64,000 nucleotides of DNA. It comes from Heterodontus francisci. Its lineage: Eukaryota. Shown piece after piece: positions 1 to 64,000 of this stretch. The notes under the pieces were generated by a model that saw nothing but the letters and a program-made list of their open reading frames with translations, was not told where the DNA came from and ran no database searches. The stretch spans positions 53,473,401-53,537,400 of the forward strand of contig NC_090381.1 of the NCBI RefSeq assembly GCF_036365525.1. Reading direction: 5' to 3'. The position numbers were made by a program, and so were the translations under genes. Position 1 is the stretch's first letter; every line of letters begins with the position of its first letter.

Positions 1-817
1 GCTGGACTTTGTTTTTTTTTTAAAAAAAAAAGGTCACTGGAAGGATTTTGGGACTTTGTTTAAAAGCACACTTACTGGAAGTCACATGTCCTAAGCTAAA
101 TAAACAGCAAGAGCATTTGACCAGGGCAGTTGTTTCCAGAGAAGTGACATGTCAAGATTTACAGTGATCAAAAGTTGGTTTCGTTTTGGATATTGTTTTG
201 GTTCAGTTGGGGGTAAGCCTGCTAAGAGAGAAGCCATCAACTGATCCTTTCTCCATCTTTGAGAAACATTGAGAATCCAGTGTAGGAAATAGAGTACTGG
301 TGCCACATTTCTCCTGAAAGCTTACCAGACTATGCGTCGACTTCACCTGAAAAGAACGACTCCAAAACGATCCCAGTGACAGCCGTCTACGCATATATGG
401 ACACCAGAATGAAGGGGCAACTGATATTCCATATCTTATCCTTTTTTTTTTCTTCAAGAATTAACAAGTATTTGGCGAAGTATTTTTTTTTGTGAAGAGA
501 TCTCGACAAAGAAACCTTTATTGTTTCTTTAACTGGTGTATGTGTGTGTGTGTTTTGAGTTCATTTCGAAGGAAACTTTCAGATTTCAACCTGTGTGTTA
601 ATAGGCTTTGCATCTGAATAGTATTAGTCTTGTTTTATAATAAATTAATAATTCTGTTGTTTATTAAAGAAACCTAGTTGGTGGCTTTTATTTTGAAACT
701 AAAATAAAGTATATAATTGTCCGTATCGGTAACTGGTAAAACATCTAATTATATGTTGACCCTCGGAGAAGTGGAACTAGAGAAAGACAGTGCACTGCTC
801 CAGCCTTGGTCATAACA
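1..817 (+). mobile_element. LTR (solo or 3' LTR, 5' part outside window) related to the LTRs of the Gypsy element at 36818-42605
   Basis: Shares blocks with 36920-37720 (cttactgga.gtcacatg..ctaagctaaataaaca; agagaagtgac.tgtcaagattta; ggagaagtggaact..gaaagacagtgc) and ends in ...cataaca at 817. Confidence 0.7.
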
Positions 818-1329
818 AAAGCCGGCATGGACTCAGTGGGTCAAATGGCTGCTTTCTGTGTTGTAAATGACGCTATCATTCTATTTTACTATCTTAGATA
901 TAAAATATTTTAGTAAAGGTATAAAATGTTTTTATTATTGCCATTATCTAAACTGTAATATTGGTGCAACTAAGAACTTAGTTCAGGATAGATAAGTCAG
1001 CCTCTTTCCACTACATCATGCAACTTGGTAACAGTTGTAGATATAATGTGTTTGAACTTCAAGAAAATTGTTGGCATTCCTCGATCGGGGGCAGACTCCA
1101 AAATTCTGTAAATTGCACGTAAGGAGAAACTATAAATGACTGTTTACTTTATCCAGCTTAGTTATTCAGCTCACTCTTAGGACTAACAGAAGCTAGTTTT
1201 GCCGCCTTCCTTTCCTCATGTGAAGTCCATATTCTCGCACTCGACCTTTCCTGTTTCATTGGTAAATACTTCAGCTGAGTATACATGCTGTGCAAAACAT
1301 TATTCATGAAGGCCAAACTTGATTTTGGT

Positions 1330-1660
1330 AAACACAGAGAGTTTTTCCACTTGTGGGGAAGAGCAAAACTCGAGGCTATCAATATAAGATATTCACCAAG
1401 AAATTAAATAGGGAATTCAGAAGAAACAACTTTACGCAGAGAATGGTGAGAACGTGGAACTCACTCTCACAGGGAAGTGAATAGCATAGATGCATTTGGG
1501 AGGAGGCTGGATAAGATAGAAAGGCGAAGAGAAGAGTGGGTTATGCTGATAGAGTTAAGAAGAGAGGAAGAATGGCAGGAGGCTTGAGTGGAGCATAAAT
1601 GCCAGCATGGGCTTGTTCGGCAGAATGCCCTGTTTCTGTGGTGTATATTCTCTGTAATTC
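1330..1660 (+). mobile_element. Decayed CR1 LINE 3' fragment
   Basis: CR1 ORF2 C-terminal/3' UTR-like sequence (tttacgcagagaatggtgagaacgtggaactcact; gaatgccctgtttctgtg tail). Confidence 0.55.
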
Positions 1661-2999
1661 TGTGTAACTTGATTTTACCAAAGTGTAAGATCGTTTCCAT
1701 GGAAACAGAAATTGGCTGGACATGCCATCTGACATTGCACATTCACAAGATCTTGCTTTAAAATTCATACATCTTTAGGTGAATTGTGTTAATCACTTTG
1801 AATTAAGTAGGTGGGAATGCAACAATTCTACTTTTGGCAATATAGCTCCTAGTTTGAGAAAATCTTTTCCAGGAATGGCTGGTTGCCCTACAATTTTGTA
1901 ACATCTGCTTGTTTTATTAAAGAATTAGCAAGCTCCAAGCATAGTTCTGACCTTGGACTGTCAGCTAACCAAATAGATGTTGCTCAAAATCTGTCCAAGC
2001 TATAAGAAATTGCAGATTGTCTAGGTCTGGATGTCAGACAAGCAGGTTGGTACAGAGCATGGAAGGGGTTGAGAAATGTGATGGAGATGTAGTGTTTGGT
2101 ATTGTCAGCATACATGGGGAACCTGTTAGATACAATAAGTGAGCTACAGTTATGCCTGCCTTGAGCTATAGTTACACCTGCCTTTTTGTCTCCTCGAGAA
2201 GTGGTCTTCTTCCTTAAAATCTAGGAGTGCCCATTTGCTGCAAGTGAACAGCAGCTGGGTCAAGGCCATTATTGAAATGAATCATTAACATTTTTGCAGG
2301 ACATAAAATATGACGTAAGCACTTAGAGGACCCATGTAAGTACTGAAAGGGCAAAATGCCAAACTCTGTTATTGAAAGGCTGTTTCATAATTGCTAGTAA
2401 CAATATTGCAAATAAACAACTGCAAAACACTTCGCCTTCCACTGCATATGTACCCTCTTTTCCTCTGCATGGCCTTCTTAGTTTAGTTTTATATACTCAG
2501 GTTCCCCTCCCCTTCTTCAAGGTTGGGAGGAGCTCTAACTCCCCCTTCCCACACTCTCGTCCCACAGGATCATGAAAACAAATATTAATGCACCAATAAA
2601 AATACATATAAAATAGTATGATAAGTTAAAGAAAAACTTCCAAACTATACACATTATTATCAGTATCAGTCAGAAAAGAATGAGAAAGCTGCAAAATCCA
2701 GCAGAAGAATGATTTACTTCTTTTAAACCTCGATTGAGGTTTGTGCTGGTCATTGAAATTGCCTCAAAATCCTAACACTCTTTGCTGCAAAATAAGGCTC
2801 ACTGCAAATTGCGCATACTAGCTTGTGCAGCTGATTTCGTGAACCGCACTCCGAATCACCAAGGTTCAGGACTACCAGTAGGGTGTTGTAAAATTGGCTT
2901 TAATTGTCGTGATTGAGGTACGATTGGGTTAGAGGGGCCAAATGAAAAATGAATCTCCTTCAGAAGTACTGAAATGCACCAACATTGAAGAAATTCCAA

Positions 3000-4890
3000 A
3001 GGAACTTAAGCAAGGAGTCAGGAGGGCTAAAAGGGGTTATGAGAAGTCATTGGCAAACAGGATTAAGGAAAATCCCAAGGCATTTTATACATATATAAAG
3101 AGCAAGAGGGTAACCAGGGAAAGGGTTGGCCCACTCAAGGACAGAGAAGGGAATCTATGTGTGGAGCCAGAGGAAATGGGCAAGGTACTAAATGAGTACT
3201 TTGCGTCAGTATTCACCGAGGAGAAGGACTTGGTGGATGATGAGCCGAGCGAAGGGAGTGCAGATAGTCTCAGTCATCTCATTATCAAAAAGGAGGTGGT
3301 GTTGGGTGTCTTGCAAAGCATTAAGGTAGATAAGTCCCCAGGGCCTGATGGGATCTACCCCAGAATACTGAGGGAGGCAAGGGAAGAAATTGCTGGGGCC
3401 TTGACAGAAATCTTTGCATCCTCATTGGCTACAGGTGAGGTCCCAGAGGACTGGAGAATAGCCAATGTTGTTCCTTTGTTTAAGAAGGGTAGCAAGGATA
3501 ATCCAGGAAATTAAAGGCCGGTGAGCTTTACGTCAGTGGTAGGGAAATTATTAGAGAGGATTCTTTGGGACAGGATTTACTCCCATTTGGAAACAAGTGG
3601 ACTTATTAGCGAGAGGCAGCATGGTTTTGTAAAGGGGAGGTCGTGTCTCACTAATTTGATTGAGTTTTTTGAGGAAGTGACAAAGATGATTGATGAAGGA
3701 AGGGCAGTGGATGTTATCGATATGGACTTTAGTAAAGCCTTTGACAAGGTCCCTCATGGCAGACTGATACAAAAGGTGAAGTCACATGGGATCAGAGGGG
3801 AGCTGGCAAGATGGATACAGAACTGGCTCTGTCATAGAAGACAGAGGGTAGCAGTGGAAGGGTGTTTTTCTGAATGGAGGGATGTGACTAATGGTGTTCC
3901 GCAGGGATCAGTGCTGGGACCTTCGCTGTTTGTAGTATATATAAATGATTTGGAGGAAAATGTAGCTGGTCTGATTAGTAAGTTTGCGGACGACACAAAG
4001 GTTGGTGGAGTTGCGGACAGTGATGAGGATTGTCAGAGGATTCAGCAGGATATAGATCGGTCGGAGACTTGGGCGGAGAAATGGCGGATGGAGTTTAATT
4101 CGGACAAATGTGAGGTAATGCATTTTGGAAGGTCTAATGCAGGTGGGAAGTATACAGTAAATGGCAGAACCCTTAGGAGTATTGACAGGCAGAGAGATCT
4201 GGGCGTACAGGTCAACAGGTCACTGAAAGTGGCATCGCAGGTGGATAAGGTAGTCAAGAAGGCATACGGCATGCTTGCCTTTATCGGTCGGGGCATAGAG
4301 TATAAAAAAAGGCAAGTCATGCTGCAGCTGTACAGAACTTTAGTTAGGCCACACTTAGAATATTGCGGGCAATTCTGGTCGCCACACAACCAGAAGGATG
4401 TGGAGGCTTTGGAGAGGGTACAGAAGAGGTTTACCAGGATATTGCCTGGTCTGGAGGGCATTAGCTATGAGCAGAGGTTGGATAAACTCGGATTGTTTTC
4501 ACTGGAACAACGGAGGTGGAGGGGCGACATGATAGAGGTTTACAACGTTATAAGCGGCATGGACAGAGTGGATAGTCAGAAGCTTTTTCCCAGGGTGCAA
4601 GAGTCAGTTACTAGGGGACATAGGTTTAAGGTGAGAGGGGCAAAGTTTAGAGGGGATGTGCGAGGCAAGTTCTTGACACAGAGGGTGGTGAGTGCCTGGA
4701 ACTTGTTGCCGGGGGAGGTGGTGGAAGCAGGTACCATAGAGACGTTTAAGAGGCATCTTGACACATACATGAATAGGATGGTATACGGACCCCGGAAGTG
4801 CAGAAGGTTTTAGTTTCGGCAGGCATCAAGATTGGTGCAGGCTTGGAGGGCCGAATGGCCTGTTCCTGTGCTGTACTGTTCTTTGTTCTT
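3000..4890 (+). mobile_element. 5'-truncated CR1 (HER1-like) LINE, RT region nearly intact
   Basis: ORFs 2942-3514 and 3521-4813 are in one frame, split by a single stop; motifs KSPGPDGI, QHGF, DFSKAFD, GVPQGSVLGP, KFADD; 3' tail gggccgaatggcctgttcctgtgctgta followed by short repeats. Confidence 0.92.
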
Positions 4891-6183
4891 GTGTCATCAT
4901 TATAGCCCTTCAGAATCTTATTTGTGCTGTGGGCAGGTTTATTCTGTAGACTAAGGCTTCAGAGGAACATTGTTGAAACGACCTTAACTTGTTCCATCTA
5001 GGATTCTTGCGGGCTGCCATAAAAGAAGATTTTTTTTCCCATTAGTAATGGAATATAAGAGCACTAAAGCTGATTTTAAAAAAAAATTAAATATCAGCTC
5101 TGAGTTGAGCAGTAAAAGCTGAATTGATAATAAAAATCGTATCCGTGCTGTTTTTTGAAGAGCCTTTGTTCGTTCAGAAAACATGAGCAAGCTCTTATTG
5201 TATTTGAGCAGATGTAAACTGAGCAAAGAAGTGAGTTACAGCTTAAGCTGTTGCCATAGTGAAATAGTTGGCTATGCAATGCCCAAGATAGCAACAGAAT
5301 ACTGATGCACAACATCCTTTGCAACAAGACATCATTTTCTTTTGAAACTAGTATGTTTAATACTCCCCAAATAATGTTTAAACAATCTATTGGTGTTCTA
5401 CTAGTATCTCTGTTTCTCGAAATCTACCTTATTAAAAATCGAAACCAAAACTTCTAATTTGCAAATCATACATTTTTAGCTACGCCCCTGCGTTGCTTCA
5501 CTTGATTGTAAATTCGTATGTGTTGTGTTGCTTATGGTAGTTCCGTTACTTCATCTTTTGAAGATGCCAGTAATAGAAAGTACATTTGGTGTACTTAGTA
5601 GATTAAAATCTTCTCTCCGTTACACATTGTTTTATTAGCATGAATGGACTGACTTCTGTAAAGAGGAATTTTGACAAGCTGCTACAATGTGCTGAATGGG
5701 CCAGAGTGCTGTCACTAGGTCTTGTTAACCACATGTATCTCGAGCATAAAGTTTTAATTCTGCGTGTCCATGGAAAGCATCTATTTGTGTTGTAAAGCGC
5801 TTCCAGACAAGTTTACTGGTTTTTTTTGTGAGCAAAACTCAGTTCCTACTGGTTGAGAAAATTAGCTGAGGCTGTACACATCTCTGCATGTAAAATATGT
5901 CATAGCTGCTTTTATACTGGCATTGTTTTTGTCAAGATTCTGAAAGAACGGTATCTCATGAACCTTGAGAAATTGAGCTGTTGAGTCTGTTTTTAGGAGA
6001 AATGATCTGATTGAAGTAGTGTAAATACTAGCAACCAACTTAAGAGCACCAGTCTCCCAGAATCAGAGCTAAAATAGTGCCGGTATAGAAGAGGCTATAG
6101 AGTTCTTATGGTGATCCCTTTCTGATGCCTTGAACAAAGCCATAAATGGTGTTCAATTATTTTATCTTCTGTTCAATATTTAG

Positions 6184-6266
6184 AGACTAGAGAGAGAATA
6201 CAATTGTCCCTGTGTGATGGGAAAACCTAAAGTTGCCTTCAGAGAAACGATCTCTACATATGTTCC
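6184..6266 (+). CDS. GFM1: Mitochondrial elongation factor G1, internal exon (equivalent to human exon 13)
   Basis: ttag|AGA...GTT CC|gtgagt, 83 nt; RLEREYNCPCVMGKPKVAFRETISTYVP matches the EF-G GKPKVAFRET motif; phase joins the 42819 exon. Confidence 0.95.
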
Positions 6267-6499
6267 GTGAGTAGTTTCATAACTAACACTTTACTGGACT
6301 TATTTTTCATTAACTACTTTGCAATTTAAGTTGTATTATATTTTTGGCATAACTGAAGTTTAAGAGATTGGTTTCTACATTTTGCCTGAGTTACACATTC
6401 AGTGCTTAACTTTTTTTTACTTGTAATCCTTTTTATTGAGAGAAAATTTACTTTTTTGTAACTATTGTTTCCCGAACCTTCACGGGGCACTAAAAAGCT

Positions 6500-7130
6500 A
6501 GGGAACTTAAGAACAGGAGTGGCCATTCAGTCCCTTGAGCTTGTTCCACTATTCAGTGAGATTGTGGTTGATCTGTATCCTGACTCCATTCACTTGCCCT
6601 GGCTCTATATCCCTTAATACCTTCGGCTAGGAAAAAGCTATTGATTTCAAATTTCAAATTATTAACTGAACTAGCATCTACTGATTTTTGTGGGCGAGTT
6701 CTCCACACTTGTATCACCTTTTGCGTGAAGAAGTGTTTCCTAACTTCTCTACTGAATAGCCTAGCTTTGATTTTAAGGTGATGTCCCCTTTGCTAGACGA
6801 CTCCAGCAGCAGAAAAAGTTTTTATCAATCTTGTCAATTCCTTTCAAAATCCGAAAAGCCTCAATAAAATCATCCCTTAACATTCTATCTTCCAGCGAAT
6901 TATAAACTTAGTTCATATAATTTGTCCTCATAATCTAACCCTAAGGGCCCTGGTAACTTGCAGTGAATCTGCATTTCACTCCTTTCAAAGCCACCGTATC
7001 CTTTCTCGGGTGTGTTGTCCAGAACTATGTAAAGTACTCCACATGTAATCTAATCAGGGCTTTGGAGAGCGGTAGCAAAACCTCTTTCCGATTATATTCC
7101 AGCCCTTTAGTTATGAAAGGCATTCTGTAA
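6500..7130 (-). mobile_element. Decayed CR1 LINE 3' fragment
   Basis: Reverse-complement CR1 tail (aagaacaggagtggccattcagtcccttgagc) followed by ORF2 C-terminal-like sequence. Confidence 0.6.
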
Positions 7131-7561
7131 TTTGATTACTATAGCATCACATTAACATATTGATTTTTTAAAATCATGATTTGTTCATTTGGTGGAAAAA
7201 ATGGATCTTGATACTGGGAAATATATAGGTAAACAGATCAGTGACATATTTACTTTGCAAAAAAGCTTCACTTAAGCGGCAGTGCAATTGCGCTGTGCAT
7301 TCCAACACCAACGCAATGCTACAGACAGAAGGGTGCAGGTTTGTTGTTGCCACACTGACATAATGTGCTGAAGATTGTAATACATTGTGCACATGCACCA
7401 TGAATAATGCTGAAGTAGCCAAGGATGAAGGAGGTCTAGGGATGGTGGTAGACTTGGCATTTGGAGTATTGGATTCATAGAGTCATTGAGTTATTCAGCA
7501 CAGAAACAGGCCCTTCGGCCCATTGTGTCCGTGCCGGCCATCAAGCACCTATCTATTCTAA

Positions 7562-10500
7562 AATAAAAGTAAAATACTGCGGATGCTGGAAATCTGAAAC
7601 AAAAGCAAGAAATGCTGGAATCACTCAGCAGGTCTGGCAGCATCTGTGGAAAGAGAAGCAGTTAAAGTTTCGGGTCAGTGACCCTTCTTCGGAACTGACA
7701 AATATTAGAAAAGTCACAGATTATAAGCAAGTGAGGTGGGGGTGGGGCAAGAGATAACAAAGGAGAAGGTGCAGATTGGACCAGGCCACATAGCTGACCA
7801 AAAGGTCACGGAGCAAAGGCAAGCAATATGTTAATGGTGTGTTGAAAGACAAAGCATTAGTACAGATTAGGTGTAAATACACTGAATATTGAACAGCAGC
7901 AAGTGCAAACCTGAAAAAAAAACCTGAAAAAACAGTGGGTAAGCAAACTGAACAAACTAAGATGAAATGAAATAAATGCAAAAAAAATTGTAAAAAATGT
8001 AAAAAAGAATGTAAAAAAAAAAGGAAGAAAAAATAACTAAAAATGAAAGTAAAATGGGGGGCTGTCATGCTCTGAAATTATTGAACTCAATGTTCAGTCC
8101 GGCAGGCTGTAGTGTGCCTAATCGGTAGATGAGATGCTGTTCCTCGAGCTTGCGTTGATGTTCACTGGAACACTGCAGCAATCCCAGGACAGAGATGTGA
8201 GCATGAGAGCAGGGGGGAGTGTTGAAATGGCAAGCAACCGGAAGCTCAGGGTCCTGCTTGCGGACTGAGCGGAGATGTTCCGCAAAGCGGTCACCCAGTC
8301 TGCGCTTGGTCTCCCCAATGTAGAGGAGACCACTGTGAGCAGCGAATACAGTACACTACATTGAAAGAAGTACAATTAAATCGCTGCTTCACCTGAAAGG
8401 AGTGTTTGGGGCCTGGGATAGTAAGGAGAGAGGAGGTAAATGGGCAGGTATTACACCTCCTGCGATTGCAGGGGAAGGTGCCCTGGGACGGGGACGAGGT
8501 GGTGGGGGTAATGGAGGAGTGAACCAGGGTGTCGCGGAGGGAACGATCCCTTCGGAATGCTGACAGGGGAAGATGCGACTGGTAGTGGCATCACGCTGGA
8601 GGTGGCGAAAATGGCGGAGGATGATCCTTTGGATATGGAGGCTGGTGGGATGAAAAATGAGGACAAGGGGAACCCTGTCACGGTTCTGGGAGGGAGGGGA
8701 AGGGGTGAGAGTAGAGGTGCGGGGAATGGGTCGGACACGGTTGAGGGCCCTGTCAACCACAGTGGGGGGAAATCCTCGGTTGAGGATAAAGGAGGTCATA
8801 TCAGAAGCACCGTCATGGAAGGTAGCATCACCAGAGCAGATGCATCTGAGACGGAGAAACTGGGAGAATGGAATGGAGTCCTTACAGGAGGTAGGGTGTG
8901 AAGAAGTGTAGTCGAGGTAGCTGTGGGAGTCGGTGGGCTTAGAATGGATATTGGTAGACAACCTATCCCCAGAGATGGAGACAGAGAAGTCGAGGAAGGG
9001 ATGTGTCAGAGATGGACCATGTAAAGGTGAGAGAAGGGTGGAAATTGGAAGCAAAGTTGATAAAGTTTTCCAGTTCGGGGCGGGAGCAGGAAACGGCACC
9101 GATACAGTCATCAATGTACTGGAAAAAGAGTTGGGGGAGGGGGCCTGAGTAGGACTGGAACAAAGAATGCTCGACATATCCCACAAAAAGACAGGCATAA
9201 CTCGGACCCATGCGGGTACCCATAGCGACACCTTTTACTTGAAGGAAGTGCGTGGAGTTGAAGGAGAAGTTGTTCAATGTGAGAACAAGTTCAGCCAGGC
9301 GGAGGAGGGTGGTGGTGGATGGGGACTGGTTGGGCCTCTGTTCCAGGAAGAAGCGGGGAGCCCTCAAACGATCCTGGTGGGGGATGGAGGTGTAGACCGA
9401 TTGGACGTCCGTAGTGAAGAGGAGGCGGTTGGGACCAGGAAACTGGAAATTGTCAAAATGACGTAGGGCGTCAGAAGAGTCACGGATGTAGGTGGGAAGA
9501 GACTGGACCAGCGGAGAAAAGATAAGAGTCTAGATAGGAAGAAATAAGTTCAGTGGGGCAGCAGCAGGCTGACACAATGGGTCTGCCGGGACAGTCCCGT
9601 TTGTGGATTTTGGGAAGGAGGTAGAAGCGGGCTGTCCGGAGTTGTGGGACTATGAGGTTGGAAGCCGTAGAGAGAAGATCTCCAGAGGAGATGAGGTCAG
9701 TGACAGTCCTTTGGATGGTGGCTTGATGTTCGGTGGTGGGGTCATGGTCCAGAGGGAGGGAGGAAGAGGTGTCTGTGAGTTGGCGTTGAGCTTCTGCAAG
9801 GTAGAGTTCGGTACACCATACAACAACAGCACCACCCTTGTCTGCAGGTTTGATGACCATGTCGGGGTTAGACCTGAGAGAACGGAGTGCCTCAAGTTCA
9901 GAGGGGGACAGGTTAGAGTGAGTGAGGGGGGCAGAGAAATTGAGACGACCAATGTCTCGCTGACAGTTTTCAATGAAGAGATCAAGAGCGGGTAAGAGGC
10001 CAGGGGGCGGGCTCCAGGTAGAGGGAGAATGCTGGAGGCAGGTGAATGGGTCTGCTGGTCGGGGGGAGGACTTCTGGTCGAAGAAGTGAGCCCGGAGGCG
10101 GCGGAGAAGAGCTCAACGTCATGCCGAGCGCGAAATTCATTGAGGTGGGGGCGTAAGGGGATAAAACTGAGACCTTTGCTGAGTACAGAACGCTCAGCAT
10201 CAGAGAGGGGGAGGTCAGAGGGTATAGTGAATACACGGCAAGGGGTCAGATCAGAAGGGGTGGGGTCAGAGGGAAGTGAAGCGGAAGGAGGATCTGGAGG
10301 GGCATTAGTCCCCATTAGCTGCTGGAGCTTGCGTTCCTTAACACCTGAAAGGAAGAAAAAAAGTTTTTTGTTAATGCGTCGGATGAGACGTAAGATGAGA
10401 TGAAACTGCGGAGTAGAGCAGCTTTGAGATAAGGTGAGACGGTGCTGCTGGAGAGAGAGGTCCAGTGTGTGCATGTGGCGGCGCATAGCACTGAGTGTGG

Positions 10501-11128
10501 ATCTCAGGATGCGGCGAGAGTAGCAGTCCGAGGAACGTTGTATTTCTCGGAGATCCCTGTGATCCTGGGTGGTTTCAAAGCATGATGGGTGAAACTGCAG
10601 TTGGAATCCACGTGGAATAAGTCAGAGTCGGAGACAGTCACTGAGGAAGGAGATGTGGCTGTGAAAACGAGTTTTGGTAGATACCTTATCAAACACCAGG
10701 AGGGAAATAGAAAGCAATGAAGGTGAACAAGGTAAAAGAGACAAACGAAAATCCCGTCAGAGAGAAGAGCAGAACTTCTTCAAGGTAGGCATTCCTGGAA
10801 GAGAAGTGGCAGTGAATTAAACACTAAAATAAAAGCAAAATACTGCGGATGCTGGAAATCTGAAACAAAAACAAGAAATGCTGGAATCACTCAGCAGGTC
10901 TGGCAGCATCTGTGGAAAGAGAAGCAGAGTTAACGTTTCGGGTCAGTGACCCTTCTTCGGAACTGACAAATATTAGAAAAGTCACAGATTATAAGCAAGT
11001 GAGGTGGGGGTGGGGCAAGAGATAACAAAGGAGAAGGTGCAGATTGGACCAGGCCACATAGCTGACCAAAAGGTCACGGAGCAAAGGCAAACAATATGTT
11101 AATGGTGTGTTGAAAGACAACCAGAAAG
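7562..11128 (-). mobile_element. Penelope-like retroelement (RT + GIY-YIG endonuclease), frameshifted, with direct pseudo-LTR repeats
   Basis: IKPADKGG, LPKIHK, GRPIVS, GVAMGTRMGPSYA, YIDD motifs; ~7560-7850 repeated at ~10826-11120; TSD acctatctattctaa at 7547-7561 and 11129-11143. Confidence 0.9.
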
Positions 11129-11700
11129 ACCTATCTATTCTAATCCCATTTTCCAGCACTTGGCCCGTAGCCTTGTATGCTATAGTGTTTTATGTGCTCA
11201 TCTAAATACTTCTTAAATGTTGTGAGGGTTCCTGCCTCTACCACCTCTTCAGGCAGTGCGTTCCAGATTATAACCACCCTCTGGGTGAAAAATATTTTCC
11301 TCAAATCCCCTCTTTACCTCCTGCCCCTTACCTTAAATCTATGCTCCCTAGTTATTGACACCTCCGCTAAGGGAAAAAGTTTCTTCCAATCTGCATTATC
11401 GATGCCCCTCATAACTTCGTATACCTCAATCAGGTACCCCCCTCAGCCTTCTCTGCTCTAAGAAAAACAACCCGAGCCTATGCAGTCTTTCTTTATAGCT
11501 GAAATGCTCCAGCCCAGGCAACATCCTGGTGAATCTCCTCTGCACTCTCTCCTGTGCAATCACATCCTTCCTCGAGTGACGCGACCAGAATTGTACACAG
11601 TACTCCATCTGTGGCCCAACGAGCATTTTATACAGCTCCATCATAACCTCCCTGCTTTTATATTCTATGCCTCGGCTAATAAAGGCAAGTATCCCATATG

Positions 11701-14472
11701 AAATAAAAACAAGAAATGCTGGAAATACTCAGATCTGGCAGCATCTGTGGAGAGAGAAGCAGGGTTAACGTTTCAGGTCAGTGACCCTTCTTCAGAACTT
11801 GCAAATATTAGAAATCTAAAAGGTTATAAGCAAGTAAAGCGGGGGTGAGGCAAGAGATAATAAAGGAGAAGGTGTAAATAGGACAAGGTCACAGAATAGC
11901 TGACCAGAAGGTCGTGGAGCAAAGGCAAACAATATGTTAATGGTGTATTGAAAGACAAAGCATTAGTACAGATGGGGTGTTAACAGACTGAAAATTGAAC
12001 AGCCGCAAGTACAAACATGAAAAAAAAAAGTGGGTAAGCAAACTGAACAAACTAAGATGAAATAAAACAAAATAAACGCAAAAAAAAATTTTTTTTAAGG
12101 AAAAAGAGAAATATAACTGAAAATAAAAGTAAAATGGAGCCCGTCATGCTCTGAAATTATTGAACTCAATGTTCAGACCGGCAGGCTGTAATATGCCTAA
12201 TCGGTAAATCAGATGCTGTTCCTCGAGCTTGCGTCGATGTTCACTGGAACACTGCAGCAATCCCAGGACAGAGATGTGAGCATGAGAGCAGGGGGGAGTG
12301 TTGAAATGGCAAGCAACCGGAAACTCGGGGTCCTGCTTGCGGACTGAGCGGAGGTGTTCCGCAAAGCGGTCACCTAATCTGCGTTTGGTCTCCCCAATGT
12401 AGAGGCGACCACATTGTGAGCAGCGAATACAGTACACTACATTGAAAGAAGTACTAGTAAATCGTTGCTTCAACTGAAAGGAGTGTTAGGGGCCAGGGAT
12501 AGTGAGGAGAGAGGAGGTAAATGGGCAGGTATTACACCTCCTGCGATTGCAGGGGAAGGTGCTGTGGGAAGGGGACGAGGTGGTGGGGGTAATGGAGGAG
12601 TGGACCAGGGTGTCATGGAGGGAACGATCCCTTCGGAATGTTGACGAGAAGGGAGGGGAAGATGCGTTTGGTGGTGGCATCACGCCGGCGGTGGCAGAAA
12701 TGGCAGAGGATGATCCTTTGGATATGGAGAATGATGGGGTGGAAAGTGAGGACAAGGGGAACCCTGTCGAGGTTCTGGGAGGGAGGGGAAGGGGTGAGGG
12801 TAGAGGTGCGGGAAATGGGCCGGACACGGTTGAGGGCCCTGTCAACCACAGTGGGGGGGAATCCTCGTTTGAGGAAAAAGAAAGACATATCAGAAGCGCT
12901 GTCATGGAAGGTAGCATCATCAGAGCAGATGCGTCGGAGACGGAGAAACTGGGAGAATGGAATGAAGTCCTTACAGGAGGCAGGGTGTGAAGAAGTGTAG
13001 TCGAGGTAGCTGTGGGAGTCAGTGGAGTTATAATGGATATTAGTGGACAGCCTATCACCAGAGATGGAGATAGAGAAGTCGAGGAAGGGAAGGGAAGTAT
13101 CGGAGATGGACCATGTAAAGGTGAGAGAAGGGTGGAACTTAGAAGCAAAGTTGATAAAGTTTTCCAGTTCGGGGCGGGAACAGGAAATGGCACCGATACA
13201 GTCATCAATGTACCAGAAAAAGACTTGGGGGAGGGGGCCTGAGTAGGACTGGAACAAGGAATGTTCAACATATGCCACAAAAAGACAGGCATAACTGGGA
13301 CCCTTGCGGATACCCATTGCAACACCTTTTACTTGAAGGAAGTGAGTGGAGTTGAAGGAGAAGTTGTTCAATGCGAGAACAAGTTCAGCCAGGTGGAGGA
13401 GGACGGTGGTGGATGGGGACTGGTTGAGCCTCAGCTCAAGGAAGAAGCGGAGAGCCCTCAGACCGTCCTGGTGGGGGATGGAGGTGTAGAGAGATTGGAC
13501 GTCCATAGTGAAGAGGAGGCGGTTGGGGCCAGGAAACTGGAAATTGTCAAAATGACGTAGGACGTCAGATGAGTCACGGATGTAGGTGGGAAGAGACTGG
13601 ACCAGAGGAGAAAAGATAGAGTCAAGACAGGAAGAAATAAGTTCAGTGAGGCAGGAGCAGGCTGACACAATGGGTCTGCCGGGACAGTCCTGTTTGTGGA
13701 TTTTGGGAAGGAGGTAGAAGCGGGCTGTCCGGGGTTGTGGGACTATGAGGTTGGAAGCTGTAGAGGGAAGTTCTCCCGAGGAGATGAGGTCAGTGACAGT
13801 CCTTTGGACAGTAGCTTGATGTTCGGTGGTGGGGTCATGGTCCAGAGGGAGGTAGGAAGAAGTGTCTGAGAGTTTGCGCTGAGCCTCTGCAAGGTAGAGG
13901 TCGGTACGCCAAACAGCAATAGCACCACTCTCGTCTGCAGGTTTGATGACCATGTCGGGGTTAGACCAGAGAGAACGGAGTGCCTCAAGTTCAGAGGGGG
14001 ACAGGTTCGAGTGAGTGAGGGGGCAGAGAAATTGAGACGACCAATGTCGCTCCGACAGTTTTCAGTGAAAAGATCAAGAACGGGTAAGAGGCCTGGGGGA
14101 GTGGTCCAGGTCGAGGGAGAATGCTGGAGGCGGATGAATGGGTCTACTGATCGGGGGAAGGACTCCTGGTCAAAGAAGTGAGCCCGGAGGCGACGGAAGA
14201 AGAGCTCAACGTCATGCCGTGCGCGAAATTCATTGAGGTGGGGGCGTAAGCAGATAAAACTGAGACCTTTGCTGAGTGCAGAACGTTCAGCGTCAGAGAG
14301 GGGGAGGTCAGAGGGTATGGTGAATACACGGCAAGGGGTCAGATCAGAAGGGGTGGGGTCAGAGGGAAGTGAAGGGGAAGAAGGATCTGGAGGGGCATTA
14401 GTCCCCATCAGCTGCTGGAGCTTGCGTTCCTTAACACCTGAAAGGAAGAAAAAGAGTTTTTTGTAAATGCAA
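11701..14472 (-). mobile_element. Second Penelope-like element of the same family, 5'-truncated
   Basis: ORF 12613-13953 is an RT (YIDD); ORF 12144-12473 is a GIY-YIG domain (VYCIRC..C..LYIGETKRRL..RF.EH); TSD aagtatcccatatg at 11687-11700 and 14473-14486. Confidence 0.9.
11763..11799 (-). ncRNA. Minimal hammerhead ribozyme motif in the Penelope terminal repeat (variant copies at ~7660-7696 and ~10927-10964)
   Basis: Minus strand reads agtt-CTGAAGA-agggtcactgacct-GAAAC-GTT-aacc: core CUGANGA and GAAA, a stem II hairpin, a palindromic loopless stem III (AACGUU) and stem I gtt/aac. Confidence 0.6.
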
Positions 14473-15404
14473 AAGTATCCCATATGCCTTCCTAACCACC
14501 TTATCTACCTGTGCTGCTGCCTTCAGTGATCTATGGACAAGTACACCAAGGTCCCTCTGTACTGCCTAGGGTCCTACCAAACATTATATGTTCCCATGCC
14601 TTCTTAGTCCTCCCAAAATGCAACACCTCACACTTCTCAGGATTAAATTCCATTTGCCACTGCTCTGCCCCTCTTACCAGCCTATCTATATCGTCCTGTA
14701 ATCTAAGGCTTTCCTCCTCACTATTTACGACATCACCAATTTTTGTGTCATCTGCGAATTTTCTGATCATCCCTCCTGTATTCATGTCTAAATCATTAAT
14801 GTACACTGCAAACAACAAGGGTCCCAGCACCGATCCCTGTGGTACACCACTGGTTACAAGCTTCTAATCGCAAAAATAACCCTCGACCATCACCCTCTGC
14901 CACTAAGCCAATTTTGGATCCAATTTGCCAAATTGTCCGAGATCCCATGGGCTCTTACCTTCTTGGCCAATCTCCCATGCGGGACCTTGACAAAAGCCTT
15001 ACTGAAGTCCATGTAGACTACGTCAACTGCCTTACCCTCATCTACACACCTAGTCACCTCCTTGAAAGATCCAATCAAATTTGAGAGACATGTGAAATAG
15101 CAGTCAACGAGCAAGTAGAATGCTGAATTATATAGCTAAATTGTTGGAATACAACTCAGAAGATGACCTGCTAAAATTGTACAATGTACTCATCAGACTG
15201 CATCTTGGGTACTGCATTTACTTTTGGTCGCTGAGATGCAACAAAGATATTAAAGTCCAGGAGATAGTGCAGTGAAGAGTGGTGAAGCTGATCTCTAGCT
15301 ACTGAGAACTGAGTTTGAGGAAATAATTCAGAAACTTGGATAATGCAGTCTTAAGAGTAGGAAACGAAGAAGGAACTAAACAGTATAGATAAAGGAAAGC
15401 TGGA

Positions 15405-16857
15405 GTAAAAGCAAAATATTGCAGATGCTGGAAATCTGAAGCAAAAACAAAAAGTGCTGCAAATACTCAGCATGTCTGGCAGCATTTGTGGAGAGAGAAG
15501 CAATGTTAACGTTTCAGGTCTGCTCCAATGTTCCAGTAAACATCAACGCAAGCTTGAGGAGCAGTGCCTGATCTTTCAATTAGGCACTCTACAGCCTTGC
15601 AGACTGAACATTGAGTTCAATAACTTCAGAGCATGACTGGCCTTTTTTAATATTTTATTTTTTCACCATTTGACTGCTTTTCATGTCGTCAGAGCTGTTC
15701 GTTATTCCGGTATTAACAGTCTCTCAGGACTAATGCTTTGTCTTTCACCAGAAGCATTAACACACGCTTTGCCTTTTTCCCAGCACTGCTTCAAGTACAC
15801 TCACTTCCTTCAAGTAAAAGGTGTTGCTATGGGTACTGCATGGGTCCTAGTTATGCTTGTCTTTTTGTGGGATATGTCGAACATTCCTTGTTCCATTCCT
15901 ACTCAGGCCCCCTTCCCTTACTCTTTTTCTGGTACGTTGATGACTGTATGGGTGCCATTTCCTGCTCCCACCCTGAACTGGAAAACTTCATCAACTTTGC
16001 TTCCAATTTTTGCCCTTCTCTCACCTTTACATGGTTCATCTCCGACACATCCCTTCCCTTCCTCGACCTCTTTGTCTCTATCTCTGTGGATGGGCTGTCC
16101 ACAAATATTCATTATAAGACCACCGACTCCCATAGCTACCTCAACCACACTTCACACCCTGCCTCCTGTAAGGACTCCATTCCATTCTCCCAGTTTCTCC
16201 ATCTCCGACGAATCTGCTCTGATGATGCAATCTTCCACAAAAGCGCCTTTGATATTTCTTCCTTTTTCCTCAACCGAGGACTCCACCCCCCCCCCCCCCC
16301 CCCCCCCCCCCTCACTGTGGTTGACAGGGCCCTCAACTGTGTCCGGCCCATTTCCCGCACTTCTGCCCTCAAGCCTTCCCCTCCCAGAACCGCGACAGGG
16401 TTCCCCTTGTCCTCACTTTCCACCCCACCAGCCACCACATCCAGAGGATCATCCTCTGCCATTTTCACCACCTCCAGCATGATACCACCACCAAACACAT
16501 CTTCCCCTCCCCTGACAGCATTCCGAAGGAATCATTCCCTCCATTGCACCCTGATCCACTCCTCCATTGCCCCTGACACTAGGTCCCCTTCCCACAGCAC
16601 CTTCCCTTGCTATCGCAGGAGCTGTAATACCTGCCCTTTTATCTCCTCTCACATCACTATCCAAGACCACAAACACTCCTTTCAGGTGAAGCAGCGATTT
16701 ACTTGTACTTCTTTCAATTTGGTATACTGTATTCGCTGCTCCAATGCGGTCTCCTCTACACTGGGGAGACCAAATGCAGATTGGGTGACCGCTTTGCTGC
16801 ATACCTCCGCTCAGTCCGAAAGCATGATCCTGAGCTTCCGGTTGCCTGCCATTTTTT
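15405..16857 (+). mobile_element. Third, rearranged Penelope-like fragment
   Basis: 15405-15520 matches the terminal repeat in minus orientation; 15520-15636 encodes the GIY-YIG C-terminus (LNIEFNNFRA) in plus orientation; 15795-16857 is RT/EN (YVDD, LYTGETK) in plus orientation. Confidence 0.8.
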
Positions 16858-16859
16858 AA

Positions 16860-19800
16860 AAACATTCATTCATGGGAAGTGGGCGACGCTGGCCAGGCCA
16901 GCATTTATTGCCCATCCCTAATTGCCCTTGAGAAGGTGGTGGTGAGCTGCCTTCTTGAACTGCTGCAGTCCATTTAGGGCAGGTGTACCCACAGTGCTGT
17001 TAGGAAGGGAGTTCCAGGATGTTGACCCAGCGACAGTGAATGAACGGCGATATAGTTCCAAGTCAGGATGGTGTGTGACTTGGAGGGGAACTTGCAGGTG
17101 GTGGTGTTCACAAGCATTTGCTGCCCTTGTCCTTCTAGTTGGTAGAAGTCGCGGGTTTGGAAGGTGCTGTCTAAGGAGCCTTGGTGCATTGCTGTAGTGC
17201 ATCTTGTAGATGGTACACACTGCTGGCACTGTGCGTCGGTGGTGGAGGGAGTGAATGTAGATGTGGTGCCAATCAAGCGGGCTACTTTGTCCTGGATGGT
17301 GTCGAGCTTCTTGAGCTGCACCCATCCAGGCAAGTGGAGAGTATTCCATCACACTCCTGACTTGTGCCTTGTAGATGGTGGACAGGCTTTGGGGAGTCAG
17401 GAGGTGAGTTACTCGCCTCAAGATTCCTAGCCTCTGACCTGCTCTTGTAGCCATGGTATTTATATGGCTACTCCAGTTTAGTTTCTGGTCAATGGTAGCC
17501 CCGAGCATGTAGATAGTGGGGGATTCAGCGATGGTAATGCTGTTGAATGTCAAAGGGAGATGGTTAGATTTCCTCTTGTTGGAGATGGTCATTGCCCGGC
17601 ACTTGTGTGGCGCGAATGTTACTTGCCACTTATCTGCCCAAGCCTGGATATTGTCCAGGTCTTGCTGCATTTCTACACGGACTGCTTCAGTATCTGAGGA
17701 GTCACCAATGGTGCTGAACATTGTGCAATCATCAGCGGACATCCCCACTTCTGACCTTGTGATTGAAGGAAGGTGATCGATGAAGCAGCTGAAGATGGTT
17801 GGGCCCAGGACACTACCCTGAGGAACTCTTGCAGTGATGTGCTGGAACTCAGATGATTGACGTCCAACAACCACAACCATCTTCCTTTGCGCTAGGTATG
17901 ACTCCAGCCAGCGGAGGGTTTTCCCCCTGATTCCCATTGACCTCAGTTCTGCCAGGGCTCCTTGATGCCATACTCGGTCAAATGCTGCTTTGATGTCAAG
18001 GACAGTCACTATCACCTCACCTCATGAGTTCAGCTCTTTTGTTCATGTTTGAACCAAGGCTGTAATGAGGTCAGGAGCTGAGTGGCCCTGGCGGAACCCA
18101 AACTGAGTGTCACTGAGCAGGTTATTGCTAAGCAAGTGCCGCTTGATGGCACTGTTGATGACACCTTCTATCACTTTACTGATGATTGAGAGTAGACTAA
18201 TGGGGCGGTCGTTGGCCGGGTTGGACTTGTCCTGCTTTTTGTGTGCAGCACATACCTGGGCAATTTTCCACATTGCAGGGTAGATGCCAGTGTTGTAGCT
18301 GTACTGGAACAGCTTGGCTAGGGGCGCGGCAAGTTCTGGAATACAGGTCTTCAGTGCTATTGCCGGAATATTGTCAGGGCCCATAGCTTTTGCAGTATCC
18401 AGTGTCTTCAGTCGTTTCTTGATATCACGCGGAGTGAATTGAATTGGCTGAAGTCTGGCATCTGTGATGCTGGGGACTTCAGGAGGAGGCCGAGATGGAT
18501 CATCAACTGGGCACTTCTGGCTGAAGATTGTTGCAAATGCTTCAGCTTTATCTTTCGCACTGATGTGCTGGGCTCCCCCATCATTGAGGATGGGGATATT
18601 TGTGGAGCCAGCTCCTCCAGTTAGTTGTTTAATTGTCCACCACCATTCACAGCTGGATGTGGCAGGACTGCAGAGCTTAGATGTGATCCGTTGATTATGG
18701 GATCGCTTAGCTCTGTCTATCGCATGCTGCTTACGCAGTTTGGCATGCAAGTAGTCCTGGGTTGTAGCTTCACCATTTTGAGGTATGCCTGGTGCTGCTC
18801 CTGGCATGCCCTCCTGCACTCTTCATTGAACCAGGGTTGCTCTCCTGGCTTGATGGTAATGGTAGAGTGGGGGATATGCCAGGCCATGAGGTTACAGATT
18901 GTGGTTGAGTACAATTCTGCTGCTGCTGATGGCCCACAGCACCTCATGGATGCCCAGTTTTGCATTGCTAGATCTGTTGGAAATCTATCCCATTTAGCAC
19001 GGTGATAGTGCCACACAACACGATGGACGGTATCCTCAATGTGAAGGCGGGACTTCGTCTCCACAAGGACTGTGCGGTGGTCACTCCCACCAATGCTGTC
19101 ATGGACAGAAGCATCTGCGGCAGGCAGATTGGTGAGGACGAGGTCAAGTATGTTTTTCCCTCGTGTTGGCAGCCCCAGTCTAGCAGCTGTGTCCTTTAGG
19201 ACTCGGCCAGCTTGGTCAGTAGTGGTGCTACTGAGCCAATCTTGGTGATGGACATTGAAGTCCCCCACCCATAGAACATTTTGTGCCCTTGTCATCCTCA
19301 ATGCTTCCTCCAAGTGGTGTTAAACATGGAGGAGTACTGAGTCATCAGCTGAGGGAGGGCGGTAGGTGGTAATCAGTAGGAGGTTACTTTGCCCTTGTTT
19401 GACCTGATGCCATGAGACTTCATGGGGTCCGGAGTCGATGTTGAGGACTCCCAGGGCAACTCCCTCCCTACTGTCTACCACTGTGCCACCACCTCTTGTG
19501 GGTCTGTTCTGCCGGTGGGACAGGACATATCTGGGGATGGTGATGGCAGTGTCTGGGACATTGTCTGTAAGCTCTGATTCCGTGAGTATGAGTGTGTCAG
19601 GCTGTTGCTTGACTAGTCTGTGGGACAGCTCTCCCAACTTTGGCACAAGCCCCCAGCTGTTGGTCAGGAAGATTTTGCCGGGTCGACTGGGCTAGGTTTG
19701 CCCTTGTCGTTTCTGGTGCCGAGGTCGATGCCGGGTGGTCTGTCCAGTTTCATTCCTGTTTATTGACTTCGTAGCGGTTAGGTTCAACTGAGTGGCTTGC

Positions 19801-20105
19801 GAGGCCATTTCAGAGGGCATGTAAGAGTTAACCACATTGCTGTGGGTCTGTAGTCACATGTCGGCCAGACCAGCTAAGGACAGCAGATTTCCTTCCCTGA
19901 AGGACATTAGTGAACCAGATGAGTTTTTACAACAATCGACAATGGTTTCATGGCCATCATTAGACTAGCTTTTAATTCCAGATTTATTAATTAAATTCAA
20001 ATTCCACCTTCTGCTGTGGTGGGATTCAAACCCATGTCCCCAGAGCAATACCCTGGGTCTCTGGGTTACTAGTCCAGTGATAATACCAGTACGCCACCGC
20101 CTACC
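16860..20105 (-). mobile_element. CR1/L2-group LINE, apparently full length: tRNA-like 5' head, APE endonuclease + RT, no ORF1
   Basis: Endonuclease motifs ILTES, GDFN.HH, LDLVLTN, SDH; RT motifs KAMGPDNIP, QFGFR, DIKAAFD, PQGSVLGP, ADD; 3' end with (atga/tgaa)n tail near 16865. Confidence 0.85.
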
Positions 20106-20732
20106 CAAAAGTGCATTGGCCTACGGTATCTTTCTAAATGCAGGTAACAAAGATGACTCTGGGTAGGTGGCAGTCAGAAGGTGGCAACCACATGACCCAG
20201 GGAGCCAGCTTTCAACTCAGAATGTAACTCTGACAACTTAAGCTGACACCAAAATTTAAGTTACTGTGTTATCCTGATACTATTCTGATCTAGAGATGCA
20301 TACTTGAGGTAGATTGTTAAATTGTCTTCCTAATGTCTCTGACGCACGTGTAGACACACATACACACACTCTCACACTGAAGTGTTTGGAGATGATTTTC
20401 TTTGTGTTATTATCTTGGTGTCTCTGTTGCTATTTTCAGTAAATTAAGGAATCAAAAATTGGCAGAAATGACTGAGGCTGTCGAATGCAGGAAAGTTTTC
20501 ACAGGTGACAGGGTTTTATTTACCAGTTTTGGATGTCTTAATTCACTGAAAAGAGTTCATCCTCATTATATAAGGAATGATGGTGGAACACATCAAAGAT
20601 AAATAAACCAACCTTCCAGTTTGTGTATGTTTTATAAATCTGTTCACAAAGTGTTTTTCAGTGACCATTCTTTATTAATAGATACTGGTGCAACTTTCAT
20701 TGATGGAGTGAATTGTTGAAATTAACTGTGGT

Positions 20733-20738
20733 TTTATT
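20733..20738 (-). promoter_or_regulatory. Candidate polyadenylation signal for the nested latexin-family gene (alternative at 20671-20676)
   Basis: AATAAA on the minus strand ~280 nt downstream of the stop at 21019; the region is AT-rich, so chance occurrence is possible. Confidence 0.3.
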
Positions 20739-21018
20739 AATCTGACATTAAGGTAACTTACTGGCTTGACTGATCTTCAGTATCTTGTACCATTTAAATA
20801 TTTTTATACCAGTAGTGGAAAATGTAATTTCAAAATCTTAAGACAACATTTGAAGTGGTAGTATTGCATTCACTGTTAGTTGCAAGTTATCTGTAAGTTA
20901 ATTCGAATACAGTGTTGGTAAAGTCCATTTTCTCACAGGCGTATTTTATGTGCTACAAGTACAGTGGGAAATAAACAATTGTAGTAAATGTGGATCTTCC
21001 TACATGAGTGGTTTGCAC

Positions 21019-24000
21019 TCAGTTCATGGGAAAACGTTCCATAGCTGACCCTTCAAACCTTTGTGATCCTGCCCCTTCAAGTCTTTCTGATCCTGCCCCT
21101 TCGAGTCTTTGTGATCCTGCCCCTTCGAGTCTTTGTGATCCTGCCCCTTCGAGTCTTTGTGATCCTGCCCCTTCGAGTCTTTGTGATCCTGACCCTTCGA
21201 GTCTTTCTGATCCTGACCCTTCGAGTCTTTCTGATCCTGCCCCTTCGAGTCTTTCTGATCCTGCCCCTTCGAGTCTTTCTGATCCTGCCCCTTCGAGTCT
21301 TTCTGATCCTGCCCCTTCGAGTCTTTCTCGCCCTGCCCCTCCGAGTCTTTCTCGCCCTGCCCCTCCGAGTCTTTCTCGCCCTGCCCCTCCGAGTCTTTCT
21401 CGCCCTGCCCCTCCGAGTCTTTCTCGCCCTGCCCCTCCGAGTCTTTCTCGCCCTGCCCCTCCGAGTCTTTCTCGCCCTGCCCCTCCGAGTCTTTCTCGCC
21501 CTGCCCCTCCGAGTCTTTCTCGCCCTGCCCCTCCGAGTCTTTCTCGCCCTGCCCCTCCGAGTCTTTCTCGCCCTGCCCCTCCGAGTCTTTCTCGCCCTGC
21601 CCCTCCGAGTCTTTCTCGCCCTGCCCCTCCGAGTCTTTCTCGCCCTGCCCCTCCGAGTCTTTCTCGCCCTGCCCCTCCGAGTCTTTCTCGCCCTGCCCCT
21701 CCGAGTCTTTCTCGCCCTGCCCCTCCGAGTCTTTCTCGCCCTGCCCCTCCGAGTCTTTCTCGCCCTGCCCCTCCGAGTCTTTCTCGCCCTGCCCCTCCGA
21801 GTCTTTCTCGCCCTGCCCCTCCGAGTCTTTCTCGCCCTGCCCCTCCGAGTCTTTCTCGCCCTGCCCCTCCGAGTCTTTCTCGCCCTGCCCCTCCGAGTCT
21901 TTCTCGCCCTGCCCCTCCGAGTCTTTCTCGCCCTGCCCCTCCGAGTCTTTCTCGCCCTGCCCCTCCGAGTCTTTCTCGCCCTGCCCCTCCGAGTCTTTCT
22001 CGCCCTGCCCCTCCGAGTCTTTCTCGCCCTGCCCCTCCGAGTCTTTCTCGCCCTGCCCCTCCGAGTCTTTCTCGCCCTGCCCCTCCGAGTCTTTCTCGCC
22101 CTGCCCCTCCGAGTCTTTCTCGCCCTGCCCCTCCGAGTCTTTCTCGCCCTGCCCCTCCGAGTCTTTCTCGCCCTGCCCCTCCGAGTCTTTCTCGCCCTGC
22201 CCCTCCGAGTCTTTCTCGCCCTGCCCCTCCGAGTCTTTCTCGCCCTGCCCCTCCGAGTCTTTCTCGCCCTGCCCCTCCGAGTCTTTCTCGCCCTGCCCCT
22301 CCGAGTCTTTCTCGCCCTGCCCCTCCGAGTCTTTCTCGCCCTGCCCCTCCGAGTCTTTCTCGCCCTGCCCCTCCGAGTCTTTCTCGCCCTGCCCCTCCGA
22401 GTCTTTCTCGCCCTGCCCCTCCGAGTCTTTCTCGCCCTGCCCCTCCGAGTCTTTCTCGCCCTGCCCCTCCGAGTCTTTCTCGCCCTGCCCCTCCGAGTCT
22501 TTCTCGCCCTGCCCCTCCGAGTCTTTCTCGCCCTGCCCCTCCGAGTCTTTCTCGCCCTGCCCCTCCGAGTCTTTCTCGCCCTGCCCCTCCGAGTCTTTCT
22601 CGCCCTGCCCCTCCGAGTCTTTCTCGCCCTGCCCCTCCGAGTCTTTCTCGCCCTGCCCCTCCGAGTCTTTCTCGCCCTGCCCCTCCGAGTCTTTCTCGCC
22701 CTGCCCCTCCGAGTCTTTCTCGCCCTGCCCCTCCGAGTCTTTCTCGCCCTGCCCCTCCGAGTCTTTCTCGCCCTGCCCCTCCGAGTCTTTCTCGCCCTGC
22801 CCCTCCGAGTCTTTCTCGCCCTGCCCCTCCGAGTCTTTCTCGCCCTGCCCCTCCGAGTCTTTCTCGCCCTGCCCCTCCGAGTCTTTCTCGCCCTGCCCCT
22901 CCGAGTCTTTCTCGCCCTGCCCCTCCGAGTCTTTCTCGCCCTGCCCCTCCGAGTCTTTCTCGCCCTGCCCCTCCGAGTCTTTCTCGCCCTGCCCCTCCGA
23001 GTCTTTCTCGCCCTGCCCCTCCGAGTCTTTCTCGCCCTGCCCCTCCGAGTCTTTCTCGCCCTGCCCCTCCGAGTCTTTCTCGCCCTGCCCCTCCGAGTCT
23101 TTCTCGCCCTGCCCCTCCGAGTCTTTCTCGCCCTGCCCCTCCGAGTCTTTCTCGCCCTGCCCCTCCGAGTCTTTCTCGCCCTGCCCCTCCGAGTCTTTCT
23201 CGCCCTGCCCCTCCGAGTCTTTCTCGCCCTGCCCCTCCGAGTCTTTCTCGCCCTGCCCCTCCGAGTCTTTCTCGCCCTGCCCCTCCGAGTCTTTCTCGCC
23301 CTGCCCCTCCGAGTCTTTCTCGCCCTGCCCCTCCGAGTCTTTCTCGCCCTGCCCCTCCGAGTCTTTCTCGCCCTGCCCCTCCGAGTCTTTCTCGCCCTGC
23401 CCCTCCGAGTCTTTCTCGCCCTGCCCCTCCGAGTCTTTCTCGCCCTGCCCCTCCGAGTCTTTCTCGCCCTGCCCCTCCGAGTCTTTCTCGCCCTGCCCCT
23501 CCGAGTCTTTCTCGCCCTGCCCCTCCGAGTCTTTCTCGCCCTGCCCCTCCGAGTCTTTCTCGCCCTGCCCCTCCGAGTCTTTCTCGCCCTGCCCCTCCGA
23601 GTCTTTCTCGCCCTGCCCCTCCGAGTCTTTCTCGCCCTGCCCCTCCGAGTCTTTCTCGCCCTGCCCCTCCGAGTCTTTCTCGCCCTGCCCCTCCGAGTCT
23701 TTCTCGCCCTGCCCCTCCGAGTCTTTCTCGCCCTGCCCCTCCGAGTCTTTCTCGCCCTGCCCCTCCGAGTCTTTCTCGCCCTGCCCCTCCGAGTCTTTCT
23801 CGCCCTGCCCCTCCGAGTCTTTCTCGCCCTGCCCCTCCGAGTCTTTCTCGCCCTGCCCCTCCGAGTCTTTCTCGCCCTGCCCCTCCGAGTCTTTCTCGCC
23901 CTGCCCCTCCGAGTCTTTCTCGCCCTGCCCCTCCGAGTCTTTCTCGCCCTGCCCCTCCGAGTCTTTCTCGCCCTGCCCCTCCGAGTCTTTCTCGCCCTGC

Positions 24001-27000
24001 CCCTCCGAGTCTTTCTCGCCCTGCCCCTCCGAGTCTTTCTCGCCCTGCCCCTCCGAGTCTTTCTCGCCCTGCCCCTCCGAGTCTTTCTCGCCCTGCCCCT
24101 CCGAGTCTTTCTCGCCCTGCCCCTCCGAGTCTTTCTCGCCCTGCCCCTCCGAGTCTTTCTCGCCCTGCCCCTCCGAGTCTTTCTCGCCCTGCCCCTCCGA
24201 GTCTTTCTCGCCCTGCCCCTCCGAGTCTTTCTCGCCCTGCCCCTCCGAGTCTTTCTCGCCCTGCCCCTCCGAGTCTTTCTCGCCCTGCCCCTCCGAGTCT
24301 TTCTCGCCCTGCCCCTCCGAGTCTTTCTCGCCCTGCCCCTCCGAGTCTTTCTCGCCCTGCCCCTCCGAGTCTTTCTCGCCCTGCCCCTCCGAGTCTTTCT
24401 CGCCCTGCCCCTCCGAGTCTTTCTCGCCCTGCCCCTCCGAGTCTTTCTCGCCCTGCCCCTCCGAGTCTTTCTCGCCCTGCCCCTCCGAGTCTTTCTCGCC
24501 CTGCCCCTCCGAGTCTTTCTCGCCCTGCCCCTCCGAGTCTTTCTCGCCCTGCCCCTCCGAGTCTTTCTCGCCCTGCCCCTCCGAGTCTTTCTCGCCCTGC
24601 CCCTCCGAGTCTTTCTCGCCCTGCCCCTCCGAGTCTTTCTCGCCCTGCCCCTCCGAGTCTTTCTCGCCCTGCCCCTCCGAGTCTTTCTCGCCCTGCCCCT
24701 CCGAGTCTTTCTCGCCCTGCCCCTCCGAGTCTTTCTCGCCCTGCCCCTCCGAGTCTTTCTCGCCCTGCCCCTCCGAGTCTTTCTCGCCCTGCCCCTCCGA
24801 GTCTTTCTCGCCCTGCCCCTCCGAGTCTTTCTCGCCCTGCCCCTCCGAGTCTTTCTCGCCCTGCCCCTCCGAGTCTTTCTCGCCCTGCCCCTCCGAGTCT
24901 TTCTCGCCCTGCCCCTCCGAGTCTTTCTCGCCCTGCCCCTCCGAGTCTTTCTCGCCCTGCCCCTCCGAGTCTTTCTCGCCCTGCCCCTCCGAGTCTTTCT
25001 CGCCCTGCCCCTCCGAGTCTTTCTCGCCCTGCCCCTCCGAGTCTTTCTCGCCCTGCCCCTCCGAGTCTTTCTCGCCCTGCCCCTCCGAGTCTTTCTCGCC
25101 CTGCCCCTCCGAGTCTTTCTCGCCCTGCCCCTCCGAGTCTTTCTCGCCCTGCCCCTCCGAGTCTTTCTCGCCCTGCCCCTCCGAGTCTTTCTCGCCCTGC
25201 CCCTCCGAGTCTTTCTCGCCCTGCCCCTCCGAGTCTTTCTCGCCCTGCCCCTCCGAGTCTTTCTCGCCCTGCCCCTCCGAGTCTTTCTCGCCCTGCCCCT
25301 CCGAGTCTTTCTCGCCCTGCCCCTCCGAGTCTTTCTCGCCCTGCCCCTCCGAGTCTTTCTCGCCCTGCCCCTCCGAGTCTTTCTCGCCCTGCCCCTCCGA
25401 GTCTTTCTCGCCCTGCCCCTCCGAGTCTTTCTCGCCCTGCCCCTCCGAGTCTTTCTCGCCCTGCCCCTCCGAGTCTTTCTCGCCCTGCCCCTCCGAGTCT
25501 TTCTCGCCCTGCCCCTCCGAGTCTTTCTCGCCCTGCCCCTCCGAGTCTTTCTCGCCCTGCCCCTCCGAGTCTTTCTCGCCCTGCCCCTCCGAGTCTTTCT
25601 CGCCCTGCCCCTCCGAGTCTTTCTCGCCCTGCCCCTCCGAGTCTTTCTCGCCCTGCCCCTCCGAGTCTTTCTCGCCCTGCCCCTCCGAGTCTTTCTCGCC
25701 CTGCCCCTCCGAGTCTTTCTCGCCCTGCCCCTCCGAGTCTTTCTCGCCCTGCCCCTCCGAGTCTTTCTCGCCCTGCCCCTCCGAGTCTTTCTCGCCCTGC
25801 CCCTCCGAGTCTTTCTCGCCCTGCCCCTCCGAGTCTTTCTCGCCCTGCCCCTCCGAGTCTTTCTCGCCCTGCCCCTCCGAGTCTTTCTCGCCCTGCCCCT
25901 CCGAGTCTTTCTCGCCCTGCCCCTCCGAGTCTTTCTCGCCCTGCCCCTCCGAGTCTTTCTCGCCCTGCCCCTCCGAGTCTTTCTCGCCCTGCCCCTCCGA
26001 GTCTTTCTCGCCCTGCCCCTCCGAGTCTTTCTCGCCCTGCCCCTCCGAGTCTTTCTCGCCCTGCCCCTCCGAGTCTTTCTCGCCCTGCCCCTCCGAGTCT
26101 TTCTCGCCCTGCCCCTCCGAGTCTTTCTCGCCCTGCCCCTCCGAGTCTTTCTCGCCCTGCCCCTCCGAGTCTTTCTCGCCCTGCCCCTCCGAGTCTTTCT
26201 CGCCCTGCCCCTCCGAGTCTTTCTCGCCCTGCCCCTCCGAGTCTTTCTCGCCCTGCCCCTCCGAGTCTTTCTCGCCCTGCCCCTCCGAGTCTTTCTCGCC
26301 CTGCCCCTCCGAGTCTTTCTCGCCCTGCCCCTCCGAGTCTTTCTCGCCCTGCCCCTCCGAGTCTTTCTCGCCCTGCCCCTCCGAGTCTTTCTCGCCCTGC
26401 CCCTCCGAGTCTTTCTCGCCCTGCCCCTCCGAGTCTTTCTCGCCCTGCCCCTCCGAGTCTTTCTCGCCCTGCCCCTCCGAGTCTTTCTCGCCCTGCCCCT
26501 CCGAGTCTTTCTCGCCCTGCCCCTCCGAGTCTTTCTCGCCCTGCCCCTCCGAGTCTTTCTCGCCCTGCCCCTCCGAGTCTTTCTCGCCCTGCCCCTCCGA
26601 GTCTTTCTCGCCCTGCCCCTCCGAGTCTTTCTCGCCCTGCCCCTCCGAGTCTTTCTCGCCCTGCCCCTCCGAGTCTTTCTCGCCCTGCCCCTCCGAGTCT
26701 TTCTCGCCCTGCCCCTCCGAGTCTTTCTCGCCCTGCCCCTCCGAGTCTTTCTCGCCCTGCCCCTCCGAGTCTTTCTCGCCCTGCCCCTCCGAGTCTTTCT
26801 CGCCCTGCCCCTCCGAGTCTTTCTCGCCCTGCCCCTCCGAGTCTTTCTCGCCCTGCCCCTCCGAGTCTTTCTCGCCCTGCCCCTCCGAGTCTTTCTCGCC
26901 CTGCCCCTCCGAGTCTTTCTCGCCCTGCCCCTCCGAGTCTTTCTCGCCCTGCCCCTCCGAGTCTTTCTCGCCCTGCCCCTCCGAGTCTTTCTCGCCCTGC

Positions 27001-28836
27001 CCCTCCGAGTCTTTCTCGCCCTGCCCCTCCGAGTCTTTCTCGCCCTGCCCCTCCGAGTCTTTCTCGCCCTGCCCCTCCGAGTCTTTCTCGCCCTGCCCCT
27101 CCGAGTCTTTCTCGCCCTGCCCCTCCGAGTCTTTCTCGCCCTGCCCCTCCGAGTCTTTCTCGCCCTGCCCCTCCGAGTCTTTCTCGCCCTGCCCCTCCGA
27201 GTCTTTCTCGCCCTGCCCCTCCGAGTCTTTCTCGCCCTGCCCCTCCGAGTCTTTCTCGCCCTGCCCCTCCGAGTCTTTCTCGCCCTGCCCCTCCGAGTCT
27301 TTCTCGCCCTGCCCCTCCGAGTCTTTCTCGCCCTGCCCCTCCGAGTCTTTCTCGCCCTGCCCCTCCGAGTCTTTCTCGCCCTGCCCCTCCGAGTCTTTCT
27401 CGCCCTGCCCCTCCGAGTCTTTCTCGCCCTGCCCCTCCGAGTCTTTCTCGCCCTGCCCCTCCGAGTCTTTCTCGCCCTGCCCCTCCGAGTCTTTCTCGCC
27501 CTGCCCCTCCGAGTCTTTCTCGCCCTGCCCCTCCGAGTCTTTCTCGCCCTGCCCCTCCGAGTCTTTCTCGCCCTGCCCCTCCGAGTCTTTCTCGCCCTGC
27601 CCCTCCGAGTCTTTCTCGCCCTGCCCCTCCGAGTCTTTCTCGCCCTGCCCCTCCGAGTCTTTCTCGCCCTGCCCCTCCGAGTCTTTCTCGCCCTGCCCCT
27701 CCGAGTCTTTCTCGCCCTGCCCCTCCGAGTCTTTCTCGCCCTGCCCCTCCGAGTCTTTCTCGCCCTGCCCCTCCGAGTCTTTCTCGCCCTGCCCCTCCGA
27801 GTCTTTCTCGCCCTGCCCCTCCGAGTCTTTCTCGCCCTGCCCCTCCGAGTCTTTCTCGCCCTGCCCCTCCGAGTCTTTCTCGCCCTGCCCCTCCGAGTCT
27901 TTCTCGCCCTGCCCCTCCGAGTCTTTCTCGCCCTGCCCCTCCGAGTCTTTCTCGCCCTGCCCCTCCGAGTCTTTCTCGCCCTGCCCCTCCGAGTCTTTCT
28001 CGCCCTGCCCCTCCGAGTCTTTCTCGCCCTGCCCCTCCGAGTCTTTCTCGCCCTGCCCCTCCGAGTCTTTCTCGCCCTGCCCCTCCGAGTCTTTCTCGCC
28101 CTGCCCCTCCGAGTCTTTCTCGCCCTGCCCCTCCGAGTCTTTCTCGCCCTGCCCCTCCGAGTCTTTCTCGCCCTGCCCCTCCGAGTCTTTCTCGCCCTGC
28201 CCCTCCGAGTCTTTCTCGCCCTGCCCCTCCGAGTCTTTCTCGCCCTGCCCCTCCGAGTCTTTCTCGCCCTGCCCCTCCGAGTCTTTCTCGCCCTGCCCCT
28301 CCGAGTCTTTCTCGCCCTGCCCCTCCGAGTCTTTCTCGCCCTGCCCCTCCGAGTCTTTCTCGCCCTGCCCCTCCGAGTCTTTCTCGCCCTGCCCCTCCGA
28401 GTCTTTCTCGCCCTGCCCCTCCGAGTCTTTCTCGCCCTGCCCCTCCGAGTCTTTCTCGCCCTGCCCCTCCGAGTCTTTCTCGCCCTGCCCCTCCGAGTCT
28501 TTCTCGCCCTGCCCCTCCGAGTCTTTCTCGCCCTGCCCCTCCGAGTCTTTCTCGCCCTGCCCCTCCGAGTCTTTCTCGCCCTGCCCCTCCGAGTCTTTCC
28601 CGCCCTGCCCCTCCGAGTCTTTCCCGCCCTGCCCCTCCGAGTCTTTCCCGCCCTGCCCCTCCGAGTCTTTCCCGCCCTGCCGCCCCTTCGAGTCTTTCCC
28701 GCCCTGCCGCCCCTTCGAGTCTTCCAAATTCTGACACTTTAGAAATACTTTCAGATGGAGAAGGTAAGCAAAAGTATTTCACAGTCAGAGATTGTTTGGG
28801 GTGCCACATCACCCACATAGAGCAAGTGATTGTTTC
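21019..28836 (-). CDS. Latexin/RARRES1-family gene, terminal exon (exon 6 equivalent) extended by ~320 octapeptide repeats
   Basis: Acceptor ttctctgccctgaacag|GAA, phase 0; [23 protein letters not shown] resembles LXN EIIPWQMQVLWHPQ..KVK and RARRES1 EIIPC....WYPGKPLKVKYHC; frame stays open through (GRERLGGA)n to ...[11 protein letters not shown] stop (2605 aa). Confidence 0.75.
21046..28722. repeat. 24-bp tandem repeat, ~320 units; unit ccctgcccctccgagtctttctcg
   Basis: 302 identical copies at 21331-28578, ~12 divergent units at the left end, and four single-substitution units plus two 27-bp units at the right end. Confidence 0.98.
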
Positions 28837-28955
28837 CTGTTCAGGGCAGAGAAATTAGCATTACTTGTATGTAATTAATGTGCTGGCAATGATCATTGTG
28901 AAAGGAATTTGAGCAGTCTCTGTAGATAATTAGTTAATTTATTTGATTAATTTAC

Positions 28956-29018
28956 CTGGGTTGGCAACTCATGAAGATGAACAATGTAGTTAAATTGAAG
29001 AAATTTGTCTGTCCTTAT
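28956..29018 (-). CDS. Latexin/RARRES1-family gene, exon 5 equivalent
   Basis: ctttttccag|ATA...CAG|gtaaat, 63 nt, phase 0-0; IRTDKFLQFNYIVHLHELPTQ resembles LXN [21 protein letters not shown] and RARRES1 ...FDYTVLLHELSTQ. Confidence 0.88.
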
Positions 29019-29110
29019 CTGGAAAAAGAGTTGTTTAGTTATTAAAACATTTGATGAAAATGCCACAATAAAGATATATGCAGTGGCTAGAAGATATTTT
29101 AATTTCTTAC

Positions 29111-29247
29111 CAATTGGTTAACTTTCTGTATTCGAGCCATGTTATACTTCAAGACTTCAGTGGATTTTTTCCAAATGATGGAGCTGGCACGATATTTTGC
29201 CAGGAGCCAGATGGGCATCATTCTGGGGTCTACAAATCCAAAATTAT
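29111..29247 (-). CDS. Latexin/RARRES1-family gene, exon 4 equivalent
   Basis: tcag|AT AAT...CAA TTG|gtaaga, 137 nt, phase 1-0; DNFGFVDPRMMPIWLLAKYRASSIIWKKSTEVLKYNMARIQKVNQL resembles LXN DNFGNVSPEM...[23 protein letters not shown]. Confidence 0.9.
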
Positions 29248-29387
29248 CTGATATGCAGGGAGAAAAAGAAGGATGTTTTTGATAAAATAAAATTTGGAAT
29301 TCAGGTTAAGTATTCTTGAATATTTTCTCATACTAAAAATCAGCTTGATAACTAATTGAACTGTTAAGTGACGAGGATAACTGAAAC

Positions 29388-29439
29388 CGGATTTTTTTTT
29401 CTTGTGGAAGAGTACATTCGCTGTACAGATGCCAGTAAC
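29388..29439 (-). CDS. Latexin/RARRES1-family gene, truncated exon 3 equivalent (donor uncertain)
   Basis: caccacag|GTT; VTGICTANVLFHKKKKS resembles LXN VNCTAEVLY; a weak donor G|gtttca gives 52 nt in phase 1, compatible with exon 4. Confidence 0.6.
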
Positions 29440-29713
29440 CTGTGGTGAGAAATAATTATGGTTATCTTGACTTTAGTTCTTTGAAGATTGGAGCACTTGT
29501 ATTAGTTGCAGCGTGTTTATTCACTTGAGGCAAGGGTAACTAGCCATTTTAGTTCAGTTACTTGTGTTTAAATGGACATTGAAAGAAATGGTAATTCTGT
29601 CACTTAATCCTGTTGCCAGAAACAAATTATCAAAAGAAGAAGATATTTTCAAAAAGTTTATTTGTGAGTTTTTTGGACAGTGAATGTTACATGTGAGGTA
29701 TAATTCTACTTAC

Positions 29714-29782
29714 ATTTGAAGAGCTTTCTTCATTTTTGACTTCAAATTCTAGGTGGTACTTGTGTCCTATATTCGAAAGCAC
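29714..29782 (-). CDS. Latexin/RARRES1-family gene, exon 2 equivalent
   Basis: ttttctctccag|GTG...AAT|gtaagt, 69 nt, phase 0-0; VLSNIGHKYHLEFEVKNEESSSN resembles LXN DIPGRGHKYHLKFAVEE. Confidence 0.88.
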
Positions 29783-29845
29783 CTGGAGAGAAAAATATTT
29801 TGCCAGTGTACGCTTATGTTGTGAAGTCAATCTTGATACTAACAT

Positions 29846-30452
29846 AGCAGTGGAAGCCTTACCCATGCGCTTGTTGATTTCTGCATCTAGAGACAGGTTA
29901 CTGGTGATAATTGAGCCTAGGTAGGGGAACTCTTGAACCACTTCCAGAGCGTGGTCGCCAATATTGATGGCTGGAGCATTTCTGACGTCCTGCCCCATGA
30001 TGTTCGTTTTCTTGAGGCTGATGGTTAGGCCAAATTCATTGCAGGCAGCCGCAAACTTGTCGATGAGACTCTGCAGGCATTCTTCAGTGTGAGATGTTAA
30101 AGCAGCATCGTCAGCAAAGAGGAGTTCTCTGATGAGGACTTTCCGTACTTTGGACTTCGCTCTTAGACGGGCAAGGTTGAACAACCTGCCCCCTGATCTT
30201 GTGTGGAGCAAAATTCCTTCTTCAGAGGATTTGAACGCATGTGAAAGCAGCAGGGAGAAGAAAATCCCAAAAAGTGTGGGTGCGAGAACACAGCCCTGTT
30301 TCACACCACTCAGGATAGGAAAGGGCTCTGATGAGGAGCCACCATGTTGAATTGTGCCTTTCATATTGTCATGGAATGAGGTGATGATACTTAGTAGCTT
30401 TGGTGGACATCCGATCTTTTCTAGTAGTCTGAAGAGACCACGTCTGCTGACG
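29846..30452 (-). mobile_element. RTE-clade (BovB-like) LINE RT fragment
   Basis: GVKQGCVLAPTLF, LFADDAAL, FGLTISLKKT, YLGS motifs. Confidence 0.85.
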
Positions 30453-31423
30453 TTATGTATTCAAGTAATAAATGCTCATGTTCCATGGACTTTGTTATGG
30501 TCTCAAATGTCTGCTTCCAACACACTTGCAGTTCAGCTTTTAATCCGGACCTAACTTCACTGCATTTGGTTAATATGCTCTGGAATGAAATGCTGACTTC
30601 ATTCAGTTAATCTTGCTTTTGACAAAAGAAAACAGTGATTTGCTCTAACTTTTGAACTTGAATCAAAGTTCATGTTCAGAGTCTGAAAGCTATGAAGTGC
30701 TTTTCCGCGTTAATTTATTAGTAATGAGAAGAAGGAATATTATTTTGTGACCATGTTAATTTCCACCACCTTCAGCTTACTAATTACACAGGATAATAGT
30801 AATATAATTATATAATAATATAAGCAAATTGTTGCAATTTTATCATTTTTCCGAGACCTTTTGCCATGTATGTTCAGTGTAGTGAGTAAAGAGGACCATT
30901 TTACAATACTTATCAAAAATCTTGATGTTTAGCTAATATTTCAAGGAACTGATGTAACTATCCAATATTCCTGTTTTGTGCTAGTTTAGAAATGCAAAAC
31001 TAATTTCAAATAGAAATCATTAGACTTGCTAATATGTCGAAAACTACAGAATTAGTCAAATTGGGAAAAATAGATCGCTTACAATGATTACAAGGCTGTG
31101 ATCTGATAGGTTTAGTGGACATTTTTATACCAAGAGTCCAGTGCTCTACCAATGTATCTGAAAGCTGAAAGTTATTGGAAGGTTTTATTTTGTGTGGGTC
31201 AGTTTATCTGTTGACTGATCCTTGGGTGGATGTTAGCAGGCATTGTGCTCCAAGTGAGTGAGTGATGGGCATCCACACTAAACAATTAAGTTTTATTTAA
31301 TTACTCTATATTGATCAAAAAATTTGCAGTTGATTGTTATGCAATTTGTTGTAACATGATTCTTTAAATTGCTCACCAAATAATTAGAAATATGTGGAGA
31401 TGAGCTATTGTATCAGGAACTAT

Positions 31424-32556
31424 GGGCTGGATTTTACAGACCACCTGACGTTGAGTTTTGTGGCGGGCTGTGCGGGAAAATGCCTCCGGGAGAGGGCCGG
31501 CACGCACCCCAATGCCAGGAGGGCCTGGCCCGATATTGCCGGTGGCGACGAGGCCTTGTGGTGGCCCCTCCACTGCTTGGTGACCGGACCCCCATTTGCA
31601 TATTCAAATAAATGTAAATGAATGCATTAATTATACTTACATCCCCTTCTAAGTTACCACTCTGATCTTCGGCCCAGTGGCCGGCCCTCCCGCGCCTTTG
31701 GCTCCCCGTCTCGGGAAACAAGGTGGAACACTTGTGGGGAATGGGGAGGAGGTAAGTTTCTCAGTGCGGGGGTGGGGGAATGGGGTCATTATTAGTTTAG
31801 GGGATGGTGGGAAGGGTTTGAGGTTAACCTTTATGCACCTTGGTGGGGGGGGGGGGGGTGGGGGGAAGGTCAGGTGACCAGATGTGTTTTGAGGGGAGAG
31901 GGCAAGTAATTAATTTAATTGTTATGGGGGGGTGGGGGGTGGTGGGAGAGAGGCAGAAGAAATGCCTTTATTTTTATTTCCTTGTGCTTTAAATATTTAC
32001 ATTTTACAGTAGGGTTCAAAGCCCTTTAAAAATGGCGCAGTGCCTGTACACAGGCAGCTGACGCCATTGACGAGGGCGGACAGCCGCTCTCTCCACATGA
32101 TTGGGATGGGGGTGGCTCGCCCTGGCTATTTAATTGAGCCACCATGCTTAGGGTTGTGGCGGCTCTACGACGTGCGGCCCACCATTGTTTTCGGTGGTGG
32201 GCGGCACAGTGGTGCAGTGGTTAGCACTGCAGCCTCACAGCTCCAGGGACCCGGGTTCGATTCCGGGTACTGCCTGTGTGGAGTTTGCAAGTTCTCCCTG
32301 TGTCTCTGTGGGTTTTCTCCGGGTGCTCCGGTTTCCTCCCACAAGCCAAAAGACTTGCAGGTTGACAGGTAAATTGGCCGTTATAAATTGTCACTAGTAT
32401 AGGTAGGTGGTAGGGCAATATAGGGACAGGTGGGGATGTTTGGTAGGAATATAGGATTAGTATAAATGGGTGGTTGATGTTCGGCACAGACTCGGTGGGC
32501 CGAAGGGCCTGTTTCAGTGCTGTATCTCTAATCTAATCTAATCTAAAATTCAGCTC
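31424..32556. mobile_element. Non-autonomous TIR element (MITE-like) with a SINE inserted near its right end
   Basis: Starts gggctggattttac and ends taaaattcagctc (imperfect inverted repeat); GC-rich non-coding interior. Confidence 0.55.
32199..32546 (+). mobile_element. tRNA-derived V-SINE (HE1-like)
   Basis: A box tggtgcagtgg, B box ggttcgattcc, V-domain gtgtggagtttgcaagttctccc...ggtttcctcccaca, CR1-type tail gggccgaagggcctgtttc and (ctaat)n. Confidence 0.85.
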
Positions 32557-33689
32557 TGTATCGTTGGACTGGAGCGCTTGGGTTCTAAATAGAAAACATG
32601 AGCCCTGTTAGCACAATAATATGCCAGTGGTCATGGACTAGAGCACTGTGCTTTTGATCTGGAGTTCTGAATTTGATTGGTCACATTGGGATTTCTCTTC
32701 AGATATTTGCTTATCTGAGCCAGCTGCATTGCAATATTGTGAAGGAAATAAGGAAAACTTACCGAGGAGTAATTCTTGTAATTAATGGTTGACTTTAGAA
32801 TACGAATTTCCACCTTTTATCTTAACCTTGATTCCAAATCAGCCATGATGTAAGGGAGATCCATGTTTTCAATTCTTTTCCTCCTCTTTTGCGACTCAGT
32901 AATCCTTTCTCGAATTCTTTTCCTGGTTGCATGGAGTGCTGGATCTGGACTCATCAGAGAAAGGGAATTTATTTTAATAAAGCAGCAAGTTAGCAAGCAA
33001 GTGACATGAAGACTGCATCTGTGCGCAGCAGTGCAAAGCATTGATTGAAATGTATATTTTAAAAGATTGCATCCCTCCTCTCTTTGTGTTGGTGAATCTT
33101 GATGGGATGCTGTTCCTTGCACCCTGGTCGGTCGCAAATACCTTGGAGAAGTGGCCATTTCTTTTGCATGAGCCCAGATAGTGAGTGGCAGCAGCTTATT
33201 TCACCATCATGGTTCTCACAACCAAACCCGATCAAGTATCTACGATACTAGGAAGTGGCTTTACTTATTAAGCCATTAAGGGAGCTGCACAACACTGTCT
33301 CAAGCACATGAATTTTAAAATAGAAACGGTTAACTTGCCAAAAACTGTTTACCACCGAGCAATTTAGAAACTCTGGCATTGCTGGAGTGTGAGCAGTTCC
33401 TGCTGGTTACCATAGAACAGACTGTTAATTGTTTAACGAAAGCAAAAGAAAAACTTATAACAGTAGTTGGTTGGACAAGGTCTATTCCGGTTTAAACCAT
33501 CCATGATAAACTTCTTGTTGATTGTAGTTTACAGAAAATAATAGAAGACAGTTTCTGGTGTTCTCACTGCATTTTCCCCAAATTCCAAGGAGTACTTGCT
33601 TTTCATTTCACTGTTTGCTTCTGGCAGTAATAGCCTGCCAAAAATTATTCTTCTCTGTTTCTTGACATTTCTTTGCAGACGAAGATTTT

Positions 33690-36680
33690 GGGAAGGTTGT
33701 ACTCATCGGTTGCAGGCCTGCTGGTGGCTCGTCAGGCCTACCCGTGACCGGCAGATTCTCCAACAGCGGGTGCAAATGAAGGTGTATTCACTGCTGGGGG
33801 CAAATGGATCTAACCTCCTTTTCTCTTTCATGCTGATTCTTCACTCAGTCTCAAAATGTGCCTGTAGCACTCCTGATGCAGCATCTTCAGGCATCATGAT
33901 CTATGGCCTGAGCTTCCCACTGGCGATGATCGATGTGGCACACAGAGAAGGACTTCTTCAGGGAGCCCTTGAAACGTTTATGTGGGGCCCCTCTGTCCCT
34001 TTTACCAGTGGTCAGCTCTCCATAGAACATGATCTTGGGCAGGCGACTGTCGTCCATCTGGGCAACGTGACCTGCCCAATGCAGTTGGTTTTCAGGAGGA
34101 TGCCCTGGATGCTGGTGATGTTGGCTGTTTACAGGACTTCAATGTTTGTTATGTGGTACTGCCAGCAGATCTTGAGGATGCTGCGGAGGCAGTGCTGATG
34201 GAAGGGCTCTAGAAGGCATAAATGACGGCGTATATATCTGAGGACAGATTTGGCCCAAGTGGACTGGGCAGGAAGACTAAAAGGTAGACAGTTAATGAGC
34301 AGTGGCAGATGTTTAAGGAGATATTCAATTCCTCCCAACTAAAATATATTCCAGTGAGGAAGAAAGATTCGAAGAGGGGGAAAAAACATCCATGGCTAAG
34401 CAAGGAAGTTAAGGATAACATGAAGACAAAAACTAAGGCATGCCATATTGCAAAGGTCAGTGGCAGGCTGGAAGATTGGGAAACTTTTAAAGATCAACAA
34501 AGGGTTACTAAAAAAGTAATAAAAAGAGCAAAGGTAAATTATGAAAGAAAACTTGTGCAAAATATAAAAACGGAGAGCTATAGCTTCTATAAGTATATAA
34601 AAGGTAAGAGAGTAGCTAAAGTGAATGTTGGTCCCTTGGAGGGTGAGACTGGGGAGTTAGTAGAGGGGAACACAGAAATGGCAGAGACACTAAATCAGTA
34701 TTTTGCCTCAGTTTTCACAGTGGAGAACGCTAGTACCATCCCATTTGTAGAAGGTAATGCAGAGGTTATAGAAAGGGAGGAAATTAGAAAAATCATCACT
34801 AGGGAAAAAGTACTGAGGGTCTGTTGGCCTACATCCGAGAGTCTTAAAGGAAGTGGTAGCGGAGATAGTGGATCCATTGGTTATAATATTCCAAAATTCC
34901 CTGGATGCGGGAAAGATTCCAGTGGATTGGAAAAAAGCTAATATAATGCCCTTTTTCAAAAAGGGAAGGAGGCAGAAAGTAGGAAACGACAGACCAGTCA
35001 GTTTAACATCTATCGTTGGGAAATTGTTAGAATCCATTATTCAGGAAGTAATAACAGGACATTGAGAAAGTCAAAACGCAATCCCTCAGAGTCAGCATGA
35101 TTTTATGAAGGGTAAATTGTGTTTGACTAATTTGCTAGAGTTCTTTGAAGCTGTGACAAGCAAAGCGGATAATGGGGATCCTGTAGATGTAGTATATCTG
35201 GACTTCCAGAAGGCATTTGATAAGGTGCTGCGCAAAAGGTAAGTTCACATGGGGATAGGGGCAATTTATTAGCTTGGAGAGAGGATTGGCTAACCAACAG
35301 AAAACAGAAAGTCGGGATAAATGGGTCTTTCTCTGGTTGGCAAGATATAACTGGTGGGGTGCCACAGGGTTTGGTCCTTGGGCTCCAACTATTTACAAGC
35401 TATATAAATGACTTGGATGCAGGGATAGAAGGTACAATAGCCAAATTTGCAGATGACACAAATAGGTGGGATAGTAAGTTGCAATAAAGAAATAAGAAAT
35501 TTACAAATGGATATTGATAGGTTAGGTGAATGAGCCAAAATTTGGCAGATGGACTTTAACGTGGATAAGTGTGAGGTTAACCATTTTGGTCGGAAGAATA
35601 GAAAGGCAAATTATTATCTAAATGGAGAGAAACTTCAGAGTGCTTCGGTGCAGAGGGATCTGGGTGTCCTCGTGCATGAATCGCAGAAAGCTAGAATGCA
35701 TGTGCAGCAGATAACATGAAGGCAAATGGAATTTTGGCATTTATTGCGAGAGGACTATAATATAAAAGTAGGGAAGTGTTGTTGCAACTGTACAAGGCAT
35801 TAGTGAGACCTCACCTGGAGTATTGCGTACAGTTTTAGTCCCTTTACTGGATGTAGTTGCATTGGAGGCAGTTCAGAGGAGGTTCACTAGATTGATTCCA
35901 GGGATAAGGGGTTTTGTCTTATGAAGAGAGATTGATCAATTTAGGCATTTTCTCTCTCGAGTTTAGAAGAATGAGAGGAGATCTAAATGAGGTATATAAG
36001 ATGATTAAGGGAATTGACAAAGTAGAAGTAGAGAGGATGTTTCCTCTTGTGGGGCAATCTAGAACAAAAGGTCATAGCTTTAGGATAAGTGGTAGCAGAT
36101 TTAAAACAGAGATGAGGGGAAATTACTTCTCTCAAAGCGTCGTGAGTCTGTCAAATTCACTACCCCAGATTGCGGTGGATGCTGCGACATTGAGTAAATT
36201 TCAGGAGGAGATAGACAGATTTTGAATTAGTAATGGGTTGAAGGGTCATGGAGAACGGGCAGGAAAGTGGAGTTGAGGCTGAAATGAGATCAGCCATGAT
36301 CGTATTGAACGGCGGGGCAGGCTTCAGGGGCTCCTAGTTCTTATGCCTGGGCGCCATACAGAAGGTGATGAGGACTACGGCTTTGTACACCAAGAGTTTG
36401 GTCTGTGCGCTGAGGCTGTGGTTGCTCCACACTCATTTTCAGAGTCTGCAGAACATATTGTTTGCTTTTGAAAGCCTATTGTCTACTTCCTTGTCTATAG
36501 TGGCATCAAAAGAGATGCCGCTGCCCAAATAAGTAAATTGCTTGACGGCATTCAGCTCCGTTCCCTCAATGACAATGTTTGGTGGTCTGTATTTTTCTTG
36601 GGGTGCAGGCTGATGCACGACTTCAGTTTTCTTTAAACTGATTTTTAATCTGAAGAGTTGTGCTGCCTCGAAAAAACGTG
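33690..36680 (-). mobile_element. Older RTE-type LINE fragment (33690-34236 and 36346-36680) interrupted by a CR1
   Basis: Minus strand gives YLGS-like and LYGA.. segments on the right and RRHL.LLEPFHQHCLRSILKICW, W.GHV.M segments on the left. Confidence 0.65.
34237..36345 (+). mobile_element. 5'-truncated, degenerate CR1 LINE
   Basis: HPWLSKEVK, LNQYFASVFT, RPVSLTS, DFQKAFD, KFADD segments with frameshifts and stops; CR1 3' UTR. Confidence 0.88.
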
Positions 36681-36817
36681 TGAAAAATTATACTGGTTAC
36701 TCAAACCTCTTTGAACCCTGCCGAACCATAAAATTCTCTTGGCTTTTTGCAAACCGAAGACACAAATATCTAGTCAATCATTCCTGTGTTCTCAAATGTA
36801 AAAATCTATTCTGGTCA

Positions 36818-39800
36818 TGTTCTGAAGGTGCTCCATTTTTAAAATGTTTTGAGGACTGTGTTAACGATTATGGACATTGGTTCATTTGGAAAACTGAAAA
36901 GATTCCATGGATGTGTTTTTTTTACAACGGTCATTGGGAAGACACTTGAGCTTTGTGTTTAAAAACAACCTTACTGGATGTCACATGCCTTAAGCTAAAT
37001 AAACAACAGGAATCTTGGTGGCCAGAGAAGTGACCTGTCAAGATTTATGATGGTCAGGAGGTTTAGACATGCTGTTGGGGTGTGGACTGTTTTGAAGGCA
37101 GATGGGTTTGTCACCTTCTGAAAAGAAACACCCAACTCATCTTTTTCCCACCTCTTTGAGAGACCCTGCAAAAAAAAAATCCAATGTGTGATAGCTAAAA
37201 CCCTCCCGATACCACATTTCTCCTGAGAAGCTTCTGGAAAGCCTGCCAGATAAGTTCTCGAAGCTGTCTTAAAAAAGGCGCTCCAGAAAAGATCCCAGTG
37301 GTGCGTCGATGTGCAATCAGACATCAGACTGTACGCCATTTGGGACGCAACATATCATCTTCTCCTTCCAAAGGAATTAACACGTATTTGGCCAGAGTCG
37401 GTTTTTGCCTTTTTTTTGTGGAAAACCAATGCAGAGAAATCTTTTTTTAATCTAACCATGTGTGTGTTGAGTATCTAGAAGGGAATATCTGTTTATATTC
37501 ATCTTTCAAACTGTGTTAATGCTTTGCATCTTTATTGGATGAGTCTTGTTTTATAATAAGTTGTGAATTTTTGTTTATTAAAGAAACTTGGTTGGTGTAT
37601 TTTATTCTGGGTTAGAGTATATGATTGACTGCATCGGTAACTGGGTGAACATTTAAATATATGTTGTAGCTTGTGGAGAAGTGGAACTTGCGAAAGACAG
37701 TGCGCTCCTCCCGCCTCGGTGGCTCTGGGTGGATAACCTGATGCCGACAACATGCAATTGCAAGTGTGGTAATAATAATTGAAAAGAGGAAAAGTGAAAA
37801 AACAGCTTTCTTGTGCTTTAAAGTTTACACTACCGGAATGGATTTGTTACTTGCTACGACCTTTTTGAGGAGGGAGGATTTATCCCTGAGTGATATGCAA
37901 ATCTTAACCAAGGCGAGGCTAAATGAATAGGCAGAAAAGCTGGTGTTAGAGTTAAAACCAGGAGCTAAGAAAGCAGACATAATTGAGGTAATAGCACAGC
38001 ATTGGAAATTGAAAGAAGGACAGGGCAATCCAGATGGTAGTTCAGTTGAATTAACTAGGATTCAGTTGCAGATGAAGCAGCTTGAACAGGAAAAAGAGAT
38101 GAAAAAACTTGAGTTTGAACAGGAAAGTGAATTAATAATGAAGAAACTTGAAAGAGAGGACAGGGCAAAAGAGACAGCATTTCAAAGAGAAAGGGAATTT
38201 GAATTTAAAAAGCTAGAACTAAGTCAAAGGGGTGGCCTTGTCCCCAGGGTAAATTCTGGTGAGGAAAGATCTGACTCAGCCCAGGATCCAGTGGAGAGCT
38301 GTTTCAATTTGTGCAAGACCTCCTGAAGTTCGAAAAGATAGCCAGACAGATGAAGTGGCCAAAGGAAAGCTGGATACTGTTTATGCAAAGGACGTTGATG
38401 GGGAGAGCTCATGAAGTTTATGCTATGCTTTCTGAGGAGGCTTCTGCAGCTCATGAGATGGCAACAAAGTCTGTTCTCACTGCTTATGAGTTAGTCCCTG
38501 AAGCATACAGGCAAAATTTCAGAACCTCCGGAAACAGTCTGGGCAAACATATTTAGAATTTGAGAGGGTAAAGCAAATTAATTTTGATTGGATGCAGGCA
38601 CTAAAGTAGAGGCCACGTATGAAACCCTAAGGGAAATAATTTTGGAAGAATTTAAAAATTCATTCCTTCCGTTAGTAAGAACCCATGTAGAGAAACAGAA
38701 AGTTTCAACAGACAGGCAGCGGTGATCGCTGATGAATACAAGCTTGTTTACAAGCCTAAACCCTTTCACCCCCCCACCCCCCCCCCCCGCCCACGAACCC
38801 GAGAAGGCTAGAAGGTGGGAGGGTGAAAGGAAGGCAAGCAGGTGGGGACAAGAAAGGACAGCTGGGAACGCTCCGGGATCTCCTCAGGCCAGAAAGCAAG
38901 ATGCTGAGGGTGGAAATGAGGTCCGAAAGCCTAAGTGTTTCCATTGCCACAAGGTGAGGCACCTTTGTGCAGAATGCTGGCAGTTGCGAGGTACCCCCTG
39001 GGACGTGTTGGGGTACGTAAGGCCAATGCAGAGAAAGGGGCCATGACTGCAGCTGTAAGGCCACGAACAAAAACCGCTCTGAGTGCAGGGGACGTGAACA
39101 AGATACCTGAGAGTTATAGGGAATTCTTATCAAAAGGAAGAGTAACTCCTTATCCCTCGAGAGGCAGATAAACCTTTAGTTATACTGAGGGATACAGGAG
39201 CCACCCAAACCCTTTTGCTGGGGAAAGGCATAACTTTTCCACCAGAGAGTGCACTGAATGCCAAGGTTTTAGTGAACGTTATCGGCGGGGAGTATATACC
39301 CGTACCTTTGTATCGGGTGCACCTGGAATGTGATCTCATGTCTGGAATGGTAACTGTAGGAGTTGTCCATAGTTTGCCTGTAGATGGAGTTGACCTACTT
39401 CTGGGGAATGATTTGGCCAGAGCAAAGGTAATAGCTTCTCCAGTAGTCATGGAAAGTCCAAGTGAAGTCCAAGAGACAGAACAGTTGCAGGAAAAGGTTC
39501 CAGGAATTTTCGCTTCATGTGTCGTGATCCGAGCAATGGCGAAACAAGCTCCATGTCGGAGGTCAAATTGGCACCACAGACAGCCAAATATCTGAAACTT
39601 TCTTTGGGGATTTGAATAATCCGAAGGCAATGTTCAATAAGTCTTCTCTGATCAAGGCTCAGCAAGCCAATCCAGATTTAAGTAAAGTGGCACAATCAGA
39701 TCCAACTTAAGCTGAGACAAAGGGAGTTCCAGAAGGCTACTACATTAAAAATGGGATTCTGATGAGAAAGTGGAGACCTGCTCACAGACCTACAGACTAA

Positions 39801-42605
39801 GACTGGACTGTTGTTCACCAGATAGTGGTACCGTCCAGGTATCACCGGGAAATATTAAAAATAGCCCATGAAATTCCCATGGTGTGACGTGTGGGGATCC
39901 GGAAGACCCAATCACGTATAGGTTGACATTTTTCGTGGCCAGGTCTTTACAAGGATGTGGTGCAGTTTTGTAAAACATGTCAGATTGTGGGAAACCCGCA
40001 ACCTGCCATAAAACTGGCACCTCTAATTCCCATTTTTTGGGGAACCATTGAGTAGGGTGTTGGTAGACTGTGTGGGACCTTTATCGAAAACAAAAGAGGG
40101 ACGTCAATATCTACTTACTATTATGGATATGGCTACTCAGTTCCCAGAGGCCATTCCCTTGAGAACAACTGCTAGGGTAGTGGTAGAAAAGTGAACCCAA
40201 TTTTTCACTAGATGTGGATTACCGATTGAGATCCAGTCAGATCAAGATTCCAATTTCATGTCTAATACTTTCCAGGAAATTATGAATAATCTGGGAATGA
40301 CACAGTTAAAGTCTTCAGCATACCACCCACAGACACACGGGGCTTTAGAACAGTACCATCAGATCCTCAAGACGATGATCAGGGCATACAGTCATGATAA
40401 TCCCCATGATTGGGATAAAGGGCTGGAATTTCTTTTGTTTGCCACTGGGGATTCAACTGATGAGTCTACCGGTTTTGGTCCTTTTGAATTAGTTTATGGA
40501 CATGAGGTAAGAGGTACTCTGAAACTAATCAAAAAAATGTTTTTAGAACAGAGGGGCAAATCTTCCGTGTTAGACCAAGTATCCGTGCTCCGGGAGGGGC
40601 TCACGAGAGCCTGCAAGGTGGCTCAGGAACACCTGAAAGCTTCCCAAACAACAGTGAAGAAATGGGCAGACGAGCATGCCAAGACCCGAACATTTCAATC
40701 AGGGGCTGAAGTGTTGGTATTACTACCTTTACAGGGTGAACTGCTGAAAGCACGGTTCAGTGGACCATATCAAGTGGTCGAAAGAATTGGTGAAGTAAAT
40801 TATTTGATTGACACGCCAGATCACCGGAAGAAGAATTGGCTGTGTCATATCAATATATTGAAACAATATTACTGCCGGGAGGGGGATAAGCAAGCAGAGG
40901 TATGTCAGGTATGCCTCGACAATTCTCAAATTGAATCTTCAGTCAAAACAGCTGGAGTTCCCCAGTTGTGTTCTGCCTAAACGTGATGGCTCAACTAGAT
41001 TTTGCATTGACTATAGAAAGGTAAATGCAGTAACAAAGGCAGACCCCAACCCATTTCCTTGCTTGGAAGACTATTGACAGAGTTGGCAGTGCCACATTTC
41101 TTACCAAAATAGATCTGTTAAAGAAATATTGGCCTTTATCACACCAAACGGTCTTTTCCAATGCAGAGTGATGCCATTCGGTCTAAAAATAATTCCCCAG
41201 CAAATTTCCAGAGACAAATTAAACAAGTGGTAGCCAGTGTTCCCAACTGTGTGATTTACCTTGATGATGTGTTGGTATGCAGTGACACTTGGAAGAACCA
41301 CTTGGAACAACGAAAAGTTCTGTTCAGAAAATTACAGTTGGCTGATTTGGTGATCGACCTTGCGAAAAGTGAATTTGCAAAAGTACGGGTGACCTACCTC
41401 TGGCATATAGTAGGGCAAAAACAAGTATTGCCAAGAACCGCAAAAGTACAAGCATCGATGGCGTTCCCTACCCCTGAGACTAAACGAACAATCATGAGGT
41501 TTTTTGGGATGTGTGGTTTCGACTGCAAGTTTGTACCAAATTTCAGCACTATAGCTGCTCCACTGAGAGATTTGATGCAAAAAAAGCCAAGGAAGTATGG
41601 TCAGGGGAGTGCCAAGCATCTTTTGAGAGGCTGAAATCCATTTTGATCAATGAACTAGCGTTGGCTGCCCCAAATTTCACTAAGTCCTTCAAGGTAGCAA
41701 ATGATGCTAGTGACCTGGGGGGGTGGTTGGTGCAATCCTTTTACGAGACAACAAAAATATACTTAGCAGTGGAAAAAGAAACCCTGGGCTTATTACCAGC
41801 TCTTAAGCATTTTGAAGTATATGGCCACCATGACGACAGAGGGACACTGGTATATACTGATCATAACCCCCTAGCATTTGTGGAAAAATTCAACAACCAG
41901 AATGCCGCACTATTTCGATGGAGTTTACTGTTGCAGCCCTATCACTTAACGGTTATCCACGTTACGGGGAAAATAATGTAATTGCTGATGCTTTGTCTCG
42001 AATTTAACTTTGCTTTGAGTTATCTGAGTAAAAAGATGGTATAAAGCAGAACTGTATTCGTTGCACGTAAAGAGTGAATGGGAATGAGAGTACATGTGTT
42101 TTAATATTTTTTCCACACAGTAGTGAAATACATTTAAAAATTACATTTAATTCCTCCAAGGATGGAGGTGCTCCGTTCTTAAAACATTTTGAGGACTTGT
42201 GTTAACGATTTTGAACATTGGTTCTTTTGGAAAACTGAAGAGATTCCATGGATGTGTTTTTTTTTTTGCAAGTGTCACTAGGAATACATTTGAGCTTTGT
42301 TTTTAAAAGCAACCTTTACTTGATGTCACATGCATTAAGCTAAATAAACAACAGGAATCTTGGTGGCCAGGGGTGCTACTTACAGAGAAGTGACCTGTCG
42401 AGATTTATGGTGGTCAGGAGGTTTACACTTGCTGTTGGGGTGTGGACTATTCTGAAGTTTGGGTTTGTAGACTTCTGAAAAGAAACACCCAACTCATCTT
42501 TCTCCACCTCTTTGAGAGACCCTGCAAAAAATCCAGTATGTGATAGCTAAAACCCTCCTGGTGCAGCATTTCTTCTGAGAAGCTTCTGGAAAGCCTGCCA
42601 GGAGC
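36818..42605 (+). mobile_element. Degenerate Gmr1-like Ty3/Gypsy LTR retrotransposon (gag-PR-IN-RT-RH)
   Basis: 5' LTR ~36818-37720; partial 3' LTR ~42165-42605; gag with AYELVPEAYRQ and C..C....H....C knuckle; protease LRDTGA (~39185); integrase IQSDQ, SAYHPQT (~39850-40880); RT YLDD (~41258); RNase H DAS, YTDHNPL. Confidence 0.88.
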
Positions 42606-42818
42606 TAGCTGCAGGATAAAAACAATCAAAGGTATGGTTCATCTGCAGGCTCCAATATTACCATTGTATAATCCTCAGTAGAAATCAAGTCATGTATTTG
42701 GACCTATCTCACAATAGATAACCTAACCATGTTACATGAGTTTATTTTAAAGAAGAGTTTTACTTTTACAAATTATGTACAGAATTACTTTTCAAGTTAT
42801 GTTTTTCTTTTTTTCCAG

Positions 42819-42981
42819 TTTTGAATTTACTCACAAGAAGCAGTCTGGTGGTGCAGGCCAGTATGGCAAGGTTATTGGTTTATTAGAACCTCTGGACCCT
42901 GAAAACTACACTAAGTTAGAATTTGCTGACAGAACTATTGGAACAAATGTACCAAAGCAGTTTATACCAGCCATTGAGAAG
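42819..42981 (+). CDS. GFM1: Mitochondrial EF-G1 exon (human exon 14 equivalent)
   Basis: ttccag|T TTT GAA...GAG AAG|gtactg, 163 nt; [25 protein letters not shown]...[11 protein letters not shown] (EF-G domain IV). Confidence 0.97.
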
Positions 42982-44189
42982 GTACTGGATCAGACTATTT
43001 CCTTATCTCAGCTCTTCTTCATCTGATACTGACTTACGTTTTTCTTGCTTTATCTCTAGCAATATTACCAAGCCCCATAATTATTTGGAAACTTTGCCTT
43101 ATAATGGGAGGGAAAATTAAAATTTTGAAGATTTTATAATTTTTTTCAAGAGAAATCGAATGAATTTCTACCCATGTGGCACTGCCACAAAATTAAACTT
43201 GTGAAGTTTGCTGATAAAGCATGGAGGAAGTGTGTCCTCAATTGCATCAAACCTAACAGGAAAATGGCAAAATGGAGACTATAATTATCTAAATGTGGGA
43301 CAGAATACATGAAATTTATGGCCATGAAAATATTAGCTCGGTAAAACCAAAATAATCAACCACATTGTGTTTTAGCCTGTACATAGTTGTAATTTAGGGA
43401 TAAGCTCGGGGGCATGGTCATGGAATCAATTACCAACTTCTTTCCCGACTGAGTGTTCAAAACCACCCAAACTGGTGGAATGGGAATTGTCTGCATCAAC
43501 TGTCTAAAAGGATATTGAGTGAAATGAGTGTGGACATTGCCAACCCAATTCCGATTGGAAACTCAAAGCAAAGCTTTTCATTTATTACTAAATTGGCATT
43601 GTTGTTTCTTCGGACCACAAGGATGACTGATGTGAGAAATGGAAAATCTTCACACTGGTTGAAATGGACCTGGTACCCTTCAGAGGCTTGTTACATTGAT
43701 GGCATATTATGGAGCAAACATTACCCTTCAGCTAATCTGTCCTGGGTGAGCCATATCTTGCAAGAAAAACAAAATGTGAACTAAGTATCTTATTCCTCCG
43801 TAATCCTTGCTTTTGGATAATCCTTCCTTTCTTAATGGACATCGGGTAATAAAATGTGTAAAATCCTTTATATATGGTCTTTAAGCCAAAAATCCACTTC
43901 ATTTCCAAAAAATCTTTTTTTTTTAAAGGCATAACTTCCAGTTCAGTCACTTGGGTGGTCTGAAAACCAATGCTCCGCTTGGCATCTCAACCCATCGTTA
44001 ACTCAGAATTACACTGTGCACACTTAGCCATTTACTAGCTCTCTGTTCATCCCGGCTGTTAAAAAACTCGGAAATAGTTGTATTACATGAATCAGTCCAT
44101 GGCTTGGAGCTCATTTAAGGCAGTAATGTATTTTAGGGATGAGATGACATCACAAAGCCACTGGAGCTATCCTTTTGCATATTACATTA

Positions 44190-45400
44190 TCTCAACCATT
44201 GATGTGTTTCAGCCTTGCCCTACCATTCGATAAGATCATGGCTGATCTGCCTCAGACCTCAACTCCTCCTTCGTGCCAGCTCCTCATAGCCCTCAACTCC
44301 CTGATATTTCAAAAATCTATCTACCTCCTATTTAAATACTTCGTGATCTAGCCTCCACAACTCTCTGAAGTAGAGAATTCCAGACATTCACTACCCTCTG
44401 AGAGAAGAAATTCCTTTGCATCTCAGTTTTAAATGAGTGTCCCCTTATTCTGTAACTATGTCCGCTACTTCGACATTCCCCCACTGGTGGAAACATCTTC
44501 TCAACATCTACCCTGGCAAGCCCCCTCAGAATCTTGTACGTTTCAATAAGATGACCCCTCATTCTTCTAAACTCTAATGATTAAAGGCCTAATCTGTTTA
44601 GCCGTTCTTGATAAGTCAACCCGTTCATCCCAGGAATCAGCCCAGCGAATCTCTTTTGAACTGCCTCTAATGCCAGTATATCATTTCTTAAATACAGGGA
44701 CCAAAACTGGACACAGTACTCCAGCAGCCGCCTTACCAACACCCTGTACTGTTGTAACAAGTCTTCCCTATTTTTAAACTCCAACCCCCTAGCAATAAAG
44801 GCCAAAATTCCATTTGCCTTCTTAATTGCTTGCTGCACCTGCATGCTAACTTTTTGTGTTTCATGCACAAGAACACCCAGATCCCTCTGTGCTGCACTTT
44901 TTTGGAGTCTCTCTCCATTTAAATAATAGTCTGCCTTTTGATTCTTCCTACCAAGGTGCATGACTTCACATTTTCTTACATTCAACTCTGTCTGCCAAGT
45001 TTTTGCCCACTCACTCAACCTAACTATATCCCTTTGCAGATTCCTTATGTCCTCATCATAACATGCTCTGCCACCTATTTTTGTACCGTCAGCAAATTTG
45101 GATATATTACACTATGCCCCTCCTCCAAGTCATTAATATAGATAGTAAATAATTGAGGCCCTTCGACTGATCTTTGTGGCACTCCACAAGTTATGTCTTT
45201 CCAACCTGAGAAAGACCCATTAATCCTGACTGTCTTCTGTGAGTTAACCAATCCTCAATCCATGCTAATACATTACCCCCAATACCGTGAGCTCCGATCT
45301 TGCGCAATAATCTTTTATATGGCACTTTATCGAATGCTTTCTGGAAATCTAAATACACTATGTCTCCCGGTTCCCCTTTATAAACTCTGCTTGTTATATC
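44190..45400 (-). mobile_element. Degenerate CR1 LINE 3' part
   Basis: Minus ORFs 44581-45018 and 44332-44562 (KCEVMHLGRKN, RDLGV, EYCVQFW, FFSQRVV). Confidence 0.85.
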
Positions 45401-45654
45401 CTCTGGCTGAGATCTGCTATTTCAGTACAGGAAATGCACTAAACTGAGCCCTTCTTGAACTGTGTGGCACCAAGGAAGCTCAATACTTTCTTTAATAAAT
45501 TAAAAGGGCAATATAAAATACATAACATTAAAATATTCAGATTTGTGTCTTGCTTCAATGTGCTGTTTTCGTTCAATTTTGTTTAAAGTTATAACTATGC
45601 AACCAAAAACATGTTGTACATGTCATAACGCTGTGCTATGCATTATGTTGGCAG

Positions 45655-45799
45655 GGATTTCTTGAAGCTTGTGAAAAGGGTCCTCTTACAGCTCATAAAA
45701 TCTCTGGGGTGCGATTTGTCCTGGAAGATGGTGCTCATCACATGGTGGATTCCAATGAAATCTCTTTCATCAGAGCTGGAGAGGGTGCTGTAAAACAGG
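45655..45799 (+). CDS. GFM1: Mitochondrial EF-G1 exon (human exon 15 equivalent)
   Basis: ggcag|GGA TTT...CAG G|gtttgt, 145 nt; [48 protein letters not shown]. Confidence 0.97.
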
Positions 45800-46359
45800 G
45801 TTTGTAAAGCTAATAGAAATACAAAATACTAACAATAAGTATAACAATGCTCTCCCCAACACTTTCGAAATGAAGTTTTGATGGAGCTTTTCCTTCAAAA
45901 ATGCTATTTTTTATATCAAATTTACTGAACCTTTATGTTTCTGAACAACATGTGTCTGTCGAGATAAAAATGCAAGTGATTTACTTTCAACAGACACTGA
46001 TTTAGTTTTGCAGATTGTCATGCAGGACCTGTATGTCTATAAATGGAGAATTGGCATCCTGGTAACTTCAGAACTACACCTTGGACATTCTATCAAAAAA
46101 TGCACAAATTACTTTTCTACATCCTTTCTCAGTGGCATATGTGCACTTTTGGATGGAAGAATATTTACCAGGAAAAATGCCATTTTATTACAGAAATCAT
46201 TTTATGTAATATTTTGCATATTATTACTTTCACTCCAATTACATGTCTGTAATGTGTATGGACATACATTGTGGAATCATGAAAATGATGTTTTACCGCA
46301 TAGTACCGCCTTTGCCTCAGGTTTTAATAATCATCCCAAAGGCATTTTATATTGTCAGA

Positions 46360-46720
46360 GGACAGCACAGTGGCGCAGTGGTTAGCACCGCAGCCCCACA
46401 GCTCCAGCTACCCGGGTTCAATTCTGGGTACTGCCTGTGTGGAGTTTGCAAGTTCTCCCTGTGTCTGCGTGGGTTTCCTCCGGGTGCTCCGGTTTCCTCC
46501 CACATGCCAAAGACTTGCAAGTTGATAGGTAAATTGGCCATTAGCAATTGCCCCTAGTATAGGTAGGTGGTAGGGAAATATAGGGACAGGTGGGGATGTG
46601 GTAGGAATATGGAATTAGTGGAGGATTAGTATAAATGGGTGGTTGATGGTCGGCACAGACTCGGTGGGCCGAAGGGCCTGTTTCAGTGCTGTATCTCTAA
46701 AACTAAAACTAAAACCTAAA
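46360..46720 (+). mobile_element. tRNA-derived V-SINE (HE1-like), second copy
   Basis: Highly similar to 32199-32546; (ctaaaa)n tail. Confidence 0.85.
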
Positions 46721-47172
46721 AGACACTGCCTGAGCTTTCATGGAAATTAGTATGATTGGGAAACTTGACTGCACGTGAATTCTTCAGCATATGCTTTTAC
46801 CTAACTGTTGGTAACATAGCCAGCATATTCTCAGTGCTTATACAAGCTGATCAGCTAATGATCTAAACATAAAGAAAATACAGTTACTTGCAGGTGAATC
46901 AATCCACAGACGTGTTATAAGCATATCTAATATAAAATTTCATGTGCATATAGGAGGTTAGAGATTAAGTTTGAACATGTGAACATACAAAATTGACAGG
47001 CAAGAGAAGAGCAGCTGACCATCAAACTTACCCCAAACTCATGATGCCTGGAGCATCCTGACTAGACCCTTGCTAACTCCCTGTAGGTTTGAAATCTGAG
47101 AGAAGCAAAAACCCCTGCACTTAACTTATATGTGAAATAATTACTTGCTTTCTGTTTGTTTCTATTGCTCAG

Positions 47173-47333
47173 CTATGGAGAAAACCAGTGTGGTTATTCT
47201 GGAACCCATTATGTCAGTGGAGGTTGTAGCACCAAATGAGTTTCAGGGAACTGTAATTGCTGGAGTTAACCGTCGACATGGTGTTATCACTGGCCAGGAT
47301 GGAACAGAGGGATACTTTACACTTTATGCTGAT
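47173..47333 (+). CDS. GFM1: Mitochondrial EF-G1 exon (human exon 16 equivalent)
   Basis: ctcag|CT ATG...GCT GAT|gtatgt, 161 nt; [31 protein letters not shown] (EF-G domain V). Confidence 0.97.
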
Positions 47334-47597
47334 GTATGTATAATGCATTGCCTCGTTTTCTTTCGTGGAGAATTTGTAATCTCACCATTGGGTAACCATG
47401 GTCAAATTTTGCCTTATGTCGATGTTTATCTGTTTTATTAAACTGTTCACTGTACATTAGTGATCATGTAGCTGCAAAACTATTTCAAGGAACTCATGGT
47501 TCAGTAGAAGATATTACTTTTGGCAAATATTGTGAAAGGGAAAGGGATTTAGAGTGTTGTGGAATGAAACATTGCTTTTTGCGGGAGCAGCATTAGC

Positions 47598-48042
47598 ATG
47601 ATGAAGGGTTTGTCTTATGAAGAGAGATTGAGTGGTTTTGGCCTTTACTCTCCAGAGTTTAGAAGAATGAGAGGAGATCTAATTGAGATATACAAGATGA
47701 TTAAGGGGATTGACAAAGTAGATGTAGAGAGGATATTTCCTCTTGTGGGGCAATCTAGAATGAGAGGTCATAGTTTTCGGATAAGGGGAAGCAGATTTAA
47801 AACAGAGATGAGGAGAAATTACTTCTCTCAAAGGGTCGTGAGTCTGTGGAATTCACTACCTCAGAGTGCGGTGGATGCCAGGACATTGAGTAAATTTAAG
47901 GAGGCGATAGGTAGATTTTTAATTAGTAACAGGCAGGAAAGTGGAGTTAAGGCCGAGATGAGATCAGCCATGATCGTATTGAATGGCGGAGCAGGCTCGA
48001 GGGGCTGAATTGCCTACTCCTGCTCCTAGTTCTTATGTTCTT
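47598..48042 (+). mobile_element. CR1 LINE 3' end fragment
   Basis: LSYEERL...RGDLIEIYK...FSQRVV; similar to 35910-36345; tail ttcttatgttctt. Confidence 0.85.
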
Positions 48043-48711
48043 AACATTCCCTGATCATGTGGTACTGGCACCCTCCAAAATTCCCCAAAAAAGTTAAAAA
48101 TACTGCCCTGTAGATTTTAAATTATTTTTAATCCCACTTGAAGGATGGGTCTTATTCATTCTTGCTTGTGTCCATTTCTACCTGAGGGAAGTTTACTTGT
48201 TTGAGTAATAATAAATATCTGACTGGACATGGCGGAATAGAATAATTTCTGCATTAAGGTATATTCAGTTTTAGTGATAATTAATGGAAACCCCCAATGG
48301 CATTACATAAAGAGCCAAAAAGCATGAAGCCAAGCTTTGTTTTTGTTTCAGTAACAAGTAGTTCTGGCGGGAATTTGATATTGTATTTCTCTGTTCTGTT
48401 GGTAGAATGCAACTCAATTCCAGAGACCAATCGGCCTGATATCCGACCACTAAATTCTACAATAATCTTCATAGGATGCCTTTATAATTGTGCTGTCAAA
48501 AGTCTCTGTTAAACAGCCAAAAAAGTGAATGCTCACTTACTCATCAGAATTGTTCCTTTCGACAGTTTTTGTGGTTTACTTTGATTTTCTCGTCAAGTTA
48601 CGAAAAAGCTGATCCTTAACTGAATGAGAGGAAACAGAAATTGACATGACGAGCTAGTTACTGTCAATATTGTTATATAAGACTTGAAAAATGGTTGTTC
48701 TTCTTTTACAG

Positions 48712-48765
48712 GTACCACTGAATGACATGTTTGGATATGCCACAGAACTGCGGTCTTGCACAGAG
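48712..48765 (+). CDS. GFM1: Mitochondrial EF-G1 exon (human exon 17 equivalent)
   Basis: tttacag|GTA CCA...ACA GAG|gtatat, 54 nt; VPLNDMFGYATELRSCTE. Confidence 0.97.
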
Positions 48766-49091
48766 GTATATCACCGAGCATTTCAAAGTGCCTCGCTTAC
48801 ACGGCTTTCTATTTCATCACTGGCTCTCCGAGGCTACTCATTCTCTTAATTTCTTAAAATAAAAATGCTTGATGTAGCATTAAAAACGTAGGGAGCTGAA
48901 GATCAGTTATTAGTGATAAATAAAGCTTTAGATTTCATTTGTACTTGATATAATGAAAAATTAAGAATTGATCAAGTGTACTAACTCTTTGAACTGATTA
49001 GAATTGCTGTAACTAAATGGGTGAACATTTTAAAAGGTTTGTTTGAACAAACGCAAGATTTGTTCTAACCTTTCTAACTTATGTTTTACAG

Positions 49092-49223
49092 GGTAAAGGT
49101 GAATATACAATGGACTACAGCAGATACCAGTCATGTCTGCCCAGTGTGCAGGAAGAGCTGGTCAATAAATACCTAGAAGCAACTGGTCAACTACCAGTTA
49201 AAAAGGGAAAAGCCAAGAACTAA
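49092..49223 (+). CDS. GFM1: Mitochondrial EF-G1 last coding exon (human exon 18 equivalent)
   Basis: tttacag|GGT AAA GGT...AAG AAC TAA; [43 protein letters not shown] stop. Confidence 0.97.
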
Positions 49224-50596
49224 AAGTCAATGTCAGTTGATTTTTCAAGAATGTTGGCTTAACTTTTCACAGCTTGATATCTCTTTCAAGAACATAAAAA
49301 AAACTGGCACTGCAGTTGGAAGCATTTTTGTCAGTGACACCTACACATAAGAATTCTGTAAGTTTCTTCCTTTGACAAGACAAACAGCAATCGCTACATC
49401 TCATGAACTGGCGGAATACAGTGTCACTTTATATTTTTCAAATTGTCTAATTTTGAAGGAGACTGATTATCACAAGGTTACACACTGACATTTATTTCTT
49501 CATATTGTATCTCTGAAAGTGCTGCTTTTTTTGATGATCACAGGTGGAAATTAGCAGAACTTTTTGAAAAGGGTTTGTTATCTGGTAATGTTGATATTAA
49601 AATCCTGATCCAAAGCATAACATTTTCCCCAATTATCACCTATATTTTAATTGAGTGCAGCCATTATTGTCAGTTAAATTTCAATTGGATCCTGTATCGC
49701 TTGTAGAAATCTGATTAGATTTTTATTTAAATTTCTGTTCATATAAAGGGGTACTACATTCATCCAACATTTTTTTTTTCAGAAATTCATATTTTTGAGG
49801 ATGGACAAGAGCCATATTTCAGTACAATGATCTTGTGCCAGTTACGCAGTGTTGTGTTATTTATTTAGATTATTTACCACATTCTGTTTTAATCAACAAA
49901 AAAAGCTTACCGTATCAGTTTTTTCATAAAGACTGTGCCCTTTTAAATATGCTGTCATATAAAAGTGGGATATTTTTATCTGGAGTTGATGATTCAGGCT
50001 TCCCAAAGTGAACTTCAAGTTGTCTCCCTGTGCTTTTATCTTTTGGATTTACTGGCAACTTGGATCAAGTCATGAAACTAAAAGGAATGACGTAGATGGT
50101 GAAGTTTGTGTTCCTTAAATGAAAAAAGTTCTTTTTGTGATTATTCCCTTTTATTACAAAAAGTCTTTGTGTCTTGCAAGTTGTTTATTTTTTCCTCTAC
50201 ATGCTCCATGCAGTGCATAGTGCCTTGGTTTCCTATCTCCTCCCACTGCTATTCTGTACCTATTGCTTGGAAGTACCTGGCTGATCAATTTTTCTATCAC
50301 TATCTATAGAGAAGCATCTGACTTTTATTCTCCCAGCTGATACTGGATCCTCAAGATACAAGCATTAGCGTGGTATATTGGTGCATCAGGGTAGGCTGCA
50401 TTATTGCTTGATTGCTTCAGCAGTTTAATAAACTGCCGGTTGTCATATCTGCAGAATTTGTTTCCTCTCCATTTGTACACTTGAATTCGATAAGTGAGAA
50501 GGAAAAAGACCAAAGCAATTTTTTTTTTTGGTAAAATGACGAGCAAACAAACAAGAACATTCTCTTGATTTTGGTTTTGAGGGTTTGCTTCTCGAA

Positions 50597-50968
50597 ACAT
50601 AGAAAATAGGATCAGGAGTAGGCCATTCGGCACTTCGGGCCTGCTCCGCCATTAAAAAAGAGATCATGGCTGATCACTTAATTCAGTAGCCTGTTCCCAC
50701 TTTCTTCCCATATCCCTTGATCTCTTTGGCATTAAGAAATATATCTATCTCCTTCTTGAATATATTTAACGACTTGGCCTCCACTGCCTTCTGCAGTAGA
50801 GAATTCCACAGGTTCACCACCTTCTGAGTGGAAAAAATGTCTCATCTCGGTTCTAAATGGCATACTCCATATCCTGAGACTGTGACCCCTGGTTCTGGAC
50901 TCCCCAGCCATTGGGACCATCCTCCCTGCATCTAGCCTGTCTACTCCTGTTAGAATTTTATAGGTTTC
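50597..50968 (-). mobile_element. CR1 LINE 3' end fragment
   Basis: ETYKILTGVDRLDAGRM...TRGHSLR; reverse-complement CR1 tail acatagaaaataggatcaggagtaggccattcgg. Confidence 0.8.
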
Positions 50969-51539
50969 TGCATTAAAATATTTTAAATTCAGCAATTGAC
51001 GTAAGCAGTGATTTATTTGAACACAGCTTTACTTTGTACTGGATTGTATTGTATTTCCCTTGTATTTACTGAATTTGGTTTCCTGTTTTTAATATATTTT
51101 ATATCTGAGAGCATTGTTTATAAACTCTATCAGAGCAGGTATTTTACTATGTTTCATTTCTCATTTATATTAAAACCTTAAATGTTTCTCAAACTTTCTC
51201 TACACATGCTGAACTTTCCTGTAGAACAAGAAGATTTAACACTGATGGTAGACTGGTTTTTAATTAATCCCTAAAGAAAAAACAGGGCCCAGTTGGGGGA
51301 AAAAATGGCAGAACTGCACAGAGGCAGAAAAGTTTTGTATTCAGTCACATGGCTACCTATCTGTTTTTGCTTATTTTGGTTTGATTTAATAGTCCACTAT
51401 CACCCACTGGTAGGACCAAGCTTTACAACAGCAACTCTTAGAGAATAGCTTTCTGATTGTTGCTGGACTGTAATACAGAGACCACAGGGAGACTTTGGCG
51501 AGCAAGTCAACCCCAATCTGCATTGCATTCACTTTTTCA

Positions 51540-51562
51540 TTAATGCCAGCCTTGAATCAGCT

Positions 51563-51593
<31 letters not shown>

Positions 51594-51966
51594 ACGTTCA
51601 ACCCTTAATCCAGAGACTAGAGCACATAACCCAGACTGACCCTTCAGTGTTAGACTGAAGGAGTACTGCTGTACTGAAGGTGTCGTCTTCTGGATGAAGT
51701 GTTAAATGGAAGCCCTGTTTCAAATAGATATAAATGTTCCATGGATACTCTTCAATGGAGTGCAAAGATGTATTAGTGACCTGGCCAATATTAATCCTTC
51801 AACCAAAATTGCTAAAACAAAATTGGTCATGCATATGATTTATGTTTGTGGCACATTGCTGTGCACAAATTGACTGCCTTCATTTCGACCATGGCTATAC
51901 TTCAAAACGCACTTCATTGACTTTGCAATGTCCTGACGTTCCAAGAGATGCTATATAAATGCAAGA
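51540..51966 (+). mobile_element. Old SINE, probably DeuSINE/SacSINE1-like
   Basis: Head gcactcttgcctctgagtcagaagg...; central ctggccaatatt..ccttcaacc and ttgctgtgcacaaattg blocks; L2-type tail gctatataaatgcaag. Confidence 0.5.
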
Positions 51967-52279
51967 AATTTCCTTCCTGAACCACAACTGTTTTTCATTT
52001 GTGTTGAATCACTCTTTTATATTGTAAGGCAGCAAGAGGAACTGTTGTGCATGCAGATTCATGCCTGTGCAGCTGCACCAGATTTTGGTACCTCTAAGCA
52101 TGCGTGGACTTTTCTGTGCAATTAGTGCAGCTTTATGGATCTGCCTTGGATGTTGAGGTGGACACTGTTGAGATGAAATGCTACAAAGCACAATGCTTGC
52201 ATCGAAGCTTGAACCAAGAAATCATCTGTCCACAGCCAGCCCAAAGTGATGGACTTAATATCATGAACTTGGGTACTTA

Positions 52280-55200
52280 CTCTCAGGTGGTGTTGCCAGT
52301 GTCTACCCGCTGGAAGGACGTCTCCACTTATGGATGCTTCGAAATGGCTTTGAATGTCTGCTAATGAGGATGGTCTGGAGAATCTACTCAGTTACTGGCT
52401 GGGCCTTTTGTTAGACCTCTGGCCTTGTAATGTGCAGCAGTGTTTCAGATGCAAATTGCAGTGGCCGGTTTGGCTGCCAGTCTTTTTTTTAAGTTAGCTG
52501 TAAGATTTTCTCCGTTAAAAGTCTAATGTAAGTTTCCAACCGATGATTTTAGTATTTCCCATTTGGCATATAGTGTTTTCTTGACACCTCCGCACAATGC
52601 AGAATGAAATGTGATGGTAGGAGCATTTTGTTAGTTGTGGAAAAGAGAAAAAAAGAAAACACACATTCATTCTTCACACTCACTCCTCAAATTCACTCAA
52701 TACTCTTAGAATTGCTGCAGCTGGCTTTGTCTGCAACAGCTATGCTGATTAAATTTTTTGCAGTTTTGTCTGGGATGGTCATGTGTTGTCAAATCACAGA
52801 ATCACAATTGTTACAGTGCAGAAGGAGGCCATTCAGTCTCTGAAAGAGCAATTCCCTCAGTTCCATTTCCCTGCCTTCTCCCCGTAACCCTGCACATTCT
52901 TCCTTTTCATATTACGGTCTAATTTCCTTTTGAATGCTTCAGTTCAACCTGCCTCCACCACTTTCTCAAGCAGCGCATTCCAGACCTTAACCACTCATTA
53001 CATGAAAATGTTTTTCCTCATATCACTTTTGCTTCTCTTACCAATCATGTCAGTTTTGTTCTTACCAAATGGGGTTAAAGTTTCTCTAGTATCAATTTGG
53101 AATACCTTGGGAATGTGCACCTCAATAAACATGTGGTTGTTGGTGAAGCTTGGGGTCTGCAAATTTCCATTGTTGTTTAAGGGACGTTCTCCTGTGTGTA
53201 CAAGCTTTAACCCCTCAACTGCTGTTTTTGCAACACGTGGCTTTAACCATTTAGGTTCCAGTACATTGATAATTTTTCTCCCTAAAGTGAAAGTGGGTAA
53301 TAAATTGTTTTTTTAGCCCCTGTGAGATGTCTGAGATTTCCTGTGGGCCCTTGTTCTTGCTGAATTCTGAATTGAAATTGCTGGGTTTGATTCGCTTTGG
53401 GTTTGGGATCTGATCATTGGGTTCTTCATTTGGTAGATCCACACTGATCTCACTTTTAGTTTTCTGGTAAGTCATACAAGTGCTGTTGACTTTTGGGCAT
53501 TTTTCTTTACCTTTTCCCTTTACTGTGGGGAGGGTCTCTTTGCTAATCTGCCCCATGCCCTCTGGGACATTCCTGCTCGCAGGTGTCTGTTCAGCTGTCA
53601 CGGCACTCCCCTGTGGCACTTCGACTAGGAGGTCACCTCCCTTCCTGTTGATTTGCCACCTTGGGAACGTTCCTTGTCCCTGCAGGTTTCTGTAAATGGT
53701 GTTAGCAGCCTTGGTAGGGTTCCTCTTTGTCCTGCATTTACGTAGGAGGGTGTGGGTCTAATTTTCCCAATATTTCAGGGTTGGCTAACTGGACAGTCGG
53801 AGGTTGAGAATCCTCCCGGCCCTCCTCTAACCCGTCCTCACCATGCTTTTCGTCCCCTTCCTCCCTAGCTGTCTGACAGACCTGTGGTTGTCTGTCCCCT
53901 TTTGTTTTCGGTAGGGGTTCCACACAATCCACCAGCACTCTGCTGAAGGGTTCCCTAAAAGCCAGTATGGGAATTCGGGATACAGGTTTTATTGTAGGTT
54001 GGGGCTTCGCCACAACCTGGTACGTATGGCAAGTTTTACAGAACTCCCCCACATCTTTGTGGAGATTTGGCCAGTCAAAATGCTGTCTTATGCAAGATTG
54101 GGTTTTTTGTACACCGACATGACCAGCCATTGGAAGTTCGTGGGCCATTCTTAATATTTCTTTAGGGTACTTTGGCGACACCACCATCTGGTGAACTACT
54201 GTCCACTCTTCGTCTGCAGGTCTGTGAGGAGGTCTCCACTTCCTCATCAGCACCTCATTCTTTAAGTAGTCGCACTCAGGGACTCCCTGTGCTTCAGTTT
54301 CAGATTGGGCAGTCTGTGCTAACTTTTTTAATACTGGGTTGGCTTGCTTTGCCTCAACTAGGGGAGATCTATGTAACCCATCCCTTCGGTCCACTAAGTT
54401 CCCAAAGAAGGTTTTAGATAACCAGATCGTAGGGTCATCTGCCTGCAGTGCCAGTTCAGCTTCCTCCGATGGAGCTTGTTTGGCCATGGACTGAGTCACC
54501 ACTCAGTCAGGGGAAAAGCTGGGGACTCTCTCCTGCAACTGCTCGGTCTCCCTGACCTCTTTTGGTCTCTCTAAAACTACTGGGGAAACTACCACTTTCA
54601 CCCCCACCAGATCATTACCCAGGAGCAGGTCGATCCATTCCACAGGCAAACTAGGGACAATCCCCATGGTCACCAGTCCTGAAATCAGGTCACTCTCCAG
54701 GTGCACCCGATATAAATGTACGGGCATATACTGCCCTCCGATGCCATTCACGAACACTGCACTCTCTGGAGGAAATCTCATGCCTTTTCCCACTTGAGAG
54801 ATATGGGGTCACTTTTCCTTGGGATACAAAATCCTGATAACCTTCAGAGATTTTGTTAATTTTTCCCACATTCTCAGCAGTAGGTTTACTGGGTCTTACT
54901 GCCGCAGTTAAAGCCACAGCCTGCTCTGCTTTCCATCAGGGCCCCTTCTGCACTGATCTGGTGTGCTCTGATCAATTCTACAGGTGTTTCTCATAATCTC
55001 CAGCAGTCAGCCCCAAGGTGACCTGCCTTGTTAGAGTGGAAGCACACAGGTCTTCAGGTCTCACTCCTGCTCTCAGTACTGTCTTTTTTTGGCTTGAGGA
55101 GGGCCCCCTGTGTGTACAGCTTTCCTTTCTCGCCCAGGGCTGCTATCATCCTCCCACCTCTTATTCTTTTTGGCATTGTGGCGGTGATGACGGAAGGGTT

Positions 55201-57334
55201 TCCTTTGAGTTATGGGCTTGTGTACAAGAGTAAATTCGTCAGCCAGAACTGCGGCTTGCTAGCTCTTTGAACCTTTTGTTCCTCTATGTGGGTTTTAATA
55301 GAAAGGGGAAGTGAGTTTTTAAATTTCTTGAGAAGGATTACCGCTCTGAGAGTTTCATATGTGGGCTGTACCTTAAGTGCCCGTATTCACTCGACAAAAG
55401 CAAGCTGCTTAACTCTTTCAAACTCAAGGTAAGTTTGGTCAGGCTACTTCCGGAGGGTTTGGAATTTCTGGTGGTACGCTTCCAGTACGAGCTCATATGC
55501 CCCCAGGATAGCATTTTTAGTCATCTTATTATCTGATGAGCTTTCATCTTGCAACAGTGAATAAACCTCAAAGGCTTTTCCTGTTAGCTTTCTTTGTAAC
55601 AACAGGGTCCAGCTCTCGGACAGCAATTTCAGCTGTCTTGCAAGCTTTTGAAAAGTGACAAAAAATGCTTCCACATCCCCCTCATTGAAATTTGGAATCA
55701 ACTGGGAGAACTTAAAGAGCTAAGCACACAGCCCTGAGCTAGGGGTAGCTCCCTTGCTAGCTGTGCTTTCATTGGGGTATTGAGTCGCTGTCTAGTTAGT
55801 TCCAGTTGTCTTAATTCCCTTTGAAAAGCTCGCTGTTTTTCCCTTTCTTGATTCTCTGCTCATTTTCTCTCTAGAATTTGAACTCTAGTTTCCTCTGTTC
55901 TAATTGTATTTTTGCGAACATTACTCTGTCTGTTCCTGAATCTTCAGGTTCAAGTGAAAAATGGTTGGCTAAAAGTCTTATGATTTCGGATTTCCTAGCT
56001 TTCAAATGGAGAGTTAATGCCCAGCTACATTCCTCAACATTTCAATAGATAGGGCATTTAACCTGTCCCAAGTTACTTCACTCTGGCTTAGGAAGGTGTG
56101 ACATGTGGACATGTTAGTATTCTAGCAGTGACAACCACAAGAAAACATATATTGAAGTTTTTGAATTTTTCTTTGCTCGGGATCAGTTTGGTTTCCCACG
56201 TCTAATTTCTTGTTTGGAGTTGGGTTACGATCCCAGACTCTCGCCCCCAAATTTCTGTTACTGCCAAGTGAGGAGGGGGGTCACAGTCGTCCTTCATGCC
56301 CTTCCTCTTATTTGACTGCAACAGAGTCTATTCCTTTTAAACACCACCTCTGTGAGTGCTTCACCTTTTAAATTTACTGAGATCATGAAAGAACCAATCG
56401 GACAGGTTTTCTTGAGTTTAAAAAAAGCAAGAGGTAAGTTTATTATACATAATCTAACCCTGATTTAAAAATAATTTTAAAAATGCTACACATTCATGCA
56501 TACATTCACACAAGGATCGCACACACACCTAACATAGTAGAAAGTAGGTTTTTGGTTGGATTAAAGTCCAGTATAAATAAAAGTTAAATATACCGTTGTT
56601 GGAGTTGGATGATTCAGTGGTCTTCCGGCGGAAGCTGTATTCTTGAAGACCTTGGCTTGTCTAAGTGCACTTTGCAGCTGGCCTGCTTTGCTCAGGGTTT
56701 TCTTGAAGGCAGACTGGCAGGTGGCTCTCTTCCTCTGGTCTCTTCCCGTAGCTGTCTGTAGGCTTGGAGGGTCCACAGTCGCTGATGGTTTTCAAACTTG
56801 ATATTTTCTGGGGAGAGAGAAAGAGAAAAAGCAACGGAGGCACACAGCTTTCTGTGCTGCTGCTGCAGTCTCAGTTATTGCTTGAGTCTTGAGTGTGTAA
56901 CAAAACTCCCAGTTATTTTTCCAGAGGTGGACAGATGGTCACAAGGTTCTCTCAGTCCCCTTTGTTTTTAAATGAGGTCCAAAGTCTAAAACCCACAACC
57001 CCTCTCAGGTGGTGTTGCCAGTGTTTAACCCCCTGGAAGGACGTCTCCACTTATGAATGCCTCGAGATGGCTTTGAATGTCCCACTAATGAGAATGATCT
57101 GGATAATCTACTCCGTTAGCCAAAGCATTGTACCGGCTGGGCGGCTTGTTCAACCTCTGGCTCTGGTTGGGGACTTGTAATGTGCAAAGGTGTTACAGAT
57201 GCAAATTGCAGTGGCCATTTTGGCTGCCAGTTTTTTTTTTAAAGTTAACTAAGATTTTCTCCATTAAAAGTCTAATGTAAGTTTCCAACTGATTGATTAA
57301 TATTTCTCATTTGGCATATAGTGTTTTCTTGACA
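52280..57334 (-). mobile_element. Second, internally deleted Gmr1-like Gypsy element
   Basis: 5' LTR 57334-56256 (TGTCAAG...TAACA), then a PBS-like tgggggcgagagtctgggat (tRNA-Pro-like); gag AYELVLEAYHQ; protease region DLLLGNDL; integrase zinc finger H.L...HVG...C..C; partial 3' LTR 52586-52280 matches 57334-57002; no RT/RH recognised. Confidence 0.85.
52793..53045 (-). mobile_element. CR1 3' fragment inserted in the Gypsy element
   Basis: atcacagaatcaca...gaaggaggccattcag, cctgcctccaccac...gcattccaga: reverse-complement CR1 3' end. Confidence 0.6.
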
Positions 57335-57708
57335 GGCAATTAACTAATTAAGTTGACCTACATTACAATCTTTGCATAAATATACTAAAGAGAAGTAAAG
57401 TTACATGCTTTCAAATATGTGACAGGTCACTGAACTTTTAACAATCAAAATCTTTATACAAACATTCTTTATCATTTTGGCAACGTCGCACGATATAAGA
57501 ACTAGTTCAGATGAACTAACTGTATGCTTTATTTTGTTATGATGTCATTATAGTTGCCCCTAAATTTCACAGACAGGTAGGATAGGTCAGCTGTTGTTTT
57601 TCCACTAGTTTTAAGGGCATTCTCTAACCGCACCCCACTCCCCCCCCCCCCCCCCCCCCCCAGTGTCACATTTATTTGACTTTCGGAGCCAAACCATATT
57701 GTTTTAAA

Positions 57709-58414
57709 GGGCCAGATTTTGCTGCATAAATATTTAGGCTAACAGTGCTCACAATTATTAACCTGTAAATTGGACAGCAACTTCCGGCGATCGCATGTAC
57801 ACAGTTAAAACACAAATCAGGAATTTGTTGATCAAGTTACCCTGCTGTTACAGCAGTTTTGCTATTCCTGACCGGTATATCGCTGAAAACTCAGCATTGA
57901 AATAGATTGAATTGTGTGAGGTTGCTGTACCCACTGAACTTGCCAGAATAATTTCGGGCTTGTCTATTCCAGTGATGATTCTTACTTACTGCCAAACAAC
58001 CTTTCTCGCACTGAAAAGTAACATTTACAAGTGTGGAGTCTCATTCTTTCAGATTTTAATTATTCGTATTTATTAAAAAATTTAAACTTTTTCTTTTTTC
58101 CTTTTCTGTTACTCATCTCGTAATCCTATTTTTTTATCTTTCACTTTTTGTGCCTGATTTGGCATTGAATTGAATATTCTAACTTACACTTCCTGATCAG
58201 ACTCTGCACTGCTCATTAACGTTTCTTCAATCTGATTGAGGAGATACACAGTTGCTTTCCCAGATCGCACAGGTCCCAGATCCCCTGTAGGAACTGCTGC
58301 ACCCTTTTGGCTTTTTACAGTAAGTACCTGTGCAAAATTCCATAGAAAGTCTTTGGGCAAGTTTAATGAATGGCTGGCTAGCATGCTTTGTTCGCCATTA
58401 GCAAATTCCAGCCC
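57709..58414. mobile_element. Non-autonomous TIR element (MITE-like)
   Basis: Imperfect TIRs gggccagattttgct ... agcaaattccagccc. Confidence 0.55.
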
Positions 58415-59144
58415 ACTATGTTTTTGCAGAAAGGACTAGTTTTTAGCTATTTCAGGTACTTAATGCCTGTGTCTAGTATATATTTCTCTTCTCAGTGATT
58501 CAGTGGAACGGGGAAGAGAGGAGAATGTGAAATTCCTTGCTGTAACTCCCAAAAAATTAGTGTTCGGTCTGGTAGAATCTTAGCTCGTGTCTCACTTTAG
58601 TTTTAGCTTCAAGGATATTATATCCAAATATACCTCACTTTGTTTTAATGAGGCCCTTTAATGTCCTCATGGCACCATAGTCTACGATTCTGAAATTGTT
58701 AAATGTGTGATTTAAAATGTCTTACTTGGAAGACAGCATTATGAATAACATTATTTTGGCCCACAGGAATAATAACTGCAAACATTAGTTGTAGACCATT
58801 TGGCCTTATACTTTTATTTGGGCAAGAGATCATACGCTCATTTTATTTGCCTCTGCTGCAATTAGATGAGGATCATCGATTTTACTATGTTAATGTGCAC
58901 TGAATGTTTTGTCTTAATGTTCACAGCACTCATACTTTTAGGATGCTATTTTGAGTAATTTGGTGATAAAGCAGAGTACAGCAACATGGGTAATGAATCA
59001 TATTCTCCATTGCACCATTTGGCTGGTAAATGTTCCAGAAGTCAAGGTCCATTCTACTTGTTCCACAGCTAGTTAAACCTCTCTTAGGTTTTTATTGACA
59101 GTGTCTGTAATGTAGCAGTGTAGAGTGCTTCACTAGTTTTTCAT

Positions 59145-59510
59145 TTGTTTGTTCATAGGATGGAGTATCACTGGCAAGGTCAGCATTTATTGCCCATCTC
59201 TAATTGCCCTTGAGATGATGGTCATGAGTCGCCTTCTTGAACTGCTGTAGTCCATATGGTTAGTGTTAGCTAGGGAGTTCCAGAATCTTGACCCAACGAT
59301 GATGAAAGAATGGTGATATTTCAAGTCAGGGTGGTGTGTGACTTGGAGGGGAACTTCAGGTGGTGGTGTTCCTATCTGCTGCTGTCCTTGTTCTCAGGTA
59401 TTAGAGGTCACAGGTTTGGAATGTGTTGTTGAAGAAGCCTGGGCAAGTCGCTCCAGCGCATCTTGTAGCTGGTACACACTGGAGCCATGGTGTGCCAGTG
59501 ATAGAGGGAG
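59145..59510 (-). mobile_element. 3' fragment of the LINE family seen at 16860-20105
   Basis: cagcatttattgcccatc.ctaattgcccttgaga... aligns by eye with 16900-17250. Confidence 0.8.
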
Positions 59511-60037
59511 TTAACCAGACAGTACTGTTTAAATTGGTGACAACTCGGGAAAATGCATTTGGCAGATTTGTTTTGGCAGCAGGGATTGGGACGTCCCTGG
59601 TACAGCCATCCTGATCCTAAATTGTTACTACTTTAGAATAGCTCCTCGGGTGTGTGAGAAATGCCTGAATAACAAAGAAAATAGGATTACCCACATTTTA
59701 GGATCTTTGTCATTCCCTCTGGCCCTATGAAGTTATTTTGTGCTTCGGACATTTAGAAGGAGGTATTTTTGGGATATTACAGATCAGAATTAACTCGGCC
59801 GTCATGCAGGTCTTGGGCTTTTATGTAGGGTAGGTGTCAGGATAACCATGGGGAAGAGGCCAGATGGTGTCAGAACAGAAAAGCCATGGTTCAACCGAAT
59901 CAATTAAGATTATATAAGTTCCTTTGATGTACAATGGATGATATAAGTGAAAGAATAAGCCGGTACAAGTTAGGTAAACATACTTTATCATTCAGTGGAT
60001 CCAGTAAGGTTTCTACAGAACCCTGCACAAAGACATT

Positions 60038-60724
60038 GGCTGGGATTTTATGGGGCGGCGGTGGCTCTGTCCACTGACCAGAAAGTCGGGGGCAACCCGA
60101 CTTCTGCCAGTCATGGAAACCGCAACTGGATTTTATGTTGTTCAGGCAGTTAATTGGCTACAGTCATGGCTTCCACCTGGAGCAGTGGCCATTGCTGCGA
60201 GTGCAGCAGGCCCCAGAGCAGCAGTCATTGAGGCAGCCCAGAGTGCAGGTAAGTTGGCTCAGGGCTTGCAACGACTCATCAGGCAGGCCCTGGCAGGAGG
60301 CGGGGTGGGCGTTATCTCAATTATCAGGGGAGGAGAGGCTTCCGGCAGGAGCAGCCCTGGCTATTGCGGGCAGACCCTCTGTGGGCCACAGGGTGCCCAA
60401 TTATGAGGGACCTGCCCTGTCATTCCACCACCTGCCCCCGTGAGCCTGCAGGGATGCTGCCAAGGTATACCTGGCAGTCTGACTATGTGGCGAGGTGCCC
60501 ATTTATTAATTGGCCCCTTAAGGGGCTCAATTTGCCTAAGAGCAGGCAGGCCACCCGTCACCTACCCTGCCACTAGTATAATGCCAATGGCAGCAGGAAA
60601 GTGACAGGTACCCACCATCCCACCTGTTTATATGCTCCCCCCCCCACCTCCCAGCCCACTCCCAGGGGAGTAGTGGAGGCGTGAGGGGGCGGGGGGTAGA
60701 GGGGGGAGATGTAAAATCCCGGTC
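60038..60724. mobile_element. Non-autonomous TIR element (MITE-like), GC-rich
   Basis: Imperfect TIRs ggctgggatttta ... taaaatcccggtc. Confidence 0.5.
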
Positions 60725-60729
60725 TTACA

Positions 60730-62245
60730 ATTTACAGCACAGAAACAGGCCATTTAGTCCATCTGGTCTGTGCTGTTGTTTATGCTCTGTACAAGCCACT
60801 GCCTCCCACACTACTTCATTTAACCCTGTCTGCATATCTATTCCTTTCTCATATACTTATATTTACTGCCCCTAGTTTTGTACACATCAAGAGAAAACAT
60901 CTTCTCCACACCTAACCTATTGAGTCCCTTTATAACATAAAAGACTTCTGTTAGGTCACTCCCCAGCCTTATCTTTTCTAGAGAAAACAGCCTCAACCGA
61001 TACAGTCTTTCTTGATGGTTCCAACTTCTCAGTTCTAGTATCATCCTTTTAAATCTTTTTTGCACCTTCTCCAGTGCCTCTAAATTCTTTTTTTGTGATA
61101 TGGAGACATACCCAGTACCGTAAGTATGGACTAACCAAGTGTTATGAACTCTGGACTTGGTAGTATGATTGTGTTTTAAAAATTGTGATCTTTAATGCAG
61201 CATAAAAAGGATTTGGAGGACACGTGTAACCCCACACCAAGTCTGGACAGAGACAAGCCAGGGGTCTTGATTACCAATGACACAAGGAACCCAGATCGAA
61301 GACCCTTTGAAAGCAGAGTGAAAGTTTGTAACACCTGAAGGACAATGAGTTTCGCTCTCCCAGACTCTCATTATAAACGGAGCCAGGGGTTCTAAAAATG
61401 CAAATTCAATTGCAATTTGCTAACACCTGGAAGCAAAGGAAGACCCAGATAGTTTTGCTATGGCCAGACTTATGGACTCTATATATGGGAACGGTAAATG
61501 ACTATTGACTTTTGTTCTGGATAAATTAAGTAAGAGATGAAGACCAGTAGCGGCAGCCTCAAAAGAGAGCGAGAGGAAACTACAGTTCTCCAAGCACTGA
61601 TACAGCAAAAGGCTGCTAAGATTTAAACCCAGTTCAAAGGCTCGAAGTTTGTAGAGGAGAAAAGACAAACAGGGTCACAGAGATTGCCTTATTAACAGAA
61701 AACCAGTTGAGTGTGCTCAGAAGAAGTGAGTGAAGAGAACATTGGCTTTGTGAAGGTCTGGGAGTTCCAATCCATTGCAACTGGGAGGAGTTGGGACTTT
61801 TAACTGCAAGGATACCTTCTGGTTGAGAACACTGCAACGTATAAATGTGTGGGGTTTTCAAGTGTGTTGGTAAGCTAATGGGAAATAACTTTCTCTGTAA
61901 TTTAGTGCATTAACTACCTGGTAAGTACTGTTCAGTTAATGTTGATTTTTAGTTTAGTTGTTATAGTAAAAGTCTTGAAAAATTAAATCTTGCATAATTC
62001 TTTAAATTGGTCTGGGGAGTTCATATCTCTTGTCTTAAAGTTAACAGTCTCAAATGAGGTTGTAACACAAGTTTCTGTACAAGTTTAACATAACTTCCCT
62101 TCTCTTCAATTTAATTCCTCTAGACGTGAACCCCAATACTTTGTTTGCATTTTTACAGCCTTATTAACTTACATTGCTACTTGTAATGATTTGTGAACCC
62201 CTCAATCCCTTTGCTCCTCTACCCCATTTCGACTCTTGTTTCTTC
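60730..62245 (-). mobile_element. Decayed CR1 3' part interrupted by a solo LTR
   Basis: Minus ORF 60838-61065 (QERLYRLRLFSLEK..GSDLTEVF); CR1 sequence resumes after 62067. Confidence 0.7.
61140..62067. mobile_element. Solo LTR (928 bp)
   Basis: TGTTA...TAACA termini; 4-bp TSD CAAG at 61136-61139 and 62068-62071. Confidence 0.75.
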
Positions 62246-63634
62246 ATTCCTTGATGTCAGATGAAGACTCAGGACAGCACAGCACTTGTCTTGGAGTTGG
62301 GGTGGTGGCAGAGAGATAGTGCTAAGTATATATACTACAGTATATATGCACACACACATTTCTGAACCCCAGATATTGATTGCTAGTTTTTTTTCCTGAT
62401 TATTTTGTAGCTAAAATATCTCTCAAAATTGTGTGCGCATGCATGTGTGATCAGTTAAGATTGTTTGGAAGAATATTCATTTCTGAGGTACACAGTCTCA
62501 GCATTTGAATAAGGCCCTGAACCAGTCAAGCTTTGCTCAGCCAAACCCAAATATTTTAAAGCCATTAAAGTAACTTTCACAGCTATTGGTTGCTATTCGA
62601 GATAATGTTCAGTTTGATCTCAGCAAACAAGGAATTTGTATTTTCAAAGTGACTTCAAAGTGGAGGAGAAAATAAAATCACATTGATATTATGATGAGTA
62701 CGATCCATTTACTTCAAAAGCAAATGGCACCATCTGTGGAGAGAGTCACACTGACACAATTGATGCAACAGAAAAATATGAATTTATATTGCTTTCTTGT
62801 TCCTTCAGGGTCCCTCAAATGGTCCAAGTAGGAGTCTGCCAGTAGATGCATGGTAAAATGTGACTTCAGTACTCACTGATCAACAGTTGCATCATACATT
62901 TAATGCTGAGGCTTTCTCAACATTGTTCACACAAAGCTGAATGTTGATCAGATTTAGTTATTTTTCTTGACAGATGTTCTTGACTAGATTGGAGAACACG
63001 TTTACTTATAAATGACAGTGGTCCTTGCTTACTCTTGGGAACCAATTCCATAAGTTTTAATTTATCAATTGTGAAGTTATTTTTGTTACAGATGTAAAAA
63101 AATTCTCCTTTAATAATTTCTAATTTCTACATAAAATTCATATGTTGAGTGCCGGGAAACAATTCTTTGTAATTATGTTCTTTCAGAGCTTCATCCCTTC
63201 CATGAGGATTAATCGTCCATTGGGCTATCTTTCAGTGAAAAACTTTGCAAATTGACAGCTGTTTCAAATGCCAGTTTTATCAGACGAGGAGAGCCTCACT
63301 CTTGCTACAAGCAACATGAAAATCACAGAATATTGAAATCTCAAAAGAATCAGCTTCATTTTTGCATCAAAGCAACTTGCAACATGTTGAATATGCCAAT
63401 TTCAAGTTAGATTAATATAAAGTGACAGATATTAGAGTATTTCGAACTTAATTTACCAAATCAGAAAATTGCATATAAACCCAATGCAACCTTTTTAAAA
63501 AAAAGCTATCTGGGAAAGCTGAAACACTCAGAAAAATTGTTTTATATTTTATTCACTGAGGAAGATCATCCTCAAATGATATGATAACAGTATTTTACCT
63601 AACAAGTTGTAGAGTCTGTAATCTAATAGACATA

Positions 63635-64000
63635 TGTTCGCTGATGATTGCACAAATGCAAAAAGACCTGGACAGTAACCAGGTTTGGGCTGTTAAGTGA
63701 CAGGTAACATGCGCGCCACGCAAGTGCCAGGCAATGACCATCTCCCCATGACATTCAATGGCATTACAATCGCTGAATCCCTCACTATCAACATCCTGGG
63801 GTTGCCATTGACCAGAAACTGGAGTAGCCATATTAATACCGTGGCTACAAGAGCTGGTCAGAGGCTAGGAATCCTGCGGTGAGTTACTCACCACCTGACT
63901 CCCCAAAGTCTGTCCACCATTTACAAGGCACAAGTCAGGGGTGTGATGGAATACACTCCACTTGCCTGGATGGGTGCAGCTCCAACAACACTCAAGAAGC
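63635..64000 (+). mobile_element. Fragment of the LINE family seen at 16860-20105 (runs off the window)
   Basis: HLPMTFNGITIAES...WSSHINTVATRAGQRLGILR matches the 16918-18015 ORF. Confidence 0.85.

Follow-up and report, generated by a model that had tools for sequence, protein, structure and literature searches.

Human LXN lies antisense within an intron of GFM1, which we take to be intron number 13. According to published accounts, latexin originated in gnathostomes and TIG1 in tetrapods (PMC2784779), no signal peptide is predicted for human latexin (PMC6435711), latexin is reported in rat cartilage (PMC2904732), and ovocalyxin-32 (OCX-32) is an eggshell protein, with RARRES1 being syntenic with GFM1 (PMC8144736).

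This study concerns a stretch of 64,000 nucleotides from Heterodontus francisci (contig NC_090381.1, positions 53,473,401 to 53,537,400), hereafter the window, in which a minus-strand latexin-family gene had been predicted to encode a structural protein of ~2,700 aa. That prediction of a giant protein was not upheld. The gene in the window, referred to as copy A, lacks exon 1 and with it the ATG and the leader, ~40 codons of exon 3 are gone, the Ser-rich and acidic character of the tail has been lost, and the exons diverge as fast as the introns. It is likely, judging from these features, that copy A is a duplicated pseudogene carrying a runaway G-rich minisatellite, confined to a single locus and derived from a formerly coding repeat. 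This copy probably does not give rise to the giant protein at all.

Genomic setting and family placement

Copy A lies antisense to GFM1, between an exon at ~6.2 kb (6184..6262, plus strand, approximate ends, located by motif scan) and the domain-IV exon at 42.8 kb. The flanking exons confirm the nesting in a GFM1 intron that had been proposed, and the position, antisense in the intron preceding the domain-IV exons, is that expected of a strict LXN orthologue. Five intact 3' exons of GFM1 follow on the plus strand, at 42820-42993, 45643-45807, 47196-47339, 48712-48765 and 49092-49223, the last of which includes the stop codon (ends approximate). The GFM1 intron thus carries the 7.6-kb array of the latexin tail. 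RVT_1 retrotransposon fragments are also present in GFM1 introns, at 3515-4810 (plus), 12616-14061 (minus) and 16921-18021 (minus), and decayed pieces of LTR retrotransposons, with RVT_1 and integrase-associated domains, were found at 37800-41900 (plus) and 53741-54502 (minus).

Exon 4 has three matches in the genome of the same species, one in the window and the others ~51 kb and ~100 kb further on. The latexin-family gene belongs to a unit of ~50 kb, also containing the GFM1 3' exons, that is tandemly triplicated within 224 kb of contiguous sequence; most aligned blocks are 92-98% identical. Copy B (contig about 53,551,300-53,559,300) sits ~51 kb upstream of copy A in the same orientation and has a tail of 85 units; copy C (contig about 53,600,500-53,606,900) is a complete gene with a tail of 57 units. 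In both, exons 1-5 are complete, with an exon 1 of 225 nt that provides the ATG and a hydrophobic leader, and an exon 3 of 169 nt. The 5' exons of GFM1 are single-copy, and the triplicated 3' exons are intact in unit A only: an 8-nt deletion common to units B and C shifts the frame in the penultimate exon, and unit C has one further frameshift. The units may therefore have divided the labour, GFM1 having been kept in unit A and complete latexin heads in B and C. The possibility that A, B and C are uncollapsed haplotypes was rejected on the basis of the number of copies, which is three, the ~2% divergence near the gene, and the shared and private lesions in GFM1.

With regard to the family, the shark head aligns with human latexin (PDB 2BO9 chain B; also 1WNH) over residues 2-212 with an E value of 1.1e-43, and mammalian latexin resembles the shark gene in this match of the head and in its antisense position in GFM1. 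The shark protein possesses ~31 additional N-terminal residues relative to human latexin, which include a hydrophobic core, and the N-terminal hydropathy amounts to 2.35-3.03 in the nine orthologue rows. Unlike the chondrichthyan proteins, the rows of the LXN clade have neither the terminal Y-x-C nor the E-G/A-S-G/A end motif. RARRES1/TIG1 and OCX-32 share a hydrophobic N-terminus, a terminal VKY-x-C and an E-G/A-S-G...EGSA motif with the proteins of sharks, chimaera (annotated as 'latexin precursor') and lungfish; they carry one or two copies of the end motif, whereas shark tails carry many. The shark tail looks like a tandem amplification of a C-terminal motif of the RARRES1/OCX-32 type. Phylogenetic analysis of 41 rows, of which 18 were named proteins and 23 unnamed representatives chosen from the longer matches among 105, with tails trimmed, resolved a chondrichthyan group of 10 rows (98/92), an LXN group (100/99) and a RARRES1/OCX-32 group (96/84), under a midpoint root only. 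The chondrichthyan gene would fit a single ancestral gene predating the LXN/RARRES1 split. A genome-wide Pfam search, in which the best 14 candidates were scored, found no other PF06907 locus in the H. francisci genome.

Exons, lesions and constraint in copy A

Five minus-strand exons had been proposed for copy A. Four of them, of 69, 137, 63 and 7,818 nt, have AG/GT ends as described; the remaining one, of 52 nt, turned out to be the remnant of a deletion in what is a 169-nt exon 3 in copies B and C. Exon 2 (29714..29782, minus, 69 nt) encodes a peptide identical to that of copies B and C and contains no in-frame ATG. The exon 3 remnant (29388..29439, minus) retains ~45 nt, followed by a ~124-nt deletion that removed most of the exon, including its donor and ~40 codons. 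Exon 4 (29111..29247, minus, 137 nt) differs from copies B and C at three amino acids and contains an in-frame Met-Met, and exon 5 (28956..29018, minus, 63 nt) has a histidine where nine of nine orthologue rows and copies B and C have leucine. The last exon, exon 6 (21019..28836, minus, 7,818 nt), is indeed open in frame through the array to the stop at 21019. Its 2,605 codons, plus the stop, comprise a WHP..VKYFC head, the repeat tail and a FEGSAM..N end, and both the head and the end are conserved. Exons 2, 4, 5 and 6 are free of stops and frameshifts, their splice sites are intact, and polyA signals are retained near 20.7 kb of the window, all of which counts against the pseudogene reading.

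The assignment to the latexin family was supported by Pfam profiles, since three of the six pieces scanned matched LXN (PF06907): exon 4 with an E value of 1.3e-12 and 48.2 bits, above the cut-off of 24.1, and exon 5 (E 0.0056) and the exon-6 head (E 0.0013) below it. The other three pieces, namely exon 2, the exon-3 piece and the tail end, gave no Pfam match.

Exon 1 of copy A was not found: tblastn and blastn over the 224 kb matched only copies B and C, as did the exon-1 matches (2 of 12) of the genome-wide Pfam search with its 14 best candidates. The profile matches to exons 1 and 3 (PF06907 positions 2-48 and 58-122; 4 of the 12 matches genome-wide) are likewise restricted to copies B and C. 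In copy A, the ~4.7 kb (as measured in copy B) that hold exon 1 are swapped for a LINE piece of ~600 bp, an RVT_1 reverse-transcriptase fragment at 29845..30450 on the minus strand (E 5.5e-15), which takes up the place that exon 1 has in copies B and C, has a 4-nt microhomology (TGTT) at its downstream junction and continues in frame into exon 2. As a result of the two deletions, copy A has no start exon with an ATG and leader, and parts of the fold are missing, so that two complete cystatin-fold domains are no longer present. In the nine-row alignment, 34 of the 94 invariant head columns are lost; exon 1 accounts for 23 of these and the deleted stretch of exon 3 for the other 11. Copy A has the disabling lesions of a duplicated pseudogene, alongside complete paralogues.

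A giant protein with a basic tail would require a substitute start. One could be provided by a LINE-derived first exon, with an ATG at 30364, together with a cryptic donor in exon 3; another by read-through splicing of the head of copy B onto exon 6 of copy A. We regard either route as very improbable. For the first, the sequence upstream of copy A, including the presumed promoter, is still 93-94% identical to that of B and C, and two cryptic exon-3 donors, at 29388 and 29334, preserve the frame, so that on paper a chimera of the LINE frame, exon 2 and either donor is open over 2,906 or 2,924 aa. The donors are nevertheless weak, matching 4 of 9 consensus positions (as at 29388), and if exon 3 is skipped, the frame terminates after 222 aa. 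In the 240 nt scanned, the ATG at 30364 is preceded by four out-of-frame ATGs and an in-frame ORF of two codons, and the product would lack the leader and have a broken first cystatin domain. The open chimeric frame is itself not demanding, as an open frame is to be expected in a young LINE piece and an in-frame join would occur by chance in about 1 in 8 cases, by our own estimate. The second route is favoured by the location of copy B on the same strand, ~51 kb upstream, and, like the first, by the intact exon-6 acceptor and polyA signals of copy A, but the transcript would have to pass five polyA-type signals of copy B. In the improbable event of translation, copy A would yield a latexin-family protein of 2,700-2,900 aa with a basic Gly/Arg polymer of ~2,560 aa, which would have arisen recently from an ancestral acidic, possibly glycosaminoglycan-bearing tail by one charge-reversing expansion.

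A more modest outcome, which is also unlikely, is that copy A is transcribed into a non-coding RNA or into a truncated, non-adaptive product that starts at the Met codons of exon 4 and consists of half a cystatin domain and the tail. The in-frame Met-Met, the intact splice sites of exons 4-6 and a stop located in the last exon are compatible with such a product; the start exon is nonetheless absent, and no sign of constraint was observed. Among the 24 sequencing runs listed, four probable DNA runs, all from one sample, hold 0.70-0.72 of the sequence words of 28760-31500, but they are possibly the source of the assembly itself and hence not independent. The probable RNA runs hold 0.11-0.14 of these words, a small share that is also found in unrelated metagenomes and is thus no evidence of expression.

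The pseudogene reading is consistent with the divergence between copies. In exons, copy A differs from B at 11 of 431 and from C at 13 of 431 positions (2.6-3.0%), and B from C at 6 of 431 (1.4%). The corresponding values for introns and 3' flank are 21/1219 and 25/1221 (1.7-2.0%) and 26/1220 (2.1%). The exons of copy A therefore diverge at or above the intron rate, which would fit relaxed constraint, with counts that are small and differences that are not significant. Eight codons are changed in A alone, five non-synonymously and three synonymously, too few for a test of selection; one of the five non-synonymous changes keeps the orthologue residue and another (Tyr to Ser) also occurs in Heptranchias.

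The tail array and its origin in a coding repeat

The exon-4 protein (searched among proteins of 80-2,000 aa) gave three matches among four candidates, all named shark latexin, with 78-87% identity in exon 4, and a search with an orthologue head (189-602 aa) gave eight matches among 32 candidates. The resulting alignment has nine rows, from eight sharks and one ray, cluster members included. All eight shark orthologues carry the same in-frame octamer tail, of the EGSGSERx type, over 76-228 aa or ~7-27 units, and the ray orthologue has a stub of 41 aa; seven of the nine rows end in SAM-D/E...N, like the gene in the window. The RefSeq 'latexin' models of Cetorhinus (XP_078419878.1), Scyliorhinus (XP_038671072.1 and XP_072330599.1) and Mustelus (XP_078065115.1) resemble copy A in their peptide blocks, octamer tail and ending, and those of Stegostoma, Heptranchias, Chiloscyllium and Pristiophorus have the same peptide blocks and octamer tail with a similar ending. 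Because the in-frame octamers and the C-terminal ending are shared, the array descends from coding sequence, and the repeat frame of copy A is the ancestral coding frame. The original prediction was correct in this respect.

What the orthologues do not share is the length and chemistry of the tail. The shark models are 318-471 aa long and have a leader, a whole head and 7-27 acidic, Ser-rich units, compared with ~320 basic, Ser-free units in copy A. Net charge is +299 in the tail of copy A, where Ser makes up 1% of the residues; the nine orthologue rows range from -3 to -21 in charge and contain 13-30% Ser. Through the expansion, a tail that was acidic and rich in Ser has become basic, and the core unit contains no serine. 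The statement that no latexin-family protein has such a tail holds for length, since the longest of the 105 representatives has 434 aa and no shark orthologue found exceeds 471 aa; tails of this kind, however, are present in sharks. No giant-tailed relative was found among the 105 representatives, the three matches of 80-2,000 aa or the eight matches of 189-602 aa.

The sister copies indicate that tail content is loosely held in H. francisci, given the premature stop in copy B and the 23-nt units in both B and C. In copy B, the stop occurs after 262 codons of the exon and leaves an acidic tail of 239 aa, ordinary in size and devoid of the conserved end; 17 units of 23 nt all lie beyond this stop. 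In copy C, 15 of the 57 units are 23 nt long, and the tail cycles through all three frames before it regains the conserved C-terminal end, which could be due to selection on the end, to chance (1 in 3) or to homopolymer errors.

The array of copy A spans 21068..28722 on the minus strand (one delimitation gives 21068-28708) and consists of ~318 units, with ancestral-like variants at its 3' end and two 27-nt units at its 5' end. The octamer that had been proposed for it is GRERLGGA. The unit length is 24 nt in 316 of 318 cases and 27 nt in two; units of 23 nt, present in B and C, do not occur, which is a further point against the pseudogene reading. A block at 21325..28596 (minus, 7,272 bp) comprises 303 identical units with 0 variants. 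A dispersed satellite was rejected, as the core unit has 302 exact forward and 0 reverse matches in the genome, consistent with a single array, and the first 100 places listed all fall within that of copy A. Plus-strand coding of the array was likewise rejected by inference, since the plus strand is GFM1 intron and the orthologues fix the minus-strand frame. The plus-strand frame FSPCPSES resembles the peptide LPSPSES of the exon-6 head (window 28759-28782, minus), a likeness that is probably coincidental, given the intronic status of the plus strand.

Across the array, each of the six frames is open over 2,475-2,616 codons, because the 24-bp unit is free of stops in every frame, and 78% of 20,000 simulated variants of the ancestral-like unit with four substitutions stay open in the coding frame. 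On its own, the open frame is no more than expected by chance and is weak evidence for a giant protein. What goes beyond chance is that the frame of the tail is that of the orthologues and that the array is made solely of 24- and 27-nt units.

Divergence among the 303 core units is bounded at ~0.04%, compared with ~2% in the flanks. The expansion is either far younger than the duplication, or homogenised, or smoothed by assembly. The last option leads to an alternative that we consider unlikely, in which copy A is a pseudogene but the length or perfect homogeneity of its array is largely an artefact of over-expansion or consensus polishing. Compared with the mixed arrays of B and C, a run of 303 units without a variant is extreme, which speaks for such an artefact. 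However, ordered and graded variant units occur at both ends of the array, as in natural minisatellites, and homogeneous runs are natural in this gene: the array of copy B includes a run of 26 copies of one unit, and the tail of Heptranchias is a single octamer repeated. A second near-perfect array is located in GFM1, ~34.6-32.2 kb upstream of the window start, with 88 copies of a 27-bp unit and 98% matches, so the latexin tail is not the only homogeneous array in this assembly.

The preferred reading, a pseudogene with a genuine expansion, raises the question of cause. In our own variant of G4Hunter-type scoring, in which G-quadruplex formation is only scored, the expanded unit reaches 1.17 and the ancestral-like units 0.42-0.92, with 0.42-0.79 for the units at the 3' end of copy A; a three-copy variant unit with a higher score (1.46) stayed unexpanded. 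A close counterpart is CEB1, a human G-rich minisatellite for which G-quadruplex-dependent instability is reported in yeast (PMC2673046). The two are alike in having a G-rich unit, one locus and variant units at the array ends, and they differ in that the array of copy A derives from a coding exon and its G-quadruplex is predicted by score only. By analogy with CEB1, G-richness is a candidate, unproven cause of expansion at the DNA level.

A possible course of events can be outlined, in which the order of the duplications is inferred. Unit A would have been duplicated to produce the ancestor of B and C, which would then have been duplicated again. With spare copies present, a LINE-templated deletion would have removed exon 1 from copy A, and a second deletion would have taken most of exon 3. 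One G-richer variant of the ancestral 24-mer would then have been amplified ~300-fold by slippage or recombination. The perfect homogeneity of the array suggests that exon loss preceded this expansion. The 24-nt length of the unit and its lack of stops, rather than selection for a giant protein, would have kept the frame open.

Shark tails as candidate proteoglycans

The E/D-G/A-S-G motif is described as a chondroitin attachment motif, with a caution from the authors that motifs by themselves are ambiguous (PMC8418075). A motif scan, subject to the same ambiguity, found 5-18 such motifs in eight of eight shark tails and 0 in ray and skate. The copies of H. francisci contain two (A), none (B) and three (C), and all three have largely lost the EGSG motif. 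The in-frame tail recovered in eight sharks is acidic, Ser-rich and 7-27 units long rather than giant. Chondrichthyans seem to possess one latexin/RARRES1-type gene with a hydrophobic leader and with cysteines and an end motif of the RARRES1/OCX-32 type, in which sharks would have amplified the EGSG motif to tails of 7-27 units. From its sequence, the shark 'latexin' looks like a secreted protein with repeated EGSG motifs and is a candidate proteoglycan. No description of the shark EGSG tail or of the triplication was found in the mostly non-subscription literature searched; the sequences are already in RefSeq, and the gene may be listed in supplementary tables from transcriptome or proteome studies of sharks.

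Copy A, as read here, is a clean case of a coding repeat that escaped constraint after gene duplication. It also shows that a giant protein should not be deduced from a long frame that is open across a 3n repeat lacking stops. Across the family, the possible proteoglycan tail is a longer-lasting lead than copy A itself: if the serines of the tail carry chondroitin or heparan sulfate, sharks would possess a carboxypeptidase-inhibitor fold on a proteoglycan tail.
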